A stretch of 64,000 nucleotides of DNA, from positions 1 through 64,000 of IMG/VR virus record IMGVR_UViG_3300045391_000045, one strand, 5' to 3'. Both the position numbers and the translations under genes were made by a program. A model generated the notes under the pieces. It searched no databases, had not been told where the DNA came from, and was given only the letters and a program-made list of their open reading frames with translations. Position 1 is the stretch's first letter; each line of letters opens with the position of its first letter. Positions 1-64,000 of the stretch are shown here, piece by piece. The DNA is from a virus.

Positions 1-4
1 ATAC

Positions 5-445
5 GTGCAGCAGGTTCCACACGGTGGGCAGAAGGTTCTATTTGGGTCTTCTCAAATTGTGAAGTTGACCTCAAGCAATACAGATGCAAAGCAGATTAAG
101 GGTATGGTTCAGCAGGGTGATAGGCTAGTGGAAAAGCCTATTGGTCGTAGAGTTGACCTAATTGTTGAAAAGAACAAGTTGGGTCCTCAGCATCGTCGTT
201 GTGCATACGATATGTATTACGATGGTCCCCAGGTCGGTGTAGACCTTGCTGGTGAGGTATTTGACCTTGCCGTTGATTTTGGTATCGTAAACAAGTCAGG
301 CGCATGGTTCAATTACAATGACAAGACTGTTTATACACAGGGTCGTCCAGCCTTCCTTGAGGAGATTAAGCGAGATGATGAATTGTACTCACAGTTGAAG
401 AAGGAGGTCAACATCGCCCTGAATGGTGGTGTGATTGACGAGTGA
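5..445 (+). CDS. RecA/UvsX-family recombinase, C-terminal fragment (5' end cut by window edge)
   Basis: ORF track; C-terminal motif GIVNKSGAWFNYNDKTVYTQGRPAFLEE resembles the RecA C-terminal domain. Confidence 0.55.
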   Translation: MQQVPHGGQKVLFGSSQIVKLTSSNTDAKQIKGMVQQGDRLVEKPIGRRVDLIVEKNKLGPQHRRCAYDMYYDGPQVGVDLAGEVFDLAVDFGIVNKSGAWFNYNDKTVYTQGRPAFLEEIKRDDELYSQLKKEVNIALNGGVIDE

Positions 446-633
446 AATTCGGAGACTTTGTTGCTCAAAGTCAAGAGGCTGACAAGCCAGAAGGAATGCC
501 TGTAGAAGGCGGATTCAGTTGCCAGACTTGCTATGAGCAGGTTGACGTTGCGGAGTATTTCCGCATTGAGAAAATTTTGAAGTGGAAGTGTTCGGAGGGA
601 CACATTTCCTATGTTGAGGAATTTGTTCTCTGA
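442..633 (+). CDS. hypothetical small Cys-containing protein
   Basis: ORF start overlaps upstream stop (ATGA), co-directional operon context. Confidence 0.4.
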   Translation: MKFGDFVAQSQEADKPEGMPVEGGFSCQTCYEQVDVAEYFRIEKILKWKCSEGHISYVEEFVL

Positions 634-745
634 GATTGTAGAGAACGTAAGTCTATTTCTCGGCGGTATGCTTTTGGGGGTGGCTTTGGGAATCATTGCC
701 ACCCTCATTGGCGTTACGGCTTATATGAATAAGGATAAAAATTAA

Positions 746-973
746 ATGTGGTGGTCATGGATTTTGACCGCTGTCGGTGTGACAGGTCTGTATTTTGCAG
801 GCAAGAACAATAAGATTGGTTGGGCCATCGGCATCTTTGCTCAGACCTTGTGGACAGCCTACGCTCTGACGACAGAGCAGTATGGATTCCTGGTCTCAGC
901 TTTTGCCTACGGCTGGGTTTATGTGAAGAACTACCTTGCATGGAGGAAAATTGAGCGAAGCGGAAGAGATTAA
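746..973 (+). CDS. small membrane protein (2 TM)
   Basis: hydrophobic 75 aa ORF, RBS-like AAGGATAAAAAT upstream. Confidence 0.4.
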   Translation: MWWSWILTAVGVTGLYFAGKNNKIGWAIGIFAQTLWTAYALTTEQYGFLVSAFAYGWVYVKNYLAWRKIERSGRD

Positions 974-1259
974 GCGAGACGGTGCCACGCCAGTTAAGAA
1001 TTCTGGGCGGGGTATGCACAAGGGTGATGCAATTCTTGAGCCGTTTCTGGTAGACTATAAGGAATACAGCAAGTCCTTTGGCGTGACTCAGGAGATGTGG
1101 GCAAAGATTTCTACAGATTCCATTAAGAATGGACGTAGGCAGCCTGCACTAAAGTTGGTCATCGGTAAGGAAGGCGAGGTTCGTACCCGTCTTTGGGTTA
1201 TCGGTGACAAGATGTTCCATGAGATGCTAGAGGCATGGAAGGAAAAGTATGACGTGTGA
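936..1259 (+). CDS. hypothetical protein
   Basis: 107 aa ORF in operon; true start may be the internal ATG near 1014. Confidence 0.4.
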   Translation: MHGGKLSEAEEIKRDGATPVKNSGRGMHKGDAILEPFLVDYKEYSKSFGVTQEMWAKISTDSIKNGRRQPALKLVIGKEGEVRTRLWVIGDKMFHEMLEAWKEKYDV

Positions 1260-1452
1260 ATATGAAGATGGCTGCTGTGACACATGCGACGGAAAGGGAA
1301 CATCGAATGATGCCCAAACGAGTGGCAAGTGTTGGGATTGCAGAGGGACAGGTCACGTTCATGTAATCGTGGAGGTCAGAGGAGTAATTACAGCAGACCA
1401 AATCAATCGTGAGATTGGTAGAATGATTCAACAGAGTTCGAGGTTTAGGTGA
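1249..1452 (+). CDS. DnaJ-type CxxCxGxG zinc-finger protein
   Basis: repeated CxxC-GxG motifs (CDTCDGKG, CWDCRGTG). Confidence 0.5.
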   Translation: MTCEYEDGCCDTCDGKGTSNDAQTSGKCWDCRGTGHVHVIVEVRGVITADQINREIGRMIQQSSRFR

Positions 1453-1778
1453 CAGACGAGAATCCACTAGAGACTGTCTCTGTTCTAACAGAGTTCAATG
1501 ATTTGACTGAGTTCATGCAGGACGAGCAACTAGACCGTGCTCTTGAACTTGCCATCAAATGTATCGCGCAACCAGATATTGCTGCGGTAAAGGCTCCACG
1601 ACTAATTGTTGAGCTTCAGGCAATTTCGTTCAAGTTCGCTGTGAAGGCTGTTGAGTACGCGACCATTAAGAAGGACCGGGCGGGTACAGATAACAACCAT
1701 CGCAAGAACGTTTATTACTCAACCAAGGAAGCACTAGACCGCTTGGTAGATGCATTGAAGTATGCCGCTAGGGCATAA
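1449..1778 (+). CDS. hypothetical protein
   Basis: 109 aa ORF, overlapping start/stop coupling. Confidence 0.45.
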   Translation: MTDENPLETVSVLTEFNDLTEFMQDEQLDRALELAIKCIAQPDIAAVKAPRLIVELQAISFKFAVKAVEYATIKKDRAGTDNNHRKNVYYSTKEALDRLVDALKYAARA

Positions 1779-1839
1779 ACTAGTCAACCAAGATTTCATG
1801 TGTTACAATGGTTACATAATAAACAATGATTGGAATTAA

Positions 1840-2622
1840 ATGAAGCGAGAGATTATTCAGGGTCTCAAGTTTCGTAAGCAGCCCGAGGGTTTCGATGCTA
1901 ATGAGCTTTCCGAAATCCTTGAGGCTGCTTATCTGAAGCAGCGACGCCCTAACAAGCATACACAGAAGAAGACATTTTCACCTAGCACTATCGGATATGG
2001 GCATGGCACATGCCCACGATATTGGTTCCTTGCCTTTACGGGCGGGATGTTTATTGACCAGGTAGATGCTCTAGGAATTGCCAACATGTCCAATGGTACT
2101 CAGGCTCACGAACGTATTGAGAAGTTGTTTGATGACTCTGGGATTCGCCTAGGAAATGAGATTGAAATTACGATGGACAGCCCGCCTATTCGCGGGTTTG
2201 CTGACGTAGAAATCAATTGGAAGGGTGAAGAGGTAATTGGTGAAATCAAGACAACACGTCAGGAATCGTTCCTTGTACGTCAGTCTACGATGAAGCCTAC
2301 AGCCAATCACCTATTCCAAATTCTCATTTATATGAAGGCTAGGAATCGAAAGATGGGCTTTCTGTTGTATGAGAATAAGAATTCACAGGAATTCCTCATT
2401 CTTCCTATTGAGATGAATGAACAGAACGAGAAGATTGTCAATAATGCACTTGAGTGGATGAGAGAGACATACAAGGCATATACAGAAGGCAATGTTCCAA
2501 ACAGACCACTACAGAAGCGCAGCAAGATTTGTAAGGGCTGCCCATTCTATGATTGGTGCTGGAGTGACGATTCTCCTGAGGGAAAGATTGATATTCCTGT
2601 AATGGAGGTTCCAAAGATTTGA
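1840..2622 (+). CDS. PD-(D/E)xK nuclease, Cas4/RecB-like exonuclease
   Basis: D...EIK nuclease motifs (GFADVE, GEIKTT), QxxxY motif, C-terminal Cys cluster CKGCPFYDWC typical of Cas4-like Fe-S nucleases. Confidence 0.7.
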   Translation: MKREIIQGLKFRKQPEGFDANELSEILEAAYLKQRRPNKHTQKKTFSPSTIGYGHGTCPRYWFLAFTGGMFIDQVDALGIANMSNGTQAHERIEKLFDDSGIRLGNEIEITMDSPPIRGFADVEINWKGEEVIGEIKTTRQESFLVRQSTMKPTANHLFQILIYMKARNRKMGFLLYENKNSQEFLILPIEMNEQNEKIVNNALEWMRETYKAYTEGNVPNRPLQKRSKICKGCPFYDWCWSDDSPEGKIDIPVMEVPKI

Positions 2623-2900
2623 TTACGTGTGCATACGCTGAGTGTGGTCGTTTGTTTGAGGCAAAGACGCATAATCAGCGTTATTGTTCAGACGAATGTT
2701 GCCGAAAGGCGACCAACGCTCGTTTGATGGAGCAATACTACGAAAAGAAGGCTCGTAGACAGGGCCACATTCGTGTATGCAAGAATGCTGACTGTAATAC
2801 AAGACTGTCCAGATACAATGACAGTAATGAATGTCAGCGTTGTGCTTCGGCCAAGGAAACTGAGCGCCGTAAGCAGTTGCTTAATCTAGTAGGAATTTAA
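2619..2900 (+). CDS. Cys-rich zinc-finger protein
   Basis: multiple CxxC pairs, basic. Confidence 0.45.
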   Translation: MITCAYAECGRLFEAKTHNQRYCSDECCRKATNARLMEQYYEKKARRQGHIRVCKNADCNTRLSRYNDSNECQRCASAKETERRKQLLNLVGI

Positions 2901-3487
2901 TGTCACTTGTAGACCTAAAGAAAACTAAGGCGAGTAGGGTCATGGGCATTGACTGCTCGACTCACTCGCTTGCTTTTACCATCTTCTTCAATAGACGTCC
3001 CATCAAGTGGGGCAAGATTAATTTCGAAGGCGCTGACGTTTTTGACAGGCTGGAGGATGCAGCAAATAAGCTGCGGGCAGTCAAGGACGAGTTTGATGTT
3101 GACTACATCGCTTTTGAGAGTGCCATCTTGGCTAGGACCAAGAACGCAGACGTGACAATCAAGTTGGCTATGGTGTATGGTGCTTGTATCGCAGAGCTTA
3201 TGCGTAAGGGTGTCAAGGTCGTAACAGTCAAGCCCTTGACATGGCAGTCGTACATCGGTAATCCTAACTTCAAGCCAGCAGAGAAGCTAGCTCTGAAGAA
3301 GGAGTTCCCAGACAAGTCAGCTTCGTGGTACTCTACAAAAATCAGAGAGCTTCGAAAGCAGAAGACGATGGACTACTTCAATAAGAAGTGGCCGCACATG
3401 GAGCTAACAGATAATGATGTTGGTGACAGCGCGGGAATTGCCTATTACGCCTACTACAGTCTAACGACTCGTGGTAAGGTGGACTAA
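2900..3487 (+). CDS. RuvC-like Holliday junction resolvase
   Basis: GIDCS, DYIAFES and DSAGIA motifs matching the RuvC catalytic D/E/D triad layout. Confidence 0.7.
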   Translation: MSLVDLKKTKASRVMGIDCSTHSLAFTIFFNRRPIKWGKINFEGADVFDRLEDAANKLRAVKDEFDVDYIAFESAILARTKNADVTIKLAMVYGACIAELMRKGVKVVTVKPLTWQSYIGNPNFKPAEKLALKKEFPDKSASWYSTKIRELRKQKTMDYFNKKWPHMELTDNDVGDSAGIAYYAYYSLTTRGKVD

Positions 3488-3731
3488 GGCGCAGGGCTTC
3501 GGCCCAAGCTTAGGAGGAGAAATGTCAGAATACATGGATTGTGATGCATGTGATTGGGTTGACATTGGGGTAGGAATGCAAATGGTTCGTCCTGACCATT
3601 TCTGCCGGGTTAAGAGTCATCGAATCGATGCTTATGCATACTATGATGAACTACGTGGTCAAGAACTTGTTGATGCAGTTGAGGAAAATTGGCCACCATT
3701 TTGGGACCCTGAGGCGGTGAGTGTAGATTGA
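3471..3731 (+). CDS. hypothetical protein
   Basis: 86 aa ORF preceded by hairpin-AAGCTT-AGGAGG. Confidence 0.45.
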   Translation: MVRWTKAQGFGPSLGGEMSEYMDCDACDWVDIGVGMQMVRPDHFCRVKSHRIDAYAYYDELRGQELVDAVEENWPPFWDPEAVSVD

Positions 3732-4216
3732 AGGTAGGAATTACTGGACATAGACCAGAGCGTCTTGAGGACCATGAAGATGCTGTTAAAGAGCTTATAT
3801 CAGAAGCACTTCAGCAATTGAATGCCACCCGTCTTTATCAGGGAATGGCTGCTGGTGTTGACCTTTGGTCTGCTAAAGAAGCATGGAAGCTAAAGATTCC
3901 TTATGCTGCCGTGAAGCCTTGGGCTGGACATAAGCCAAGAGTAGCAGACCGTATTGAGTATGCTAAGGTTCTTAAGCACGCTACCGCAATTATTGATGTT
4001 GACCCATCAATCGAATACCCAGGAGCTTGGGTATACAACAAGCGAAATGAATTTATTGTTGATGAGGTGGGCACGATGATTGCCGTTTGGGATGGAAAGC
4101 CATACGGAGGTACATACAACTGCATCGAATACGCGTGGAAGAAGGCAATCCCAGTTTTGAGGATTGACCCTGAAGAAAGGGTTATTGAATATGTCAGCGA
4201 AGAAGTACCTTTCTAA
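3728..4216 (+). CDS. SLOG/DUF1273-DUF2493-like protein (VGITGHRP motif)
   Basis: N-terminal KVGITGHRP motif typical of YpsA/SLOG-type phage proteins. Confidence 0.4.
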   Translation: MKVGITGHRPERLEDHEDAVKELISEALQQLNATRLYQGMAAGVDLWSAKEAWKLKIPYAAVKPWAGHKPRVADRIEYAKVLKHATAIIDVDPSIEYPGAWVYNKRNEFIVDEVGTMIAVWDGKPYGGTYNCIEYAWKKAIPVLRIDPEERVIEYVSEEVPF

Positions 4217-4276
4217 GGCTTGGCTTTATAGGCAATTTGTAGTCTTGAAAAGAGATGCTGATGCAATCGCAGAGGA

Positions 4277-4981
4277 ATGCGGGGTAAATCGAAGAACGAT
4301 TTATCGAAAACTAGAAGATTTTGGAATCGTAAAGAAAAGATGATTGACAGATACAAGTATACAATCTTTAGCGTAGATGATTCTAGAGCGCACTATATTG
4401 AAAAGATGCGCCCTGTGCTTTCAAGTTTTATGGATGAAGTAGAAACATATTGTGTTGATGGCAGAATTCCAGAAGAGCTAAAGAAAGCACAAGAAAAGCA
4501 TCCATATGAAGTGAAATATGATGCGAAGGTTGGACAGCTAGGAATCTGGTACACTGTGCTCAATGCGCTGGAGAATGCGCCAATCCTGACTCTAGAAGAT
4601 GATGCGCTGCTGCATGAAAACTTCCCAGATAGGTTCGGATGGAATATCAGAGAGTGGCAGCACGATACCGACTTCTTCTCTTTGTTCCTTCCACGAGATA
4701 GTGACCATCTTTATGACGAAAATAGAGATAGGATAGGCCACTACACTTGTCGAACGTATCAGAGATACGGCGGGGTATCTATGTATTACACAAAGCAGGG
4801 TGCTGAAAAGATTAAGGCTTTGCTTGAAAGAGATGGAATTACAGGACAGTACGATGATACATTGTACGCATACTCTAAGGCTGGTGAGCTTAACGGTTAT
4901 TGCTCAATCCCATCACTACCTGACCTAGTTTATATCACAGGTCTAGAAGACAGTATCGTTCAGGAGACGGAATACGCATGA
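4277..4981 (+). CDS. putative glycosyltransferase (GT25-like), start uncertain (possibly 4338)
   Basis: ORF track; weak resemblance to LPS glycosyltransferase family; adjacent to GT2-like gene. Confidence 0.4.
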   Translation: MRGKSKNDLSKTRRFWNRKEKMIDRYKYTIFSVDDSRAHYIEKMRPVLSSFMDEVETYCVDGRIPEELKKAQEKHPYEVKYDAKVGQLGIWYTVLNALENAPILTLEDDALLHENFPDRFGWNIREWQHDTDFFSLFLPRDSDHLYDENRDRIGHYTCRTYQRYGGVSMYYTKQGAEKIKALLERDGITGQYDDTLYAYSKAGELNGYCSIPSLPDLVYITGLEDSIVQETEYA

Positions 4982-5634
4982 GAATTTTGGTTATTGTGCC
5001 TACTCGCGGTAGGCCAGACAATATCGTTCGACTCGACAGGGCGATGCTTGACACACAGGTTGATGTTGAGGTAATGTACTGTGTTGACGAGGACGACCCA
5101 AGTCTTGCAGATTATGTGAGAACTGGAATCCCGCTGGTTATTGGAACACGAAAGAGGCTTGTTGGAACACTGAATGATGTTGCCAAAAGATTTGCTGACG
5201 ATTATGATATCATCGGTTTCCTTGGTGACGATGTTGTTCCTCGTACAATGAGGTGGGACAATGCTATCCGTGACAACTTCAAGCCAAATATGGTAGCCTA
5301 TGGAAATGATGGCCACCAGCGCGAGGGACTTCCAACCGGGGTGTTCCTTGACGCACGAATCGTAAGTGTGCTAGGGTACATGGTAGTTCCAACGCTGATT
5401 CACCTCTTCGCAGATAATTATTGGAAGACTCTTGGTGAAGCACTTGGTACGCTTACATACTTGCCAGATATTGACTTGGAGCACATGCATCCGTATGCTG
5501 GTAAGGCAGACCACGACCAAACTTATGCCGAAGCAAATTCAGGTCCCGTATGGGAACATGATGAAAAGGCATTCAGGTGGTACGTGGAAAACGAACTAGC
5601 ATTTGATGTGGAGATTCTAAGTCTAAATGAGTAA
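4978..5634 (+). CDS. glycosyltransferase family 2-like
   Basis: N-terminal RILVIVPTRGRPDN motif typical of GT-A fold glycosyltransferases; DDD acidic motif. Confidence 0.55.
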   Translation: MRILVIVPTRGRPDNIVRLDRAMLDTQVDVEVMYCVDEDDPSLADYVRTGIPLVIGTRKRLVGTLNDVAKRFADDYDIIGFLGDDVVPRTMRWDNAIRDNFKPNMVAYGNDGHQREGLPTGVFLDARIVSVLGYMVVPTLIHLFADNYWKTLGEALGTLTYLPDIDLEHMHPYAGKADHDQTYAEANSGPVWEHDEKAFRWYVENELAFDVEILSLNE

Positions 5635-6079
5635 TGTAGTTTATACTGGTGGAACATTTGATTTGTTCCATGAAGGTCACGTTGAATTGCTCCGGTCCTG
5701 CAAGAGAATTGCGGGGCCGGATGGTCTTGTCGTGGTATCACTGAACACTGATGAGTTCATTAAGCGATTCAAGATTAATCCTCCGGTTCAGACGTACCGA
5801 GAGCGTGAGGTGGTGTTGACTTCCTGCCGATACGTTGATATGGTAGTGCCGAACGTTGGAGAAGAAAATTCAAAGTTGACTATCGAGAAGTTCATGATTG
5901 ATAACAAGCGTGGCGTAGATATTGTTGCGATTGGCTCTGATTGGGCCGGACGTGACTACTATGGCCAAATGGGATTCACCAAGGCTTGGCTTGATAGTCT
6001 AGATATCACGCTTATCTATGTTGATAGGCGTACTGGAATGTCAACTACAAAGATTAAGGATAAGTTGAGAAATGGCTGA
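5627..6079 (+). CDS. cytidylyltransferase (glycerol-3-phosphate cytidylyltransferase-like)
   Basis: GGTFDLFHEGH (HxGH nucleotidyltransferase motif). Confidence 0.65.
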   Translation: MSNVVYTGGTFDLFHEGHVELLRSCKRIAGPDGLVVVSLNTDEFIKRFKINPPVQTYREREVVLTSCRYVDMVVPNVGEENSKLTIEKFMIDNKRGVDIVAIGSDWAGRDYYGQMGFTKAWLDSLDITLIYVDRRTGMSTTKIKDKLRNG

Positions 6080-6266
6080 TGGACAGCACTACTCCGCCTG
6101 GCCCGATGATGGTATGTATCGTGGAGTGAAGATTCCAGCACGTATCAAGGCTAATTGGAATAACGTTTCCGGCCGGTGGTGGAAGCAGGGTGTAGATGAT
6201 ACACTTGATGCTGTAGCAGAGACAGAGGTATCAGATATGCCTCAGTTTGGAAGGTTTTTCGGATGA
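6072..6266 (+). CDS. hypothetical protein
   Basis: 64 aa ORF, start overlaps upstream stop. Confidence 0.4.
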   Translation: MADGQHYSAWPDDGMYRGVKIPARIKANWNNVSGRWWKQGVDDTLDAVAETEVSDMPQFGRFFG

Positions 6267-6751
6267 AAGAACTTGTATTTGTTGATACTGAAACTACGGG
6301 CCTTGATGCATCGTCTGATTACCTAGTTGAGCTTTCATACGCTCGACTTGATGGCGATATCAAGACGCTGTATTTTGGTGTCAAGGAGGTTCCTGATTTC
6401 ATTGACAACCTCACGAAGTTTTACGAGCGGGGTGTCGATAAGATGCCAGAGGCGACAATGGATGAAATCAGAGAATTCCTGAATGTAATGGAAGGCAACA
6501 CAATGGTTGCTGCTAATCCTGCATTCGATAAGGCGTTTCTTGAAGCAGAGGCTCTTTGGAGCGCTCACTACAGGATGCTTGACATTGAGTCATACGCTAT
6601 GGCAAGGTTGGGTCTTGATGAGGTTCCTTCCATGTTCCAGATTGTAAAGGAACTTGAGAAGCGAGGCTATGTCTTGACACAGCCCGACCACTCGTCATAC
6701 AATGACGTAAAGGCCCTTCGAGAGGCATACAAGATTTTGAGGTATATGTAA
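6263..6751 (+). CDS. DEDD-family 3'-5' exonuclease
   Basis: FVDTETTGLD motif (Exo I) plus YNDVKAL (Exo III-like). Confidence 0.65.
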   Translation: MKELVFVDTETTGLDASSDYLVELSYARLDGDIKTLYFGVKEVPDFIDNLTKFYERGVDKMPEATMDEIREFLNVMEGNTMVAANPAFDKAFLEAEALWSAHYRMLDIESYAMARLGLDEVPSMFQIVKELEKRGYVLTQPDHSSYNDVKALREAYKILRYM

Positions 6752-7315
6752 ATGCAAATTGTCGGTTTGAGCGGTTACGCAAGAGTCGGCAAGGATACGG
6801 CAGCCGAGGCTCTTTCGAGCCTCGGCTTTGTCCGTATTTCCTTCGCTGATAAGTTGCGAGACTTCCTGTATGAATTCAATCCAATTATCGATGTTGAATA
6901 CGAAATTGGCGGGGGTGCTGGAGTAAGGCTCCGTAGCATCATTGATTCATATGGATGGGATGGGTATAAGGAAACAATCTATTACAATGAGATTAGAAGG
7001 AATCTTCAGGTTCTTGGAACAGAATGCGGTCGAAAGATTGTTAGCGACAACATTTGGGTAGATGCTTTGCTAGATGGTCTAAGTGATGGCAAGTACGTCA
7101 TTGCAGATGTTAGATTCCCAAATGAGGCTAATGGCATTCGTGACCGTGGTGGTAAGATTTACCGCATTGAACGTGATGGAATTGGCGCATTTAATGACCA
7201 TCCATCAGAGGTGTCACTTGACCATTATGAATTCGACGGGTTTATCCATAACGATGGAACCCCAGCAGAATTTAAGCATAGTGTAAGGAGAAAGATTCTT
7301 GAGGGTAGGATTTGA
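6752..7315 (+). CDS. deoxynucleoside monophosphate kinase
   Basis: GLSGYARVGKDT P-loop typical of phage dNMP kinases. Confidence 0.65.
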   Translation: MQIVGLSGYARVGKDTAAEALSSLGFVRISFADKLRDFLYEFNPIIDVEYEIGGGAGVRLRSIIDSYGWDGYKETIYYNEIRRNLQVLGTECGRKIVSDNIWVDALLDGLSDGKYVIADVRFPNEANGIRDRGGKIYRIERDGIGAFNDHPSEVSLDHYEFDGFIHNDGTPAEFKHSVRRKILEGRI

Positions 7316-7868
7316 TATCGATGGCGTAATGTACGATTTCGCTGAATCGCTTCGCCAATACATGAGGTACTTTGGTTATGACAAGAAGTATAAGATGTGT
7401 GAGGGTGAAGTCAGCGAATGGTACTTTTACCGTCATTGGGGCATGACAGACAGTGAGTTCGTAAACCACTGTCACAAGGGTGTGGACGCAGGGTTCGTCT
7501 TTGCCCACGGAGGCACCCGTGACAATTCTTCTGACGCTGTGAGATTTGTGAAGGACCTAGGTCACTCGGTTCATATCATCACGGACAGAAGTTTTGGTAG
7601 CACCCCTGAACGGTCCCACTTTGCCACTAGGCAGTGGCTCTATCTGAACGACATTCCGTATGATACGATTGACTTCTCTGCTGACAAGACGTGTCGAGAG
7701 ACTGACATGTTCATTGAGGACAAGTTGGAGAACTATGATGCACTTGTAGCGGCGGGTGTAGACTGCTACCTTGTAAACAGGCCATGGAACATGGTTCCTG
7801 GAGATGACAGGAAGCGTATCAAGAGTATCCAAGAGTATGCTACAATTATTGGAAATCTTAGTGTTTGA
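7299..7868 (+). CDS. HAD-family 5'(3')-deoxyribonucleotidase
   Basis: N-terminal GFDIDGV (DxDxV HAD motif I). Confidence 0.6.
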   Translation: MRVGFDIDGVMYDFAESLRQYMRYFGYDKKYKMCEGEVSEWYFYRHWGMTDSEFVNHCHKGVDAGFVFAHGGTRDNSSDAVRFVKDLGHSVHIITDRSFGSTPERSHFATRQWLYLNDIPYDTIDFSADKTCRETDMFIEDKLENYDALVAAGVDCYLVNRPWNMVPGDDRKRIKSIQEYATIIGNLSV

Positions 7869-7911
7869 CTTTTTGGTTGACTAAGATTACAATTGTTTTA
7901 GAAAGGATAAA

Positions 7912-8088
7912 ATGCCAATTTATACATACTGGTGTCAGTGTTGCGATAACGACCAGGAGAAGATGGCGAAGATTGATGAAAGAGACAATCAGCGCTGTGA
8001 CACATGTGGCAACCGACTTGTTCGAGCCATTGATAAGCCTGGTGCAGTTTGGGCACCAACGAGCACTAGTGGAGGTTTGAGGGTATAA
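7912..8088 (+). CDS. FmdB-family zinc-ribbon protein
   Basis: 58 aa MPIYTYWCQCCDN...CDTCGNRL, classic FmdB CxxC...CxxC; RBS AAAGGATAAA. Confidence 0.5.
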   Translation: MPIYTYWCQCCDNDQEKMAKIDERDNQRCDTCGNRLVRAIDKPGAVWAPTSTSGGLRV

Positions 8089-8396
8089 TGGCACCAAGAA
8101 CAAAGCAGGCGGCCAATCCAAATTCATGGTGGGAACATGCTTATGCAACTCACCCTGATATTGAGGCCACATACGAGTACGAGCACAATGGAGATATCAT
8201 GGTGCCCGGTACGAAGTTCAAGGTAAAATACAGTAGAGGTGAATTTAAGTTCCGTTGTCTAGCGACTAATAAGCGTACTGGTAAGGTATGGATTGACTGC
8301 ATTGAGGTTGGTTCTGCTTTTCGGTCGTTCTACCCAGAAGCAATTAAGGGTGTCGTAAAGCCTAAGATTCGCAGGCGACGAACAAAGAAAGCATGA
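8088..8396 (+). CDS. hypothetical protein
   Basis: 102 aa ORF, ATG overlaps upstream stop. Confidence 0.5.
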   Translation: MAPRTKQAANPNSWWEHAYATHPDIEATYEYEHNGDIMVPGTKFKVKYSRGEFKFRCLATNKRTGKVWIDCIEVGSAFRSFYPEAIKGVVKPKIRRRRTKKA

Positions 8397-8611
8397 GAAG
8401 ATTTAATCTTGTAAGGAATGAAGACGAGTCCGGTGTCTCTGGCACCGGTACCGTCGCACAGGGAATCCAGTTTGATGATGGAACTTGTGCGATGCGATGG
8501 CTTACGGCTAAGGCTAGTGTAGCATTCTATGACTCCATTGGAGACCTAGAGGAAATTCACGGCCATGGTGGTAAGACAGTTATTGAATGGATTGATACGG
8601 TAAATGTCTAA
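8393..8611 (+). CDS. hypothetical protein
   Basis: 72 aa ORF, coupled. Confidence 0.45.
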   Translation: MRRFNLVRNEDESGVSGTGTVAQGIQFDDGTCAMRWLTAKASVAFYDSIGDLEEIHGHGGKTVIEWIDTVNV

Positions 8612-9146
8612 CGAAGTTGAATTGCTCGACAGATATGAGCAAATCAATAAGGTTGCCCAACTATACATTAAGGGCACAACGAACCCAACTACTATTGCTA
8701 AGGAGTTGGGTATTAAGCGTGCCGAAGCAGTTGACCTCATTCAGGAGTGGCGAGAAATCGCACGGGGTAATGATGACATTAAGGAACAGGCTGCCGAAGC
8801 ATTGCAGGCTGGTATTCAGCATTACTCTTTGATTGTGGAACGCTTTTGGGAAACCGTCGAACAGGCAGATACCAACCAGGATTATAAGACAAAGAATGCC
8901 GTCCTAAAGAATATCGCTGATGTTGAAGCAAAGAAGATTGATATGCTTCAAAAGGCGGGTCTTTATGACGATGCTGCAATTGGTGACGAGCTTGCTGAAA
9001 TGGAAGAGAAGCAAGCTATCCTCATTAACATTCTGAAGGAAGTTACCAGTGATTGTGAACATTGTAAGTATGAAGTTGCACGTCGCCTAGCAAAGGTGAC
9101 AGGCAAGACCGAACCAGTTACTATTCCTGGGGAGGTGACAAGCTAA
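8604..9146 (+). CDS. putative terminase small subunit (HTH DNA-binding)
   Basis: HTH-like TTIAKELGIKRAEAVDLIQEW; lies immediately upstream of terminase large subunit. Confidence 0.5.
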   Translation: MSNEVELLDRYEQINKVAQLYIKGTTNPTTIAKELGIKRAEAVDLIQEWREIARGNDDIKEQAAEALQAGIQHYSLIVERFWETVEQADTNQDYKTKNAVLKNIADVEAKKIDMLQKAGLYDDAAIGDELAEMEEKQAILINILKEVTSDCEHCKYEVARRLAKVTGKTEPVTIPGEVTS

Positions 9147-9164
9147 TTACCCTGCCACCGAAAG

Positions 9165-11000
9165 GTGGCGGGGCTATTGGCGTTTCTAATGTCATTTGAT
9201 TTTAACGACCTACTAAATATCCTGGACGGTGAAGATTTTGAAGAGCGTCCAGTGACCATTGAAGAATTTGTGCAGTCTGAGGATTACCTGGGGCTACCTC
9301 CCCTGTCCAAGTATCAGTACACCCTTATCAAAGCATCCACGCAGATTTACAAGCGTGAGACGTTGCATAACCTGTACGGGTTTGAGGAGGGTGAGAAGCG
9401 TTGGGCGCAGACCTGTAACGAAGTCATCTTCCAGCTTGGCAAGGGAAGTGGTAAGGACTACACTTCCACCATTGCCTGTGCTTACATCGTGTACTTGCTG
9501 CTGTGTCTAAAGGACCCGGCCAAGTATTATGGCAAGCCACCAGGAGACACAATCGATATTCTGAACATCGCTATTAACGCACAGCAGGCTACGAACGTCT
9601 TCTTCAAGGGCTTCAAGAACCGCATCGAGCGTTCGCCATGGTTCACAGGAAAGTATGATATCAAGAATGGTCAGGTAACCTTTGACAAGAATGTGAACGT
9701 TTATTCAGGTCACTCCGAGCGTGAGGCTTGGGAGGGATATAACGTTCTTTATGTTGTTCTTGACGAGATTTCCGGATTTGCTCTTGAATCTACTTCAGGA
9801 AATGAGCAGGCAAAGACTGCTGAGGCTGTCTATAAGATGTATAGAGCTTCAGTTTCATCACGATTCCCAGACTTTGGTAAGCTTGTGTTGCTTTCGTTCC
9901 CACGTTTCCGCGATGACTTTATTCAGCAGCGTTACAAGGCTGTAATTGCGGAGAAGGAAACAATTATTCGCAAGCACACATTTAAGCTGGACCCTGATTT
10001 GCCTGAGGGTACTGAAGGAAATGAGTTCTCAATTGAGTGGGAAGAGGACAACATTATCTCATACAAGACACCTAGAGTCTATGCACTCAAGCGTCCTACA
10101 TGGGAGGTTAATCCAACAAAGTCTATTGATGATTTCACTCGTGATTTCTTTGATGACCCGATTGATAGTTTGTCCAGATTCGCATGTATGCCGCCTGACG
10201 CTATCGACGCGTTCTTCAAGGACAGGCAGAAGATTGAGAAGGCTTTTTCTGCACAGGACACGCTAAATCCAGACAACACGTTCCGCCCCAACTTTATTCC
10301 GAACCCTGAGAAAAGGTACTATGTCCACGTAGACCTTGCTCGTGTTCACGACCATGCGGCAGTTGCTCTTGCTCACGTAGAAAAGTGGGAGCAGCGTAAT
10401 ATTGGTGGTAAGATGACGGAACCGGCACCGGTGGTCATTGTTGACCAGGTTCGTTTCTGGACACCATCCAAGACGAAGAACGTAGATTTTACTGACATTC
10501 GAGAATATATCCTGAGTCTCAAGAGACGTGGGTTCAATATCCGTCTCGTTACATTTGACCGCTGGGAGTCTCACGACACCATGCAGTATCTTAACGAGCG
10601 CGGGTTGAAGTCAGAAAGGCTATCTGTGGCAAAGAAGCACTATGACGACTTTGCTATGGTTATTGCTGAAGAAAGAGTGGTTGGTCCAGTAAATGAACTT
10701 CTAATTGAAGAGCTTTTGCAGCTTCGTATTATGAAGAATGACAAGGTTGACCACCCTCGTAAGGGTTCTAAGGACCTTGCTGACGCGGTTTGTGGAGCAA
10801 TCTTCAACGCTATCGCATATACTCCAAAGGAGGAGAATGAGGTAGTTGAGGTAAAGACTCTTGAATCTGTGAGACAGGAAGTTAGAAGAAACACTATCGA
10901 TGAGTATGAGCAAATGAAGAGTGATGGTGTGATTCGTGCCCCGAAGCGGAAGATGCCGAAGGAGCTTGAGGAATATCTTGCCAGAATCTCTACAATCTAG
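9165..11000 (+). CDS. terL: terminase large subunit
   Basis: Walker A GKGSGKDYTS, Walker B VVLDEISGF, C-terminal RNaseH-like nuclease region; GTG start. Confidence 0.85.
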   Translation: MAGLLAFLMSFDFNDLLNILDGEDFEERPVTIEEFVQSEDYLGLPPLSKYQYTLIKASTQIYKRETLHNLYGFEEGEKRWAQTCNEVIFQLGKGSGKDYTSTIACAYIVYLLLCLKDPAKYYGKPPGDTIDILNIAINAQQATNVFFKGFKNRIERSPWFTGKYDIKNGQVTFDKNVNVYSGHSEREAWEGYNVLYVVLDEISGFALESTSGNEQAKTAEAVYKMYRASVSSRFPDFGKLVLLSFPRFRDDFIQQRYKAVIAEKETIIRKHTFKLDPDLPEGTEGNEFSIEWEEDNIISYKTPRVYALKRPTWEVNPTKSIDDFTRDFFDDPIDSLSRFACMPPDAIDAFFKDRQKIEKAFSAQDTLNPDNTFRPNFIPNPEKRYYVHVDLARVHDHAAVALAHVEKWEQRNIGGKMTEPAPVVIVDQVRFWTPSKTKNVDFTDIREYILSLKRRGFNIRLVTFDRWESHDTMQYLNERGLKSERLSVAKKHYDDFAMVIAEERVVGPVNELLIEELLQLRIMKNDKVDHPRKGSKDLADAVCGAIFNAIAYTPKEENEVVEVKTLESVRQEVRRNTIDEYEQMKSDGVIRAPKRKMPKELEEYLARISTI

Positions 11001-11003
11001 GGG

Positions 11004-11033
11004 TTGACAGGGTACAGACGGGAGGGTTAGACT
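11004..11033 (+). promoter_or_regulatory. promoter TTGACA-N18-TAGACT downstream of terminase
   Basis: GGGTTGACAGGGTACAGACGGGAGGGTTAGACT. Confidence 0.45.
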
Positions 11034-11065
11034 AGAAACTAATTAAAACAATTAGTAGCAAAGAG

Positions 11066-11305
11066 ATGAAGATTACTCTAGTTAATACTAATGAAGAATG
11101 TGCGTGCGTAGGGAAGCATATCCCAAAGCCTCACAAGCTCTATCAGGTTGACTATGACGGTGGGACAGTGTACGTTTGTCCTACTGCCTACTCCAACTTG
11201 GTAGCTCTTGAGGAAGAGTATGCAAAGTACGGCGGGCTTCCGCCCGGCTCTGTACGCAAGCACTATTCAGAGTTTACACATAACCTCTACCGCCTCTTGA
11301 CATGA
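11066..11305 (+). CDS. hypothetical protein
   Basis: 79 aa ORF downstream of promoter at 11004. Confidence 0.45.
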   Translation: MKITLVNTNEECACVGKHIPKPHKLYQVDYDGGTVYVCPTAYSNLVALEEEYAKYGGLPPGSVRKHYSEFTHNLYRLLT

Positions 11306-11355
11306 CGGCGGGTGAGGGCTTAAGCTTCTAACACATCGAACGAAGGGAAACGAAA

Positions 11356-11643
11356 GTGTCCACTGTTGAAGAGCGTTTTGAGCTTGCCAAGGGTGCTGTT
11401 GAGGCAGTCTCTCAGGTGACTAAGGACATGCACGCAATTGGTGTGTATGACGAGCCTGAGTACAAGGCTGCTGCGGTATTGCTTATCACCCTGACTCGTG
11501 CTATGGTTGTTCTTGACCCTGAGGCGACGAGGCAGTACAGTAAGGAGTCTCTTGAGGCTGCTAAGACGGACATTCTTGCGAATCGTCCTGACCTTGCAAG
11601 TCTTTTTGAGAGTTCTAACAAGGTTGCTGGTCCTTACCTCTGA
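11356..11643 (+). CDS. hypothetical protein
   Basis: 95 aa ORF. Confidence 0.45.
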   Translation: MSTVEERFELAKGAVEAVSQVTKDMHAIGVYDEPEYKAAAVLLITLTRAMVVLDPEATRQYSKESLEAAKTDILANRPDLASLFESSNKVAGPYL

Positions 11644-11741
11644 TTGCACAAATCGGCTGGTTATGGTAGACTGAAATTGCAGGTTGAGGCTAAGGCGTAT
11701 AGACTTGCTATCGAGTGAGGCCGCTCGTAACAACGGCCAAT

Positions 11742-11812
11742 GTGGATATAGTGAAGTGGTATAACGGGTGTTTTGGGAACATCTGACGTCGGTTCGATTC
11801 CGGCTATCCGCA
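11742..11812 (+). tRNA. tRNA-Pro (anticodon TGG)
   Basis: manual cloverleaf: acceptor GTGGATA/TATCCGC, anticodon stem GGTGT/ACATC, loop TTTGGGA, T-arm GTCGG-TTCGATT-CCGGC. Confidence 0.55.
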
Positions 11813-11997
11813 CGATGGGGAATGTGGAATCTCTCCAGGAGTATCAATCACCCCTATATTAATGGGGAGCGCATGAGAGGATACGAAAACGATACCTAGG
11901 GGACGCCCGGCGTAGTATTGTGTCGATTCCACAAGCTCATTCAATGTGCATTGAAGAACCTCGGTATAGGCACACCGGGCGAAAGAAGTGCCTGCTT

Positions 11998-12071
11998 CGG
12001 GATATGGCGCAGTTTGGTAGCGCGGCGCGTTTGGGGCGCGATGGACGGGGGTTCAAATCCCTCTATCCCGA
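11998..12071 (+). tRNA. tRNA-Pro (anticodon TGG), second copy
   Basis: acceptor CGGGATA/TATCCCG perfect, D-stem GCGC/GCGC, loop TTTGGGG, T-arm GGGGG-TTCAAAT-CCCTC. Confidence 0.6.
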
Positions 12072-12119
12072 CAACTGTTCAAGTCTGCAACATATATTTG
12101 AATGTGGTACAATTCTTAT

Positions 12120-12458
12120 ATGCAAACTGAAGCACAGAAGGCTGCCAAGGCAGCACATTATCAGGCAAATAAGGAAGCGTACAAAGCAAGATTTACAGCT
12201 CGTAAGCGATTGTTTTCTAGAATTGCGGTAGAGCTGAAAACGTTTAACCCGTGTATGGATTGTAAGAACTACTTCCATCCATGCGCAATGCAGTTTGACC
12301 ATCGTCCAGGAACAAATAAGCTTTTCCATGTCTCTGATTATGGAAAATTTAGTTCAGTAGTAAAGTTTCTGGAAGAGATTGATAAGTGTGACCTAGTATG
12401 TGCAAACTGTCATGCAGTTAGAACATATACTCGGCGGGTTGAAGAAGACTCTCAATAA
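12120..12458 (+). CDS. HNH endonuclease
   Basis: HNH motif FDHRPGTNKLFHV...CANCHAV. Confidence 0.6.
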   Translation: MQTEAQKAAKAAHYQANKEAYKARFTARKRLFSRIAVELKTFNPCMDCKNYFHPCAMQFDHRPGTNKLFHVSDYGKFSSVVKFLEEIDKCDLVCANCHAVRTYTRRVEEDSQ

Positions 12459-12480
12459 ATTGCCATGCGAGGAAAGAGAT

Positions 12481-13002
12481 ATGAATGACATAATGACACG
12501 CGAGGAGCTTATCCTTGCGATTGAGGCTAGAGACGGTTTAGACTGTTTCTTGTGTAAGAAGCCATTTTCTAAGGATGTAAATAGTGAATGGCATGAGGTA
12601 ACCATTGACCACTGGTACCCACAGTCTGTAGCATATGCAGAGGGATGGACCTATGAGCAGGTCAATGACCTTTCAAACCTTAGAAAGGCTCACAGACCTT
12701 GTAATACTCAAAAGAGTGACATTGTTCCTAATCCAGATGGTACGCTTCCTGAGCGTCCAAAGAAGGATAGAACAATTCGGGTCCCTCGTCCAGTGTCATG
12801 TGATACTTGCATGAATGGTAGAATTCTTCTTCTTGGAGAGCTTTGCCCAGATTGTAATTCTGGACCACAACCGGCTGCATTTCCTAAGACGCTTCAGAAG
12901 CGACCAAAGGAATGTGACCACAGTAAGTTTCACTGTTGGATGTGTGTCATCGGACACATACCACGTAAGAGCGCTATCCAAGCGATAATAATTGGAGATT
13001 AA
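12481..13002 (+). CDS. HNH endonuclease
   Basis: CFLCKK...HEVTIDHWYPQS...NLRKAHRPCN; RBS GAGGAAAGAGAT. Confidence 0.6.
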   Translation: MNDIMTREELILAIEARDGLDCFLCKKPFSKDVNSEWHEVTIDHWYPQSVAYAEGWTYEQVNDLSNLRKAHRPCNTQKSDIVPNPDGTLPERPKKDRTIRVPRPVSCDTCMNGRILLLGELCPDCNSGPQPAAFPKTLQKRPKECDHSKFHCWMCVIGHIPRKSAIQAIIIGD

Positions 13003-13361
13003 TGTCTGAGTGGGATTGGCCACTGGAGTCATTTAAGGATGAGCCTGACAAGATTGAGAAGCACTATGCTGAACGTTCGAAGTCAGGCTTTTCCACATTT
13101 GACTGGTGGAATTTTGATACATACATTGCTGGAGTTATCGGCCGGGCTGTGAGAGAATTTGCATACGGTCATGGTTACCACAGTGACTTCACCAATATGG
13201 AAGATTTTGCGGCTTTTTGCAAGACAATCTACGAACCCCTTGAGTTTTACGCAAGCAAGGAGTACGGTAGACTTAAGTTCGATGAACAGGCAGTCAAGTA
13301 TGAAGAGGCTGTTGAGGCAATGAAGAAGTTTTCCGAGCGTCTTGGCGCTTGGTGGGACTGA
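13002..13361 (+). CDS. hypothetical protein
   Basis: 119 aa ORF. Confidence 0.45.
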   Translation: MSEWDWPLESFKDEPDKIEKHYAERSKSGFSTFDWWNFDTYIAGVIGRAVREFAYGHGYHSDFTNMEDFAAFCKTIYEPLEFYASKEYGRLKFDEQAVKYEEAVEAMKKFSERLGAWWD

Positions 13362-13363
13362 CT

Positions 13364-13393
13364 TGACAACCCCAGTCGTCAAGTGGTAAGGTA
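13364..13393 (+). promoter_or_regulatory. sigma70-like promoter TTGACA-N18-TAAGGT upstream of tRNA cluster
   Basis: TTGACA at 13364, TAAGGT at 13388. Confidence 0.45.
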
Positions 13394-13464
13394 GTAACAC
13401 GTCCACAGGAACCGACGAATTTGTTCCTCGCAGTTACATCTCTGCGATAGCAAAAGATGGCAAT

Positions 13465-13536
13465 GCTCATTGGTGTAATCGGCAGCACACGGGTCTCTGG
13501 AACCTTTAGTCCGAGTTCGAATCTTGGGTGAGCAGC
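13465..13536 (+). tRNA. tRNA-Gln (anticodon CTG)
   Basis: U1-A72 acceptor TGCTCAT/GTGAGCA (typical of bacterial tRNA-Gln), loop CTCTGGA, T-arm CCGAG-TTCGAAT-CTTGG. Confidence 0.55.
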
Positions 13537-13549
13537 TTTGCAAAACATA

Positions 13550-13620
13550 TCTCAGAGCGTAGGTTGTGTCGGTCGGTCTCCAAAACCGACTCGTGAGAGT
13601 TCGAATCTCTCCTGGGGTGC
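13550..13620 (+). tRNA. tRNA-Trp (anticodon CCA), degenerate D-arm
   Basis: anticodon arm TCGGT-CTCCAAA-ACCGA matches tRNA-Trp, T-arm GAGAG-TTCGAAT-CTCTC, acceptor ATCTCAG/CTGGGGT. Confidence 0.5.
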
Positions 13621-13749
13621 TTGACTTCCAAGTCTTGGAGGTGCTAAGATGGTATATAGATTGAAGGCGCTGTTCTTCAAGTTCCGCCCGGTGGTTGACA
13701 AGCTACTGAGCAGATGGTACGTTAGAAGAACAAAGTAAGCAACAAGCTT

Positions 13750-13868
13750 TCGGGTCGGCTGGATGAGGGTTATCTAACCTAAACAATTATACAGTCAATG
13801 GTAATTCCTGGTGGATTCCAGGGAGTGTGGTGACTATAACACCTCTCCCTCGCCAATAACATATCCGA
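13750..13868 (+). ncRNA. Y RNA-like / YrlA-related repeat unit a (GGGTCGG...TTATCTAAC...ACATATCCG), precedes tRNA-Ile
   Basis: shares 5' GGGTCGG, internal GGTTATCTAAC and 3' ACATATCCG motifs with six other units; multiple hairpins; Ro60 gene nearby. Confidence 0.45.
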
Positions 13869-13874
13869 AAACAA

Positions 13875-13949
13875 TGGGGTATAGCTCGGTCTGGTTAGAG
13901 CATTCCGCTGATAACGGAACGGTCGTCGGTTCAAATCCGACTGCCCCAA
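13875..13949 (+). tRNA. tRNA-Ile (anticodon GAT)
   Basis: D-stem GCTC/GAGC, anticodon arm TTCCG-CTGATAA-CGGAA, T-arm GTCGG-TTCAAAT-CCGAC, acceptor TGGGGTA/TGCCCCA. Confidence 0.6.
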
Positions 13950-13953
13950 CTTT

Positions 13954-14089
13954 ATGGGTCGGATTCAGTAGTTTAACTTAAATCCAAACCGCGTGTCCTA
14001 GGTTCGAATCCTAGTCCCGGCTTTCTTGTCGGGGTAGCTCAGTGGCAGAGCAGTGGTCCTTAAAAAACACTATTGAAACAACATATCCA
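13954..14089 (+). ncRNA. Y RNA-like (YrlA-like) unit b with permuted tRNA-like module (T-arm + 3' acceptor, 5-nt loop, 5' acceptor + D-arm)
   Basis: 13988-14022 ACCGC-GTGTC-CTAGG-TTCGAAT-CCTAG-TCCCGGC followed at 14028 by GTCGGGG-TA-GCTC-AGTGGCA-GAGC-A-GTGGT; acceptor halves pair 7/7, GTGGT pairs ACCGC 5/5. Confidence 0.55.
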
Positions 14090-14107
14090 TTAAATAACTT
14101 AAAATTT

Positions 14108-14249
14108 GCGGGTCGGAAGAATTCAGTTATCTTTCTACCACAAACAATCAGAAAACCGCAGGTTCGACTCCTCGGAGGGATGAATGTGAGAGGTCACAGC
14201 TAGGCATGAAGCTTAGTGAATCCAGCTTCTGAATTCTATAATATATCCG
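14108..14249 (+). ncRNA. Y RNA-like repeat unit c (degenerate T-arm-like element GGTTCGACTCC)
   Basis: 5' GGGTCGG, 3' ATATATCCG, internal ACCGC-AGGTTCGACTCC. Confidence 0.35.
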
Positions 14250-14257
14250 CAAAAGCT

Positions 14258-14355
14258 TTGGGTCGGATGAAGACGTTTATCGTAAGTTCAACTCTTATCA
14301 TCCCCCCTCATGGGGATGGGGCGTGGTGCCCACTCGTTTTCTACAACATACCCAT
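14258..14355 (+). ncRNA. Y RNA-like repeat unit d, precedes tRNA-Ser
   Basis: 5' GGGTCGGATG, hairpins ATCCCC-CCTCAT-GGGGAT and GGGC-GTGGT-GCCC, 3' ACATACCC. Confidence 0.35.
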
Positions 14356-14358
14356 TAT

Positions 14359-14445
14359 GGAAGGTCAATCCGATTGGCGACGGAACTTGTCTTGAAAACA
14401 AGCGAGGTGTGAAAGCCCTTAGGAGTTCGACTCTCCTACCTTCCG
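14359..14445 (+). tRNA. tRNA-Ser (anticodon TGA)
   Basis: acceptor GGAAGGT/ACCTTCC perfect, anticodon arm CTTGT-CTTGAAA-ACAAG, long variable arm, T-arm AGGAG-TTCGACT-CTCCT. Confidence 0.6.
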
Positions 14446-14730
14446 CTTTACCCTAAGGAGTAAAATTGACTGAGACAGAGAATGTCGGTCCTACATCGTA
14501 TCAGCTAGCAATCATCCTTGCACTTCAGAGCAAGCATGTATACGCTAACACAGTTAGTTACGATGAGATTGCACGACGACGTAAGGCAAGCAAGCGAGCG
14601 CGGCTACAGCGCAGAACAAACAGAAGGCTTGACACGACACGTCGCTCGTGATAAGGTTTTATTAGATGGTCGGCAAGCAGGGAAGAGAAGGCTACAGGAG
14701 CTTGAGCAACAACACCTTCCACCATCACAT

Positions 14731-14803
14731 GCGTCGTTAGTTCAGCGGTCAGAGCACTGCCCTGTCAAGGCAGAAGTCGCGGGTTCGAATCCCGTACGGC
14801 GCG
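14731..14803 (+). tRNA. tRNA-Asp (anticodon GTC)
   Basis: acceptor GCGTCGT/ACGGCGC, anticodon arm CTGCC-CTGTCAA-GGCAG, T-arm GCGGG-TTCGAAT-CCCGT. Confidence 0.6.
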
Positions 14804-14833
14804 CTTTCGTAAAGGAATAAAGAGGGAGTTCTA

Positions 14834-15034
14834 ATGGCACGAGTTAAGAAGTTTGACCTTGTTGAGCTTGACAAGGAAGGCTGGTTCTCTGCTAAGGTAA
14901 GTGGAAAGTTCCGGGGTTTGGTCGAGAAGACTGGACGAAGCAACTACACTCTTCACCTTGGCAAGAACGATGTAACTAACTTCAAGACTAAGAAGGCTCT
15001 TGAGACTTGGCTCACCGAGAAGTGGGCATCATAA
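14834..15034 (+). CDS. hypothetical protein
   Basis: 66 aa ORF with RBS AAAGAGGGAG. Confidence 0.45.
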   Translation: MARVKKFDLVELDKEGWFSAKVSGKFRGLVEKTGRSNYTLHLGKNDVTNFKTKKALETWLTEKWAS

Positions 15035-15052
15035 TTAAATATTGATAAACGT

Positions 15053-15114
15053 TCGGGTCGGATGTAATTGCTTATCTATTATGGGAATAAAACGCGATTA
15101 CTCTAACATATCCG
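15053..15114 (+). ncRNA. Y RNA-like repeat unit e (short)
   Basis: GGGTCGGATG...TTATCTATT...ACATATCCG. Confidence 0.3.
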
Positions 15115-15139
15115 TTCTAAACTTCTAGCCCTAACAATT

Positions 15140-15263
15140 TCGGGTCGGAGTTTCTTGGTTACCTTACTATGCATGAGAAGTTGTCGGTTCGAATCCGGCC
15201 GGGTCCATTCATGGGCCTGTAGTTTAATTGGCAAAACTTACACCGAGGAACGTTTCATATCCG
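15140..15263 (+). ncRNA. Y RNA-like (YrlA-like) unit f with permuted tRNA-like module
   Basis: 15183-15207 GTCGG-TTCGAAT-CCGGC-CGGGTCC-A, loop TTCAT, then 15213 GGGCCTG-TA-GTTT-AATTGGCA-AAAC; acceptor halves pair 7/7 with wobbles; bounded by GGGTCGG and CATATCCG. Confidence 0.5.
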
Positions 15264-15306
15264 TCTTAATTGTTAGGGCTAAGCTTTTGTCTAGAAAAGG
15301 AGAGAC

Positions 15307-15493
15307 AATGCCTCGCTACGAGAAGAAGGTCAAGATTAACGCAAACCTCGTAAAGAAGTATGACGAGGAATACTACCGAGTCCTTGACGATGTGCAGATG
15401 CGTGAGCTAAAGTTCAAGGGACATGTCCGGCCGGAAGGTAAGGTTGTTGAAACCAGGACACACATCATCAGCTATTACATTGAGGTGGATTGA
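15307..15493 (+). CDS. hypothetical protein
   Basis: 62 aa, RBS AAAAGGAGAGACA. Confidence 0.45.
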
Positions 15494-15494
15494 T

Positions 15495-15860
15495 ATGCTT
15501 AACTGGCTTGGCCAGGACGTAAAGGTAGGCTCTGTGGTTTTTCGCGGGGCTCGGCAAGGTAACTCTTCCAGTCACAAGATTGGTGTGGTAGAGTCTCTTA
15601 ACGAGAAGACGCGAAAGGCACGGGTGGCCTGGAAGTACGAGCTTGGTGTAGAGTGGATTCGTCCAGTCCAAGGACAGTCTTACTACCTTGAGTGCCCACA
15701 CAAGTTGAGTGAACGTGCAAAGGGGAGTCCTGACGTTGGTCCGCTTGTAGTTGTGCCCCATGGTCTGCTAACCTCAGCAGAGAACATGATTAAGGGTGCA
15801 GAGATGGCTAAGGCACAGAATGTACCATCACATGAGGTTGACAACTTCATTCAGATTTGA
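15495..15860 (+). CDS. hypothetical protein
   Basis: 121 aa, ATG overlaps upstream stop (TGATATG). Confidence 0.45.
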   Translation: MLNWLGQDVKVGSVVFRGARQGNSSSHKIGVVESLNEKTRKARVAWKYELGVEWIRPVQGQSYYLECPHKLSERAKGSPDVGPLVVVPHGLLTSAENMIKGAEMAKAQNVPSHEVDNFIQI

Positions 15861-15933
15861 TAATTTCATAGCCGGTAATACCGGCAAGCTTCCATAAACA
15901 ATATGCCCAAAATGGGCCGAAAGGATTAGAAAA

Positions 15934-17550
15934 ATGTCTAATGCACTTGGTAAGTTTGCTGCTTCTCAGAAGCAGGAGCGCGTTGCTACGCCTCAGACAA
16001 AGCGTACCCCTGGTCGTACGGATGAGGTCAAGAACAACGCGGGCGGGTTTGTGTTCAAGGTAGACGACAAGTCTCGTCTTGAGCGCTTCCTGGTGTTGGG
16101 TACTGACAAGGGTACCTATTACGTTGGTGAGCAGAAGTTGACGGCTCAGAACATTTCCTTCCTGAAGGAGATGGTCCGTAAGGATGAGCGTCTGGTCGTG
16201 GACACTGCTGTTGACGTCTCTGTAAACGCTCGTGCGCTTAAGAATTCTCCTGCGCTGTTCGCTATGGCTCTGGTCATGACGGAGGGCAAGGACAAGGCTT
16301 ACGCTCGTGAGGCCGTACAGAAGGTTGCTCGTACGTCTACCCACCTTTTCGAGTACGCACAGTACATCGATGACCTGGGTGGTTGGGGTCGAGCAAAGCG
16401 TCGTTCTGTCGCTGAGTGGTACGAGAACAAGTCTATCGATGCGCTTGCGTATCAGGCTGTGAAGTACCGTCAGAGGAACGGTTGGACGCACCGTGACCTT
16501 TTCCGTCTTGCTCACCCTCAGGGTGTAGACCAGGGTGTTGGTAACTTCATCCTTGGCAAGGACGTTGAGGCTGAGGTGGAAATTCTTAAGGGCTTCGCTG
16601 CAATGCAGTCTGCGACTTCGGTCAAGGATGTTATTCGCACGCTGGAGACTTTCAAGAACCTTCCTTGGGAGACCATCCCTACTCAGTTCCTCAAGGATGT
16701 GAAGGTCTGGAAGACTCTGTTCTACAACGGTCAGCTTCGTGGCCAGGCTCTCATTCGCAACATTACTCGACTCGCTCGAATTGGTGCGTTTGATGACATG
16801 GTTTTCGCAACTGACTACGCGAACGCAATTGCTAACCAGGAAATGATTCAGAAGACTCGTCTTCACCCAATCAACTTCCTGAATGCGGTTGTTGTTCACG
16901 AGAGTGGACAGATTGACCGTAACGGTTACAGCATGTGGAGTGCCGGACGTAAGAAGGATTGGAAGTCTAACGGAAAGATTGTGGATGCTCTCAATGAGGG
17001 ATTCCACATGGCATTCAAGACTGTCGAGCCTTCTGGCAAGAGGACTCTGGTTGCGACTGACGTGTCTGGCTCAATGAGTCAGGCTGCCATCGGACTTGAC
17101 CTCTCTTGTGCTCAGGTTTCTGCGGCTGTTGCTATGACGGTTGCGCGTTCCGAGCCTTACAGTGACATTGTTGGCTTCTCTAGCAGCATTGTTGACTTGG
17201 GCATTACCGCTAAGAGTTCTTTTGCCGACGCAATGCGTAAGGTGAGTAACAGGAACTTTGGTGGTACGGATGCGGCTGCTGCAATTAAGTACGCTAACCA
17301 GAAGGGAATTCAGGTTGACACCTTCGTAGTTATCACTGATAACGAGACGTGGGGCGGAAGCCAGAAGCCTTTCCAGGCACTTAAGCAGTACCGTCAGAAG
17401 ACCGGAATTGATGCGCGTCTTGCGGTTCTCGGTGTGGCGTCTACGGACTTCACCATCGCTGACCCTACGGACCGTGGAATGATGGACTTCGTTGGTTTCG
17501 ATGCAAATGCGCCTAAGGCCCTCGCGGACTTCAGCGCTGGTCGTATCTGA
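15934..17550 (+). CDS. rsr: Ro60-like ribonucleoprotein (TROVE domain + C-terminal vWA/MIDAS)
   Basis: 538 aa; TROVE-like N-terminal region; MIDAS motif VATDVSGSM...TD; RBS AAAGGATTAGAAAAATG. Confidence 0.8.
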   Translation: MSNALGKFAASQKQERVATPQTKRTPGRTDEVKNNAGGFVFKVDDKSRLERFLVLGTDKGTYYVGEQKLTAQNISFLKEMVRKDERLVVDTAVDVSVNARALKNSPALFAMALVMTEGKDKAYAREAVQKVARTSTHLFEYAQYIDDLGGWGRAKRRSVAEWYENKSIDALAYQAVKYRQRNGWTHRDLFRLAHPQGVDQGVGNFILGKDVEAEVEILKGFAAMQSATSVKDVIRTLETFKNLPWETIPTQFLKDVKVWKTLFYNGQLRGQALIRNITRLARIGAFDDMVFATDYANAIANQEMIQKTRLHPINFLNAVVVHESGQIDRNGYSMWSAGRKKDWKSNGKIVDALNEGFHMAFKTVEPSGKRTLVATDVSGSMSQAAIGLDLSCAQVSAAVAMTVARSEPYSDIVGFSSSIVDLGITAKSSFADAMRKVSNRNFGGTDAAAAIKYANQKGIQVDTFVVITDNETWGGSQKPFQALKQYRQKTGIDARLAVLGVASTDFTIADPTDRGMMDFVGFDANAPKALADFSAGRI

Positions 17551-17602
17551 AACACTGCCCCCTCTTCGGAGGGGGCAAGCTTGTTAAAGGAGAACAGTTT
17601 GA

Positions 17603-18550
17603 ATGTTCATGTATAATGATGCGTATGTAACATACGAGCAAAGAGTAAATCACGAATATAAGGATGTTTATGCTGATGCATTTTCGCCACCATATCAGAT
17701 GCTTGGTAGCGCTAGCATTGTCCACATCCTGAACGTTCGTAGTCTGGATGTTGAAGTTACAGTGACCGCTGAGACTGGCTACGGTTTTTCTCAGGCTGTC
17801 GTAATGTCGTGCCTAGCTGCTGCCGTCAAAAATATTGACGATGGCTACCTTTACACTCTGGTCCGCAAGAGGATTGAGAATCAGATGGGGTTCGAGCTTG
17901 ACGATTTTATTCCGGCCGGGGTTGCTAATCCAACCGACGTAGACCATTCTATTGATGGAACACATTGGAGATTCAACGTAATTGCAAGTCTGAATCACAA
18001 GTATGTTCGGAGACCAAAGTTCGAGCTTATCAAGAATGAGCATCAGTTCGGAATGGTCGAGATGAGGTTGAATTACTATTCTGGAGTACATCCCGGTCAC
18101 ATTAGTCTTCTGATTGAAGAGGGTGTTATCGCAGAAAGCGATTGGAATTCAGTTGAACATGCTCAGATGATGCTTTGGTATAAGGCTTATGAAGAGATGC
18201 CAATGCTTGCACCAGACCTATCCTACATGAGGTATACAGAAGGATTGCTAAACGGAAGTAAGTATCACACGGGCGGGTATTATGTTGATGCCCCCAATAA
18301 GGCACCAAACTTCTCAGGACCACTTGCCAAGCCTGCTGTTTCAGGGTATGGTAAGGATAGTAGGGTCAATGAGTTGCCGGGTGTGAAGGAAATGGTTACA
18401 CATCCGCTAAGTAAGCAAAAGATGACTCTTGAACGTGCTATCATTAGTCTTAATGACCAGCACAAGTGGACAAGGGAACAAATCGCGGATTGGCTTGAAA
18501 CCCTTGACATTGACATTACATTTAAGGTGAATACAGATGAACAAGATTGA
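17603..18550 (+). CDS. hypothetical protein adjacent to Ro60
   Basis: 315 aa ORF after hairpin-CAAGCTT-AAAGGAG; no recognisable motif. Confidence 0.5.
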   Translation: MFMYNDAYVTYEQRVNHEYKDVYADAFSPPYQMLGSASIVHILNVRSLDVEVTVTAETGYGFSQAVVMSCLAAAVKNIDDGYLYTLVRKRIENQMGFELDDFIPAGVANPTDVDHSIDGTHWRFNVIASLNHKYVRRPKFELIKNEHQFGMVEMRLNYYSGVHPGHISLLIEEGVIAESDWNSVEHAQMMLWYKAYEEMPMLAPDLSYMRYTEGLLNGSKYHTGGYYVDAPNKAPNFSGPLAKPAVSGYGKDSRVNELPGVKEMVTHPLSKQKMTLERAIISLNDQHKWTREQIADWLETLDIDITFKVNTDEQD

Positions 18551-18743
18551 TGAGAAGGCAAAGGAACTTCAGGACACCATCAACGAGATTGGCATGAGCG
18601 TGCTTACGGGTTACACTCTTGCTGATGCAATTCGTGAGGGTTCCATGGTATCAAAGCAGGAGTATGGTTGGGGCGATGGGGCTACTGCATGTGCTCTTAC
18701 TGCTGCTGTGATTGGTGCCAAGTCTCGTGGCTACGTCGATTGA
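18537..18743 (+). CDS. hypothetical protein
   Basis: 68 aa. Confidence 0.4.
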   Translation: MNKIDEKAKELQDTINEIGMSVLTGYTLADAIREGSMVSKQEYGWGDGATACALTAAVIGAKSRGYVD

Positions 18744-18767
18744 CATTGCCCGAACTAAGTGTTAAGA
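18739..18767 (+). promoter_or_regulatory. promoter TTGACA-N17-TAAGAT
   Basis: exact -35 and 17-nt spacer ahead of tRNA pair. Confidence 0.5.
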
Positions 18768-18835
18768 TGTAATAAGTCAGGTAGCAGTGGTTACTGCTCA
18801 TAAGGAAGCGACGGTTGCTCGCCCGCCTGATTTAT

Positions 18836-18908
18836 GGTCCCGTAGCTCAGTGGATAGAGCAACGGCTTGCGGAGCCGTGTGTCGGAGGTTCGAATCCTCT
18901 CGGGACTA
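18836..18908 (+). tRNA. tRNA-Arg (anticodon read as GCG; unusual)
   Basis: acceptor GGTCCCG/CGGGACT, D-stem GCTC/GAGC, anticodon arm ACGGC-TTGCGGA-GCCGT, T-arm GGAGG-TTCGAAT-CCTCT. Confidence 0.5.
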
Positions 18909-18912
18909 CTTT

Positions 18913-18990
18913 GCCCCAGTATCGCCACTGGCTTCTAACCAGTCGTTAACAGCGTAATGGAGTATGCAGGTTCGAATCCTGTCTGGGGTA
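18913..18990 (+). tRNA. atypical tRNA-like gene (anticodon TCT, Arg) with 5-nt D region and 22-nt variable arm
   Basis: acceptor GCCCCAG/CTGGGGT, anticodon arm ACTGG-CTTCTAA-CCAGT, T-arm GCAGG-TTCGAAT-CCTGT; no D-arm can be folded. Confidence 0.4.
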
Positions 18991-19162
18991 CGTGAGTCGT
19001 AGAGAACTAATTGTGATGTATGATGGTCTGAGCAATGAGGAAGAAGATGCTCTATTTGAAGCCATCGAAAACGTAATTTGTCCCGACATTGAGGAGGAAG
19101 ACCATTCCGAATCGTGTCGGCTTTTCTGTATGTCAATCAAAACAGTAGAAGAAAGTAATTAA

Positions 19163-19327
19163 ATGGATTGGTTGAGAAAAGATGAGAGGGTAGAAGTCAT
19201 CGCAGGAGAATACGACGGTAAGCGAGGGAAGGTTACCAAAGTAATCTCAAATGACAGATATCTAGTCTCACTTAACGGAGGTTTTACAGTTGAACTTCCG
19301 CGTAGGTCATTGAAGCGACTGGACTAA
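19163..19327 (+). CDS. small KOW/SH3-like protein (paralog family)
   Basis: 54 aa MDWLRKDERVEVIAGEYDGKRGKVTKV; KOW-like GxxGKVxxV. Confidence 0.4.
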   Translation: MDWLRKDERVEVIAGEYDGKRGKVTKVISNDRYLVSLNGGFTVELPRRSLKRLD

Positions 19328-19370
19328 GAATAATATGGATGGTAGGATACTCCTAAGAAGGTTTAGGAGG

Positions 19371-19937
19371 ATGAAAATGCCTAAGAGAAAGTTTTTCTAT
19401 GATACCGAGTTTCACGAAGATGGTAAAACTATTGATTTGATTTCAATTGCTATGGTTCGTGGAGACGGTAAGGAATATTATGCTGTATCATCTGATGCGG
19501 ATTACAAGCGGGTTTTTGAGAACAGTTGGTTGATGAATCATGTTATGAATACAATCGACCATGTTGTTGTTGAAGACCATCACGGTGGCGGATATACAAT
19601 TATCCCAAAGGGTCCTTTCGTAAGAACCAGAGAACAAATCCGTGATGAAATCCTTGAATTCGTAATGGAAAGTCAGGATGAATTTAACGACCCTCATGGT
19701 GAGGCAAAGGCTGAGTTGTGGGCATGGTATGCTGACTATGACCACGTAGCACTTTGTCAACTGTTTGGTAAGATGATTGACCTTCCAACAGGTTTCCCTA
19801 TGTTTACTAGAGATTTGAGGCAGCATTGGGAGTATAAGGGATATCCTGAGCTTCCAAGACAAGACGATGGTGAACACAACGCACTTGACGATGCACGTCA
19901 CAACCTGGTAATGTATAACTACATGGAAGGTCTGTGA
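19371..19937 (+). CDS. DEDDh 3'-5' exonuclease (RNase T / oligoribonuclease-like)
   Basis: FFYDTEF (Exo I), HNALDDARHN (Exo III with His); RBS AGGAGG. Confidence 0.6.
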   Translation: MKMPKRKFFYDTEFHEDGKTIDLISIAMVRGDGKEYYAVSSDADYKRVFENSWLMNHVMNTIDHVVVEDHHGGGYTIIPKGPFVRTREQIRDEILEFVMESQDEFNDPHGEAKAELWAWYADYDHVALCQLFGKMIDLPTGFPMFTRDLRQHWEYKGYPELPRQDDGEHNALDDARHNLVMYNYMEGL

Positions 19938-19942
19938 GAAGC

Positions 19943-20101
19943 ATGGAAGAGTATACTCTGACTTTGCAGTTGACTGTGAAGATTGAGGCACCAGACGCAG
20001 GTGACGCATTGGACGTAGCACTCGACACTTTTGGCAAGGGTTGCGCTGGTGGCGTGGATGTGGTAGAGTATGAGGTGTTGAAGATTGCTGAACCTAAGTG
20101 A
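19943..20101 (+). CDS. hypothetical small protein
   Basis: 52 aa ORF, coupled to upstream gene. Confidence 0.3.
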   Translation: MEEYTLTLQLTVKIEAPDAGDALDVALDTFGKGCAGGVDVVEYEVLKIAEPK

Positions 20102-20288
20102 ACTTGAAAAGGCCGGGGTTACGGTCAAGAAGTTCTGTGGCCTAGATATGAATGATATGGGTTGCACAGGAGAGGCAGTTGGTGATATCATCGCAGAGAT
20201 GGAAGACGGAGTACAGATTCCAATTCCTGTATGCCAGCAACACCTTGACGTAATTCAGTCACAATATGATGTTGAAAGTCTAGGTTGA
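20085..20288 (+). CDS. hypothetical protein
   Basis: 67 aa. Confidence 0.4.
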   Translation: MLNLSELEKAGVTVKKFCGLDMNDMGCTGEAVGDIIAEMEDGVQIPIPVCQQHLDVIQSQYDVESLG

Positions 20289-20313
20289 CACACACACGGA
20301 CTCTTGCTATGAT
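20285..20313 (+). promoter_or_regulatory. promoter TTGACA-N17-TATGAT
   Basis: precedes tRNA-Ala. Confidence 0.5.
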
Positions 20314-20325
20314 AGAAGAGTCAAT

Positions 20326-20398
20326 GGGGGCTTAGCTCATCTGGTAGAGCATCTGCCTTGCAAGCAGAAGGTGACCGGTTCAAGTCCGGTAGTCTCCA
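20326..20398 (+). tRNA. tRNA-Ala (anticodon TGC)
   Basis: acceptor GGGGGCT/AGTCTCC, D GCTC/GAGC, loop CTTGCAA, T-arm ACCGG-TTCAAGT-CCGGT. Confidence 0.6.
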
Positions 20399-20660
20399 CT
20401 GGTCATATTTGACCTACAAGGAGGTATGCACTATGTTGTATACACTACTAGTAATCTTGGTAATCGTCATTATCTTGATGCTGATTTTCTAAGGAGGTTA
20501 GCATGAGAGGTAGCGACGTAGTATGGACCATCGCAGGAGTTCTTATCTGTATTGCTCTCATCGTATGGCTTGCAGATAACGTAAGCTTCTGATAGAGTAA
20601 AGCTCACGAACCTAGGTCGCCTCTGATGCAAGCTGCCTATCAAGTTGTAGTGCACTGCGC

Positions 20661-20690
20661 TTGACACCCCAGTCCTGGGTCGGGTAATAT
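20661..20690 (+). promoter_or_regulatory. promoter TTGACA-N18-TAATAT
   Basis: precedes tRNA-Lys. Confidence 0.45.
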
Positions 20691-20698
20691 GGACACAT

Positions 20699-20771
20699 GC
20701 TCCGGTAGCTCAGTTGGCAGAGCAGGCGGCTCTTAACCGTCGTGTCGGGAGTTCAAGTCTCCCTCGGAGTA
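20699..20771 (+). tRNA. tRNA-Lys (anticodon CTT)
   Basis: acceptor GCTCCGG/TCGGAGT, loop CTCTTAA, T-arm GGGAG-TTCAAGT-CTCCC. Confidence 0.6.
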
Positions 20772-20796
20772 CGTAATATTGTAAAGTAAATTAAAT

Positions 20797-20825
20797 CCCC
20801 GTTAGAATAATCTGGCGGGGATTTC
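20797..20825 (+). terminator. hairpin ATCCCCG-N14-CGGGGAT + TTCC after tRNA-Lys
   Basis: 7-bp GC stem; near-identical hairpin recurs at 43686 after tRNA-Gly. Confidence 0.4.
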
Positions 20826-20850
20826 CTATTAAACAAACAAGGAGAAAACA

Positions 20851-21654
20851 ATGTTCGGTCGTCGTAAGGCTGCTTTCGTTCCCGATACCACCAAGCGTGT
20901 TCTTAAGACTGTCAAGGTTGTTAAGCGAGACCCTTCTACGGCTGCTGCGCCTGTTGACCTGATTAAGAAGGTTGGTGTTTCTTTCGAAAAGAAGGTTGAG
21001 TCTGCTGTTAATCTGAACAAGAATGTCAGTGGCCCTTCTCGCGGTGTTGTCTGGAATGTTATCGGTCTGCTTGATGAGTCGTACTCTATGGCTCCGTTCT
21101 TCAGTGATGGCACTGTTCAGGAGATTGTTGACCGTGTGCTTGCTTGGTCTGCCTCGGTTGATGCTGATGGCCTGGTGCCTTTCGGCGGATTTGCTGACAG
21201 CCACGTTTGGCACGGTGACGTTGACCTGACTAACGTTAATAACGTCGTTGCTACAAACGGCTGGTCGCCTTGGGGTGGTACCAACCTTGCTGACTCTCTT
21301 CAGGCTATCCTTGACATGGTTCGGGACATGGGAGATGCTTGGCAGGAGAACCCCATCCTTCTGTTCATTGTGACAGACGGTATGCCGTTCAATCGGGACC
21401 TTGTAAAGCAGCTTATTCAGGAACTTTCTCAGTACCCTGTCTTTATCAAGATTCTGCGGGTTGGCAATGACCCTGGTGCTAAGGCTTTCGTTGAGGACCT
21501 TGACAACATGGTTGGTGGTCGTCTGGTGGATAATGTTGAGGCTCCGGATGATGGTCTCCGTAAGGGAATGTCTGACGACAAGTTCAATGCAGCGATGATT
21601 CACGACATGGACAAGTATGTCAACGATGCAACTGCGGTTGGCCTGCTTAGTTGA
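20851..21654 (+). CDS. vWA (von Willebrand factor A) domain protein
   Basis: MIDAS-like DESYSM, TNLADSL and FIVTDG motifs. Confidence 0.6.
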   Translation: MFGRRKAAFVPDTTKRVLKTVKVVKRDPSTAAAPVDLIKKVGVSFEKKVESAVNLNKNVSGPSRGVVWNVIGLLDESYSMAPFFSDGTVQEIVDRVLAWSASVDADGLVPFGGFADSHVWHGDVDLTNVNNVVATNGWSPWGGTNLADSLQAILDMVRDMGDAWQENPILLFIVTDGMPFNRDLVKQLIQELSQYPVFIKILRVGNDPGAKAFVEDLDNMVGGRLVDNVEAPDDGLRKGMSDDKFNAAMIHDMDKYVNDATAVGLLS

Positions 21655-21679
21655 CAAGCCCTTGCTAGTCATGTAAGAT
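21651..21679 (+). promoter_or_regulatory. promoter TTGACA-N17-TAAGAT
   Basis: precedes three-tRNA cluster. Confidence 0.5.
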
Positions 21680-21707
21680 ATAAGAACAAGGCGTCGAAAG
21701 ACGCTAT

Positions 21708-21781
21708 GGCGGTATAGCTCAGTTGGTTAGAGCGTTCCCCTCATAAGGGAAAGGCCACTGGTTCGAGTCCAGTTGCCGCTA
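21708..21781 (+). tRNA. tRNA-Met (anticodon CAT), elongator-like
   Basis: acceptor GGCGGTA/TGCCGCT, anticodon arm TTCCC-CTCATAA-GGGAA, T-arm ACTGG-TTCGAGT-CCAGT. Confidence 0.6.
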
Positions 21782-21782
21782 C

Positions 21783-21855
21783 TGCGCGGTAGTGAAGGTA
21801 GGTATCACGCGGGGCTCATAATCCCGAATCAGGAGTTCAAATCTCCTCTGCGCCA
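21783..21855 (+). tRNA. tRNA with CAT anticodon and unpaired 1-72 (initiator-like or Ile2)
   Basis: acceptor TGCGCGG/CTGCGCC with 1-72 mismatch, anticodon stem CGGGG/TCCCG (three G-C pairs), loop CTCATAA, T-arm AGGAG-TTCAAAT-CTCCT. Confidence 0.5.
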
Positions 21856-21856
21856 C

Positions 21857-21932
21857 GGTCCTTTAGCTGAGATGGATTAGCGCGTGTCTGAAGAACACGA
21901 GAGGTATTAGGGTTCGATTCCCACAGGGACCA
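21857..21932 (+). tRNA. tRNA-Phe (anticodon GAA)
   Basis: acceptor GGTCCTT/AGGGACC, anticodon arm CGTGT-CTGAAGA-ACACG, weak 3-bp T-stem. Confidence 0.5.
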
Positions 21933-21933
21933 C

Positions 21934-22083
21934 ATGGTTAATATCAAGAAGAAGCCATTGTATAAGGCTCAGTCCAAGATGGAAGCTGATTCTTGGATTG
22001 ACAGCACCGGCAAGCGTATGTATCCTGGTCAAAAGCTAATCGTTCACCGGCAGGGTGACGAGTGGCACGTCTATAAGGGGTAA
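21934..22083 (+). CDS. small KOW/SH3-like protein starting 2 nt after tRNA-Phe 3' end
   Basis: 49 aa ...GKRMYPGQKLIVHRQGDEWHVYKG; junction ACCACATGG. Confidence 0.4.
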   Translation: MVNIKKKPLYKAQSKMEADSWIDSTGKRMYPGQKLIVHRQGDEWHVYKG

Positions 22084-22085
22084 AA

Positions 22086-22238
22086 ATGGCACTATTTAAG
22101 AAGGATTCTAAGCCTGCAAAGACAGGCGATGATTCTACACCGGAAGAGAAGGCAGAGCAAGCCTTGAAGTTCCACACTGCATCTGCTAGGTTTGGTAAGG
22201 TCGGAAAGAGAGACAAGACATGGGAGCAGAGCAAGTAA
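22086..22238 (+). CDS. hypothetical small protein
   Basis: 50 aa ORF. Confidence 0.35.
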   Translation: MALFKKDSKPAKTGDDSTPEEKAEQALKFHTASARFGKVGKRDKTWEQSK

Positions 22239-22411
22239 CAGTCTACGATGAAACAATCGCTCGAATGGCAGTCCGGTTGGGCTTGACAGTCGAAGAGGTT
22301 GATGCCATCATGGATATGTATACAGAAGAGTCCAAGCAAGTTCACATTGAGCGAGGCCACTTTAGGCCAAAGCCAAGGGTTGCATCAACTAACCGCACTG
22401 TGCTAGACTAA
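22220..22411 (+). CDS. hypothetical protein
   Basis: 63 aa. Confidence 0.4.
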   Translation: MGAEQVTVYDETIARMAVRLGLTVEEVDAIMDMYTEESKQVHIERGHFRPKPRVASTNRTVLD

Positions 22412-22421
22412 GGAGAACAAA

Positions 22422-22610
22422 ATGGGATGCTGGGATATCGAGCCTAAGACTGAAGAGGAAATTCAGGAACAGGCAAAGAAGATGCTCAATCACCCACTTT
22501 ACATCAAGTTTTTCAAGATTCCACAGGACGAAAGTTTTCAGGAAATCTCTGAAAAGATGATGGAAAATCCATCAACACGAGTTGATTATCTCAGATTGAT
22601 GGGAAAGTAA
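22422..22610 (+). CDS. hypothetical protein
   Basis: 62 aa, RBS AAGGAGAACAAAATG. Confidence 0.45.
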   Translation: MGCWDIEPKTEEEIQEQAKKMLNHPLYIKFFKIPQDESFQEISEKMMENPSTRVDYLRLMGK

Positions 22611-22632
22611 GTAAGACGCCCGAAAGGGCAAT

Positions 22633-22718
22633 GGATGTGTAACACGTAATTGGTAGCGTCGCGGCCTGTAAAGCCGTTGTCCGAAAGGGCTCTGGGGGTT
22701 CAAGTCCCTCCGCATCCA
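22633..22718 (+). tRNA. tRNA-Tyr (anticodon GTA)
   Basis: acceptor GGATGTG/CGCATCC, loop CTGTAAA, long variable arm, T-arm GGGGG-TTCAAGT-CCCTC. Confidence 0.6.
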
Positions 22719-22720
22719 CT

Positions 22721-22792
22721 GTGTCGGTAGCTTAATGGTAGAGCGTTGCGTTGTGGTCGCAATGGTTGCGGGTTCAAATCCCGTCCGACACC
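22721..22792 (+). tRNA. tRNA-His (anticodon GTG)
   Basis: acceptor GTGTCGG/CCGACAC perfect, discriminator C, loop TTGTGGT. Confidence 0.6.
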
Positions 22793-22794
22793 CC

Positions 22795-22866
22795 GGTCCT
22801 TTGTTGCGAGTGGCTAGCAATCGGTCTGCAAAACCGAATACGTGGGTTCGAATCCCACAAGGGCCT
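22795..22866 (+). tRNA. tRNA-Cys (anticodon GCA)
   Basis: acceptor GGTCCTT/AAGGGCC, anticodon arm TCGGT-CTGCAAA-ACCGA, T-arm GTGGG-TTCGAAT-CCCAC. Confidence 0.55.
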
Positions 22867-23230
22867 CTATACATTCTCCGCCTGAATGTAGAAGGTAACC
22901 GCAAGTGTAAAACGCCTTGAAAGCGTGCCTGTGAAAGCGGAACGGGACTCCTCTAGCAGGGAGATTGAAACCATAGGGAATAGCCCGTATAGACCTATGG
23001 CACCACGGACTACGATGTGCTAGCATTGGTGGTGGTTCCGGAGAAGAGGCTAGTCACCTCCAACTGGGTATTATGGTAAGATGAGTTTCGGATGTTGGCT
23101 CTTGAAATACTAAGCATTCAGCGGGTAATGTGAGTTAGGCGGGGGAGCCTGCAAACCTCACAGAATGGCCAGGACTGATACATCCTCCCGTGAAACGTAT
23201 TCAGAGCGTAAGCTGCTACTTACGCATCAT

Positions 23231-23306
23231 TCCCCTATAGCATAATCGGCAGTGCACCGGACTGTTAATCCGCAAAGTTCTGGTTCGAATCCAGATGGGG
23301 GAGCCA
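23231..23306 (+). tRNA. tRNA-Asn (anticodon GTT), CCA encoded
   Basis: acceptor TCCCCTA/TGGGGGA, D GCAT/GTGC, loop CTGTTAA, T-arm TCTGG-TTCGAAT-CCAGA, followed by GCCA. Confidence 0.55.
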
Positions 23307-23557
23307 CACGCACAGAATTGGGAAAAGAACGGATTTGGAAACCACGCAATAACCATGGTAAAGGTGGTGAAAGATGAAGGGGAGATACTGAAGAGCGGTG
23401 CGCCAAGACTATTATCTTGGTAAGGCACCCGCGTGGGACCAAGCTTAGTGGCATCGGTCGAGTGCCCATCTAGAACAATTCGTTTATCCTGGTATACGCG
23501 CTTTCGCGGCGGATTGTTTGAAGATAAAGGGGTCACGCCCATTCGGCCTTTTTTAAT

Positions 23558-23630
23558 GCCTCCGTAGTGAAATGGACAATCACGCTAGTCTTCGGAACTA
23601 GAATTACGGGTTCGAATCCTGTCGGGGGTA
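23558..23630 (+). tRNA. tRNA-Arg (anticodon TCG)
   Basis: acceptor GCCTCCG/CGGGGGT, D GTGA/TCAC, anticodon arm CTAGT-CTTCGGA-ACTAG, T-arm ACGGG-TTCGAAT-CCTGT. Confidence 0.6.
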
Positions 23631-23807
23631 CATGGCAAAGGAAGCAAAGGTAGGCTCCATCGTTTTGATTCTTACAGGAGAGGGCGAAGGAGATACTGCA
23701 ACCGTAGATAGAGTTGACAGAAGTGGCAATATTCGGGCCAAGATGAATAGAGGTCCGAAGTCTGGCCAGTCTGTCTTGTCTCGAAAGGGAAATTACAGGG
23801 TGATTTC

Positions 23808-23981
23808 ATGATTAAGAAGAATGATAAGGTACGCATCTTATACGGAAACCGGGCGGGTGTAATGGCCAAGGTGCTCCGTGTGTATGACACCAATAACATC
23901 AAGGCTAGGGTAATTACTGACGGACCCTTCAAGGGCGAAATCCTTGAGGTAGTCAGAGAAGGTCACTACGCCAAGGCTTGA
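23808..23981 (+). CDS. small KOW/SH3-like protein (paralog family)
   Basis: 57 aa MIKKNDKVRILYGNRAGVMAKVLRV. Confidence 0.45.
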   Translation: MIKKNDKVRILYGNRAGVMAKVLRVYDTNNIKARVITDGPFKGEILEVVREGHYAKA

Positions 23982-24006
23982 CAGTACGAAGCACAGACTG
24001 TAAGGT
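23978..24006 (+). promoter_or_regulatory. promoter TTGACA-N17-TAAGGT
   Basis: overlaps end of KOW gene, precedes tRNA-Arg. Confidence 0.45.
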
Positions 24007-24014
24007 CTGTGTAT

Positions 24015-24086
24015 GCCCTTGAAGTTCAAAGGATGAACAACTCCCTCCTAAGGAGCAGGCTGCTGGTTCGAATCCAGTCAGGGGCA
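24015..24086 (+). tRNA. tRNA-Arg (anticodon CCT)
   Basis: acceptor GCCCTTG/CAGGGGC, D GTTC/GAAC, loop CTCCTAA, T-arm GCTGG-TTCGAAT-CCAGT. Confidence 0.6.
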
Positions 24087-24191
24087 CAAGAAAAAATATA
24101 CAAGGCACAGGGGTTTGGCCCGTCCCCGAATCATGAGCCTTGGGTTCTCGTCCATAGAGAATTTAAGTCAACGGGCCTGCCAAGGAGTGAT

Positions 24192-24386
24192 ATGGCTAAG
24201 ACAAGGAAAATGATTGGCGTCTACTTCGGCAATGATAAGAAAAAGAACTGGATTGGTTCTGCTCATAACAAAGCCATGGTAGAGTTGCTTATTGAAGCAC
24301 ATATGGGCGCTACTGGAAGAAAGCGCAATGAGTACAAAACGTTCAACTATACTGATGACCCTGAAAAATTGGGGCCACCAGACTAA
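24192..24386 (+). CDS. hypothetical protein
   Basis: 64 aa; RBS CAAGGAGTGATATG; the longer track ORF 24009-24386 overlaps tRNA-Arg. Confidence 0.45.
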   Translation: MAKTRKMIGVYFGNDKKKNWIGSAHNKAMVELLIEAHMGATGRKRNEYKTFNYTDDPEKLGPPD

Positions 24387-24665
24387 GGGGTAGCTTGGTT
24401 TCGACTTTGCTGGACGGGATATAAACGCAACCCTTCTTGGTCAAAGAAGTAAAACGGGCCAACCAAATAAATGCAAACTCTATGAATGCATCTGCTTTCG
24501 CTCTAGCAGCGTAAAAGCCGGGTTTGTCGGGAACCTAGGAACAGAATCCCGACTAGTACAAAATGTGTAGATAATGTGTAAGACCCTTCAGTGTGATTGA
24601 CAATGGTTGTAGAACGGTTATATGCTAGATAGTAAAGGACGCGGGTTCGACTCCCGCCTACTCCA
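24387..24665 (+). ncRNA. ssrA: tmRNA (ssrA), tag ANSMNASAFALAA
   Basis: 5' GGGGTAGCTTGGTTTCGAC...GGACGGGAT like tmRNA 5' end; in-frame tag GCA AAC TCT ATG AAT GCA TCT GCT TTC GCT CTA GCA GCG TAA (24473-24514); 3' T-arm GCGGG-TTCGACT-CCCGC + acceptor CTACTCC pairing GGGGTAG. Confidence 0.8.
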
Positions 24666-24676
24666 CACAGAAAGAT

Positions 24677-24856
24677 ATGGTAATGAGAGTAACAAATCTC
24701 TACATCTATGGTACTGTCGAGTACCTGCGTAGGCTTGAGGAAGACTACGTGTTCATGGGTAGACAAGTGAGACTTGAAGATGATAGGCTCATCGTGTTCG
24801 CGCTTCCCAGGAAGAAGCGAAAGAAGTCTCCCAGTAAGCAGCGCCGTAGGCGTTGA
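24677..24856 (+). CDS. hypothetical basic small protein
   Basis: 59 aa ORF with Lys/Arg-rich tail. Confidence 0.3.
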   Translation: MVMRVTNLYIYGTVEYLRRLEEDYVFMGRQVRLEDDRLIVFALPRKKRKKSPSKQRRRR

Positions 24857-25447
24857 CAGACAGGGTTGGAACCTGTTAAGGTATAAGTAGAAGGTCAGGC
24901 AGTCGGACAAGGCTTAGGCGAGTGAGAGTAGTTCAAGCGGTGGTAACTTAAATGCCCACTTAATGATGCTCAACAAATCGGTGGGATGCGAGTGGACTAG
25001 TCCTGACCTTTTAAGCTTCAATCTGTGGATAACGAAAGGGGTCCGGCGTTCTGTGAACTGGCAGTCGGGTAGCCTGGCATGATACAATAAACCTCTAGCG
25101 GGGTTAGTCACCCAAGAGTAAAGTTCATTGAGGGTGAGCAGATTGAAAACTAGGTTGCGAGAGGGACAACGGGTGTGCTAAGGTTAGGTACCGAATCAAG
25201 GCACCAAGGTAGATAAGGGGAGAACAGCAAAGGGTCTCCGTGTATCGCAACCAAGCTTTGCAGCAAGCAGGCCAAACGCTATAGACAGGGATACAAGGTT
25301 CTGAAAAGATAACGCCCATTTGGCAGGGTAGAAAGTTATCACCTGATGCTATCCACGCTGCAACTATGGAGATGACCGGAAACTTCTCCATAAGCTTCCT
25401 TCGTACAAAGCTGTAGGAATAAAAACAAACACGAAGGGTATTAAAAT

Positions 25448-26332
25448 ATGTGGTACATTGGTTTCGCCAGTCTCTTTATTCTCGTCGGTCTGGTCGCTTT
25501 CGTAGTCGGTTTCATGACTAAGAATGACCCGAGCGTTCGAAAGGGGGCCTATGGTGTAACTGCCGCAATGGTTCTTCTGCTTGTGGTTGTCACTGCGTTT
25601 AATTCTGTGACTAAGGTTGATGCTCGTAACGTCGGTATTCAGACTGCTTTTGGTCGGTACCAGGGACAGCTTGACAATGGTCTTCAGATTATCGCACCTT
25701 GGTCTGAGCACGAGGATTTCTCGACGCAGATTCAGTACCTTGACCTTGATGGCGACAAGTGGGCTGATGGCGCTCCGGTCACGTTTTCTGGTGGTGGTCG
25801 TGGTGTTGTTTACGCTACTCCGCGTTGGTACATCAACAAGGAGGATGCTGGTCAGCTCTGGAAGAAGTACAAGACTCTTGACAACGTGAGTGACCGTCTT
25901 GTAAGGTCTTCTGTGAAGGACTCGTTCCGAGCCGTCATGACGGAGTACACCCCGAATGACGCTCGTACCAACGTTCGTGAGATTACTCAGAAGGTCGAAG
26001 ATGACCTTGCCCGTACGCTTGGTGATGATGGTATTAAGATTGACTCCATCAGCATCCGTGATATTCAGCTTGACGACCGTACTCAGGCTTCTCTCGACAA
26101 GATTGTTCAGGCGAACAACGACATTGAGCGAGCCAAGGCGGAGCAGCAGCGTGCTAAGATTGACGCTGAGACGCTGAAGATTAAGCAGAAGGGCGGTAAC
26201 CTTACCGAGGGTGGTCTTACTGACAAGTGTCTCACGGTGATGGACAAGTGGGACGTCAAGAAGAATGGTAACCTTCCTGCGGGATTCTCCTGCAATGGTG
26301 TGGGTACTCCGTTCACTGTCACCAACAAGTGA
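25448..26332 (+). CDS. SPFH/band-7 (stomatin/prohibitin-like) membrane protein
   Basis: N-terminal TM then SPFH-like core, C-terminal coiled coil. Confidence 0.65.
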   Translation: MWYIGFASLFILVGLVAFVVGFMTKNDPSVRKGAYGVTAAMVLLLVVVTAFNSVTKVDARNVGIQTAFGRYQGQLDNGLQIIAPWSEHEDFSTQIQYLDLDGDKWADGAPVTFSGGGRGVVYATPRWYINKEDAGQLWKKYKTLDNVSDRLVRSSVKDSFRAVMTEYTPNDARTNVREITQKVEDDLARTLGDDGIKIDSISIRDIQLDDRTQASLDKIVQANNDIERAKAEQQRAKIDAETLKIKQKGGNLTEGGLTDKCLTVMDKWDVKKNGNLPAGFSCNGVGTPFTVTNK

Positions 26333-26388
26333 CAATCGCGGCCCTTCGGGGCCGCAAGCTTACCTGACAATTTACCTAAGGAGTTGAA

Positions 26389-26691
26389 ATGGCTACCGGC
26401 AAGGAGCGCGGCTACAAGGATTGGAAGCTCTCCAAGGAATTCAAGCGCAGTGCTCGAAACTACACTGAGACCGATGTTATGCCCGCTCGTAAGGTTCGAC
26501 CCAAGAACGCCAAGAAGTGGTGCAAGAAGAAGATTGGTCGTGAGCACAAGTTTGAGAAGACCGGAATGACTTTCTTCTGGGCGGGTTACTTTCCTTGGCA
26601 GATTCGTGACGAATGGCGCACTAGCTACAAGTGTACTGACTGTGGTGCTACCAAGACCGAAAGCGTTTTTCGAGACGTTCCGGTTGACTGA
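26389..26691 (+). CDS. hypothetical protein with C-terminal zinc ribbon
   Basis: 100 aa; hairpin-CAAGCTT upstream; CTDCG. Confidence 0.5.
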   Translation: MATGKERGYKDWKLSKEFKRSARNYTETDVMPARKVRPKNAKKWCKKKIGREHKFEKTGMTFFWAGYFPWQIRDEWRTSYKCTDCGATKTESVFRDVPVD

Positions 26692-26725
26692 TTGGACACT
26701 CAATCTCTCACTGGTATAATGGAGA

Positions 26726-27172
26726 ATGAATCCATCAAGTTGGGAGGAAATTATGAGCGATACATTCCTAGAACAAATGGGATTTAAGTTCATTGCCGAC
26801 CTTTTGACGGAAATCCGAAATGGCCAGTTGAGATTGGAGGAAATCATGGCAGACCTACAGACAGAAGTTGCAGAGCTTCGTGATGCAGTTTCAGGCGTAT
26901 CAGCACGTGTTGATGCACTCGTTGGACCACTTACGGATGCCGTACGAGAGGCACAGGATGCTCTAGCAGCAGAGCGTGAGGCAGCGGCTAATCTAGCAGC
27001 AGCAGAAGACGCTGAGGACGTTGAGCAGAATCGTCAGCTAGATGAGGCTAAGGCAGCTACAGACGCAGCCCTAGCAAACGCTCAGCAGGCATCAGATGAA
27101 ATTAGTGCGGAAACAGACCGTCTAAATTCAATTGCACAGCCAACCACAACTCCAGAAGAGCCACAGGCTTGA
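26726..27172 (+). CDS. coiled-coil protein
   Basis: Ala/Glu-rich heptad-like region. Confidence 0.45.
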   Translation: MNPSSWEEIMSDTFLEQMGFKFIADLLTEIRNGQLRLEEIMADLQTEVAELRDAVSGVSARVDALVGPLTDAVREAQDALAAEREAAANLAAAEDAEDVEQNRQLDEAKAATDAALANAQQASDEISAETDRLNSIAQPTTTPEEPQA

Positions 27173-27195
27173 TAATTAAATAACTTTCAGAACCC

Positions 27196-27226
27196 CGCTT
27201 CGGCGGGGTTTCTGTTTTTGGAGGAT
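27196..27226 (+). terminator. rho-independent terminator
   Basis: AACCCCGC-TTCG-GCGGGGTT then TCTGTTTTT. Confidence 0.7.
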
Positions 27227-27228
27227 AA

Positions 27229-27411
27229 ATGAGAAAGTTCTACGCTATTGGATATGATGAAGCATCAGCACTAAAGGCATGTGTGAATGGCTGGTACACA
27301 AACCAACCTTTCTGGCCTGAGTATGATACACTCCTTCCATATCTTGAGCAAGCAAAGAAGATTGTTCCTGAGATTCCATTGAGGATTTACACAATCAAGG
27401 TTGGTGGATAG
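27229..27411 (+). CDS. hypothetical protein
   Basis: 60 aa, RBS GGAGGATAAATG. Confidence 0.45.
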   Translation: MRKFYAIGYDEASALKACVNGWYTNQPFWPEYDTLLPYLEQAKKIVPEIPLRIYTIKVGG

Positions 27412-27673
27412 AATGTCAAAGAGCCGGAAGAAGTTTCTTTGCCTGGACTGTGGAGTTGATACGGGCCGGATTGGCGAACACTACATGCTCATTGATGAGA
27501 CGTGGCACTTGACAGGGCTTCGCAAGTATGGAATGCTCTGTATTGAGCACGTAGAGAAGCGCATCGGTCGTGAGCTTACGGCCAGTGACTTCAACGACTC
27601 GTACCTGAACAACGCTCGTACAGGTATCGTAAGCCAAAGACTTGCAGAGCGTATGGGTCTTATGGTAAGGTAG
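27401..27673 (+). CDS. zinc-finger protein
   Basis: CLDCG...C..H. Confidence 0.45.
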   Translation: MVDRMSKSRKKFLCLDCGVDTGRIGEHYMLIDETWHLTGLRKYGMLCIEHVEKRIGRELTASDFNDSYLNNARTGIVSQRLAERMGLMVR

Positions 27674-27695
27674 ATTTATCGCCCTTCGGGGCAAT

Positions 27696-27778
27696 GCACA
27701 TATGGCGGAATGGCAGACGCGCTAGCTTGAGGTGCTAGTCTCAGAAATGGGGTGGGAGTTCGACTCTCCCTATGTGCA
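27696..27778 (+). tRNA. tRNA-Leu (anticodon GAG)
   Basis: acceptor GCACATA/TATGTGC perfect, anticodon arm CTAGC-TTGAGGT-GCTAG, long variable arm, T-arm GGGAG-TTCGACT-CTCCC. Confidence 0.6.
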
Positions 27779-27784
27779 CGTCCT

Positions 27785-27934
27785 TGTAGCTTAAAAGGAA
27801 GAGCGCCGTAAAAACGGAGACGGGTCATAATAGGAAAGGTTGCGGATGCACCGAATGGCTCTAGTAGGGTCTGTAGGGAAGCGCGTTTTCCAAGCCTATT
27901 TACAGTGGTGTGAGTTCGAATCTCACCAGGGACA
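27785..27934 (+). ncRNA. interrupted tRNA-like gene: tRNA 5' half and 3' half separated by ~95-nt insertion
   Basis: 5' GTCCTTG-TA-GCTT-AAAAGGAA-GAGC pairs with 3' ...GTGAG-TTCGAAT-CTCAC-CAGGGAC-A; no anticodon arm can be folded between them. Confidence 0.4.
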
Positions 27935-27935
27935 C

Positions 27936-28109
27936 ATGGCTTATCTAAGAGTAGGTGCACAGGTTACAATTTGTGAGAACTTCAATAAGAAGGGTCGAAA
28001 TTGGAAGAACGTAACTGGCTATATTCTTATGATGACTCGCAAGGAAGTGACAGTGCAAACAGAGTATGGTCAAATTATCGTACCTAGGAAAAAGGTGGTG
28101 GCTAATTGA
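27936..28109 (+). CDS. small KOW/SH3-like protein starting 2 nt after tRNA-like 3' end
   Basis: 57 aa MAYLRVGAQVTICENF...; junction CAGGGACACATGG. Confidence 0.4.
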   Translation: MAYLRVGAQVTICENFNKKGRNWKNVTGYILMMTRKEVTVQTEYGQIIVPRKKVVAN

Positions 28110-28381
28110 GCTACATTGTCTGGCGCGACCTTCTTGATATGGATGAGAATGACCCACTTTTCGAGCGGGTTAGCGGTCTTGATGACATTATCACTCAGAA
28201 ATACCAGCAGGGTTGGGTAGAAGATGAATTCGGAATTGGCTGGACCATTGAACAGGCTGAGGAATACATGAAGGAAAAGGGTTATCCATGTATCTTTCCA
28301 GAGCCTAGTTGCTACAATACTCTACTTATCCTGGCATACATGATTAAGAATGGAGAAATTGACCTCAATGGGAATCTTTAA
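28106..28381 (+). CDS. hypothetical protein
   Basis: 91 aa. Confidence 0.45.
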   Translation: MSYIVWRDLLDMDENDPLFERVSGLDDIITQKYQQGWVEDEFGIGWTIEQAEEYMKEKGYPCIFPEPSCYNTLLILAYMIKNGEIDLNGNL

Positions 28382-28538
28382 TCGAGACGGATTCAAGAAC
28401 GGTCAGAAGGTTTATATCCCTAAGATGGCTCAGTATGGTACCGTAAAGATGAAGCGTGGTGGTCTCATCAAGGTTAAGCCGTACAAGAGTAGTGATGAAA
28501 TTTGGGTTCACCCTCATGAGATTGAGGATGGACGCTGA
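28350..28538 (+). CDS. small KOW/SH3-like protein (paralog family)
   Basis: GQKVYIPKMAQYGTVKMKRGGLIKV. Confidence 0.45.
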   Translation: MEKLTSMGIFNRDGFKNGQKVYIPKMAQYGTVKMKRGGLIKVKPYKSSDEIWVHPHEIEDGR

Positions 28539-28552
28539 GCCCGAAAGGGCAT

Positions 28553-28642
28553 GGAAGTGTGGCTGAGTCCGGTTTAAGGCGCTTCACTGCTAATGAAGTG
28601 GTTTCGTAAAGAGGCCCGCAGGTTCGAATCCTGTCACTTCCG
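28553..28642 (+). tRNA. tRNA-Ser (anticodon GCT)
   Basis: acceptor GGAAGTG/CACTTCC perfect, anticodon arm TTCAC-TGCTAAT-GAAGT, long variable arm, T-arm GCAGG-TTCGAAT-CCTGT. Confidence 0.6.
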
Positions 28643-28656
28643 CTGGAGTTGATAAC

Positions 28657-28815
28657 ATGAAACTCTTCAAGAGAAAGTTTCCTTTTAAGAAAAAGGATTG
28701 TCCACACATGCATGTTCGTAATATCTACGGTGATGAAATCATTGCTGCTGGATGGCGTAGAAGTCAGTGTATGGACTGTAGTACATTCTTTAAGAGCCTA
28801 AACGGAAAGGCATAG
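28657..28815 (+). CDS. small zinc-ribbon protein
   Basis: 52 aa CPHMH...CMDC. Confidence 0.35.
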   Translation: MKLFKRKFPFKKKDCPHMHVRNIYGDEIIAAGWRRSQCMDCSTFFKSLNGKA

Positions 28816-28817
28816 AA

Positions 28818-29885
28818 ATGGTACACGTTTCGAAGATTTTCTCGCTCGATGCGTTGCAGAAGGATATCGATGCGGGATTGGTACGTTCACAGGTAAATGA
28901 GGATGGGACGCTCCGCATTTACAATTACACCGAAGAGGTTCAGTACAAGCGAATGTGGAATGACGTTACGCTGAATTGTCGTGGCCTTATTCTCGACAAT
29001 TACATGCACGTTGTTGCTCGTCCATGGAAGAAGTTCTTCAATTTCGGTGAGCGTCCTCTTCTATTCAGCACTGACACTCCGGTTGAGGTGACTGACAAGA
29101 AGGATGGTTCATTGGGTATTCTTTATCGTCACCCAATGACCGGGGATTACCGAATTGCAACTCGTGGCTCTTTCTTGTCTGACCAGGCTATTCACGCTAC
29201 AAAGGTCTGGGACAACAAGTACAGCCACATCGCACAGCCTTGGGATGGAGTTACATTCCTGTTTGAGATTGTGTACCCTGACAATCGCATTGTGCTGGAT
29301 TACGGTGAGCTTGATGACCTAATCTTGCTGGGTGCCGTTCACAATCAGTATGGATGGTACTACGGTCCGAACGAGGCTGCTGGGATGCTCAACTGGACTG
29401 GTCCTGTCACTGAGGTCTTTGAGTACCGGACCACGAACGACTGCTTCAAGGTGCACCGTTCAAATGCTGAGGGTCTGGTAATTCGGGCCGGTAGCGAGAT
29501 GGTCAAGTTGAAGCAGGAGGACTACGTGGCTTTGCACAAGCTAGTCACAGGTCTGAACGAGCGTGCTGTATGGGAGCGCTTGAAGGCAGGCGAGACACGT
29601 GATAGTATCTGTGCATCGCTTCCCGATGAGTTCCACGGATTTGTTGACAAGGTTGCGGATGAGCTAGAGACAAAGTTCAACGAGATTTACCACAGTTCCC
29701 ACGTGGATTACTGTAAGGTGTTGAACATAATGCCTGGCAAATCAAGCATGAGTAAGGCAGACTGGCGTAAGATGTTCGCATCGCACGCTGTTAAGATGCC
29801 TAACTACGACTTGATTTTCAACTACCTTGACAACCGTCCGGTACAGGAGTCTATTTGGAAAATGATTCGTCCTAAGGGCGAGTAA
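28818..29885 (+). CDS. ATP-dependent RNA ligase, Rnl1-like
   Basis: nucleotidyltransferase motif I VTDKKDGSLG (KxDG), 355 aa. Confidence 0.65.
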   Translation: MVHVSKIFSLDALQKDIDAGLVRSQVNEDGTLRIYNYTEEVQYKRMWNDVTLNCRGLILDNYMHVVARPWKKFFNFGERPLLFSTDTPVEVTDKKDGSLGILYRHPMTGDYRIATRGSFLSDQAIHATKVWDNKYSHIAQPWDGVTFLFEIVYPDNRIVLDYGELDDLILLGAVHNQYGWYYGPNEAAGMLNWTGPVTEVFEYRTTNDCFKVHRSNAEGLVIRAGSEMVKLKQEDYVALHKLVTGLNERAVWERLKAGETRDSICASLPDEFHGFVDKVADELETKFNEIYHSSHVDYCKVLNIMPGKSSMSKADWRKMFASHAVKMPNYDLIFNYLDNRPVQESIWKMIRPKGE

Positions 29886-29924
29886 TTTTTCGGCGGGGTT
29901 CGCCCCGCCAAGCTTGGAGGAGAA

Positions 29925-30203
29925 ATGAAAAATCTGGATTATGAAAAAGTCATTGATGGATATAACGACCTTCGTGAAACATGCCTTGTAATTGCTAAGC
30001 TTAACGATGAGCTGATGGGTCCTGACAGATGGCTGAAGTTTGCCATCCAAGACTCGGATATCACGTTGATGTTTACAGAGCGAGGCATCGTGTGCTATGG
30101 TAGTGCTTACACGACACAGACGATGGACAACGAACACTTCAGTTTCATGATTCCGTTTGAATATCTAGAGGAGTTTGAGGCAAATGCTAGAACTGGTGAT
30201 TAA
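29925..30203 (+). CDS. hypothetical protein
   Basis: hairpin-CAAGCTT-GGAGGAGAAATG upstream. Confidence 0.5.
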   Translation: MKNLDYEKVIDGYNDLRETCLVIAKLNDELMGPDRWLKFAIQDSDITLMFTERGIVCYGSAYTTQTMDNEHFSFMIPFEYLEEFEANARTGD

Positions 30204-30603
30204 CCGGGGGATTCCTGGTAGTGGAAAGTCAACATATGCTCGTGAGTGGGTATTGAAGCCAGGAACCAGACGTGCTAGGGTTAATCGTGATGACATTCGA
30301 ATGCAGCTCTATGGAGTTGAATTCGGTGTCCCGATTGAGGAGACTGTAGTAACGGCGGTTGAAGACCAGATGATTAACACCTTGCTTTCTGAGGGTGTCT
30401 CAGTCATCATTGATGACTGTAACATCAGTCAGCGATACATCAACAGGTTTACAAAGATGGGCGAGAAGCATGGCGCAGAGGTGAGAGTTAATCTCATCAA
30501 CGTTGACCTTGCGACTGCTCTGGACCGGAATAGCAAGCGTGACCGTTTCGTTCCAACCCATGTAATTCAGGATATGTATAAGAGACTTCAGGAGTCGCTG
30601 TAA
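30175..30603 (+). CDS. polynucleotide 5'-kinase (P-loop, T4 Pnk kinase-domain-like)
   Basis: Walker A GIPGSGKST, RxxxR; adjacent to RNA ligase. Confidence 0.6.
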   Translation: MRQMLELVINRGIPGSGKSTYAREWVLKPGTRRARVNRDDIRMQLYGVEFGVPIEETVVTAVEDQMINTLLSEGVSVIIDDCNISQRYINRFTKMGEKHGAEVRVNLINVDLATALDRNSKRDRFVPTHVIQDMYKRLQESL

Positions 30604-30797
30604 TGTTTCTAGGAATTCTGGGCGGACTGCTAGTGACCTGGTTTCTCGCCGGGTTTTTCCTTGCAGGTGCTTGGGCCGGTATAGGAGGAGATAGATGGTA
30701 TGACAGACTGTTTGGATGGTCTGTCAGCATTGTTTGTTTCCTTCTATGGTATTGGATTGTAGGCACCCACATCAATTGGGGAGGTTTGATTAAGTGA
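30603..30797 (+). CDS. membrane protein
   Basis: two hydrophobic segments. Confidence 0.4.
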   Translation: MFLGILGGLLVTWFLAGFFLAGAWAGIGGDRWYDRLFGWSVSIVCFLLWYWIVGTHINWGGLIK

Positions 30798-31015
30798 ACA
30801 TTCCTGAGGCGGATTACTTTGATAACATTGAGGTAATGCCGCATGAAGAAGACTTCACTATGTGGAAGGTTGTTGGTGTCAGGGTTGACATTGACAATAT
30901 CAAGATGACCACTCTTAAGGAGTACATCGCTAACAAGCCTCTTGCGGAAGCGTTCGTAAGATGGTACACTGATAAGTATTGGTCGGACATGCTCGATGGT
31001 GCACAAGACTGTTGA
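30794..31015 (+). CDS. hypothetical protein
   Basis: 73 aa. Confidence 0.45.
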   Translation: MNIPEADYFDNIEVMPHEEDFTMWKVVGVRVDIDNIKMTTLKEYIANKPLAEAFVRWYTDKYWSDMLDGAQDC

Positions 31016-31039
31016 GCAACTGCGGCTTCGGCCGCAAGC

Positions 31040-31068
31040 TTGACAACCACATCGGTTGTCTGTTAAGA
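31040..31068 (+). promoter_or_regulatory. promoter AAGCTTGACA-N17-TTAAGAT
   Basis: hairpin GCGGCTTCGGCCGC then AAGCTTGACA; precedes tRNA-Leu. Confidence 0.5.
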
Positions 31069-31085
31069 TAGAATACATAACGCAA

Positions 31086-31170
31086 GCGGGTGTGGCGGAA
31101 CTAGGCAGACGCGATAGGTTTAGGTCCTATTGTCCTTGTGGCGTGCAGGTTCGATTCCTGTCACCCGTAC
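31086..31170 (+). tRNA. tRNA-Leu (anticodon TAG)
   Basis: acceptor GCGGGTG/CACCCGT, anticodon arm ATAGG-TTTAGGT-CCTAT, long variable arm, T-arm GCAGG-TTCGATT-CCTGT. Confidence 0.6.
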
Positions 31171-31201
31171 TTCAATCGTTGATACGAGGGAGTTAAATAT
31201 A

Positions 31202-31375
31202 ATGCAGTTTAAGCGTGGAGATAAGGTTATGACTGGTGATGGCCATGAGGGTAAGGTCATTGCTACAGACGCACGTCGTGGCCTGGTTGCTGTGAAGGTC
31301 GAGAAGCCTGGTACAGTTGGTCGTAACAAGGGTGACGAGATTAGTTATCGAGAGTCCGAGTTGCGAAAGCGCTAA
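31202..31375 (+). CDS. small KOW/SH3-like protein
   Basis: KRGDKVMTGDGHEGKVIAT. Confidence 0.45.
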   Translation: MQFKRGDKVMTGDGHEGKVIATDARRGLVAVKVEKPGTVGRNKGDEISYRESELRKR

Positions 31376-31415
31376 AAAACAGGTGGGGTTCGCCCCACCA
31401 AGCTTAGGAGGTAAA

Positions 31416-31616
31416 ATGGCTAGGAAGGTCAAAAACGGTACTCCCGTAAGAGTGCATGACCCAAGAAACTTGAACGCCTCTTATAGGAACCAGCTTGGAA
31501 TTATCAAGGATAGCACGAAACTAATTGGCGGGGTTTGGTCATATAAGGTCAAGCTAAACAGTGGTCGTGAAGCCTGGTTTGATGAGGGAGAGCTAAGAGT
31601 TCTAAAGAATACATGA
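31416..31616 (+). CDS. small KOW/SH3-like protein
   Basis: hairpin-CAAGCTT-AGGAGG upstream. Confidence 0.45.
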   Translation: MARKVKNGTPVRVHDPRNLNASYRNQLGIIKDSTKLIGGVWSYKVKLNSGREAWFDEGELRVLKNT

Positions 31617-31801
31617 AACTACCACATTACATTAGTAGATTGTCATGGCACCAGGGAGACCGGGTTATCGTGGCAGTTGGACAGTTCAAGGGCAAGCATG
31701 GTACAGTAACCATGAGAGCTGAAAAGGGAAACTATCTAGTCCTTCTCGATGGAGAGAAGCGACCAAGGAAGTTCCTCAAGGGAGCACTTGACCCAGAGTA
31801 G
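31613..31801 (+). CDS. small KOW/SH3-like protein
   Basis: GDRVIVAVGQFKGKHGTV. Confidence 0.45.
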   Translation: MKLPHYISRLSWHQGDRVIVAVGQFKGKHGTVTMRAEKGNYLVLLDGEKRPRKFLKGALDPE

Positions 31802-31815
31802 AAAGATGGTATAAG

Positions 31816-31980
31816 ATGCCTAGAGAAGATTTGGCAGCCCCAGGGATGCCACCTAAGGCACTACATCCTGTAGACTGTGAAAAGGGTGGAAAGCATAGGC
31901 CAACCACCAGAGAAATGAAGCAGGAAAACGGACAACACTTGAAGTACAATTACTGTACTAAGTGTCGTAAGATTCCGTGA
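31816..31980 (+). CDS. hypothetical small Cys-containing protein
   Basis: 54 aa. Confidence 0.3.
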   Translation: MPREDLAAPGMPPKALHPVDCEKGGKHRPTTREMKQENGQHLKYNYCTKCRKIP

Positions 31981-32005
31981 AATACCGCCCCGTAAGGGGC
32001 ATCAA

Positions 32006-32077
32006 GCCGGTGTAGCTCAGTGGGAGAGCGTCTGCCTTACAAGCAGAGGGTCGGGAGTTCAATTCTCTTCGCCGGTA
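32006..32077 (+). tRNA. tRNA-Val (anticodon TAC)
   Basis: acceptor GCCGGTG/CGCCGGT, D GCTC/GAGC, loop CTTACAA, T-arm GGGAG-TTCAATT-CTCTT. Confidence 0.55.
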
Positions 32078-32194
32078 CGTTCAGAGGAATGACAGCGCTG
32101 GATTTCCTCAGCTTTGAAATTCTGGATGCATACAGAACGATAGGTGAATCGCAGAGGACGATTGGGGGCTGCGTTAAAAAACATCCCAAGGCTT

Positions 32195-32268
32195 GGCCGC
32201 GTAGCCCAATGGCAGGAGGCGACTCTCTCAAAAAGAGTACAGTGTGGGTTCGAATCCCACCGTGGCTA
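32195..32268 (+). tRNA. tRNA with CAA anticodon (Leu by codon) and short variable arm
   Basis: acceptor GGCCGCG/CGTGGCT, anticodon arm ACTCT-CTCAAAA-AGAGT perfect, T-arm GTGGG-TTCGAAT-CCCAC. Confidence 0.5.
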
Positions 32269-32294
32269 CTTCCCGAAACAAAAAGGAGAAAATA

Positions 32295-32507
32295 ATGCAG
32301 TTTACCCAGGTTGATGAAGACGCTTACAATGTTCTCGTGAATCTTAACACGATTTCTCGAATCGGTGAAGCGTTCGATGCTCTTGTTGCTTCTGGCAATG
32401 CTGACGAGCGGGATGAGGCTCTTCGTAACTCCTTCAATGGTGCTTATGCGAAGTTGTCTGAGCCTGAGACTGATGTGGTTGACGAGTCCGATTCCGGACT
32501 TGAGTGA
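32295..32507 (+). CDS. hypothetical acidic protein
   Basis: RBS AAAAGGAGAAAATAATG. Confidence 0.5.
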   Translation: MQFTQVDEDAYNVLVNLNTISRIGEAFDALVASGNADERDEALRNSFNGAYAKLSEPETDVVDESDSGLE

Positions 32508-32508
32508 C

Positions 32509-32540
32509 CGTGCGGCCCTTCGGGGCCGCTAGCTTTTTGA
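32509..32540 (+). terminator. rho-independent terminator
   Basis: GCGGCCC-TTCG-GGGCCGC then TAGCTTTTT. Confidence 0.65.
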
Positions 32541-32554
32541 GAGAGGGTAGGATA

Positions 32555-32782
32555 ATGTCCAAATGGATTCAGCCTGGTAACAGGATTATGGACAAGGCGT
32601 ATTTGCGCCATGGTCGCGTGACATACACAGGTGAGCAGCTTGTACTTGCATTGCTGCTACACACGAAGGGTAAGACCCGAAGAGGTCAGAATGAGCTAGA
32701 GCAGGTTGCTAAGATGCTTGATGACCCTAATATTAATAGAAATCGAAAGAGAACACCCCGTAGGAAGCCTAAGGCAGCCTGA
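32555..32782 (+). CDS. hypothetical basic protein
   Basis: RBS GAGAGGGTAGGATAATG. Confidence 0.45.
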   Translation: MSKWIQPGNRIMDKAYLRHGRVTYTGEQLVLALLLHTKGKTRRGQNELEQVAKMLDDPNINRNRKRTPRRKPKAA

Positions 32783-32810
32783 CGGGGTTTTCCCGTTTAA
32801 GGAGATAAAC

Positions 32811-33164
32811 GTGGCACAAATCATTATCAATCGCTCTGAATCCCGTTGTGGTAGTTGTGGACAAGGAGCTTTCATGGAAGAAACGGGACATTATACAATT
32901 GCAGGATACAAGAACAATGGCCTACCTGGTTGCGGTGAGGCTTGGGATGGTGTAAGCTCTGACTATCTCAACATCCCCGCGATGCTTGCGGCTGGTAGTG
33001 AAGGCTACTGGTTCGCTGAGAATTTGCGTGGGCTTCCTGTTTATGATGCAGCACATGCAGAGCCGATTGGAGTTTATGGTGGCCCGTCAAGAAAGAATGC
33101 GGAAGTGTCAGCGTTGCGGCGTCAGGCGGATATCTCCGTTTCTCAAGACAACGACGTGCGGTAA
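32811..33164 (+). CDS. hypothetical protein (GTG start)
   Basis: RBS AAGGAGATAAAC then GTG. Confidence 0.4.
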   Translation: MAQIIINRSESRCGSCGQGAFMEETGHYTIAGYKNNGLPGCGEAWDGVSSDYLNIPAMLAAGSEGYWFAENLRGLPVYDAAHAEPIGVYGGPSRKNAEVSALRRQADISVSQDNDVR

Positions 33165-33184
33165 CTGTCAAGCACTAGAAATTA

Positions 33185-33367
33185 TTGAAGGGATTCGTAA
33201 TGGCGGATTGGTACAAGGACCACAATGTGAGTCCGGACGCAGTGAGTGAAGAAGAGTATCGTGATTGGCTTGCTGTGAACGTGGGGGTTGAAGAGGCAGA
33301 CCGTTTCTGGTATGGTATTGACGATGCAGAGTTCCTAGGGGATGATGATTATGGCCGGGCTTCCTAA
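33185..33367 (+). CDS. hypothetical acidic protein
   Basis: 60 aa. Confidence 0.4.
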   Translation: MKGFVMADWYKDHNVSPDAVSEEEYRDWLAVNVGVEEADRFWYGIDDAEFLGDDDYGRAS

Positions 33368-33584
33368 GAAGATGTACTATGTGCTTATCAAGCCTGGTGG
33401 TAAGCCTCTAAGATATGGTAGAAAGGGTGGTGGCTCATACACCCTTGAGAATAACGCTCGTGGTCAGTATGAACACTTGAAGTCTCAGGGTTGCAAGGTT
33501 GAGCTTTACACTACCGAAGTTGAGTGGAACATGCTAGAGTCCAATGTAAACGAACCAATTGAAGGGCAGGAGCCTCTATGGTAA
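33342..33584 (+). CDS. hypothetical protein
   Basis: 80 aa. Confidence 0.4.
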   Translation: MMIMAGLPKKMYYVLIKPGGKPLRYGRKGGGSYTLENNARGQYEHLKSQGCKVELYTTEVEWNMLESNVNEPIEGQEPLW

Positions 33585-34054
33585 CGTATGTCAAGGGTGA
33601 TGCAACTAAGCCTCAGGGTGATGGCAGGAAGATTATCGCCCATGTTTGTAATGACGAAGGTGGTTGGGGCGCGGGATTTGTCCTTGCTGTGGACAAGTTG
33701 TCTTCGCAGCCACGAATCAGTTATCGAATGGCTTATGACCACTGGACTAAGGAAGAGGGGTTGACTTTCATCCCACTTGGATGGACTCAGCTTGATTATG
33801 TTGGCAATAACATTTACGTTGCCAATATGGTTGCTCAGCATCGTACAATCCGTAGTGTTGAGAAGCCAATTTGTTACAAGAGCCTTGAGGTATGCCTGGA
33901 AAAGGTTGCTAAGAGTGCAATTGCTCTTGATGCTACAGTACACATGCCTCGCATCGGATGTGGACTTGCAGGTGGCGACTGGAATGTGGTAGAGTCAATC
34001 ATCAACCGAACCCTAACGCTGAGGGATGTTCATGTCACAGTCTACGACCTTTGA
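33578..34054 (+). CDS. macro domain (ADP-ribose binding/processing) protein
   Basis: IIAHVCNDEGGWGAGFVLAV and GCGLAGGDW resemble macro domain Gly-rich ADP-ribose pocket motifs. Confidence 0.6.
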   Translation: MVTYVKGDATKPQGDGRKIIAHVCNDEGGWGAGFVLAVDKLSSQPRISYRMAYDHWTKEEGLTFIPLGWTQLDYVGNNIYVANMVAQHRTIRSVEKPICYKSLEVCLEKVAKSAIALDATVHMPRIGCGLAGGDWNVVESIINRTLTLRDVHVTVYDL

Positions 34055-34265
34055 GCAGATTCCATTGTTTGACGTTGACGAAATTCCATGGGGATATTGC
34101 TATGACTGCTATCTCAAGGTGGAATTTGACATCAACCACAGACTTCCATGGTGTTCAAATTGCAGCAAGGAAGTTCATTCATATGATTGGACAACGACTG
34201 CAAAGTTCAAGCCAATTCGTATCTCACCATCACAAGTGTTGAAGTCTAACACTGTACCCTGGTAA
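34026..34265 (+). CDS. zinc-binding protein
   Basis: CYDCY...CSNCS. Confidence 0.45.
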   Translation: MFMSQSTTFEQIPLFDVDEIPWGYCYDCYLKVEFDINHRLPWCSNCSKEVHSYDWTTTAKFKPIRISPSQVLKSNTVPW

Positions 34266-34330
34266 TCAGGGCGGGGTTCATAAAGAGCCCCGCAAGCTTC
34301 ATTGGTTCGAAAACAAAGGAGATATAACCA

Positions 34331-36256
34331 ATGCGACCTAATGCAAATGTGGCTGAACGCAAGGGTGACCTTGGTGGCCAGAAGATTGCAATGACGTTCG
34401 ACCAGAATAGTCTTGCACATCTTATGTCGGTTATGACTGACCTGTATTCTGACCCTGAGCTTGCGGTAATTCGTGAGTACAGCACAAATGCGTGGGATTC
34501 CCACAAGGCTGCTGGGGTTACTCGTCCTATTGAGGTTACGCTCCCTAATGGTCTTTCTCCTTACTTCAAGGTCAAGGATTACGGCCTTGGTATGGATATT
34601 GACGACATTGAGAATATCTATTCTCAGTATGGTGCGTCAACGAAGCGTGACACTGATGACCAGGTTGGTATGCTTGGTCTTGGTTGTAAGTCTGCGCTGT
34701 CTTATACTTCCCAATTCACGCTTATTGCTGTGAAGGATGGAATGAAGTATAATGTAGCTATTAGCCGTACAGAGAATGGCTCCGGAGTCATGGAGGTTGT
34801 TCTTGCAACCGAGACTGACGAAGAGAATGGCGTTGAAATTGTCATTCCGGCTAAGCGTGGTAACAACTTTGCACACAAGGCAAATGAATTCTACCAGTTC
34901 TGGGAGAAGGGCAGTGTGCTTATTGATGGTGAAGAGCCTAAGTACATTTCTGGCCGGGAGGTCAAGAATGGAATTATGATGGTCTCTGACCTTTCCAAGG
35001 ATTATCTTATCATGGGTAACGTCGGTTATCCTCTTGATGAGCGTCACCAGATTGGTGAGCGCAATTACTATTCCCGCTATGGCGTAGTGGCGCGGGTTGA
35101 CATTGGAGACGTGAACTTTACGCCTTCTCGTGAATCCCTGCATTACACTAAGCGTACTGAGGACACAATCAATCGAATTCGGACTGAATTCAAGGCGGGT
35201 CTCGATGGTATTGTTGAGCGAGACGTTACGGCATGTGCAACTCAGGAAGAGGCTCTTACGACTTACCTTGAGTGGTACAATCTTCTTGGTGGTGGTTACA
35301 GCCGTTACAAGTTCCCTGAGGTTGAGTACCGGGGTAAGAAGGTTCCGATGAACATTCAGCACCCGTTCCTCTCCTACAAGGTGAACCACACGCGGTATGC
35401 AGTTGATTCACACAACTGGATTGATATTAAGACTGCTCGTGATACCCCCATCATTTATGGGTTCGCTGGTGAAAAGATTAGCGGCCATCAGCGTGAGAAG
35501 ATGCGTACTTGGCGCACGCTCAATGGATTCACTTCTAGCAACATCCTGATTTGTGATGAACTGCCGGATGTTCTTGAAGAGGATTGGATTCCTGAGAGCA
35601 AGGTATATTCTTGGGAGGATGTTAAGACTGCTAAGGTTCCGGGACAGAAGTCTGGTCGTCCTGCTGCTGTTTACGATGTTTACCTTCCTGGTTCTACTCG
35701 TATCAAGCAGGTAAAGGCTGACGAATTCCCTGACGACGTTGAGATTGCCCTTGTGGCTCCGCGAGATGTTCCTAATTTCCGGACCGTTAAGGCTTTCCTT
35801 GAGGAGAAGACGGATGTTATGATTGTTCGACTTCAGCAGTACCGATGGGAAAAGTTCCGCAGGACATATCCTGACGCTAAGGACCTTACGTCATTCTTCA
35901 AGGAGATGTACGAGAGCGCAGTAAAGGGCCTTACCGATGAGGACAAGTTCAACCTTGGCCTTGACTATCGTGTCCGCAATCTGCTACAGTCTCTTAATGA
36001 GACGGAGATTGAAGACCCGGAACTTGTAAAGGCTATCATTGCTGCAAAGCAGGTCAAGCCTAGTGATACTCTCAAGCGATATGAGGAAATGAAGGAAACC
36101 TATGGTACCTTTAACTTCGCTCGATATGGTCAGGCTGAAATTGACCGGGTTAACCCGCTTGAGCAGTACGTTCTTCTGAAGTACCATTACTACGACATGG
36201 ATGTTACGCACGCTACGGTTTATATCAATGCAGCGTACCACGCTTTCGTAAAGTGA
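34331..36256 (+). CDS. GHKL-family ATPase, Hsp90/HtpG-like
   Basis: N-box VIREYSTNAWDS, G1 box VKDYGLGMD, G2 box GMLGLGCKSALSY; 641 aa. Confidence 0.6.
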   Translation: MRPNANVAERKGDLGGQKIAMTFDQNSLAHLMSVMTDLYSDPELAVIREYSTNAWDSHKAAGVTRPIEVTLPNGLSPYFKVKDYGLGMDIDDIENIYSQYGASTKRDTDDQVGMLGLGCKSALSYTSQFTLIAVKDGMKYNVAISRTENGSGVMEVVLATETDEENGVEIVIPAKRGNNFAHKANEFYQFWEKGSVLIDGEEPKYISGREVKNGIMMVSDLSKDYLIMGNVGYPLDERHQIGERNYYSRYGVVARVDIGDVNFTPSRESLHYTKRTEDTINRIRTEFKAGLDGIVERDVTACATQEEALTTYLEWYNLLGGGYSRYKFPEVEYRGKKVPMNIQHPFLSYKVNHTRYAVDSHNWIDIKTARDTPIIYGFAGEKISGHQREKMRTWRTLNGFTSSNILICDELPDVLEEDWIPESKVYSWEDVKTAKVPGQKSGRPAAVYDVYLPGSTRIKQVKADEFPDDVEIALVAPRDVPNFRTVKAFLEEKTDVMIVRLQQYRWEKFRRTYPDAKDLTSFFKEMYESAVKGLTDEDKFNLGLDYRVRNLLQSLNETEIEDPELVKAIIAAKQVKPSDTLKRYEEMKETYGTFNFARYGQAEIDRVNPLEQYVLLKYHYYDMDVTHATVYINAAYHAFVK

Positions 36257-36316
36257 TTGGTCGGCCCCGAAAGGGGCCAAGCTCCGGAAATGTCTAATAT
36301 TAGGAGATAAAACAAA

Positions 36317-37324
36317 ATGAAGTATAATCTCGTTCAGGTTGAAGATGGCGGAGAGGCAAACCTTACCGTTGTCCACGATGGAGAGATGTATGTGGCCACT
36401 GACACTCACCCTAATTTCGAGCGAATTGTCGCGGGTGTTGTCGCCGGAGATGAAAGTGTAGTTGAACTGTTTGATGTTCAGAAGACTGCACAGAAGCGAT
36501 TCGACAGGCTTTCCGAGCGTGTCACTGTTTCAAATGGTAAGGTCTACCTTGATGGTGAAGAGGTTGACAATGCACTTACCCAGCAGGTTATCAACTTTGT
36601 GAATAACGGAGTTGAGGACTTTAAGCCTCTCGTTGCTTTCTTCGAGAAGGTTGAGACTAACCCGAATTCTCACAGCCGAGTTCAGCTTTACGCTTGGCTT
36701 CGTGACCGTAACATTACCCTTACTGAGGATGGAAACTTCATCGCTTACAAGGGTGTGAAGGTCGAGAATGGCGAGTATTTCAGCATTTCCACTGGAAAGG
36801 CAATTTCCAATGGTGTTGAGTACAATGGTGCAATTCCTAACCCGCTCGGTGCGATTGTTGAGATGCCTCGCTCTGAGGTTCAGCACGACCCTAGCGTTGG
36901 GTGCCACACCGGTCTCCATGCTGGTACGTGGAATTACGCCAGTGGTTTTGCGCGGGGTGCGGTTCTGACCGTAGAGATTAATCCGCGTGACGTTGTTTCC
37001 GTTCCTACGGACTGTGATGCGCAGAAGTTGCGTGTCTGTCGCTACGTGGTTAAGGACGTGACTGAGACTGAGCTTGACACTCCGGTCTACAGCACTTACC
37101 CTGACCTTGATGGTTACGAGGATGAGGAGTACGACGACTACGGCTACGATTATGACGAGCCGGATGTTGACACAGACGAGCCTGTTGAGGTAGAGTCTGA
37201 GGACAAGGAAGGAACCGAGTCCACCGGTGTTGTAACTGCGGATGTTTCTAGCGCAATTACGTGGCGTCCTGTGGAGTCCACTTGGGCTCCGGAAGACCCC
37301 GATGCACCTTGGAACCGAGTCTAA
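36317..37324 (+). CDS. hypothetical protein with acidic Tyr/Asp/Glu-rich tail
   Basis: 335 aa. Confidence 0.55.
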   Translation: MKYNLVQVEDGGEANLTVVHDGEMYVATDTHPNFERIVAGVVAGDESVVELFDVQKTAQKRFDRLSERVTVSNGKVYLDGEEVDNALTQQVINFVNNGVEDFKPLVAFFEKVETNPNSHSRVQLYAWLRDRNITLTEDGNFIAYKGVKVENGEYFSISTGKAISNGVEYNGAIPNPLGAIVEMPRSEVQHDPSVGCHTGLHAGTWNYASGFARGAVLTVEINPRDVVSVPTDCDAQKLRVCRYVVKDVTETELDTPVYSTYPDLDGYEDEEYDDYGYDYDEPDVDTDEPVEVESEDKEGTESTGVVTADVSSAITWRPVESTWAPEDPDAPWNRV

Positions 37325-37331
37325 TCGGTTC

Positions 37332-37352
37332 GCCCCTTCGGGGGCAAGCTTA
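37332..37352 (+). promoter_or_regulatory. conserved intergenic element: GC hairpin + CAAGCTT (representative copy)
   Basis: GCCCCTTCGGGGGC then AAGCTT, 13 nt before AAGGAGG RBS. Confidence 0.5.
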
Positions 37353-37365
37353 CTAAGGAGGAACA

Positions 37366-37524
37366 ATGACGGTAGCGGAATTGATTGCGAAGTTGCAGAC
37401 GTATCAGAACCAGGATGCTATGGTTAAGGTCTTGGTTGACGACGGATGTGGTTGTTGTTCGAGTGGGGGAACTTACGAGGACATTGATGTTGATGTAGTT
37501 GATGGAGAAATCCGAATCTCGTGA
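37366..37524 (+). CDS. hypothetical small protein
   Basis: 52 aa, strong RBS TAAGGAGGAACAATG. Confidence 0.45.
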   Translation: MTVAELIAKLQTYQNQDAMVKVLVDDGCGCCSSGGTYEDIDVDVVDGEIRIS

Positions 37525-37571
37525 TACACTAGCCTCTCCGGAGGCAAGCTTCCTAACGAAAGGAGATATTA

Positions 37572-38348
37572 ATGTCCAAGATTATGATTCTGGGCGACGT
37601 TCACGGTGAGACAAAGTGGCTGGTGAACATGATTAACAAGGCCAGTCGAATGGGCGTCAAGAAGATTCTCCAGGTTGGAGATTTCGGAATCTGGACTCAT
37701 GAGGCTGAGGGACACCGGTTCCTTGACCGCGCAAATGAGGAGCTTCGTAAGCATGGCATTAAGCTCTATTTCGTTGGCGGCAATCATGAGAACTGGGACC
37801 ACCTGAATTGGCACGAGAAGAATGGTGCTAAGGACTGGAATGGTCACACATTTATTCGGTCTCACATTCTTTACACTGGTCGGGTGAATCGCTGGACCTG
37901 GGGTGAGAAGGGTGAGGAGAAGGTCTTTCAGGCTGTTGGTGGTGCCTTTTCAATTGACCGGCGTCGGCGGGTTGTTGGAAAGACTCTCTGGCTTGATGAG
38001 GAGATTCCTGACCGGGTTGTTTATGGTCTGGAGAAGGCTGGTCGGAAGTGTGATTACCTTTTCACGCATGATGGTCCTAGCTGTCTTCCATTCGCAAATC
38101 TGAAGCCTGATATCGACTCTGATATGCACCGGCAGAAGATGGACCGAATTGGGCGGGCTACTCGGCCTAATCTTTGGTTCCACGGTCACTATCACAAGTG
38201 GATGGAGTACAGCTTTATGCACCAGGAGGGTTATTCCTTCGTGTATGGGCTTGACCGGGACTATCAGTTCTACTCTTACGCCATTCTTGATACTGCATCT
38301 GGTGACGTTGAGACTGCAACTGGTAAGATTATCGAGCACGGAAACTGA
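37572..38348 (+). CDS. calcineurin-like metallophosphoesterase (Ser/Thr phosphatase-like or 2',3'-phosphoesterase)
   Basis: GDVHG, GDFG, GNHE motifs. Confidence 0.65.
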   Translation: MSKIMILGDVHGETKWLVNMINKASRMGVKKILQVGDFGIWTHEAEGHRFLDRANEELRKHGIKLYFVGGNHENWDHLNWHEKNGAKDWNGHTFIRSHILYTGRVNRWTWGEKGEEKVFQAVGGAFSIDRRRRVVGKTLWLDEEIPDRVVYGLEKAGRKCDYLFTHDGPSCLPFANLKPDIDSDMHRQKMDRIGRATRPNLWFHGHYHKWMEYSFMHQEGYSFVYGLDRDYQFYSYAILDTASGDVETATGKIIEHGN

Positions 38349-38434
38349 GATTTGCCATTTGAATAGTTATCCAATACAATGAAATGTATGGAGGTTAGTC
38401 CTCCGATAGATTTTTGAGGAGGTGTACTATTCAA

Positions 38435-38869
38435 ATGGCAAATGAAGAGAAGAACGAGTCACGCATTCTTTCAGCCGATGAGCGCGCTGCTGCTCTGAAG
38501 GAGTCTGACGCTAAGGCTGCAAAGGCAGACTACAAGCCTGTTACGGCTGTTGACGCTGTTGAGCCACACGGCCCACACGGTGTTGAGGAGGCTGCCGCTA
38601 AGCGTGCGAAGGACGCTGGTGTGACTGACCCTGCATTCGTTAATTACGCAGAGGCTCTAGAAAACTACCAGGCTCGTCCAGACGTTGAGCCACTAGACGA
38701 GCGTCGCGCTCGTGAGGGTGGACGTGATTTCCAGGCTGCATCTTTCCGCCGTGAAATTGGTGGAACGGACAACTCTGGAGTTACGACTTCTGAGGATGTA
38801 TCAACCGATTCAGGTGATGACAAGACAGCTAACAAGACTGCTGCTGTCCGTAAGCCTGCTGGTAAGTAA
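38435..38869 (+). CDS. hypothetical Ala/Glu-rich protein
   Basis: RBS GAGGAGGTG. Confidence 0.5.
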   Translation: MANEEKNESRILSADERAAALKESDAKAAKADYKPVTAVDAVEPHGPHGVEEAAAKRAKDAGVTDPAFVNYAEALENYQARPDVEPLDERRAREGGRDFQAASFRREIGGTDNSGVTTSEDVSTDSGDDKTANKTAAVRKPAGK

Positions 38870-38889
38870 GGTTTATTCTTTGTGGCGAA

Positions 38890-38927
38890 ACCCGGTGTTG
38901 ACAAAGCACCGGGTTTTTGCTTATACT
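38890..38927 (+). terminator. terminator hairpin AACCCGGTG...CACCGGGTTTTT overlapping a TTGACA-N18-TATACT promoter
   Basis: stem 9 bp + T5; TTGACA sits in the loop. Confidence 0.55.
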
Positions 38928-38938
38928 ATAACAACAAC

Positions 38939-39011
38939 GATTCCTTAGCTCAGTTGGTAGAGCAGCGGACTTTTAATCCGAAGCGCGTCAGTTCGAGTCT
39001 GACAGGAATCA
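38939..39011 (+). tRNA. tRNA-Lys (anticodon TTT)
   Basis: acceptor GATTCCT/AGGAATC perfect, D GCTC/GAGC, loop CTTTTAA, T-arm GTCAG-TTCGAGT-CTGAC. Confidence 0.6.
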
Positions 39012-39014
39012 CTA

Positions 39015-39044
39015 TTGACACTCAGTTGTCAATCATGTTAAGAT
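39015..39044 (+). promoter_or_regulatory. promoter TTGACA-N18-TAAGAT
   Basis: palindromic TTGACACTCAGTTGTCAA. Confidence 0.45.
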
Positions 39045-39081
39045 GTTTGTATAATGCAACTTAAGCGAAAGGTAAGGACTA

Positions 39082-39315
39082 ATGCCTAATCTCGATTACA
39101 AGGCAGCGCACCGATTTGTGCGGGAGCAGCGTCGGAATGGAAATGACGTTCGTTGGGAAGGCTGGGATATGGTATTCTGGAAGCCTACTCGACATGGATT
39201 CACCAGCATTAACGGAGCGTTCAAGAACGGCCGTTGGGGTGTTGAGTCTCGAATTTCCGTCAATTCTGACGGGGTGTGGATGGTCCCGAATAAGAATGTC
39301 AAGTCTACTCGATGA
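39082..39315 (+). CDS. hypothetical protein
   Basis: 77 aa. Confidence 0.4.
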   Translation: MPNLDYKAAHRFVREQRRNGNDVRWEGWDMVFWKPTRHGFTSINGAFKNGRWGVESRISVNSDGVWMVPNKNVKSTR

Positions 39316-39604
39316 ACTAGGACTAGACCCCGAAGATTTCCAGTGGCAAGACTTGGCTCTGTGCTCCAATATGCCAACATCTTTCTTCTATGATTCGTAT
39401 GAGTCAGACCAAGAAACGGCAAAGGCAACAGACCAAGTCTGCCTTCATTGTCCAGTAATAAAGCAATGCTTTTTTGCCGGGTCAGATGGAGAACACGGAG
39501 TTTGGGGTGGGGTTTACTGGAATGGTGCAGGTAAGCCCGATAAGAACAGAAATGCACATAAAACTGAACAGGTTTGGGTTGAAATCAGGAGCAAGGTCGA
39601 ATGA
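39296..39604 (+). CDS. whiB: WhiB-like [4Fe-4S] transcription factor
   Basis: four Cys (C..C..HC..C) plus GVWGG turn and basic tail. Confidence 0.6.
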   Translation: MSSLLDELGLDPEDFQWQDLALCSNMPTSFFYDSYESDQETAKATDQVCLHCPVIKQCFFAGSDGEHGVWGGVYWNGAGKPDKNRNAHKTEQVWVEIRSKVE

Positions 39605-39861
39605 GTCTATATACGAATAACGTACAGAAAATCTTTAAGACCATGAAGGCTCCGTATCCAAATTTCGTCGTGGATATTGTAGAATATCATGACTACCTTG
39701 CACTGAGAGTTTACAAGGATAATATCGAATCGTTCAGCGACAATCATAAGATTGCACTCGCTGAATATCTCTATCAACTTAGAGATGCAATTAGGTCCGA
39801 ATGTAAATGCCACATTGAAGGAGTCGAAAATGCACCACCGTCTAGAGGAAGACCGCAATAG
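39601..39861 (+). CDS. hypothetical protein
   Basis: 86 aa. Confidence 0.45.
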   Translation: MSLYTNNVQKIFKTMKAPYPNFVVDIVEYHDYLALRVYKDNIESFSDNHKIALAEYLYQLRDAIRSECKCHIEGVENAPPSRGRPQ

Positions 39862-40027
39862 TTATCCTCTTATTTACATCATTGAAGAGCGAGTGTGGGG
39901 GTTTCTCGTCCAAGAGAATGCCTACTTTTCCGAAGTGAAGTATAGCATTGGCGGTATTGAATATAATACTTGTCTGGAGAATGATGAATTCTTTATTCCA
40001 GACCAGATTGGATATGAGAAGGGTTAA
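39830..40027 (+). CDS. hypothetical protein
   Basis: RBS GAAGGAGTCGAAAATG. Confidence 0.4.
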   Translation: MHHRLEEDRNSYPLIYIIEERVWGFLVQENAYFSEVKYSIGGIEYNTCLENDEFFIPDQIGYEKG

Positions 40028-40266
40028 TGAGCCAAGCGGAATGCAGTTCATGCGGGAAGCAGCACAATGACCTGAGAGCATATAAGTCGAAGTTGCTACT
40101 AGGTACAACTTTTCTTATGTGTCCACATTGCCGAGCCGGAAAGATGGAGCCGAGATTTGCCATCATTCTTGCTGGCAGGGCTCAGGGTGTTGATTCCGTA
40201 GTTGAGTATGTCAAGAATAGACGCTATTGCGGCAATGAGATTCTTGCCAAGGAATTGATGGTTTAA
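40027..40266 (+). CDS. zinc-ribbon protein
   Basis: CSSCG...CPHC. Confidence 0.45.
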   Translation: MSQAECSSCGKQHNDLRAYKSKLLLGTTFLMCPHCRAGKMEPRFAIILAGRAQGVDSVVEYVKNRRYCGNEILAKELMV

Positions 40267-40297
40267 CAACTAAAAACGGGCGGGTTTAGACCCGCTA

Positions 40298-40370
40298 CCC
40301 CTGGTTAGCTAATAGGTAAAGCAGCCGATTTATAGTCGGATATATATGGGTTCGAATCCCGTACCGGGGA
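40298..40370 (+). tRNA. tRNA with TAT anticodon (Ile AUA reader?)
   Basis: acceptor CCCTGGT/ACCGGGG, anticodon arm GCCGA-TTTATAG-TCGGA, T-arm ATGGG-TTCGAAT-CCCGT. Confidence 0.45.
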
Positions 40371-40373
40371 CTT

Positions 40374-40402
40374 TTGACATTTAAGTATACGGAAGTTATA
40401 CT
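40374..40402 (+). promoter_or_regulatory. promoter TTGACA-N17-TATACT
   Basis: directly after tRNA. Confidence 0.45.
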
Positions 40403-40837
40403 TTGATTATGTCCAGACTAGTGAACCTAGCTAAGGCTGTGTCAGAAAAGCCTACAGAGGCAATCGAGTACATCATTTCGATGGCAGTGTTCTTTGTAGG
40501 AATCTGGTTCCTAAGTCCTTTCTATAAGCCGTCTACGTCAGTTCAGTCACAGATTTGGGAAAGTACCCACATTCCTCAATATACTGGTGCTGTTCAGGCA
40601 TTTCTAGCCGCGCTTCTATTCATTGCACTGGTCAGAAAGAATTGGGTGAGGAGGCAAGCGGTCCGTCGGCAGACAACGTTTGCCATTTTTGTTCTTTACC
40701 TGTTTTATGGATTCTCTTCTACAATCATCCTTGGGATGGGGAGGGTTTCTTGGGTATCCACATTCGCAATTGCGCTAATCTCAGGTGTGGTGAACCTAAG
40801 GTTGAAGTGGGAGGAGGGTAATCATGCCGGAAATTAG
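40403..40837 (+). CDS. membrane protein (4 TM)
   Basis: hydrophobic profile. Confidence 0.5.
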   Translation: MIMSRLVNLAKAVSEKPTEAIEYIISMAVFFVGIWFLSPFYKPSTSVQSQIWESTHIPQYTGAVQAFLAALLFIALVRKNWVRRQAVRRQTTFAIFVLYLFYGFSSTIILGMGRVSWVSTFAIALISGVVNLRLKWEEGNHAGN

Positions 40838-41123
40838 CCAGGCGTGGCTTGCCCTTATCGGGGCTGTTCTTGGTGGTTCAGGACTTAAGATTATCGAATA
40901 TTGGCTAAACCGCTCGAAAGTGAGGGAAGATGCTGCTACGCAAATGCGTACTGAGCTTAGAGATGAAATCAAGTCTCTTCGTGAGGAATTGCGTACAGTT
41001 GAAGACGAACTAGACAAGTGGCGTGGCAAGTATTATGAACTAATGGATGAGTTCATGAAGGCCAAGGGCGACCTTGCAGAAGCCTTGCGTAAAGCACAAA
41101 GCAAGCCTAGTGAAGACTCTTGA
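40824..41123 (+). CDS. membrane-anchored coiled-coil protein
   Basis: N-terminal TM + charged coiled coil. Confidence 0.45.
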   Translation: MPEISQAWLALIGAVLGGSGLKIIEYWLNRSKVREDAATQMRTELRDEIKSLREELRTVEDELDKWRGKYYELMDEFMKAKGDLAEALRKAQSKPSEDS

Positions 41124-41206
41124 CCTAAGCTGCGAGCGAGCGGAGCGCTATATCTCCGCATTTTCTTTCTAAACGATTATGTAGTAGAATAGTTACTGAT
41201 AAGGAG

Positions 41207-41497
41207 GTGCTAATTTTGGCATTTTACCAGGTAACATCATTCTATTATGATGAGACGACAGGAAACATTTTCATCCAGCTTGCAAAGGATGTAGACGTTT
41301 CATATACCCACCTACCAGAGGAGCAGCCACAGGACATTTTTGAAGCTCAGATTTTCCTAGATGGCGGAACAACCCTAGTTGGAAAGTATCGTCCATCAAG
41401 TGAAGATGGTACAGTTACAGGTGGTCACTACGGTCGTCAGGCGGGTGCATCACCAGACTCAGCAGTCGTTGCCCCACTTGAAGACGCTCCAGAGTGA
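41207..41497 (+). CDS. hypothetical protein
   Basis: 96 aa. Confidence 0.45.
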   Translation: MLILAFYQVTSFYYDETTGNIFIQLAKDVDVSYTHLPEEQPQDIFEAQIFLDGGTTLVGKYRPSSEDGTVTGGHYGRQAGASPDSAVVAPLEDAPE

Positions 41498-41499
41498 GC

Positions 41500-41529
41500 T
41501 TGACAGACTCCTTGAAGGTCTGATAAGGT
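41500..41529 (+). promoter_or_regulatory. promoter TTGACA-N18-TAAGGT
   Basis: precedes tRNA-Glu. Confidence 0.45.
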
Positions 41530-41571
41530 ATTAAGTACAAGGTAAGGCAACCGCCAAAGAGTTGCCAACAT

Positions 41572-41647
41572 GCTCCGGTGGTCTAGTTCGGTCTAGGATA
41601 CTGCACTCTCAATGCAGAGGTCACGGGTTCAAATCCCGTTCGGAGTA
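41572..41647 (+). tRNA. tRNA-Glu (anticodon CTC)
   Basis: Glu-type D region GTCTAG-TTCGGTC-TAGGAT, anticodon arm CTGCA-CTCTCAA-TGCAG, T-arm ACGGG-TTCAAAT-CCCGT. Confidence 0.55.
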
Positions 41648-41654
41648 CAAGCAT

Positions 41655-41682
41655 TGACAATCTAGTGTACTAGCGCTAGTAT
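41655..41682 (+). promoter_or_regulatory. promoter TTGACA-N16-TAGTAT
   Basis: -35 exact, 16-nt spacer. Confidence 0.35.
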
Positions 41683-41808
41683 ATAAAGAGAATCACGAAG
41701 TTGTCAGTGAATAGGTTGAGTAGCTACCATTACGAACGCTCAATAACCGCAGCGGATTTTCGGCCTTCAAATCCCGAGTTTACCGCTATAGAAAAGAAAC
41801 CGGGACAT

Positions 41809-41883
41809 GCCCCGTTAGTCTAGCGGCCTAGGATTCCGGATTTTCACTCCGCGAGAACATCGGTTCGAATCCGATACGGGGTA
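41809..41883 (+). tRNA. tRNA-Glu (anticodon TTC)
   Basis: acceptor GCCCCGT/ACGGGGT, D region GTCTAGCGGCCTAGGAT, loop TTTTCAC, T-arm ATCGG-TTCGAAT-CCGAT. Confidence 0.55.
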
Positions 41884-41884
41884 C

Positions 41885-42079
41885 ATGGGACAAAAGGGAA
41901 AGACACCAAAGTATCACAGAGGTCAGAGAGTATATTCAAAGACCTGGGGGTGCAATGCTACGGTAGTTGCATCTGATAACACCAGGTCTTTCCAAACTGT
42001 TTTTTACATCATCAGACTTGATGGTGCTAAGCAAGACAGTTACAATATTCCGGAGCACCTACTTGCTCCACCAAGATAA
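41885..42079 (+). CDS. small KOW/SH3-like protein starting 2 nt after tRNA-Glu 3' end
   Basis: junction ACGGGGTACATGG. Confidence 0.45.
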   Translation: MGQKGKTPKYHRGQRVYSKTWGCNATVVASDNTRSFQTVFYIIRLDGAKQDSYNIPEHLLAPPR

Positions 42080-42101
42080 AAACTATGGGCTTCGGCCCTA
42101 T

Positions 42102-42175
42102 TCCGGTGTAGTCCAATGGTAGGACACCACTTTGCCAAAGTGGTAGCGCGAGTTCGATTCTCGTCACCGGGACCA
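42102..42175 (+). tRNA. tRNA-Gly (anticodon GCC), CCA encoded
   Basis: acceptor TCCGGTG/CACCGGG, D GTCC/GGAC, anticodon arm CCACT-TTGCCAA-AGTGG perfect, T-arm GCGAG-TTCGATT-CTCGT, then ACCA. Confidence 0.6.
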
Positions 42176-42179
42176 TGAA

Positions 42180-42218
42180 CAGGCACACCAGGTAATGCTG
42201 CACTGCCTGTCTCTTTTT
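42180..42218 (+). terminator. rho-independent terminator
   Basis: ACAGGCA...TGCCTGT then CTCTTTTT. Confidence 0.6.
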
Positions 42219-42245
42219 GTCCGATTAACATAGTTAGGATTACAA

Positions 42246-42764
42246 ATGATTCAGCCTGGTATTCGTGTTCGAGTCCGTGACAACTACGCTGGCGGACTTG
42301 ACAACGTAGTGGGTCGTACTGGTAAGGTTCTTCGTGTCAGTCAGGATGGTCTTTACCTGCTTGACATTAAGGGTCGTCGTAAGGCTTCTTGGGGTGACTA
42401 CACCTATGACCGTGAGGTTATTGTCAACGAGTCTGAAATTGAGACTGTAGACTTTGACCTGAAGGATGCCAAGGGTCGTAAGATTGAGCTTGGCGATGAG
42501 GTTGCCTATGGTCCTCTCGGTGGTGGTGTTATCATTGGAACGGTCGTTGACATTGACGAGCGTGAGGGTCGGTATGGTCGAAAGACTGTGAAGTTCCGTC
42601 TTGAAACTAAGACGAAGGAGTTTTACACTGATGGTGGTGACCGTACGATTAGTGGTGCTAACGTTACTAGCTATCGCTGGTATGAGCACTCTGGTCGTTG
42701 TGTTGTCATCAGTAAGAATCCGATTAATGACAACGTATTTACAATTAAGGTTCCTACTTTCTGA
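42246..42764 (+). CDS. tandem KOW/SH3-like repeat protein
   Basis: two repeats of the small-protein family. Confidence 0.5.
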   Translation: MIQPGIRVRVRDNYAGGLDNVVGRTGKVLRVSQDGLYLLDIKGRRKASWGDYTYDREVIVNESEIETVDFDLKDAKGRKIELGDEVAYGPLGGGVIIGTVVDIDEREGRYGRKTVKFRLETKTKEFYTDGGDRTISGANVTSYRWYEHSGRCVVISKNPINDNVFTIKVPTF

Positions 42765-42955
42765 TGGCTAAGAAGAAGCCGAAGCCAATTGGCTCAGGCA
42801 ATTACACTGTTTGTAGAAAGTGCAGAGGCACTGGTCAGACATTCGATATCAAGAAGGCAAACAATCCAAAGGGTCAAGCGATTCTGTGGATTCCCTGCCC
42901 TGATTGTAAGGATGGTACCGGCCAGTCTAGAGGTTGGGTTGACGCAGAGCGTTGA
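42764..42955 (+). CDS. zinc-ribbon protein
   Basis: CRKCRGTG...CPDC. Confidence 0.45.
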   Translation: MAKKKPKPIGSGNYTVCRKCRGTGQTFDIKKANNPKGQAILWIPCPDCKDGTGQSRGWVDAER

Positions 42956-42988
42956 CATGTGTTAAGATAGATACATCGGGTCGGACGG

Positions 42989-43017
42989 TTGACAAATAAT
43001 CCGACCTAACATACACT
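42989..43017 (+). promoter_or_regulatory. promoter TTGACA-N17-TACACT
   Basis: within GGGTCGGACGG...TCCGAC hairpin region. Confidence 0.4.
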
Positions 43018-43023
43018 TAGAGT

Positions 43024-43473
43024 ATGAAAACGTGCTCTAAGTGTAAGCTTGAAAAGCCTCTTGAGGATTTTCCAAAGAAGGGTTTCGTAAAGGGTAAGCA
43101 AGTTTATCGTTCGGACTGTAAAGATTGTAAGTCCGAATTGGATAAGAAGGTTTATGCCAATACAGACCTAGAAAGACGAAGAATTCTACAGGCCGAAGCC
43201 ACTAAGCGAAGGCTTGCTAATAACAGGAAATTGGTGTATGACTACCTGAAGAACCATCCATGTGTAGATTGTGGACAGGACAACATCATTGTGCTAGAGT
43301 TTGACCACGTAAGAGGTGAGAAGACGCAAAGCATTTCAACAATGGTTGCTAGACATAGACCAGAGTCAGAAATCCTAGAGGAAATTGAGAAGTGCGATGT
43401 TCGATGTGCAAATTGCCATCGTATCGTAACGGCTCAACGTGGTGGTTGGAATGTACTTGACCACCTAGACTGA
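43024..43473 (+). CDS. HNH endonuclease
   Basis: N-terminal Cys cluster, EFDHV...N...CANCH. Confidence 0.6.
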   Translation: MKTCSKCKLEKPLEDFPKKGFVKGKQVYRSDCKDCKSELDKKVYANTDLERRRILQAEATKRRLANNRKLVYDYLKNHPCVDCGQDNIIVLEFDHVRGEKTQSISTMVARHRPESEILEEIEKCDVRCANCHRIVTAQRGGWNVLDHLD

Positions 43474-43493
43474 ATGTGTTAAACTTGAATATA

Positions 43494-43595
43494 TCGGGTC
43501 GATTGGATAGGGTTATCTAACAATCAATTGGTGATGAGCCTTCGGGCAACCCTGCGGCGGGTATAGCCGCATCTCCCTTCCTCAACATATCCGAT
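43494..43595 (+). ncRNA. Y RNA-like repeat unit g (GGGTCG...GGGTTATCTAACAATCAATTGG...ACATATCCG), precedes tRNA-Gly
   Basis: same terminal motifs as units a-f; internal UUAUCU-AA-UCAAUUG resembles the loop of vertebrate Y RNAs. Confidence 0.4.
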
Positions 43596-43602
43596 GTATT
43601 TG

Positions 43603-43674
43603 CGGGTGTAACTCAATTGGCAGAGTGCTAGCCTTCCAAGCTAGATGTTGCCGGTTCGACCCCGGTCACCCGCT
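43603..43674 (+). tRNA. tRNA-Gly (anticodon TCC)
   Basis: acceptor GCGGGTG/CACCCGC perfect, anticodon arm CTAGC-CTTCCAA-GCTAG perfect, T-arm GCCGG-TTCGACC-CCGGT. Confidence 0.6.
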
Positions 43675-43682
43675 CGAAACAA

Positions 43683-43716
43683 ATGCCCCGCTGGTAAATA
43701 ACTGGCGGGGATTTGT
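43683..43716 (+). terminator. hairpin CCCCG-N14-CGGGGATTTG (copy of 20797 element) after tRNA-Gly
   Basis: GCCCCGCTGGTAAATAACTGGCGGGGATTTGTTGTTTC. Confidence 0.45.
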
Positions 43717-43739
43717 TGTTTCTATGGTAAGATGGAGTC

Positions 43740-43937
43740 ATGGAAGAAATCGTATCCTACAGTTTTGCTGTAGACATTTACAAGAATGAGTCTGGAACGT
43801 ACACTTATGGTGTGTTCCAAGAGATTGAATCTGATGAAGAGGACGAACTACAGTTGCTTGAGTCTGGTGAGACTGATACACTAGCTGAAGCGGCAGAGGT
43901 TGCGGGCCGAAGCATCAAGACACTGTTCACTGTTTGA
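43740..43937 (+). CDS. hypothetical acidic protein
   Basis: 65 aa. Confidence 0.4.
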   Translation: MEEIVSYSFAVDIYKNESGTYTYGVFQEIESDEEDELQLLESGETDTLAEAAEVAGRSIKTLFTV

Positions 43938-43957
43938 CTATGGCCCGAAAGGGTCAA

Positions 43958-44029
43958 TCCCCCTTAGTGTAATTGGCAGCACAACGGATTTTGGTTCCGT
44001 TAGTTCGAGTTCGAGTCTCGCCGGGGGAG
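43958..44029 (+). tRNA. tRNA-Gln (anticodon TTG)
   Basis: U1-A72 acceptor TCCCCCT/CGGGGGA, D GTGT/GCAC, anticodon arm ACGGA-TTTTGGT-TCCGT. Confidence 0.5.
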
Positions 44030-44050
44030 CTTCCATCGTAAAAAGGAGAA

Positions 44051-44290
44051 ATGATGGTTATTGCAGCAACTGTTATTTGGATTGTCGGATTTCTCTTCCT
44101 CCTGATTTTCGGAGGTGTGGTGATTGTTGATTCAGAGATTCATCATGAAGAGCCTTTCGAACAGTATTATGAGTCATGGGGTGGAGTCAGATTCTACTCC
44201 GTTGTATTCCTTGCGCTGCTCATTGCAACGTCTGTCTGGCCTATCACTCTGCTCACTATCTACATCGTAGCTCTTATTAGGAAGTGGTAA
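44051..44290 (+). CDS. membrane protein
   Basis: hydrophobic 79 aa. Confidence 0.45.
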   Translation: MMVIAATVIWIVGFLFLLIFGGVVIVDSEIHHEEPFEQYYESWGGVRFYSVVFLALLIATSVWPITLLTIYIVALIRKW

Positions 44291-44291
44291 G

Positions 44292-44507
44292 ATGATTTTC
44301 CTGTGGATTTATTTGGCCGGGTTGACTGTCTGCATCATTGGTGGTACGGTTACAGCACTGTACGAGAAGCGCAAGTTCGGTGAAGACAAGGTATCAGCTA
44401 CCGCATGGGGTTCTATCGTCCTGTATTCTTTTTGGTGGCCATTCATCATGCTTCTCAATCTTATCTGCCTCCCCTTCGACATTCTTGAGAAGAGGCGGGG
44501 TCAGTAA
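44292..44507 (+). CDS. membrane protein
   Basis: hydrophobic 71 aa. Confidence 0.45.
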   Translation: MIFLWIYLAGLTVCIIGGTVTALYEKRKFGEDKVSATAWGSIVLYSFWWPFIMLLNLICLPFDILEKRRGQ

Positions 44508-44554
44508 GATATCGGGGGTTCGCCCCCAAGCTTCCATTACAAAAGGAGAAGATA

Positions 44555-45010
44555 ATGGATATTCTGTTCTGGATTTGGGTAGTACCGGCCGGATTCTTCA
44601 CTACAATTTTCCTGCTGGTTGCACTATTCGCTTCGTTGATTAACATTCAGACAGGCGCTGTTCTTGGCGGATTGGCAATTGGAATCTTTGGTCCGCCTGT
44701 TGCTGTCGCTCTTGGTGCTCTCTGGCCTGTTACTTGGCCTCTGTTTTCACTTCTTGGTAAGCTGGATGAAAAGCGAACCGAAAAGCGCAATCAGGAATAT
44801 GAGAAGCAGCTTGCTAAGGGAAAGAACTATGGCAAGTTGATGAAGATTACCGAGAGCTATCCTCACCTTCCCGATGAGTACCTTGGTGCTATCGTAAAGG
44901 TCATTCAGTGGCATGAGCCTGGCAAGCACAATGCTTACGTTGAGTTTATTGACCAGAAGATTCGCCCTGGTCGATTCTATTGGCGACACTCCATGATGGA
45001 GGAAGTCTGA
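44555..45010 (+). CDS. membrane protein with soluble C-terminal domain
   Basis: hairpin-CAAGCTT-AAAAGGAG upstream. Confidence 0.5.
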   Translation: MDILFWIWVVPAGFFTTIFLLVALFASLINIQTGAVLGGLAIGIFGPPVAVALGALWPVTWPLFSLLGKLDEKRTEKRNQEYEKQLAKGKNYGKLMKITESYPHLPDEYLGAIVKVIQWHEPGKHNAYVEFIDQKIRPGRFYWRHSMMEEV

Positions 45011-45053
45011 TAGAATGGGACTTCGGTCCCAAGCTTCCCGAAAGGAGATTGTT

Positions 45054-45353
45054 ATGGGATGGGTGTTGGTCGTTGCTATCCTGGCTGCGCTATGGTACCG
45101 TAGCAATTACAAGGGTGCCATGAAGATGTACGAGCATGAGCGTGAACTGAGTAAGCTTGCTAGTGGCGAAAACTACCGTCGTCTGGTAAGGTTCACTCAT
45201 AACAACAGGAAGTACGAGGCTCGTATTCGTAGGTGGGATGTTCCTGAGTCAGACGAGAATGTTGCTGAACTTTGGTGCGTTGAAGGTTCCAATCCTGACG
45301 GATGGACACAGTTCTTTCTTTGGGATAAGGATGAACTGAAGTTCGTTGATTGA
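45054..45353 (+). CDS. hypothetical protein (N-terminal TM)
   Basis: RBS AAAGGAGATTGTTATG. Confidence 0.45.
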   Translation: MGWVLVVAILAALWYRSNYKGAMKMYEHERELSKLASGENYRRLVRFTHNNRKYEARIRRWDVPESDENVAELWCVEGSNPDGWTQFFLWDKDELKFVD

Positions 45354-45403
45354 GAATCCGCCCGGTTTCGTAAACGGGCAAGCTTTAGTAATAAGGAGGA
45401 AGT

Positions 45404-45652
45404 ATGACCGCTTGGATTATGGGAATCTATTTCGTTGGTTTCGGCCTCTGTTTCCTGTTTCTGCTTGTTATGGCGGGAGTTGGCAATAGTCCTGGCCTTG
45501 GCAGTTCACTTGGTTCTGAGGTAGTAACGTTCGTAATGCTCGGTTCCTTTCTGTGGCCTGTGCTTCTTGTAATTTCAATTATGGCTGGTGGCTGGTATGC
45601 CGTCAGGCGACTGCTTGGAAAGGAAAAGAATGGACTTCGTAACACTGCATGA
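45404..45652 (+). CDS. membrane protein
   Basis: RBS AAGGAGGAAGTATG. Confidence 0.45.
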   Translation: MTAWIMGIYFVGFGLCFLFLLVMAGVGNSPGLGSSLGSEVVTFVMLGSFLWPVLLVISIMAGGWYAVRRLLGKEKNGLRNTA

Positions 45653-46244
45653 AATGATTCCTCGGGCAACCGGAGATAAACTTCATGTGATGGAAATGAA
45701 GCCATATCCTAACATTACCCTCGCTATGCCGGGAAGGCATCAGAATGATACCGACCCTGTTGGCGGGGATTTTGTTGTTATGGTAGATGATGTAAATATG
45801 GGTTGGGTAAAGCATCAGTTTACTCATGGCGACCTTTGGGATGACCTTGAGAGCAAGTTGATTGCCGACCCTATGAGTGCTAAGATGCTCATGCGTGATT
45901 ACGCGATGGTCGTTCGTGGTGCTGCGCCTGAAGACACAGCATGGGACTTTGAGAACGGTTTGGTTCCTGAGGACCTAGATGAGCCTTGGGACAATACGCT
46001 GTTGCCTCAAACGTTTCTGTACGCCGTTCAGTGCCTAGCTGTGGCTGAGCATCGACGCTACTGGAAGCACGAACGAGACGGAGGCGGAAGGTACTTGCCA
46101 GCACGCTTCTCCATGGGTATCATAGAAGGCAGATGGAAGGCAGAAGACGCCAAGGCTTATCAGTATCGTGGTCGTCAAGGGCTTGAGAATCTGATTAAGG
46201 AGAAGGGCCGTCCGACTTCTCTGAAGAAGTTTGCTGAACAGTAA
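45630..46244 (+). CDS. hypothetical protein
   Basis: 204 aa. Confidence 0.5.
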   Translation: MDFVTLHEMIPRATGDKLHVMEMKPYPNITLAMPGRHQNDTDPVGGDFVVMVDDVNMGWVKHQFTHGDLWDDLESKLIADPMSAKMLMRDYAMVVRGAAPEDTAWDFENGLVPEDLDEPWDNTLLPQTFLYAVQCLAVAEHRRYWKHERDGGGRYLPARFSMGIIEGRWKAEDAKAYQYRGRQGLENLIKEKGRPTSLKKFAEQ

Positions 46245-46290
46245 ATTTCGTGGGGTTTCGTAAAGAAGCCCCAAGCTGTATACTAGACAC

Positions 46291-46560
46291 ATGGATGAAA
46301 TTTGTGAGGAACTAGCGCACTGGTTTCTAGTGCATGATTACAAGTGGAAGTTTGATTACGGCCATGGCAATCCCGATGAAAAGGATATTGCAGCAGTAAT
46401 CAAAAAGGCAATGCAACTGCTTAGTGTTGAAGAAACAGATACCAGACTTGAGGTTGGTAGGCTAATCTTCATGAAGAATGCTGAGCTTGGTCTAGTAGAC
46501 ATTTATGTTCACGCTGGGACTATTGAGGAGAATTCACTAAATGAGGACAGCAACGTTTGA
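46291..46560 (+). CDS. hypothetical protein
   Basis: 89 aa. Confidence 0.45.
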   Translation: MDEICEELAHWFLVHDYKWKFDYGHGNPDEKDIAAVIKKAMQLLSVEETDTRLEVGRLIFMKNAELGLVDIYVHAGTIEENSLNEDSNV

Positions 46561-46963
46561 CTACACTGAGATGGCCGTAGTTGACAGCAGCTTTATCGAC
46601 GCTGTTTACTACAACGACAAGAGCAGTGAGCTTGCCGTTTCAATGCTGAATGGCGACACGCATTTCTATGCGGATGTGCCTGCACGCGTTTTCTACAGCA
46701 TGGTTGACGGTTCTTCCGCTGGTGCTGCCTATAACCGAGAGGTTAAGGACCAGTACACAAACATTGCGGGCGGACCTGTTCATGAGGTACAGTTTGTTGA
46801 GCACGAGGTTGGTGTAACCAAGCGCTTCAACGTAAAGGCTGTGGTAGTATTTCAGCAGTGGTTTGACGCTGAATCTGCTGCGGACGCTGCCAAGCAGATG
46901 GAGAAGTACATGGCTCCGAACTATGGCAACGTATCAATCACGGAGGTTAAGGAAGTTGGGTGA
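46541..46963 (+). CDS. hypothetical protein
   Basis: 140 aa. Confidence 0.45.
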   Translation: MRTATFDYTEMAVVDSSFIDAVYYNDKSSELAVSMLNGDTHFYADVPARVFYSMVDGSSAGAAYNREVKDQYTNIAGGPVHEVQFVEHEVGVTKRFNVKAVVVFQQWFDAESAADAAKQMEKYMAPNYGNVSITEVKEVG

Positions 46964-47267
46964 GGTTCGTAAGGTCCGTACACTAACGGAACTTCACGAA
47001 ATTATGAACGACAATGATAAGGTCGTTCTTGACTTGGCTGCACCGTCATGGTGTGTTCCTTGTCAGAGGCTTGAGCCTCATTTTAAGAAGGCTGCTGAAA
47101 AGTCGGAGGCTGCGTTCGTTCAGGTAGATATTGAGGATGCCGAACAGGATATTCTCAACACCTATCCGACACAAAGTGTTCCAACGGTTCTTCTCTTGCA
47201 GAAGGGTGAGCCAACTGCTACGCTTAAGGGACGTACTTCGGTAGCACTTCTTAAGGAGATTGGGTAA
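46956..47267 (+). CDS. thioredoxin (TTG start inferred)
   Basis: WCVPC active site ~30 aa from inferred start; GGAGG 8 nt upstream of TTG. Confidence 0.55.
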   Translation: MGEVRKVRTLTELHEIMNDNDKVVLDLAAPSWCVPCQRLEPHFKKAAEKSEAAFVQVDIEDAEQDILNTYPTQSVPTVLLLQKGEPTATLKGRTSVALLKEIG

Positions 47268-47318
47268 ATCTCGCGGGGGTTTCGTAAAGAGACCCCCAAG
47301 CTTCTCAACAAAGGAGAA

Positions 47319-47576
47319 ATGATGCTGAGCGATATTGACCTTCCTGAACTTCCTTCTGGATATCGATGGAAGTTTTATAGGAGCAAGGCAAGTGGGAGCG
47401 ATATCTTGGCTATCCAGAAGCGCTGGCTTGGTGTTTGGTATAGCGAAGAAATCTCATTCCCTAGTATTTATAAGTCATATGGTGATAGTAATGAGAAGGC
47501 TATTAAGAAGGCTGCACAGTCAGCTTTCAGACGATTCAATCAGGACTTCTCTCGATACTATGGTACTAAGCCGTAA
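47319..47576 (+). CDS. hypothetical protein
   Basis: hairpin-CAAGCTT-AAAGGAG upstream. Confidence 0.45.
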   Translation: MMLSDIDLPELPSGYRWKFYRSKASGSDILAIQKRWLGVWYSEEISFPSIYKSYGDSNEKAIKKAAQSAFRRFNQDFSRYYGTKP

Positions 47577-47595
47577 TTCTATAAAGGAGACATAG

Positions 47596-47760
47596 TGGCT
47601 AACATTGGTGGTGCTTCCCCTAAGAATCTGATTATGCGGGCAGAGTTGATGATTGATAGCCTGCCTGACTATAATGCAGACCTTAAGGCTGAAAAGGCTG
47701 AGTTGCTTCTTCGTCTTGCTGAGGCTAAGATGGAGTTCCTGAAGCAACCCGAGGAGTAAC
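47596..47760 (+). CDS. hypothetical small protein (GTG start)
   Basis: RBS ATAAAGGAGACATA then GTG. Confidence 0.35.
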
Positions 47761-47818
47761 ACAATGGGCCGAAAGGCCCAAGCTTTCCTACTAACATACA
47801 CAGAAAAGGAATAGGAAA

Positions 47819-48055
47819 ATGACTAACATTACCCCTGAGCAGGAGCAGCAGAGCCGCGATTTCGTTAAGGTTGCTGCGCTTGCAGCGGTTCACATTCAGG
47901 CAGTGAATGAGGCCGTGAAGTTGGGTGACATGGACCTTCTTCAGGGAAGCCTTGACTTCGGTAACGAGGTTTCCACCACGATTCTTTCTCAGATTCCTGA
48001 GGAGATTCGTATGGAGGTTCTGCTTGAGCTGCTTGGTTCCGCTCTGAGCATCTGA
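47819..48055 (+). CDS. hypothetical protein
   Basis: 78 aa. Confidence 0.45.
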   Translation: MTNITPEQEQQSRDFVKVAALAAVHIQAVNEAVKLGDMDLLQGSLDFGNEVSTTILSQIPEEIRMEVLLELLGSALSI

Positions 48056-48072
48056 TATTGCAGTACAATTGG

Positions 48073-48100
48073 GCTAGGGGAGAAATCCCCTAGCCTTTTT
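48073..48100 (+). terminator. rho-independent terminator
   Basis: CTAGGGG-AGAAA-TCCCCTAG then CCTTTTT. Confidence 0.65.
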
Positions 48101-48118
48101 GTATTGGAGGAAGCTTGT

Positions 48119-48343
48119 ATGTCCATTGAGAGATGGGAAAATGAAGGAGGATTTATCCAGATGACTCATTCATATTTTGACAGAATGGGTTTTGAGGAAA
48201 CACACGAAGGCAGTCAGACAGACTGTCCAACCAAGCAGTGTCGTAAGGAACGCGCCTACTACCGCAGGATTCCAGCGATGGACCCGTGGCCTGATGGTTC
48301 CGGGCCATACGGCACCGACCCATGGATGCAGGAGGGTATCTAA
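48119..48343 (+). CDS. hypothetical protein
   Basis: RBS TGGAGGAAGCTTGTATG. Confidence 0.4.
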   Translation: MSIERWENEGGFIQMTHSYFDRMGFEETHEGSQTDCPTKQCRKERAYYRRIPAMDPWPDGSGPYGTDPWMQEGI

Positions 48344-48347
48344 ACAA

Positions 48348-48842
48348 ATGCACGTCGTACCAAAATTTGAAGGTGACCACTTCTTCCTGTCTAACTTTTA
48401 CGAGGCTCCCATACGTTTTGTGATGGGTGATGAGATGGTGGTCATGGCTACTGGGGAGCACGCTTTCCAGGCTGCCAAGGGCAACGCCATCCTTGACAAG
48501 GCAGAGAAGATGAGATACGTTCTTTCTGTTGCCGATGCCCCAACACCTGCCAAGGCAAAGTACCTTGGTCGTTCAGTCAAGATAGACCTTGACTGGTGGG
48601 AACGCATCAAGGTAGACTGTATGCGCGAAATTGTATTCCAGAAGTTTTTGCAGAACCCTGAGCTGAGAGTTAAGCTCTTGAATACAGGTGATGCTATGCT
48701 TGTGGAAGGAAATACCTGGGATGATAAATTCTGGGGGCGAGTAGATGGCAAGGGCTATAATAAGCTTGGTGTCATTTTGATGGAAGTGCGCGGATACTGG
48801 TATTGGCAGACACGTAGAAACAATCCGGAGATGGGGTCATGA
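48348..48842 (+). CDS. NADAR (DUF1768, YbiA-like) domain protein
   Basis: FLSNFYEAPIRF, GEHAFQAAK, WDDKFWG motifs typical of NADAR N-glycosidase-like domain. Confidence 0.6.
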   Translation: MHVVPKFEGDHFFLSNFYEAPIRFVMGDEMVVMATGEHAFQAAKGNAILDKAEKMRYVLSVADAPTPAKAKYLGRSVKIDLDWWERIKVDCMREIVFQKFLQNPELRVKLLNTGDAMLVEGNTWDDKFWGRVDGKGYNKLGVILMEVRGYWYWQTRRNNPEMGS

Positions 48843-49000
48843 GCGATAGACAGCCCAATTTTGCCGTGCGAGATGAAGTGGTGTATCTAGGAATGCTGGG
48901 TATCGTAAAGCGAGTTCTTCCTGGCAGGGGTATAAGGTATGTCGTGGAATTCGAGCATGGTAGGCAGACAATTCCCGAAGGAAAGTTGAAGAGAGCGTGA
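48839..49000 (+). CDS. small KOW/SH3-like protein
   Basis: VRDEVVYLGMLGIVKRV. Confidence 0.4.
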   Translation: MSDRQPNFAVRDEVVYLGMLGIVKRVLPGRGIRYVVEFEHGRQTIPEGKLKRA

Positions 49001-49164
49001 GTCAAAAGTATCGTAAGGCTCAGCGTCTTATTGCGTCCCGCCGTTATTTTCGGCGGGTTCGTAATAGATGGCGCAAATACGGTTGTTCGTGCGGAAAGCA
49101 CAACATGAGAGGCGACAGATAGTCGCTAGGGTTAGGGAAATAGCCCTGAAAGGAAAATAAAATA

Positions 49165-49329
49165 ATGGAAAAGAAGCCTAAGTACAAGGTTGGACAAAGA
49201 GTGAAGTTCAATGGAGACACTGGTACCATTACGAAGGTCTGGACTACAGACAAGAATATGCCAAAGTACACTGTTGATTTCATCTTCCACACCCATGTAC
49301 TAAGGGAAGACCAGATTAGAAAGGCGTAA
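49165..49329 (+). CDS. small KOW/SH3-like protein
   Basis: KVGQRVKFNGDTGTITKV. Confidence 0.45.
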   Translation: MEKKPKYKVGQRVKFNGDTGTITKVWTTDKNMPKYTVDFIFHTHVLREDQIRKA

Positions 49330-49330
49330 A

Positions 49331-49606
49331 ATGTGTAACTGTCAGTGCCAATGCAATCAGACTAAGAAGGTTTTTGCAGTTGGCGATGTTATTCATGGAT
49401 TCTGTGGTGGACATTTCGGGCGGGATTCCTATTCGTGCAAGAAGGTGGAATACATTGGTCCTGATTACATCGTATTCCGCATCCTAAATGATTGGGGCGC
49501 TGGTGGTGTTACCATTTATTCTGGTACGCAAGAGGCGATTTATAGCGACCTGTCTGAGTATATGGAAAAGCCAGACTCCGAATACTACGAGACTTGCGAC
49601 TGCTAA
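49331..49606 (+). CDS. Cys-rich protein
   Basis: 91 aa. Confidence 0.45.
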   Translation: MCNCQCQCNQTKKVFAVGDVIHGFCGGHFGRDSYSCKKVEYIGPDYIVFRILNDWGAGGVTIYSGTQEAIYSDLSEYMEKPDSEYYETCDC

Positions 49607-49714
49607 AAATCTTGGAGGGTAGCTCTTGACAAGCTACCCTCAAGCTAGTTAAACTAGAAAAAGAATAAAACAAGTTATAGCAAAGAGAAGAATATAGAAT
49701 AGGTTAATATAATT

Positions 49715-49903
49715 ATGACTATTTCAGTTATGTTGGTTCTCGGTGCACTTGTTGCAATGTTCATCATCAAGGATGGACTTAACAAGTTCCAGGCCATTGT
49801 CCTCATTCTCTTTGGTATCTACCTTGGTGATACTGCTTTTGGTGGAAACCTGCATGAATGGACGGACAACTTTTTCCACATGATTTCTCAGATGAATTTC
49901 TGA
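49715..49903 (+). CDS. small membrane protein
   Basis: 62 aa. Confidence 0.4.
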   Translation: MTISVMLVLGALVAMFIIKDGLNKFQAIVLILFGIYLGDTAFGGNLHEWTDNFFHMISQMNF

Positions 49904-49962
49904 GGTATCGTAAAGGGGCTTTCGTAAAGAAGGCCCCTTAAGCTTCCTAAAGGAGAGGTGAT

Positions 49963-50613
49963 ATGAGAGAGTATTCAAAGACCGATAACCTTTACAAGCG
50001 TAACCCTAAGAAGAAGTCTGAGCTTATCGTCGGAGATTACACCCGGCCGGAATTCGCTCATATCGTTTCTTGGTGGGTTACCGAGAAGGTTGATGGTACT
50101 AACGTTCGTCTTTGGTTCGACAAGGACGAGAACAGTGAATATCGTGGGCGTACAGACAATGCACATTTCAGCCCGGTGCAGCATGAATTCATGAACAACC
50201 TTCGTGATTCAATTAAGGAAGATGCAGTAAGCCTTATCCATCGTTTTGGGCTTGATGAGCTGCTTATCTTTGGTGAGCTTTATGGACCGAAGATTCTTTC
50301 TGGTGGCAACTACTCTGACAGTCTGGAGTTCCGAGCGTTTGACATGATGGTTAACGATAAGGTATGGTTGCGACCTGACGCAGTTGAGGAGAACGCAGCA
50401 GACCTTGGGCTGACCATGGTTCCGAACCTTGGCATGATGACTACGGCTCAAATCTTTTTCATGGTAGCTGGCGGATTCAAGTCCACCTTTGCCAAGAACA
50501 AGGATTTCGATGCTGAGGGTGTTATTGCACAGCCTGCGGTAAACCTGTATGACCAGCGTGGAGAGCGTGTTAAGTTCAAGTTGAAGCACAACGATTTGAA
50601 GCATGTAAGTTGA
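49963..50613 (+). CDS. Rnl2-family RNA ligase (minimal adenylyltransferase domain)
   Basis: motif I TEKVDGTN (KxDG), LIFGELYG, KFKLK; 216 aa. Confidence 0.6.
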   Translation: MREYSKTDNLYKRNPKKKSELIVGDYTRPEFAHIVSWWVTEKVDGTNVRLWFDKDENSEYRGRTDNAHFSPVQHEFMNNLRDSIKEDAVSLIHRFGLDELLIFGELYGPKILSGGNYSDSLEFRAFDMMVNDKVWLRPDAVEENAADLGLTMVPNLGMMTTAQIFFMVAGGFKSTFAKNKDFDAEGVIAQPAVNLYDQRGERVKFKLKHNDLKHVS

Positions 50614-50644
50614 AGTGTGTGATATTTCATGCTATGATTAATGC

Positions 50645-51121
50645 ATGATTACATTCACAGATAAGCACTGGAATAAAATTGCGATTACCGGTCCAAATGA
50701 TTGCTGGATTTGGACCGGTTCTTGCGATTCTAGAGGATATGGACAAATTAGAGTATCTAAAAATTACGCACCAAGGGTTACAAGAGTAATGTTGGCATGG
50801 GTTGATGGAATTGAAATTCCAGACAAAAATACGTTCGTTTTGCATTCATGTGATACACCCTCATGCGTCAATCCAATGCATCTGAGATGGGGTTCTCACA
50901 AAGAGAATGTTAAGGATGCAGTAGGAAGAAAAAGATACAAGAATAATTTCAATATGCAGGGCGAGACGCATTGGCGTGCTAAGCTGGCAGAAAATGACGT
51001 TATTGAAATTCGTAATCGTCATGACAATGGAGAAAAGAAGCGGGCTCTGTCTACTGAGTATGGAGTCAGTTTTCAAACAATTAGTCATATTGTAAATAGG
51101 GTCACATGGACCCATATCTAA
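50645..51121 (+). CDS. HNH endonuclease (HNH_3/AP2-like)
   Basis: CWIWTGSCDSRGYGQI...VLHSCDTPSCVNPMHL. Confidence 0.6.
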   Translation: MITFTDKHWNKIAITGPNDCWIWTGSCDSRGYGQIRVSKNYAPRVTRVMLAWVDGIEIPDKNTFVLHSCDTPSCVNPMHLRWGSHKENVKDAVGRKRYKNNFNMQGETHWRAKLAENDVIEIRNRHDNGEKKRALSTEYGVSFQTISHIVNRVTWTHI

Positions 51122-51132
51122 GGAGAAATAAA

Positions 51133-51339
51133 ATGGCTCAGATGCCTGAAGAGATGAAGAACCTTGGTGCCCTTATCGCAGTTTCCAAGATTATTGAGGT
51201 TTTTGGTAACCTCTGTGATGCTGCGGAGAAGGCCACTCCTGAGGTTAAGGCTTTCGTAAAGCCTTTCCAAGATGAGGTTGAGAAGTCAGCAGAGGCTCTT
51301 GAGGCTCTGTTTGGCAAGGGTTTTATGGACACTAAGTGA
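51133..51339 (+). CDS. hypothetical protein
   Basis: RBS CTAAGGAGAAATAAAATG. Confidence 0.45.
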   Translation: MAQMPEEMKNLGALIAVSKIIEVFGNLCDAAEKATPEVKAFVKPFQDEVEKSAEALEALFGKGFMDTK

Positions 51340-51383
51340 AATTGGGCGGGTTGTTCGTTGACCCGCCAAGCTTTGGAGGAAAC

Positions 51384-51581
51384 ATGGCTATTTACAAGTA
51401 TGAGATTACTGTGGTAGAGTCAGAGCGTGGTTGGGGCAGAGACTCATGGACTGAAGAATTTGACACCCCAGAAAAGGCTCAGGAACGAATTAACGAAATC
51501 AATTCAAAGAACAAGCCCGGTCCTGCACCAGACTATTACATGCAGGCGTACGACGAAATCCGTGCCGTTCGTAAGGATTGA
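51384..51581 (+). CDS. hypothetical protein
   Basis: hairpin-CAAGCTT-TGGAGGAAACATG. Confidence 0.45.
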   Translation: MAIYKYEITVVESERGWGRDSWTEEFDTPEKAQERINEINSKNKPGPAPDYYMQAYDEIRAVRKD

Positions 51582-51604
51582 CACAGCCACGACTAGGAGG
51601 TAGG

Positions 51605-51748
51605 ATGGCTGCAAAGTTGCCCGGACACAAGTGGCAAGTCACTGGTTCGGATAAGAAGAAGTCTGCTTTTGTGTATACCTGTCGCAAGTGCAAGTGTGTT
51701 ACACTTAGTGGTGAGCCGCTACCGGCTCCGTATGATAAGACATGCTAG
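51605..51748 (+). CDS. small Cys protein
   Basis: RBS CTAGGAGGTAGGATG. Confidence 0.4.
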   Translation: MAAKLPGHKWQVTGSDKKKSAFVYTCRKCKCVTLSGEPLPAPYDKTC

Positions 51749-51749
51749 C

Positions 51750-51779
51750 TTGACAACCAACAAGGAAGGTTGGTAGTAT
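51750..51779 (+). promoter_or_regulatory. promoter TTGACA-N18-TAGTAT, followed 8 nt later by ATG (leaderless transcript candidate)
   Basis: TAGTAT at 51774, ATG at 51787. Confidence 0.4.
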
Positions 51780-51786
51780 CTGAGAC

Positions 51787-51966
51787 ATGAGATACGAAGT
51801 GAGACCGGAAGAAACCAAAGACGGTCGGAAGGTGATAAAGCAATGGGTTATTTGGGATAACGTCGAGAACAAGGTTTTCGCGCGGTTCAGTAATCCAGAG
51901 CAGCCTACTGACATTGTTAACAAGTATCACGCTGCGCAAATGGCAGCCGAAGCAAGAGCGGAGTAA
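51787..51966 (+). CDS. hypothetical small protein, candidate leaderless mRNA
   Basis: 59 aa, no RBS. Confidence 0.35.
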   Translation: MRYEVRPEETKDGRKVIKQWVIWDNVENKVFARFSNPEQPTDIVNKYHAAQMAAEARAE

Positions 51967-51968
51967 AC

Positions 51969-52349
51969 ATGATTGAGTATAACACCACCTGTATTGTCGG
52001 TGGAAGTGAGATGCTTTGTGACCTTAAGTATGATGTTGATAGTCCTGCTGAGGTCAGCTTTACATTCCATACCCCCGACAAGTCTCCTGAGTGGGTTTTC
52101 TCAAGGGAGCTTCTTAAGGAAGCAATGTCTGACCGTGGAATGTCTGGAGAAGGTGACGTTCTTTTCTATGACCATGGTGATGCAGTCAGTATGCTTCTAA
52201 AGTCTCCGGAGGGAACTGGACTCGCCATTTTCCAGCGGGGTGTTATCAAGGAATTCGTTGAAGAAATCTACCATGAGGTAGAAGAGGACGACGACAAGTA
52301 TTTCCTTCCAGACCAGGAACTTAAGGAATGGCTGGAAGGTTTGGTTTAA
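51969..52349 (+). CDS. SsgA-like protein (SsgB-like)
   Basis: FHTPDKSPEWVFSRELLKEA...GEGDV matches conserved FHT/WVFxRxLL/GDV pattern of SsgA-like proteins. Confidence 0.5.
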   Translation: MIEYNTTCIVGGSEMLCDLKYDVDSPAEVSFTFHTPDKSPEWVFSRELLKEAMSDRGMSGEGDVLFYDHGDAVSMLLKSPEGTGLAIFQRGVIKEFVEEIYHEVEEDDDKYFLPDQELKEWLEGLV

Positions 52350-52367
52350 TAAGCTCTTGGGGGTACA

Positions 52368-52553
52368 ATGGACTCAGGAGGCAATATGAATCTGGATTTC
52401 AGCATGAACCCTGGCTTGGAAGTATGGCTAGGAATTCTTCCACCACAATGGGATGACGATGACTTTGATGATTGGGAAGAGGAAGACATGAGGGTTCAGC
52501 AAAAGAGACGAATCATTAAGATTCGCAAGTCAGATTTCAAGAGGAGTTCGTAA
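52368..52553 (+). CDS. hypothetical protein
   Basis: 61 aa. Confidence 0.4.
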   Translation: MDSGGNMNLDFSMNPGLEVWLGILPPQWDDDDFDDWEEEDMRVQQKRRIIKIRKSDFKRSS

Positions 52554-52590
52554 AGGACTCGCCCCACGAAAGTGGGGCAAGCTTCAGGGG

Positions 52591-52620
52591 TTGACAAGGG
52601 GTCCCCCTCTCATCTAAGGT
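52591..52620 (+). promoter_or_regulatory. promoter TTGACA-N18-TAAGGT
   Basis: after hairpin GCCCCAC-GAAAGT-GGGGC-AAGCTT. Confidence 0.45.
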
Positions 52621-52831
52621 GGTTCACATGCAGGTCGGAGGAATTTACAGGTTCCAGGGTGCATCTACCACGGTTCGTGTGGTAGGCTTTGAGCGTGTCG
52701 GATGGTTTCGCCGGTACGTCAAGTTCGTAACGCTGCATAATGGTCAGGTTTGTGGTCCGACACGTGAAGTTCTCGTAAGCTACGCAAAGAACAACTGGGA
52801 ACCGGTTGACGTAGACCACTCGGTAGTGTAA
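52619..52831 (+). CDS. small KOW/SH3-like protein
   Basis: 70 aa. Confidence 0.45.
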   Translation: MVHMQVGGIYRFQGASTTVRVVGFERVGWFRRYVKFVTLHNGQVCGPTREVLVSYAKNNWEPVDVDHSVV

Positions 52832-52869
52832 GGTAGTCATCATAACGACAAGCCAAGGAGGCTAACACA

Positions 52870-53220
52870 ATGAAGGTTTCGACTCGTGTCTCTCGCAAGG
52901 GCGGTATCTCCATCAAGAAGCTGGGGCGTCAGTCTCAGTCTCACAAGGCTGGCACGGTTGTCATGCGTAAGGTTCGCTTCAACGGCTCCATCCTGGGTGA
53001 CCTGGTTGAGGAGTCTCAGAACCGCTACGTGCCTCGTGTGAAGTCTTCTGTCACCTTCACGTCCGATGGTGAGCTGAACATCGTTCAGGGTATCATGGAC
53101 TGGGGTCAGGCTCGTTACATCAAGTCTCTTGGTGGTTACTACAACATCAAGAACGGTCAGCGTGTTGAGTCTGCGGAGTACGTCTACATCGTTGGTGACA
53201 AGATTTTCTACACCAACTGA
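52870..53220 (+). CDS. hypothetical protein
   Basis: RBS CAAGGAGGCTAACACAATG. Confidence 0.5.
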   Translation: MKVSTRVSRKGGISIKKLGRQSQSHKAGTVVMRKVRFNGSILGDLVEESQNRYVPRVKSSVTFTSDGELNIVQGIMDWGQARYIKSLGGYYNIKNGQRVESAEYVYIVGDKIFYTN

Positions 53221-53279
53221 TTGACACGCACCACCCAAGTCCTGTAAGGTATGACTACCGACAACGAAGGAGAAGGAAA

Positions 53280-53855
53280 ATGGCAACTGAGCGTGAGTAC
53301 CTGGTAACCCTTGGTCTGGCCAAGGCTGGTCGTGGCCGATTTTCGGCGGAAGCTAAGGCGGCCCTGGCAAAGGCTAAGTCTGAGGGAATGACGTTCGACA
53401 TGACTGCTGCTGAGGTTGCGAAGGCAGAGCGTCAGAACAAGCCTCAGAAGGTTCGTAAGACTGTCCAGGCTGTGAAGGAGGTTCGCCCCTCTCAGGATGC
53501 CTACGACGCCAAGTCTGTGCGTTCCTGGGGTGAGCAGGTGGGTATGATTGAGCGTGGCAAGCGTGGTAAGCTTCCTACGGCTCTCATCAACGCTTACCTT
53601 GCAGCGAACAAGACTGAGAAGAAGGTGACCGTTCGTCGGTCCGTTGGTAAGATTGACAAGGTTCGTGACGTTGCAGTAGGCTTCACTTACGCTCGTCGTG
53701 GTCCGAAGGACCCTGCCTTTATCTCTGAGCCGCTGGTGGCTGTTCAGTCTTGCGGTTCCTGCTCTAAGGGTGTAGCGTACTGCAAGTGCCAGAGTGGTCC
53801 CGTCGCCCCGAAGTACCTTGGTGGTGAGGTTCTGCTTCTGACTCGTCCGGAGTAA
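53280..53855 (+). CDS. lsr2: Lsr2-like nucleoid-associated DNA-binding protein
   Basis: C-terminal SVRSWGEQVGMIERGKRGKLPTALINAYLAA resembles Lsr2 DNA-binding domain (RGR AT-hook-like). Confidence 0.55.
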   Translation: MATEREYLVTLGLAKAGRGRFSAEAKAALAKAKSEGMTFDMTAAEVAKAERQNKPQKVRKTVQAVKEVRPSQDAYDAKSVRSWGEQVGMIERGKRGKLPTALINAYLAANKTEKKVTVRRSVGKIDKVRDVAVGFTYARRGPKDPAFISEPLVAVQSCGSCSKGVAYCKCQSGPVAPKYLGGEVLLLTRPE

Positions 53856-53950
53856 AAGTTCCCCGGCTGGGGAGTTGACACAAGACTCCCCAGCCTGATA
53901 GTCTTAGTACATCAAGGCAAGACAAACAAACTCTAAGGAGAATACAGAAA

Positions 53951-54973
53951 ATGCCCGCTGGTATCGAGACCTACAAGGAAATGGCCGCGTTCGCTTCTCT
54001 CCGTCAGCCTGCCTGGCACGACCTGGGAACCGTTTTCGATAAGCCTGTCTCTACCGCTGAGATGCTTGAGCTTGCTCACATGGCCGGATGGAACCTCCGC
54101 TTTGAGGACGCTTCCGACTGGATGCCCGGATTCACTTTCGTGGATGAGACGCTTCACGTGGTCCGCGATAACCCGTTCATTCCTGGTCAGAAGGATGTTC
54201 TCGGAACTGTTGGTGGTCGGTATAACATCTTCTCGAATGAGCAGATTTTCGACTTTGCCGACACTCTGACGGATGGTCGTCGTCGGTGGGAAACGGCCGG
54301 TAGCATTAAGAACGGCCAGAAGGTTTTCGCAACGCTTGTTGCAACCGATGACCTGGTTCTTGACCCGAATGGCTCTGGTGATGTTATTCGCCGGTACATC
54401 ATGCTGGTTTCGTCTCACGACGGTTCCACCACCATGATTGTTAAGATGGTGAATACGCGAGTGGTTTGCCAGAACACGCTCAACATCGCTCTTGGCGAGA
54501 AGGGTGCAGAATTCAAGATTCGCCACACTCAGGGAATGGAAACCAAGATTCAGGATGCAAAGAAGGCTCTTGGACTTGCTACCATCTACGATGAGGTTTT
54601 TGAAAAGGAAATGCAGGCGCTCTTTGAGGCTGAGATGACTCTCACTCAGTTTGAGAAGATTGTCATGGATGTTTTCCCTGAGCCGGAAGAGGACGTTCGC
54701 GGAAGTCAGAAGAAGTGGGATGACAAGATGGACACCATTCTGAACATGTGGCAGAATTCCACTGGTTCGGTTGAGAATCTTCCGAACAACGCTTACAAGG
54801 GCCTTCAGGTCCTTACCGAGCACAACCAGTGGTTCCGTGGAATTCGTAAGGACAAGACTGGTAACCCGAACACTGAGAACTTCCTCGCTGCGGGTGGCGG
54901 TTTCGACCTTAAGACGAATGAGTTCCGGACTGACATGTTCCTTCGAATGAAGGAATTCGCTCTCTCCGCGTAA
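53951..54973 (+). CDS. conserved phage protein (DUF932-like?)
   Basis: 340 aa, RBS CTAAGGAGAATACAGAAAATG. Confidence 0.55.
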   Translation: MPAGIETYKEMAAFASLRQPAWHDLGTVFDKPVSTAEMLELAHMAGWNLRFEDASDWMPGFTFVDETLHVVRDNPFIPGQKDVLGTVGGRYNIFSNEQIFDFADTLTDGRRRWETAGSIKNGQKVFATLVATDDLVLDPNGSGDVIRRYIMLVSSHDGSTTMIVKMVNTRVVCQNTLNIALGEKGAEFKIRHTQGMETKIQDAKKALGLATIYDEVFEKEMQALFEAEMTLTQFEKIVMDVFPEPEEDVRGSQKKWDDKMDTILNMWQNSTGSVENLPNNAYKGLQVLTEHNQWFRGIRKDKTGNPNTENFLAAGGGFDLKTNEFRTDMFLRMKEFALSA

Positions 54974-54979
54974 TACCTA

Positions 54980-55005
54980 GCGGCCCCTTCGGGGGCCGCA
55001 AGCTT
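54980..55005 (+). promoter_or_regulatory. conserved intergenic element: GC hairpin + CAAGCTT (representative copy)
   Basis: GCGGCCCCTTCGGGGGCCGC-AAGCTT. Confidence 0.5.
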
Positions 55006-55026
55006 TTTCCTAGGAAGGGAAAATAA

Positions 55027-55224
55027 ATGAATGAATTCGGCTGGTCGCTTATCGGTTCTGCTGTAGTTGGTGGCGGAATTACTATGGTTGCCAACGGTCA
55101 TTTTGGTCAGCACTGGAATTTTCTGATTGTATCTGCTATAGTATTTGTTATCTACTGGCTGGTGCGTCTTGGTTTCGGTGATGATATAGACTTTGACCTT
55201 AGTGACGTTAACCCGTTTGATTAA
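55027..55224 (+). CDS. small membrane protein
   Basis: 65 aa. Confidence 0.4.
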   Translation: MNEFGWSLIGSAVVGGGITMVANGHFGQHWNFLIVSAIVFVIYWLVRLGFGDDIDFDLSDVNPFD

Positions 55225-55264
55225 GAAAGACCGGGGTTTCGGCCCCAAGCTGCAAGGAGGAAAT

Positions 55265-55603
55265 ATGGAAATGCTAAACGTATCCAAAACATTGGGTACG
55301 AAGGTGGTAGATGGTCGAGTATATTTCGACCTAGAACAATTGCTGTCCATTATGTATGATTCATGTAATGAGATGGCTGTCCTTGCTACCGAAACAAGGG
55401 ACCCTGTACTGGGGACCATGAACCTAGGCGTAGCGAACATGTGCAAGGCTCTGGACGCCGTTCTAAGCCTCAAGAAGGAGGCTCACGGTATCTGGGATGA
55501 CCCTCGCCCCTGTGGCTCGTCTAAGCCTCATACAGAGCATCTACGCTCGGTAGGAAGCAAGATGGTTCGGTGTCCTGGGGTTGCTAAGCCAGAGGAAACC
55601 TGA
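55265..55603 (+). CDS. hypothetical protein
   Basis: hairpin-CAAGCTG-CAAGGAGGAAATATG. Confidence 0.45.
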   Translation: MEMLNVSKTLGTKVVDGRVYFDLEQLLSIMYDSCNEMAVLATETRDPVLGTMNLGVANMCKALDAVLSLKKEAHGIWDDPRPCGSSKPHTEHLRSVGSKMVRCPGVAKPEET

Positions 55604-55883
55604 TAAACTAAATACATGTTCGTTAGGTGATAGGACACCTTTTCTCTCAAAGGATTCCGGTACCTCTATCAGTCTAGTCAGGCGAGAGGCTAAGTAACAA
55701 GTCGGCTGTTATGCCGGAATCCATTCACTTTGGTATATGGTAATGTAAACTACTATGAATGGAGAAGAAAGATGCCCAACGTTTTTGATTACGATGACGA
55801 GTCCAACGACGTTCGCATTGAGGCGGATTCTCCGGAGGACAGCATTTACATTCGTGATGGACTTATCGATTTCTAGGAGTTAA

Positions 55884-56144
55884 TTGATGACCGGACTTGA
55901 GAATACCAGTGATGCCGTAATTATTCAGCTTATTAGTAATCTTAAGTCCGGCATCCTTAAGGTTGCAGAAATGGGAGATGAGGCTTACAAGTCTCGTGGA
56001 CCCAAGGAAAACCCCCCGATTTCAGCAGTTGAAGTTAACATGAGTTTGATTGGCGCGTTTGAGCCTGAGTGCAAGAGGCGTGGAATTGATGTTGATGCAA
56101 TTGAGCCTGATATCCGGGAGATTAGTATTGTATGGACTTACTAA
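55884..56144 (+). CDS. hypothetical protein
   Basis: 86 aa. Confidence 0.45.
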   Translation: MMTGLENTSDAVIIQLISNLKSGILKVAEMGDEAYKSRGPKENPPISAVEVNMSLIGAFEPECKRRGIDVDAIEPDIREISIVWTY

Positions 56145-56159
56145 GAAAAGGAAAAAACA

Positions 56160-56369
56160 TTGGCAATTGTACGTATCAGCACTATTCTGAAGAATGCTCC
56201 GTCTGTTGGTATCCAGTCTTGTATCTATGGTGTCGAGTGTGAAACCATTGAGGCTAATGACCCGGCCGGAATTGTCTTTGAACTAATGGGAAGCCGAGAG
56301 AAGATTGCCAACGTTGTTGGCCGCACTGGTTCCCGCATTCTTAGTGTTGCTGAGCCTGTAGGTAAGTGA
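56160..56369 (+). CDS. hypothetical protein (TTG start)
   Basis: 69 aa. Confidence 0.35.
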   Translation: MAIVRISTILKNAPSVGIQSCIYGVECETIEANDPAGIVFELMGSREKIANVVGRTGSRILSVAEPVGK

Positions 56370-56371
56370 GA

Positions 56372-56402
56372 CTGCCCCGTCAGAAATGGCGGGGTTTTCT
56401 TG
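56372..56402 (+). terminator. rho-independent terminator
   Basis: GCCCCGTCAGAAATGGCGGGG then TTTTCTT. Confidence 0.65.
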
Positions 56403-56415
56403 TCTCACTGGTAGG

Positions 56416-56445
56416 TTGACAGACCTACCAAGCTTGCTGTAGAGT
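56416..56445 (+). promoter_or_regulatory. promoter TTGACA-N18-TAGAGT (contains CAAGCTT)
   Basis: TTGACAGACCTACCAAGCTTGCTGTAGAGT. Confidence 0.45.
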
Positions 56446-56472
56446 TCTTCTCAGAACGAAGGGAGACATAGA

Positions 56473-57153
56473 GTGTCCAAGGCAACGTATCCTCTGGGTA
56501 AGCTGATGAAGCGTGACAAGGGTGTCTGCTGGCTTTGTAGGAAGCTTGTAGACCGTGACCATGCTACGCGTGACCACGTGATTCCGTACTCGCATGGCGG
56601 ACCGAATCATGAGGCCAACCTTAAGCTTGCTCATCGTAAGTGCAACGAGAAGCGTGAGAACAAGGTCTTGATTTCTAAGGCTGAAAAGCTTACAATTCTC
56701 CTGAAGGTACAGAGCCACATGTGCTTTAGGTGTGTAAAGCCTTTGCACAGTGATGATGCAATGATTTCTCAGGACTGCCCGCGTGGCTCTCTTCGTGAAA
56801 TCAAGATTGCAATTTGTAAGTCGGGATGCGAAAAGAACTATGGCATTCCCTTCCAGCAGCGTCGGAAGTTGAATGAGGTTCGCATCGCTAAGCGAATTGA
56901 GTCGAGAAAGAATAGGATTCCAATGGAAATGGTTGTTGCTGATTCTCTTTCTGCTGACCAGCTTGAGTCTGGCGATTACGTCAGGTTTTTCGCTGAGAAT
57001 GCTCTTCGGTTCGGAATTGTCCGGGATGTAGTGGACAATGACGAATTCTTTACCATCACCCTTGAAGATGACGTTGAGGGAGATGTTGAAGAGTACGCGG
57101 TTGACCCTGAAACCGTGTTTTCTCTTCTTGTTCATGAGGCTGTTGCAGTCTAA
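56473..57153 (+). CDS. HNH endonuclease (GTG start)
   Basis: CWLCRK...DHVIPYSHGGPNHEANLKLAHRKCN. Confidence 0.6.
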   Translation: MSKATYPLGKLMKRDKGVCWLCRKLVDRDHATRDHVIPYSHGGPNHEANLKLAHRKCNEKRENKVLISKAEKLTILLKVQSHMCFRCVKPLHSDDAMISQDCPRGSLREIKIAICKSGCEKNYGIPFQQRRKLNEVRIAKRIESRKNRIPMEMVVADSLSADQLESGDYVRFFAENALRFGIVRDVVDNDEFFTITLEDDVEGDVEEYAVDPETVFSLLVHEAVAV

Positions 57154-57166
57154 TTGAACGGGCGGG

Positions 57167-57196
57167 TTGACAAAACTCGCCCAAGCTTGCTAGTCT
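57167..57196 (+). promoter_or_regulatory. promoter TTGACA-N18-TAGTCT (contains CAAGCTT)
   Basis: GGGTTGACAAAACTCGCCCAAGCTTGCTAGTCT. Confidence 0.45.
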
Positions 57197-57239
57197 TCTT
57201 ACATAAGCCCAATGAAGGGAGAATTGTAAGGAGAAGACT

Positions 57240-57626
57240 ATGCGTAAGAATTGGATTATAGGTGGCTCACTAGCCATCCTAACAGCACTAGCCGTGCTGA
57301 TGGTACTATTGCTGAGTGGCGACAGTCACCACAGTAAGTTTGACAATTACGAAAGGTATGCAAAGCAGGTAAACGTTGTTGATTGGTCAATCAGCGAAGA
57401 TACTGCTAAGCAGTTTGCTGAGGCCAATTGCGATAAGCTCGCAGTAGGCGAAATGCCAGCAATTAAGTTTAGAAGCACTGACCATGTAAAGTCTAGTGCT
57501 GCTGTTCTAGCAGCCTATTGCCCAAACTCGCTTGACAATTTTGAGGCGGGTATTATTATGAAGTATCCAGAATACAAGAGTACAGCTCTCTACCTAAACG
57601 AAAGGCTTAAGGTTGATTCTCATTGA
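57240..57626 (+). CDS. secreted/membrane-anchored protein
   Basis: N-terminal signal/TM segment. Confidence 0.45.
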   Translation: MRKNWIIGGSLAILTALAVLMVLLLSGDSHHSKFDNYERYAKQVNVVDWSISEDTAKQFAEANCDKLAVGEMPAIKFRSTDHVKSSAAVLAAYCPNSLDNFEAGIIMKYPEYKSTALYLNERLKVDSH

Positions 57627-57882
57627 GACTCTTGTCAAGGCAGTCTGTTACGGACTTGCGGCGGCTGCTGGTGTTGTGGTAGGGTTCTACCTGTTCATGT
57701 TTATGGCAACTCACGGATGGCTGGGATGAAGAAGAATAAGATAAAGGACCCTTGGGAAGAATTCTTTGAAGAACTAGTAGGTCCATTCGTAATTGGTGGT
57801 GCCCTAGCTGCTCTTGCAATCTTTGTTCTTCCTCTGATAGGAATTGGAATCGGTATTGGCTACTGGATTTGGGGATAAGAGA

Positions 57883-58098
57883 ATGACTGACTATCGTGTT
57901 ACCGAAAGTCGTCACATGACTGCTCGTGTGGTCATTGGCTGCATTACTGCTATGCTCGTTCTGGTTGCGCTGATTGGTGGCATCACGTACACTGCTCATC
58001 AGAACAACGAGAAGGCGCAGAAGTTTGGCGTAGAGTGTATGAAGCATGGCGGAGAGTGGCGAGAGCGCAACAATGGTGAAGCGTACTGCGATAACTGA
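57883..58098 (+). CDS. membrane protein
   Basis: RBS GGGGATAAGAGAATG. Confidence 0.4.
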   Translation: MTDYRVTESRHMTARVVIGCITAMLVLVALIGGITYTAHQNNEKAQKFGVECMKHGGEWRERNNGEAYCDN

Positions 58099-58162
58099 GC
58101 AGTACGAGGGGGGTTGACTCTGACCCCCAAGCTTTGGTAAGGTTGTCCCACAACGAAGGGAG

Positions 58163-58579
58163 ATGGACATGGAGTCCACGGAAGGTTACAAGCTAGCTCT
58201 GTCTAAGCACGCAAGGGAACAGCTCATTAAGAAGACTGGTACCATGGGTATCACGCGTGCTGAGCAGGCATTTGAGACCCCGGATAAGATTTATCCGAAC
58301 AAGAAGTATCAGGGTCAGTTCCGGATTGTTGGTAAGGGTCTTTGCCTTATCGGACGTCCTACTGCAAATGGTCTTTTCAGGGTCTTTACGGTTTATGAGG
58401 ATGGGGTTATGACTCCGCCGCGCCCCGACCAGCTTGGCACTCCTGAGGGAGACGCTTATGCTGAGCTTTATCGTAAGGCTCAGCAGACCGGAAAGGTTGC
58501 GCGAAACAACGAGTATTACCCTCGCGCTAAGAAGCGGCGTCAGGCTCCCCGTGACGTACGTCACACTTACATTCGATAA
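58163..58579 (+). CDS. hypothetical protein
   Basis: RBS GAAGGGAGATGGACATG. Confidence 0.5.
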   Translation: MDMESTEGYKLALSKHAREQLIKKTGTMGITRAEQAFETPDKIYPNKKYQGQFRIVGKGLCLIGRPTANGLFRVFTVYEDGVMTPPRPDQLGTPEGDAYAELYRKAQQTGKVARNNEYYPRAKKRRQAPRDVRHTYIR

Positions 58580-58657
58580 TTGAATATGTGATACCCTAGT
58601 GAAATCCGCCGCCCTCAATTCCGGGGGCGGCGCGTAATAAACTTAGGAGATTTAAAT

Positions 58658-59125
58658 ATGTATAAGAAGACTGCGGTAATCGGAACGCTTCTTGCTTCAT
58701 CTATTGTAATGGCTATTCCGGCAAATGCCGAAGCTGCTACGATTCAGGATAAGGCAGCAAGTGTAGCTAAGGCCCAAATTGGTGACCCTTACAAGTGGGG
58801 AGCCAAGGGACCGAATGCATTCGATTGCTCCGGACTTGCCTGGTACTCATTCTATAAGGCTGGAAAGAATTGGAGTTACAAGCCTACAAATAGCATGAGG
58901 AAGTATCAGACGAATGACATTACGGTAAGTCAGCGAAAGGTTGGAGACCTTATCTTCTTCCGTCGTAAGGGTTCGTCTGATTGGAGCCATGTTGGAATCT
59001 ACGTTGGTAGTGGATACATGGTTAATGCGGTAAATGGTAACACGTACAAGGGTGTTCGCAAGGGTAAGGTAGTTGATGGATACTGGAACAAGTATTACGT
59101 CGCTGACTACCGCCGCGTAAAGTAA
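58658..59125 (+). CDS. NlpC/P60-family cell-wall peptidase with signal peptide
   Basis: signal peptide, catalytic DCSGL...H...H pattern. Confidence 0.6.
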   Translation: MYKKTAVIGTLLASSIVMAIPANAEAATIQDKAASVAKAQIGDPYKWGAKGPNAFDCSGLAWYSFYKAGKNWSYKPTNSMRKYQTNDITVSQRKVGDLIFFRRKGSSDWSHVGIYVGSGYMVNAVNGNTYKGVRKGKVVDGYWNKYYVADYRRVK

Positions 59126-59198
59126 GACCTGAAAATCAGAAATACGCGGGGTGTTTTCCCTTGACACCCCGCAAGCTTGTAACACAAAAAGGAGAAGC

Positions 59199-59348
59199 AT
59201 GACTTTCACTGGTATTGTTTTCTTTGTGCTGGCATTCATCTGTGGTCTCTTCTCTATGGAGACTGAATGGCTAGCTAATGTTGCAGTGTTTTTCTTCGGT
59301 TGGTCTGTCGCGTTCATCATGCTTGGCATGGTACCCAAGAGGGGTTGA
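59199..59348 (+). CDS. small membrane protein
   Basis: RBS AAAAAGGAGAAGCATG. Confidence 0.4.
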   Translation: MTFTGIVFFVLAFICGLFSMETEWLANVAVFFFGWSVAFIMLGMVPKRG

Positions 59349-59373
59349 CACAGACCTCAGAGCAAGGTAAGTT
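59345..59373 (+). promoter_or_regulatory. promoter TTGACA-N17-TAAGTT
   Basis: GGGGTTGACACAGACCTCAGAGCAAGGTAAGTT. Confidence 0.4.
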
Positions 59374-59425
59374 AGTTCCTGTCAGAGCGGGTCACCCGCA
59401 TCGAACATAGAAGGAGAAACAACAA

Positions 59426-59737
59426 ATGCCCAAGCTCCGTGCGAAGAACGACCGTAGCGGTATCGCTGACCTTGGTGCTCACCACTCGTACAAGGCTCCG
59501 CGCATTCCCAACCCTCGCGTTTCCACTGAGGACTTCTGCGCTGACCACCACAGGCTTCAGGTGGCTCTTAGCCACAACCAGGTCACCGTGCGTCTTGCAG
59601 GAAAGGCCCTTGTTCGTCGTCAGAACACTGAGAACATCGAAAAGCTGAAGGCTGCTAAGGCGAACGTGCAGGTAACGAAGGAAATGATTTTCGAGCACAT
59701 CACGAATTGTGGTCAGTGTTCTTCGATTTCCGTCTGA
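59426..59737 (+). CDS. hypothetical protein
   Basis: RBS GAAGGAGAAACAACAAATG. Confidence 0.5.
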   Translation: MPKLRAKNDRSGIADLGAHHSYKAPRIPNPRVSTEDFCADHHRLQVALSHNQVTVRLAGKALVRRQNTENIEKLKAAKANVQVTKEMIFEHITNCGQCSSISV

Positions 59738-59785
59738 GAAACCAGGCCCGAAAGGGCCAAGCTTCCACAACAAAAGGAGATTGCA

Positions 59786-59974
59786 ATGGATGACGACGGC
59801 TTCCTCATTATCTTTTTCACCATGGTTTTTGCCGTGTTCATCATAATAATGGTAGCCTTTGCTGTCCATTCAGATGATAGTGGTGACCAGAAGCGTGAGG
59901 ATAAGCGATACGAAAAGTGTATCGACAAGGGAATGCAGTGGGTTGACGGAAACTGCATTGGTTCTGCAAAGTAA
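59786..59974 (+). CDS. small membrane protein
   Basis: hairpin-CAAGCTT-AAAAGGAG upstream. Confidence 0.4.
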   Translation: MDDDGFLIIFFTMVFAVFIIIMVAFAVHSDDSGDQKREDKRYEKCIDKGMQWVDGNCIGSAK

Positions 59975-60029
59975 TACCGGGCGGGACTTTGGTCCCGCTA
60001 AGCTTCCCATAAATCTAAGGAGAGATAAA

Positions 60030-60320
60030 ATGGGCGTTCGAAAGCAGTTCAGGAATTGGGCGTATGATGGTCGATATGGCCGTGACCCCAATCACAAGGT
60101 TTGGGGTGGATGGTCGAATCTCGTATCTGATGACCAACTCCTTCCTGGTGCTGAAATTCGAGTGGTTGATGAGACAATGTCCGTTGCATTCGAAGATGAG
60201 AATGGCGGCGGGACTTACGGAAACAATCAAGACCGTGAGAGGCTGATTCAAAGCTTTATCCGACACCTTGATTCTGGTCTGGAATTCACAGTAACCGTCA
60301 AGCGATATGAGGAGAGCTAA
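60030..60320 (+). CDS. hypothetical protein
   Basis: hairpin-TAAGCTT-CTAAGGAGAGATAAAATG. Confidence 0.5.
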   Translation: MGVRKQFRNWAYDGRYGRDPNHKVWGGWSNLVSDDQLLPGAEIRVVDETMSVAFEDENGGGTYGNNQDRERLIQSFIRHLDSGLEFTVTVKRYEES

Positions 60321-60598
60321 TGAGCATTCATGGCGGGGTTAGTCGGCAAATGACTCTTCTATCCTTTGAATGGAAGAAGAACATTGATGAATACGATGGA
60401 ACGCTTGATGAGACATGGCACCTTACCATTACGCTTGGATGGTGGGATATCACGATTGAGCGAATTCCAAATCGTAAGCACTTCAGCCTGAAGTATGGTG
60501 TCTGTGGTTTCGGATACTGGCTTAATGTTAATAGGAATTACGAGACAATTGAAAAGCACACATTCGGAGACGCAAGCGAAAGGTTGCTGAAGAAGTGA
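60320..60598 (+). CDS. hypothetical protein
   Basis: 92 aa. Confidence 0.45.
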   Translation: MSIHGGVSRQMTLLSFEWKKNIDEYDGTLDETWHLTITLGWWDITIERIPNRKHFSLKYGVCGFGYWLNVNRNYETIEKHTFGDASERLLKK

Positions 60599-60856
60599 GA
60601 TATACAAGGGTCATTGTTCACTTTACGAATGACAAGTCTGCTGAATTCAATCATGTGATTGAGCAGCAGAGTACAGATGGTGAGTATCGATTTGAAGGAC
60701 AGCATTATCATACTCGATACGCAGTAATGAAGAGGAACGTCAATTACATTGAGAGGATTAAGTAATGGGCGATGACATGCACCCTGCATCATGCCTTCTG
60801 TGGCTGATTGCAATTGGATTGGTTATCTGGCTTATCGTGGATACGGTGAAGAGCTA

Positions 60857-61036
60857 ATGACAAACGGTGAATTGATTGAGTATCTGAAGAAGTTTCCAAG
60901 GGATGCTCAAGTTGATGGACTTCTGGTTACTGAGCATGGTAAGATGTTCCCTGTGCTTGAGAGCAGCACCCTAGATTCTCAGGATGGAGAGATTTCCTGG
61001 GAGCTTTACACTGGTGAGGAATACGACTGTTCGTAA
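60857..61036 (+). CDS. hypothetical protein
   Basis: 59 aa. Confidence 0.4.
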   Translation: MTNGELIEYLKKFPRDAQVDGLLVTEHGKMFPVLESSTLDSQDGEISWELYTGEEYDCS

Positions 61037-61110
61037 TCCAAACCCGCCCGGATTTCCGGGCAAGCTTTCTTCCTATAATATAAATTGATTATGTTCAATA
61101 GGAGGATGAA

Positions 61111-61263
61111 ATGAAGATATGGATTATCAAGACTGAGTGCGCTTGTGGATGGTACTCTGGAGAAGAAATCGCTGGAGCCTACACCACTGAAGAAAAGGCA
61201 GAGGAAGCCTTGGAGGAATTCGACGGAGAGTTCTATTACATCAGTGAGTTGGAGGTAAAGTGA
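61111..61263 (+). CDS. hypothetical small protein (paralog of next ORF)
   Basis: RBS AATAGGAGGATGAAATG. Confidence 0.4.
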   Translation: MKIWIIKTECACGWYSGEEIAGAYTTEEKAEEALEEFDGEFYYISELEVK

Positions 61264-61408
61264 GAGTCTGGTTTGTAAGTGAAGGTAATTGTGATTGCTG
61301 TATGTACGTAGCTGCGGTCTTCTCTACCGAAGAGAAGGCCAATGCTTACAAGACAGATAGCAAGTATGTAGAAATTAATTGGCATATCGTAGACGAAGAG
61401 GATTAAAA

Positions 61409-61978
61409 ATGGCAACGTTTTTCACGAGTGACACGCATTTCGGTCATCAGCGAATTATCGAGCTGTGCGAGCGGCCTTTCGATTCTGTTGATGAAATGAA
61501 TGAGGCAATGATTGAGCGCTGGAATGAGACTGTAAAGCCTGAGGACATTGTTTTTCACCTTGGTGATGTGGCACTCGGTAAGATTGCTGAGTCCCTTCCA
61601 CTTATTGGTCGTCTGAATGGCAGCATTTTCCTTGTTCCTGGTAATCACGACCGCATTTTCTCTGGTGAAAAGGAGAAGCAGCGCGTTCGATTCCTGCCTG
61701 AGTACAAGAAGGTCTTTACTGGCATCATGGCTGAGAGCCTGCGTATGGTCCTAGGAGGCTCTGAGGTTATGGTGAGCCACTTCCCCTACGTTGGGGACTC
61801 CCATGGGGCAGACAGGCACGCTGACAAGCGTCCTAAGGATGAGGGTCTGCCTATCATTCACGGCCACGTGCATGATGAGTGGGCAGAAAACGGCCGGATG
61901 TTCAATGCAGGCGTGGACGTTCGAGACTTTCGGCCCGTTCATGAGGACGTGGTAGTTGACTGGCTCAAGAGCCTGTAG
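61409..61978 (+). CDS. metallophosphoesterase (YfcE/MJ0936-like)
   Basis: SDTHFGH, GDV, GNHD, GH motifs. Confidence 0.6.
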   Translation: MATFFTSDTHFGHQRIIELCERPFDSVDEMNEAMIERWNETVKPEDIVFHLGDVALGKIAESLPLIGRLNGSIFLVPGNHDRIFSGEKEKQRVRFLPEYKKVFTGIMAESLRMVLGGSEVMVSHFPYVGDSHGADRHADKRPKDEGLPIIHGHVHDEWAENGRMFNAGVDVRDFRPVHEDVVVDWLKSL

Positions 61979-62035
61979 TAGAGTGGGGGTTGTTCGAGAG
62001 GGACAGCCCCCAAGCTTCCCGGATAAGGAGATAGT

Positions 62036-62227
62036 ATGTGTGCTAAGTGTGGTATTGATGATACGAAGGTCACTAAGCTGGACTTCGTACTTGAAGTTGC
62101 TTGGATGATTGCAGCTATTTACCTGGGACTCACCACTGAGAGTTATGTGATTGCTTACATTGACGCAATCTTCTTCGTGGTACTTCTTAGCTCTGTTTGC
62201 GACAAGGCCAAGGCCGTTTTTGCATAA
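62036..62227 (+). CDS. small membrane protein
   Basis: hairpin-CAAGCTT-GGATAAGGAG upstream. Confidence 0.4.
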   Translation: MCAKCGIDDTKVTKLDFVLEVAWMIAAIYLGLTTESYVIAYIDAIFFVVLLSSVCDKAKAVFA

Positions 62228-62235
62228 TTCAATAT

Positions 62236-62253
62236 GCCCGAAAGGGCAAGCTT
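62236..62253 (+). promoter_or_regulatory. conserved intergenic element: GC hairpin + CAAGCTT (representative copy)
   Basis: GCCCGAAAGGGC-AAGCTT. Confidence 0.5.
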
Positions 62254-62276
62254 CCTCCCTAACCCTAAGGAGAATC

Positions 62277-62732
62277 ATGGACCTGTTTAACGCAGAACGT
62301 CACGCAAAGCTGCTCATGGCTGCATATGGGCTTACTGAAAAGGGTTGGCGTTTCGAATGGGACAATGCCGCCCGGCGATTTGGTCAGTGTCGCTATTCCA
62401 CAAAGACAATTTCAATGTCTCGTCAGCTCACTAAGCAGCGTTCCGAGGCTTCTGTCAGGAATACGATGCTTCACGAAATTGCTCACGCTCTTACGCCTGG
62501 TGCTGGTCACGGCCCGGTTTGGCGTGCAAAGGCTATCTCTATCGGATGCGATGGAAACCGTTGTTCTGATGACCAGGTTGAGGTAGATTACAAGTACGTT
62601 GCTAAGTGCCCCAATGGACACGTGGCAAAGAAGTACCTTCGTAAGCCTCGTGCAACTGCTAGGTCTCGTTCTTGCGGAAAGTGCAGTCCCGTTTACAATG
62701 CTAAGTACGCAATCAAGGTATACGCACTCTAG
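62277..62732 (+). CDS. SprT-like zinc metalloprotease domain protein
   Basis: HEIAHAL (HExxH) + downstream Cys zinc ribbon. Confidence 0.5.
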   Translation: MDLFNAERHAKLLMAAYGLTEKGWRFEWDNAARRFGQCRYSTKTISMSRQLTKQRSEASVRNTMLHEIAHALTPGAGHGPVWRAKAISIGCDGNRCSDDQVEVDYKYVAKCPNGHVAKKYLRKPRATARSRSCGKCSPVYNAKYAIKVYAL

Positions 62733-62807
62733 AATGGACTGGTTCCCCATTCTGTGAATAGGCGGGGGTTTTAAATAACCCCCGCCAAGCTTGTTTTAGG
62801 AGGTTAC

Positions 62808-62984
62808 ATGAAGGACACAGTTCCATTCAATATATACAAGGAACATGTCAAGATGGGTCACGAATGGAATGACCACACTGATGATTTGGAGAGATTCAAT
62901 ATCGATACGGTAAGTAAGAGAATCTATCGCTGTTCATGTGGCTGGATGGGATGGTTCAGAAGTGAAGATTTGGCTGGACGATGA
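62808..62984 (+). CDS. hypothetical small protein
   Basis: RBS TTTTAGGAGGTTACATG. Confidence 0.35.
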   Translation: MKDTVPFNIYKEHVKMGHEWNDHTDDLERFNIDTVSKRIYRCSCGWMGWFRSEDLAGR

Positions 62985-63273
62985 GCGTAATCCAAATGAT
63001 TGGGTAGAAAACCCAAAGTCTTGGTTTTGGGTTAAGAATAGCTATGATGCTATTGAATTGCTCGATGACATTCGTCGTAAGGGTAACACAGTTGACGTCA
63101 TGTCGTTTGACCATGACCTAGGGGGTAGCGATACCTCACGTCGTGTGGTACTGTGGTGCTGTGAGCAAGAGTGGTGGCCCAATGAGTGTCGAGTCCACTC
63201 TGCGAACCCTGTAGGATATGAGTGGTTGTCTGGTATGATTAACCGATACGCACCCGAAGGGACGTTGAAGTGA
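62938..63273 (+). CDS. hypothetical protein
   Basis: 111 aa. Confidence 0.4.
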   Translation: MAGWDGSEVKIWLDDERNPNDWVENPKSWFWVKNSYDAIELLDDIRRKGNTVDVMSFDHDLGGSDTSRRVVLWCCEQEWWPNECRVHSANPVGYEWLSGMINRYAPEGTLK

Positions 63274-63719
63274 AGGCTTACATGGTGTACCATCGTGACG
63301 CAGACTCATGGAATTCCAGCAACGAGCTTCCCAAGGCAGTGTTTCTTGACAGGGATGCGGCTGAAGGGTATGCTTCTAAGCAGCCTGGTTACGGGCTTAA
63401 TGTAGACTGGTTTGTCAAGGACGTTCCCCTGAATCCGGAGGTTAATATGAGCGAGTGGGCCGATGATGTTGTCAAGGAACTGGATGAGCAGTACAATGTT
63501 CCTGCGAATGTTGAGGGAAACATCGTAAAGAAGGTTGAAATTGACCTTCCTGGCAAGCACTACCTTGACATTACGAATCACAGCCTTTACGGTTTCATTG
63601 TCACACTGACAATTTGTGACGAGACTGGCGGGGTTATCGCTGAGAAGGAACTGCTTATTGGTGTTAAGCGGGAAGACCTTGCTAGTGATGTGGCAGGTAT
63701 TTACAATTCCTACGAATGA
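63270..63719 (+). CDS. hypothetical protein
   Basis: 149 aa. Confidence 0.5.
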   Translation: MKAYMVYHRDADSWNSSNELPKAVFLDRDAAEGYASKQPGYGLNVDWFVKDVPLNPEVNMSEWADDVVKELDEQYNVPANVEGNIVKKVEIDLPGKHYLDITNHSLYGFIVTLTICDETGGVIAEKELLIGVKREDLASDVAGIYNSYE

Positions 63720-63725
63720 GGGGTA

Positions 63726-63917
63726 ATGGGAATTAGAAAGTGGACGGACCTTACTCCATCTGAAAAGATGCAGTGGTTCGATAACTCAATACGAATGCAT
63801 GAAAACCTTCCTATCCAGAAGAAGCGCAAGATTTGGGCGCGGATTGAGAAGGAACGCAAGAAGGCTGAACAGAGAGCCAAAAGGCGTAAGCCTAAGTGGT
63901 GGCAGCGTAAGAAGTAG
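63726..63917 (+). CDS. hypothetical basic protein
   Basis: 63 aa. Confidence 0.4.
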   Translation: MGIRKWTDLTPSEKMQWFDNSIRMHENLPIQKKRKIWARIEKERKKAEQRAKRRKPKWWQRKK

Positions 63918-63931
63918 CCACATGGGAGGGG

Positions 63932-63960
63932 TTGACAGCCTCTCCCAAGCTTGCTAGACT
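63932..63960 (+). promoter_or_regulatory. promoter TTGACA-N17-TAGACT (contains CAAGCTT)
   Basis: GGGTTGACAGCCTCTCCCAAGCTTGCTAGACT. Confidence 0.45.
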
Positions 63961-64000
63961 TCACTCACAACGAAGGGAAGAGCATGAAGCCTAAGCCAAA

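Follow-up and report, generated by a model that had tools for sequence, protein, structure and literature searches.

A stand-alone macrodomain and a stand-alone NADAR protein in a Gilsonvirus-like Streptomyces phage: candidate erasers of nucleobase-linked ADP-ribose

Does a phage that encodes both a macrodomain protein and a NADAR (DUF1768) protein use the two to undo ADP-ribosylation by its hosts' defences? The question is raised by the IMG/VR virus record IMGVR_UViG_3300045391_000045, of which we analysed positions 1 to 64,000 (this whole stretch of 64,000 nucleotides is the window below). An initial annotation had placed both domains there and proposed that together they point to counter-defence against ADP-ribosylating systems, or else to processing of ADP-ribose-1''-phosphate from tRNA ligation. 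The window belongs to a Gilsonvirus-like Streptomyces phage of ~129 kb, with ~85% nucleotide identity to phage Francob and a G+C content of 47%.

Gene models, folds and layout

The macro gene occupies positions 33578..34054 and the NADAR gene positions 48348..48842, both on the + strand. Both start at ATG, both coordinate pairs first assigned are exact and include the stop codon, and neither is a chance open reading frame (ORF). The macro ATG overlaps the stop codon of an upstream 80-aa ORF (33342-33584; ATGGTAA), and an AGGAG ribosome-binding site, read from the sequence, lies 5 nt upstream of it (33568..33572, + strand). The NADAR ATG lies 4 nt past the stop of an upstream 79-aa ORF and is preceded at 11 nt by an AGGAGGG ribosome-binding site, likewise read from the sequence (48330..48336, + strand). 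A longer NADAR ORF with a TTG start at 48177 was rejected on account of its overlap with the upstream gene and of the good ribosome-binding site in front of the ATG at 48348; the Francob counterpart, gp204, is also 495 bp long, the longer TTG-type start being unused there.

The macro protein (158 aa) is a stand-alone macrodomain of the ALC1-like class, within which PDB searches, structure models and conserved residues place it in the SCO6735/BT1257 subclass with a Gln-type active site. In phmmer searches of the PDB it matches solved macrodomains over its full length (residues 2-158), with E-values of 2.5e-41 for BT1257 of Bacteroides thetaiotaomicron (2fg1) and 7.7e-39 for SCO6735 of Streptomyces coelicolor (5e3b), and 2afc, also matched full length, falling within this range; end-to-end identities to BT1257 and SCO6735 are 50% and 47%. 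The Pfam Macro model (PF01661) gives 17.6 bits against a gathering cut-off of 22, over residues 90-142 only, so that it is PDB sequence matches and structure that carry the assignment. The orthologue in phage Comrade scores similarly low (18 bits), and the sub-threshold values reflect insensitivity of the model to the SCO6735/BT1257 subclass. The AF2 model (pLDDT 94.1, pTM 0.90) has the three-layer alpha/beta/alpha macro fold, and Foldseek aligns it to BT1257 with a TM-score of 0.90 and to SCO6735 with 0.84, ALC1, TARG1, Poa1p and DarG being its other best PDB matches. The 129 PDB matches at E ≤ 1e-3 are all named macrodomains except for a designed serine hydrolase family. The macrodomain assignment of the initial annotation is thus upheld by the full-length matches and the high-confidence model, despite the Pfam score.

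For the NADAR protein (164 aa) the domain call was borne out directly, with 90.2 bits on Pfam PF08719 against a cut-off of 35.1 (E = 2e-25). PDB searches retrieve YbiA (2b3w, E = 3e-13) and 8bau (E = 3e-7). The AF2 model (pLDDT 94.7) has only two significant PDB fold matches, YbiA (TM 0.76) and PnNADAR (TM 0.73), and the conserved residues mark the protein as a stand-alone NADAR of YbiA type, with a Glu discriminator.

The two genes are separated by ~14.3 kb and fall into different predicted transcription units. A consensus scan found a terminator-like hairpin of seven G-C pairs and a T run at 32512..32529 (+ strand) and another at 38389..38405 (+ strand), 3' of a metallophosphoesterase gene; these would form the upstream and downstream boundaries of a unit that contains small ORFs, macro, rIIA, rIIB and the metallophosphoesterase. 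A third hairpin from the same scan (48071..48096, + strand; 11-pair stem followed by TTTTT), just 5' of the 79-aa ORF and NADAR, probably divides the NADAR unit from the genes upstream. Promoter-like sites are no commoner in the window (11) than in shuffled sequence (7.6 ± 3.0 and 7.0 ± 2.5), and hence no promoter is claimed.

By tblastn, macro homologues are present in 38 and NADAR homologues in 126 Streptomyces phage records, and three independent metagenome contigs encode exactly the same macro protein. Identity of the macro gene to its Francob counterpart is 72%, which is only mildly under the window median of 86%, and fast evolution of the gene was rejected as an interpretation. Among relatives the two genes are gained and lost independently, and NADAR is deleted in phage Jada; it is dispensable, as expected of an accessory conflict gene. 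The unrelated Bacillus phage vB_BanS_Nate also carries macro and NADAR domains, ~6 kb apart, and co-occurrence of the two in DNA viruses has been reported to exceed chance (PMC9503650). The suggestion that the two proteins act together holds as a shared theme; their distance, separate units and independent histories make the pairing thematic and not operonic. In databases, the Francob macro orthologue is labelled 'ADP-ribosyltransferase', and NADAR orthologues 'glycosylase', 'GTP cyclohydrolase II' or 'swarming motility protein'.

Active sites and characterised relatives

Residues H22, V23, N25, Q87, G127 and G129 of the macro protein correspond to His24, Val25, Asn27, Gln85, Gly126 and Gly128 of SCO6735, whose roles were taken from PMC9411070, and all six positions are invariant across 42 homologues (Val or Ile at position 23). 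Length, fold and the His/Val/Asn/Gln/G-x-G centre are thus shared with SCO6735 and BT1257, from which the macro protein differs in being phage-encoded, in a loop after the Gln that is 2-3 residues shorter, and in a loop at residues 51-66 that is longer by 4-5 residues. The two lysines that position DNA in SCO6735 are absent, with Ala32 in place of Lys34 and Ile91 in place of Lys89. All phage-clade macro proteins have Ala or Ser at position 32, where most cellular homologues have Lys, and a K34E substitution in SCO6735 almost abolished activity on DNA while barely affecting protein substrates (PMC9411070). Arg89, Arg92 and Lys96 of the macro protein sit near Ile91 in the same loop and may compensate for the missing lysines. 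The predicted pI is near neutral (6.95), compared with 9.7 for SCO6735.

AdfM (PhiKZ gp104), with which defeat of DarTG2 by a phage macrodomain was first demonstrated (PMC13309987), is likewise a single-domain protein, proposed to erase thymine-ADP-ribose from phage DNA. It has no significant similarity to the macro protein (BLASTP E = 0.02; 21% identity over 109 columns with 37% gaps), and nothing but the G-x-G loop is shared in the alignment; AdfM, of DarG2-like type, has its catalytic Lys (N23/K78) where the macro protein has Gln. The two belong to different subclasses and were acquired independently. The DarG2 macrodomain shares the ALC1-like class, the conserved Asn and the fold (TM 0.75 to 5m3e and 5m3i), but the macro protein has Gln87 at the position of the catalytic Lys of DarG and TARG1 (Lys80 in DarG2), and lacks both the C-terminal DarT-binding domain and an adjacent DarT. 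The profile scores are in line with this, at 20.7 bits on the NCBIfam DarG model NF048014 (cut-off 250) and 22 bits, local only, on the PADLOC DarG model.

In the NADAR protein, E37, K44, K71, R75, W84, K88, E120, D126 and W129 correspond to the ADP-ribose-contacting and catalytic residues E43, K50, K75, R79, W89, R93, E125, D130 and W133 of PnNADAR, as defined in PMC11543638. All nine are kept, eight as identities and one as the conservative change from Arg to Lys at K88; across 43 homologues seven are invariant, position 88 being Lys or Arg (with one Gly) and position 129 Trp or Phe. The discriminator residue is Glu in YbiA-type, Asp in DarG1/BC4488-type and His in T4-type phage NADARs (PMC11543638), and at E120 it is Glu in all 43 sequences. 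Fold and ADP-ribose-binding residues are common to the phage protein, DarG1 (BC4488-type) and Escherichia coli YbiA. Compared with DarG1, the phage protein lacks the Asp discriminator, a neighbouring DarT1 and the basic N-terminal extension of ~60-70 residues, its domain starting at about residue 10 of 164, whereas DarG1 proteins have 229-234 aa (PMC11543638). From YbiA it differs in being phage-borne, in lying outside a LexA operon and in narrowly missing, with 72.1 bits, the cut-off of 73.7 set for TIGR02464 (riboflavin biosynthesis intermediates N-glycosidase).

Another close counterpart is AdfN, known from Bas32/Bas33, Bas60 and T4 (gp30.3), which is also an orphan single-domain phage protein (PMC11825919). 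A tblastn search covering 38-102 kb of the 111.6-kb Bas33 genome located bas33_0070 (79 bits on Pfam NADAR), to which our NADAR protein is 43% identical over 146 aa (E = 1.6e-28); the two share the Glu discriminator as well as the catalytic Glu/Lys pair (E36/K43 in T4), while differing in host phylum, which is Actinobacteria here, and T4-type proteins have His as the discriminator.

Proposed orphan erasers and competing accounts

Which function do these features favour? We infer enzymatic activity, substrates and role from homology, and the counter-defence reading put forward at the outset is the best supported: two independent single-domain orphan erasers would strip nucleobase-linked ADP-ribose from phage nucleic acid, a proposal to which we give about an even chance of being correct. 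Host or competitor ADP-ribosyltransferases would attach ADP-ribose to nucleobases of phage nucleic acid. NADAR, through its Glu37/Lys44/Glu120 centre, would cleave the N-glycosidic bond of guanine-N2-linked ADP-ribose, the adduct of DarT1 chemistry and likewise of pierisin-family enzymes such as ScARP. The macro protein would cleave thymine-linked ADP-ribose (DarT2 chemistry), and possibly uracil- or Glu/Asp-linked ADP-ribose, by a mechanism of SCO6735 type, in which Gln87 and Asn25 would hold the distal ribose in place and a water molecule would be positioned by the Val23 backbone. Adduct removal would allow replication and transcription of the AT-richer phage genome to proceed in DarTG-type hosts, and both genes are presumably expressed early.

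Experiments on relatives of both proteins bear on this proposal. SCO6735 clears thymine-linked ADP-ribose made by DarT, both in vitro and in cells of E. coli and S. coelicolor (PMC9411070). The NADARs of Bas32 and Bas33 are identical, and with AdfN-Bas32, which neutralises DarT1, three phages regain the ability to form plaques on DarTG1 hosts (PMC11825919). Removal of guanine-ADP-ribose in vitro is common to all NADAR subtypes examined to date, E. coli YbiA and T4 AdfN included, yet these two cannot by themselves rescue cells from DarT1 (PMC11125620), and in vitro chemistry is therefore no guarantee of an in vivo role. DarTG has been listed with the systems that are enriched in Actinobacteria (PMC10482375), and it is present in some Streptomyces (PMC9411070). 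TNTC and TTTW sites are ~2.5-8 times as frequent per kb in the window as expected for a host of 72% G+C, and these extra sites, a product of the 47% G+C, may weakly favour the eraser reading. Avoidance of DarT2 motifs was set aside as an interpretation: TTTW alone shows a deficit (12.0 against 19.3 per kb expected from simple base composition, a model that is not codon-aware), and TNTC is not below expectation.

Several considerations count against the eraser reading. Loss of the Lys34 and Lys89 equivalents, together with the near-neutral pI, speaks against a role of the macro protein on DNA adducts; nearly all Streptomyces already encode SCO6735, which questions the need for the phage's own copy; and in sister phages a CobB-like Sir2 adjoins macro, which suggests that the partnership there follows another logic. 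The Sir2 of Comrade, Stigma, Belfort and Karp is 227 aa long (PF02146, E = 1.9e-36; 159-173 bits on NCBIfam CobB-type deacylase models) and ends one base before the macro start. The macro protein could accordingly be the clean-up half of a sirtuin-macro module, deacylating O-acyl-ADP-ribose or reversing sirtuin ADP-ribosylation, with the sirtuin lost here or host CobB used instead. The JGI name of the macro family is O-acetyl-ADP-ribose deacetylase, and the fold neighbour TARG1, which has O-acyl-ADP-ribose deacylase activity, appears in the PDB as 'O-acetyl-ADP-ribose deacetylase 1'. We nevertheless regard this account as rather unlikely. The Comrade Sir2 finds nothing in the window by tblastn (best E = 0.45), and the account explains nothing about NADAR. 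Macro without an adjoining Sir2 is moreover the commoner order among the relatives inspected, as in the gene tables of Francob, Forrest and Wakanda and, to judge from hit lists, in Gilson, Emma1919, MeganTheeKilla, Phredrick and Kenrey; the macro gene is thus kept without a phage sirtuin.

Partner genes were sought in two Pfam runs over concatenated + strand ORFs of at least 70 aa, and no ART, DarT, Sir2, Tpt1/KptA, Nudix or 2H domain was found among them ('Serglycin' matches were artefacts of the Gly-Ser linkers joining ORFs). Two candidates for NAD+ salvage were discarded: a PnuC-like ORF at 746-973 is a 75-aa fragment under the cut-off, and a nucleotidyltransferase at 5627-6079 follows two glycosyltransferases and looks sugar-related. 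The lack of a Nudix gene among these ORFs also counts against the idea that both enzymes degrade soluble ADP-ribose derivatives, either immune second messengers or toxic NAD+ breakdown products of TIR, Sir2 or ART-type defence, and not macromolecular adducts. Iyer et al. can be cited for it, and the window encodes a YpsA-type SLOG protein at 3728-4216 (28.8 bits; cut-off 27.7); this gene, however, lies 30 kb off amid recombination genes and is annotated as DprA-like in Francob. In every reported biochemical test of the SCO6735 subclass and of NADARs, the substrate is base- or protein-linked ADP-ribose (PMC9411070, PMC11543638, PMC11125620, PMC11833690), the closest validated phage NADAR works against DarTG1 (PMC11825919), and we consider a soluble substrate unlikely.

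The two proteins may also serve separate ends. Since phage-clade macro proteins lack Lys34 and share an operon with a CobB-like sirtuin in sister phages, macro may not be an anti-DarT2 factor. It could be the eraser in a pair with a phage-encoded sirtuin as the writer, their targets being proteins or RNA of host or phage, while NADAR would counter an unrecognised guanine-ADP-ribosylating defence of Streptomyces, for example an intracellular enzyme of the pierisin/ScARP family; this division of labour strikes us as decidedly unlikely.

The tRNA-ligation alternative of the initial annotation fared poorly. In it, Tpt1/KptA would release ADP-ribose-1''-2''-cyclic phosphate or ADP-ribose-1''-phosphate during NAD-dependent RNA repair, and both enzymes would act on these by-products. 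The idea is suggested by the window's 31 tRNAs, tmRNA, Ro60, Rnl1-type ligase, AAA_33 kinase, two metallophosphoesterases and cREC_REC protein, by a PF09414 ligase 1.1 kb downstream of NADAR, and by the match of macro to PHROG 335 (E = 1e-25), a family labelled 'phosphatase'. Poa1p is a fold neighbour of macro at a TM-score of about 0.75; its S30A and H23A mutant PDB entries suggest functional residues. The position of Ser30 is Gly29 in macro, and Gly throughout its subclass. The phage repair set is of the kinase/Rnl1 type, a route that does not use NAD+. No Tpt1/KptA or 2H phosphoesterase was found among the + strand ORFs of at least 70 aa or is annotated in Francob, and phage Tomas has no annotated counterpart of the NADAR-adjoining ligase in its equivalent region. 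Earlier genomic-context analyses, as cited in PMC9503650, tied NADAR genes to RNA-repair systems, but on this evidence we judge such a role very improbable here. Barely credible, finally, is a YbiA-like housekeeping role for NADAR as N-glycosidase of reactive riboflavin-pathway intermediates, for which the near-miss on TIGR02464 and the Glu discriminator speak, and against which stand the lack of riboflavin genes in the window (Pfam, + strand ORFs of at least 70 aa), the anti-DarTG1 function of the equally Glu-type Bas32/33 NADAR (PMC11825919) and the loss of the gene in Jada.

Implications for actinophages

Counter-defence by ADP-ribose erasers is already known experimentally in other phages, and macro and NADAR do not constitute a new kind of system. 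The present analysis corrects the database labels of both sets of orthologues and extends to actinophages the idea of orphan-antitoxin counter-defence (AdfN 2025, AdfM 2026), previously applied to coliphages and Pseudomonas jumbo phages. Actinophage hosts are members of a phylum for which enrichment in DarTG has been reported. A second macrodomain subclass, of Gln type, also becomes a candidate source of anti-DarT2 factors. If the orphan-eraser reading is true, the presence of thymine-type and guanine-type erasers in one phage would be a neat case of broad anti-DarT cover.

The macrodomain gene in a Gilsonvirus-like arm

The window is ~83-85% identical at the DNA level to Streptomyces phages of the genus Gilsonvirus (Stanwilliamsviridae, Loccivirinae), Francob being the nearest relative, and corresponds to ~54-118 kb of a Gilsonvirus-type genome (~128-130 kb). 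This long rightward arm, with a G+C content of 47%, consists of small accessory genes among which 31 tRNA genes and a tmRNA are scattered (11742-44030; tmRNA at 24387-24668, tag ANSMNASAFALAA). The tRNA-Ser(tga) at 14359-14446 lies at the threshold of the Rfam selenocysteine-tRNA model (47.1 vs 47), a label that is probably false. A Ro60 orthologue with TROVE and vWA domains is encoded at 15934-17550 (+ strand), and ~1.4 kb downstream, directly after tRNA-Arg(gcg), there is an unusual element resembling a tRNA (18913-18990, + strand). This element scores 34 bits on Rfam tRNA, is missed by ARAGORN, and has a D-arm cut to 4 nt and a variable region of 19 nt; it may represent either a degenerate tRNA or a tRNA mimic of the Y-RNA kind. 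The phage also encodes homologues of regulators that act on development or the nucleoid in Streptomyces (SsgA-like, WhiB-like and, by Francob annotation, Lsr2-like), as well as a thioredoxin; these four genes lie at 51969-52349, 39116-39604, 53280-53855 and 46956-47267.

The macrodomain gene (158 aa, ATG start, + strand) was confirmed at 33578-34054, exactly where the initial annotation had placed it, with AGGAG 5 nt upstream of the ATG. Its start and the stop codon of a conserved 80-aa ORF (33342-33584, + strand) share bases in the sequence ATGGTAA, an overlap that suggests translational coupling. In phage Comrade, the positional counterpart of this ORF (gp160, 228 bp) overlaps the start of a Sir2 gene and not that of the macrodomain gene, and the 80-aa ORF therefore appears to be coupled to the first gene of the module, whatever that gene is. 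Identical copies of the macrodomain protein occur on three metagenome contigs, the longest of 129,142 bp, and the Francob orthologue (gp167, 6576-7064 of the Francob locus L001) is 73% identical. The label 'ADP-ribosyltransferase' attached to gp167, the sole such annotation in Francob, is a misnomer.

Directly downstream lie rIIA-like and rIIB-like genes and a metallophosphoesterase gene, the whole group being flanked by two predicted strong hairpin terminators. The macro-rIIA-rIIB order is kept as far away as Wakandavirus. The slot separating macro from rIIA is variable in content: the window has a Cys-rich 79-aa ORF (CxxC...CxxC; 34026-34265, + strand) with neither a Francob counterpart nor a Pfam match, Forrest and Jada have an HNH endonuclease, and Wakanda has a 66-aa membrane protein. 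This slot is therefore an insertion hotspot.

Class and active site of the macrodomain

Judged by Pfam alone, the macrodomain assignment would have seemed shaky (17.6 bits against a cut-off of 22), but it was upheld by full-length phmmer matches to PDB sequences and by fold. The closest matches are BT1257 (2fg1/2afc; E 2.5e-41) and the S. coelicolor macrodomain SCO6735 (5e3b; E 7.7e-39), followed by the ALC1/CHD1L macrodomain (~E 1e-15) and TARG1 (E 2e-6). An AlphaFold2 model built from 42 homologues (pLDDT 94.1) likewise has BT1257 as its top PDB fold (TM 0.90), then SCO6735 (0.84) and ALC1 (~0.8), with TARG1, Poa1p and DarG all at ~0.75. Sequence and predicted fold thus place the protein in the SCO6735/BT1257 subclass of ALC1-like-class macrodomains. 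It is not a DarG2, from which it differs in score (20.7 bits vs 250), in having Gln for Lys, and in lacking a DarT-binding domain.

SCO6735 is efficient at removing the ADP-ribose that DarT links to thymine, leaves guanine-linked ADP-ribose in place, and rescues E. coli as well as S. coelicolor when DarT is at work (PMC9411070). Its working residues are Gln85 (replacing the Lys of DarG/TARG1), Asn27, the Val25 backbone and the Gly126/Gly128 loop, while Lys34 and Lys89 position the DNA (PMC9411070). The window protein keeps His22, Val23, Asn25, Gln87, Gly127 and Gly129; position 23 is Val or Ile among 42 homologues and the other five are invariant. Lys34 and Lys89 are replaced by Ala32 and Ile91. 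Position 32 is Ala or Ser throughout the phage clade, Lys being kept by most cellular homologues, and the loop of the closest phage subclade carries Arg89, Arg92 and Lys96. The absence of the DNA-positioning lysines, together with a near-neutral pI (6.95 vs 9.7 for SCO6735), is the one serious structural doubt over DNA as a substrate.

The NADAR protein and its gene

The second domain assignment, NADAR, was borne out by a Pfam score of 90.2 bits (cut-off 35.1) and by matches to E. coli YbiA (2b3w; E 3e-13) and Phytophthora NADAR (PnNADAR, 8bau; E 3e-7), the only two significant PDB folds for the AlphaFold2 model (pLDDT 94.7). Nine PnNADAR residues contact ADP-ribose or are catalytic: E43, K50, K75, R79, W89, R93, E125, D130 and W133 (PMC11543638). 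All nine positions are filled in the window protein, by E37, K44, K71, R75, W84, K88, E120, D126 and W129, respectively, and seven of them are invariant among 43 homologues; position 88 is Lys or Arg (one Gly) and position 129 Trp or Phe. At the position that tells the subfamilies apart, the window protein has the Glu of the YbiA type, where DarT1-linked DarG1 carries Asp and T4-type phage NADARs carry His; the protein is not a DarG1.

The key link is to the NADAR of phage Bas33 (bas33_0070; Pfam 79 bits), also Glu-type and 43% identical over 146 residues (E 1.6e-28). According to Johannesman et al., phage Bas32 has a NADAR identical to that of Bas33, named AdfN-Bas32 (PMC11825919). AdfN-Bas32 neutralised DarT1 in E. 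coli and restored plaquing of three phages on DarTG1 hosts, and left DarTG2 unaffected (PMC11825919).

The NADAR ORF (164 aa, + strand) was likewise found precisely as first annotated, at 48348-48842. Its ATG is preceded by AGGAGGG at 11 nt and lies 4 nt past the stop of a 79-aa ORF. A longer mechanical ORF from TTG 48177 overlaps this upstream gene and is unused in Francob, where the gene is likewise 495 bp. NADAR orthologues bear misleading labels: 'glycosylase' or, in T5-like phages, 'GTP cyclohydrolase II' or 'swarming motility protein'.

The initial annotation had taken macro and NADAR together. Both do occur in one genome, but NADAR lies 14.3 kb beyond macro, after a further strong hairpin and downstream of the thioredoxin gene, a position it also has in the other subfamily (phage Tomas), and the two genes are inherited independently. 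By tblastn, macro was found in 38 and NADAR in 126 Streptomyces phage records. Jada retains only the last 26 NADAR codons (MZ820094.1, 101411-101488), so the gene is dispensable and Jada is a natural knockout. The unrelated Bacillus phage vB_BanS_Nate (OK499992.1) has macro and NADAR homologues ~6 kb apart (52853-53302 and 59172-59636), an independent recurrence of the pair.

Proposed function and competing explanations

Fold, subfamily and catalytic residues of both proteins were established in this analysis; from homology to AdfN and SCO6735 we infer their activity, substrates and biological role. The best-supported reading is that they act as two independent orphan erasers of base-linked ADP-ribose, NADAR acting on adducts of guanine and the macrodomain on those of thymine (possibly also of uracil or acidic residues), and that both may shield phage nucleic acid from DarT-type enzymes. 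This favours the counter-defence role against ADP-ribosylating host systems originally suggested. DarTG is among the enriched systems listed for Actinobacteria (PMC10482375) and is carried by some Streptomyces (PMC9411070), and both branches have been defeated by phage proteins, DarTG1 by AdfN NADARs (PMC11825919) and DarTG2 by the macrodomain AdfM (PMC13309987). DarT2-type motifs are more numerous on the AT-richer phage genome than would be expected for a host of 72% G+C, which is a weak argument.

Among + strand ORFs of at least 70 aa, Pfam detected no ADP-ribosyltransferase, DarT, sirtuin, Tpt1/KptA, Nudix or 2H domain in the window. In Comrade, Stigma, Belfort and Karp, a CobB-like Sir2 (227 aa; PF02146 E 1.9e-36) ends one base before macro (2073-2756 and 2757-3233 of the Comrade locus L004; compare window 33342-34054), possibly forming a writer/eraser or O-acyl-ADP-ribose module that some lineages have and others lack. 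A sirtuin-linked role for the macrodomain, to which the PDB name of TARG1, 'O-acetyl-ADP-ribose deacetylase 1', also points, is nevertheless unlikely: the majority of inspected relatives hold macro without a sirtuin, Sir2 being absent from the window, Francob, Forrest and Wakanda and, judged from their hit lists, probably from Gilson and others.

Iyer et al. (2022) made the case for soluble signals derived from ADP-ribose. As substrates here these are rather improbable, being suggested by the co-occurrence of the domains and by a SLOG gene far from both. Co-occurrence of SLOG, Macro and NADAR in DNA viruses has been reported (PMC9503650), and the window encodes a YpsA-type SLOG protein (3728-4216, + strand; 28.8 bits vs cut-off 27.7), 'DprA-like' in the Francob annotation.

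The other role first proposed, processing of ADP-ribose-1''-phosphate from tRNA ligation, is weak: such a clean-up of Tpt1 products from RNA repair is very unlikely. RNA-repair genes do abound: an Rnl1-type RNA ligase (28818-29885), an AAA_33 polynucleotide kinase (30175-30603), a PF09414-type second ligase 1.1 kb downstream of NADAR (49963-50613) and metallophosphoesterases (37572-38348). However, the + strand ORFs scanned include no Tpt1/KptA and no 2H phosphoesterase, and the macrodomain has Gly at the Poa1p Ser30 position. A cREC_REC 'cyclic-phosphate processing receiver' protein (62938-63273, + strand; PF20274, 78.8 bits), has no Francob counterpart; a metallophosphoesterase (61379-61978) and a SprT-like protease are encoded nearby. 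That NADAR is a riboflavin-intermediate glycosidase is highly improbable: it falls narrowly under the cut-off of the NCBIfam model (72.1 vs 73.7 bits), and the window has no riboflavin genes among the + strand ORFs scanned.

The two putative erasers are a new example, from an actinophage, of a counter-defence strategy already published in 2025-2026. The NADAR protein fits the AdfN concept, nearest to the Bas32/33 type, whereas the macrodomain has no sequence-level kinship to AdfM of PhiKZ (BLASTP E 0.02); if it is an anti-DarT2 factor, a different macrodomain subclass would have been recruited independently of AdfM. A Gln-type macrodomain without Lys34, and two erasers on one genome, would add a modest twist to the published cases.
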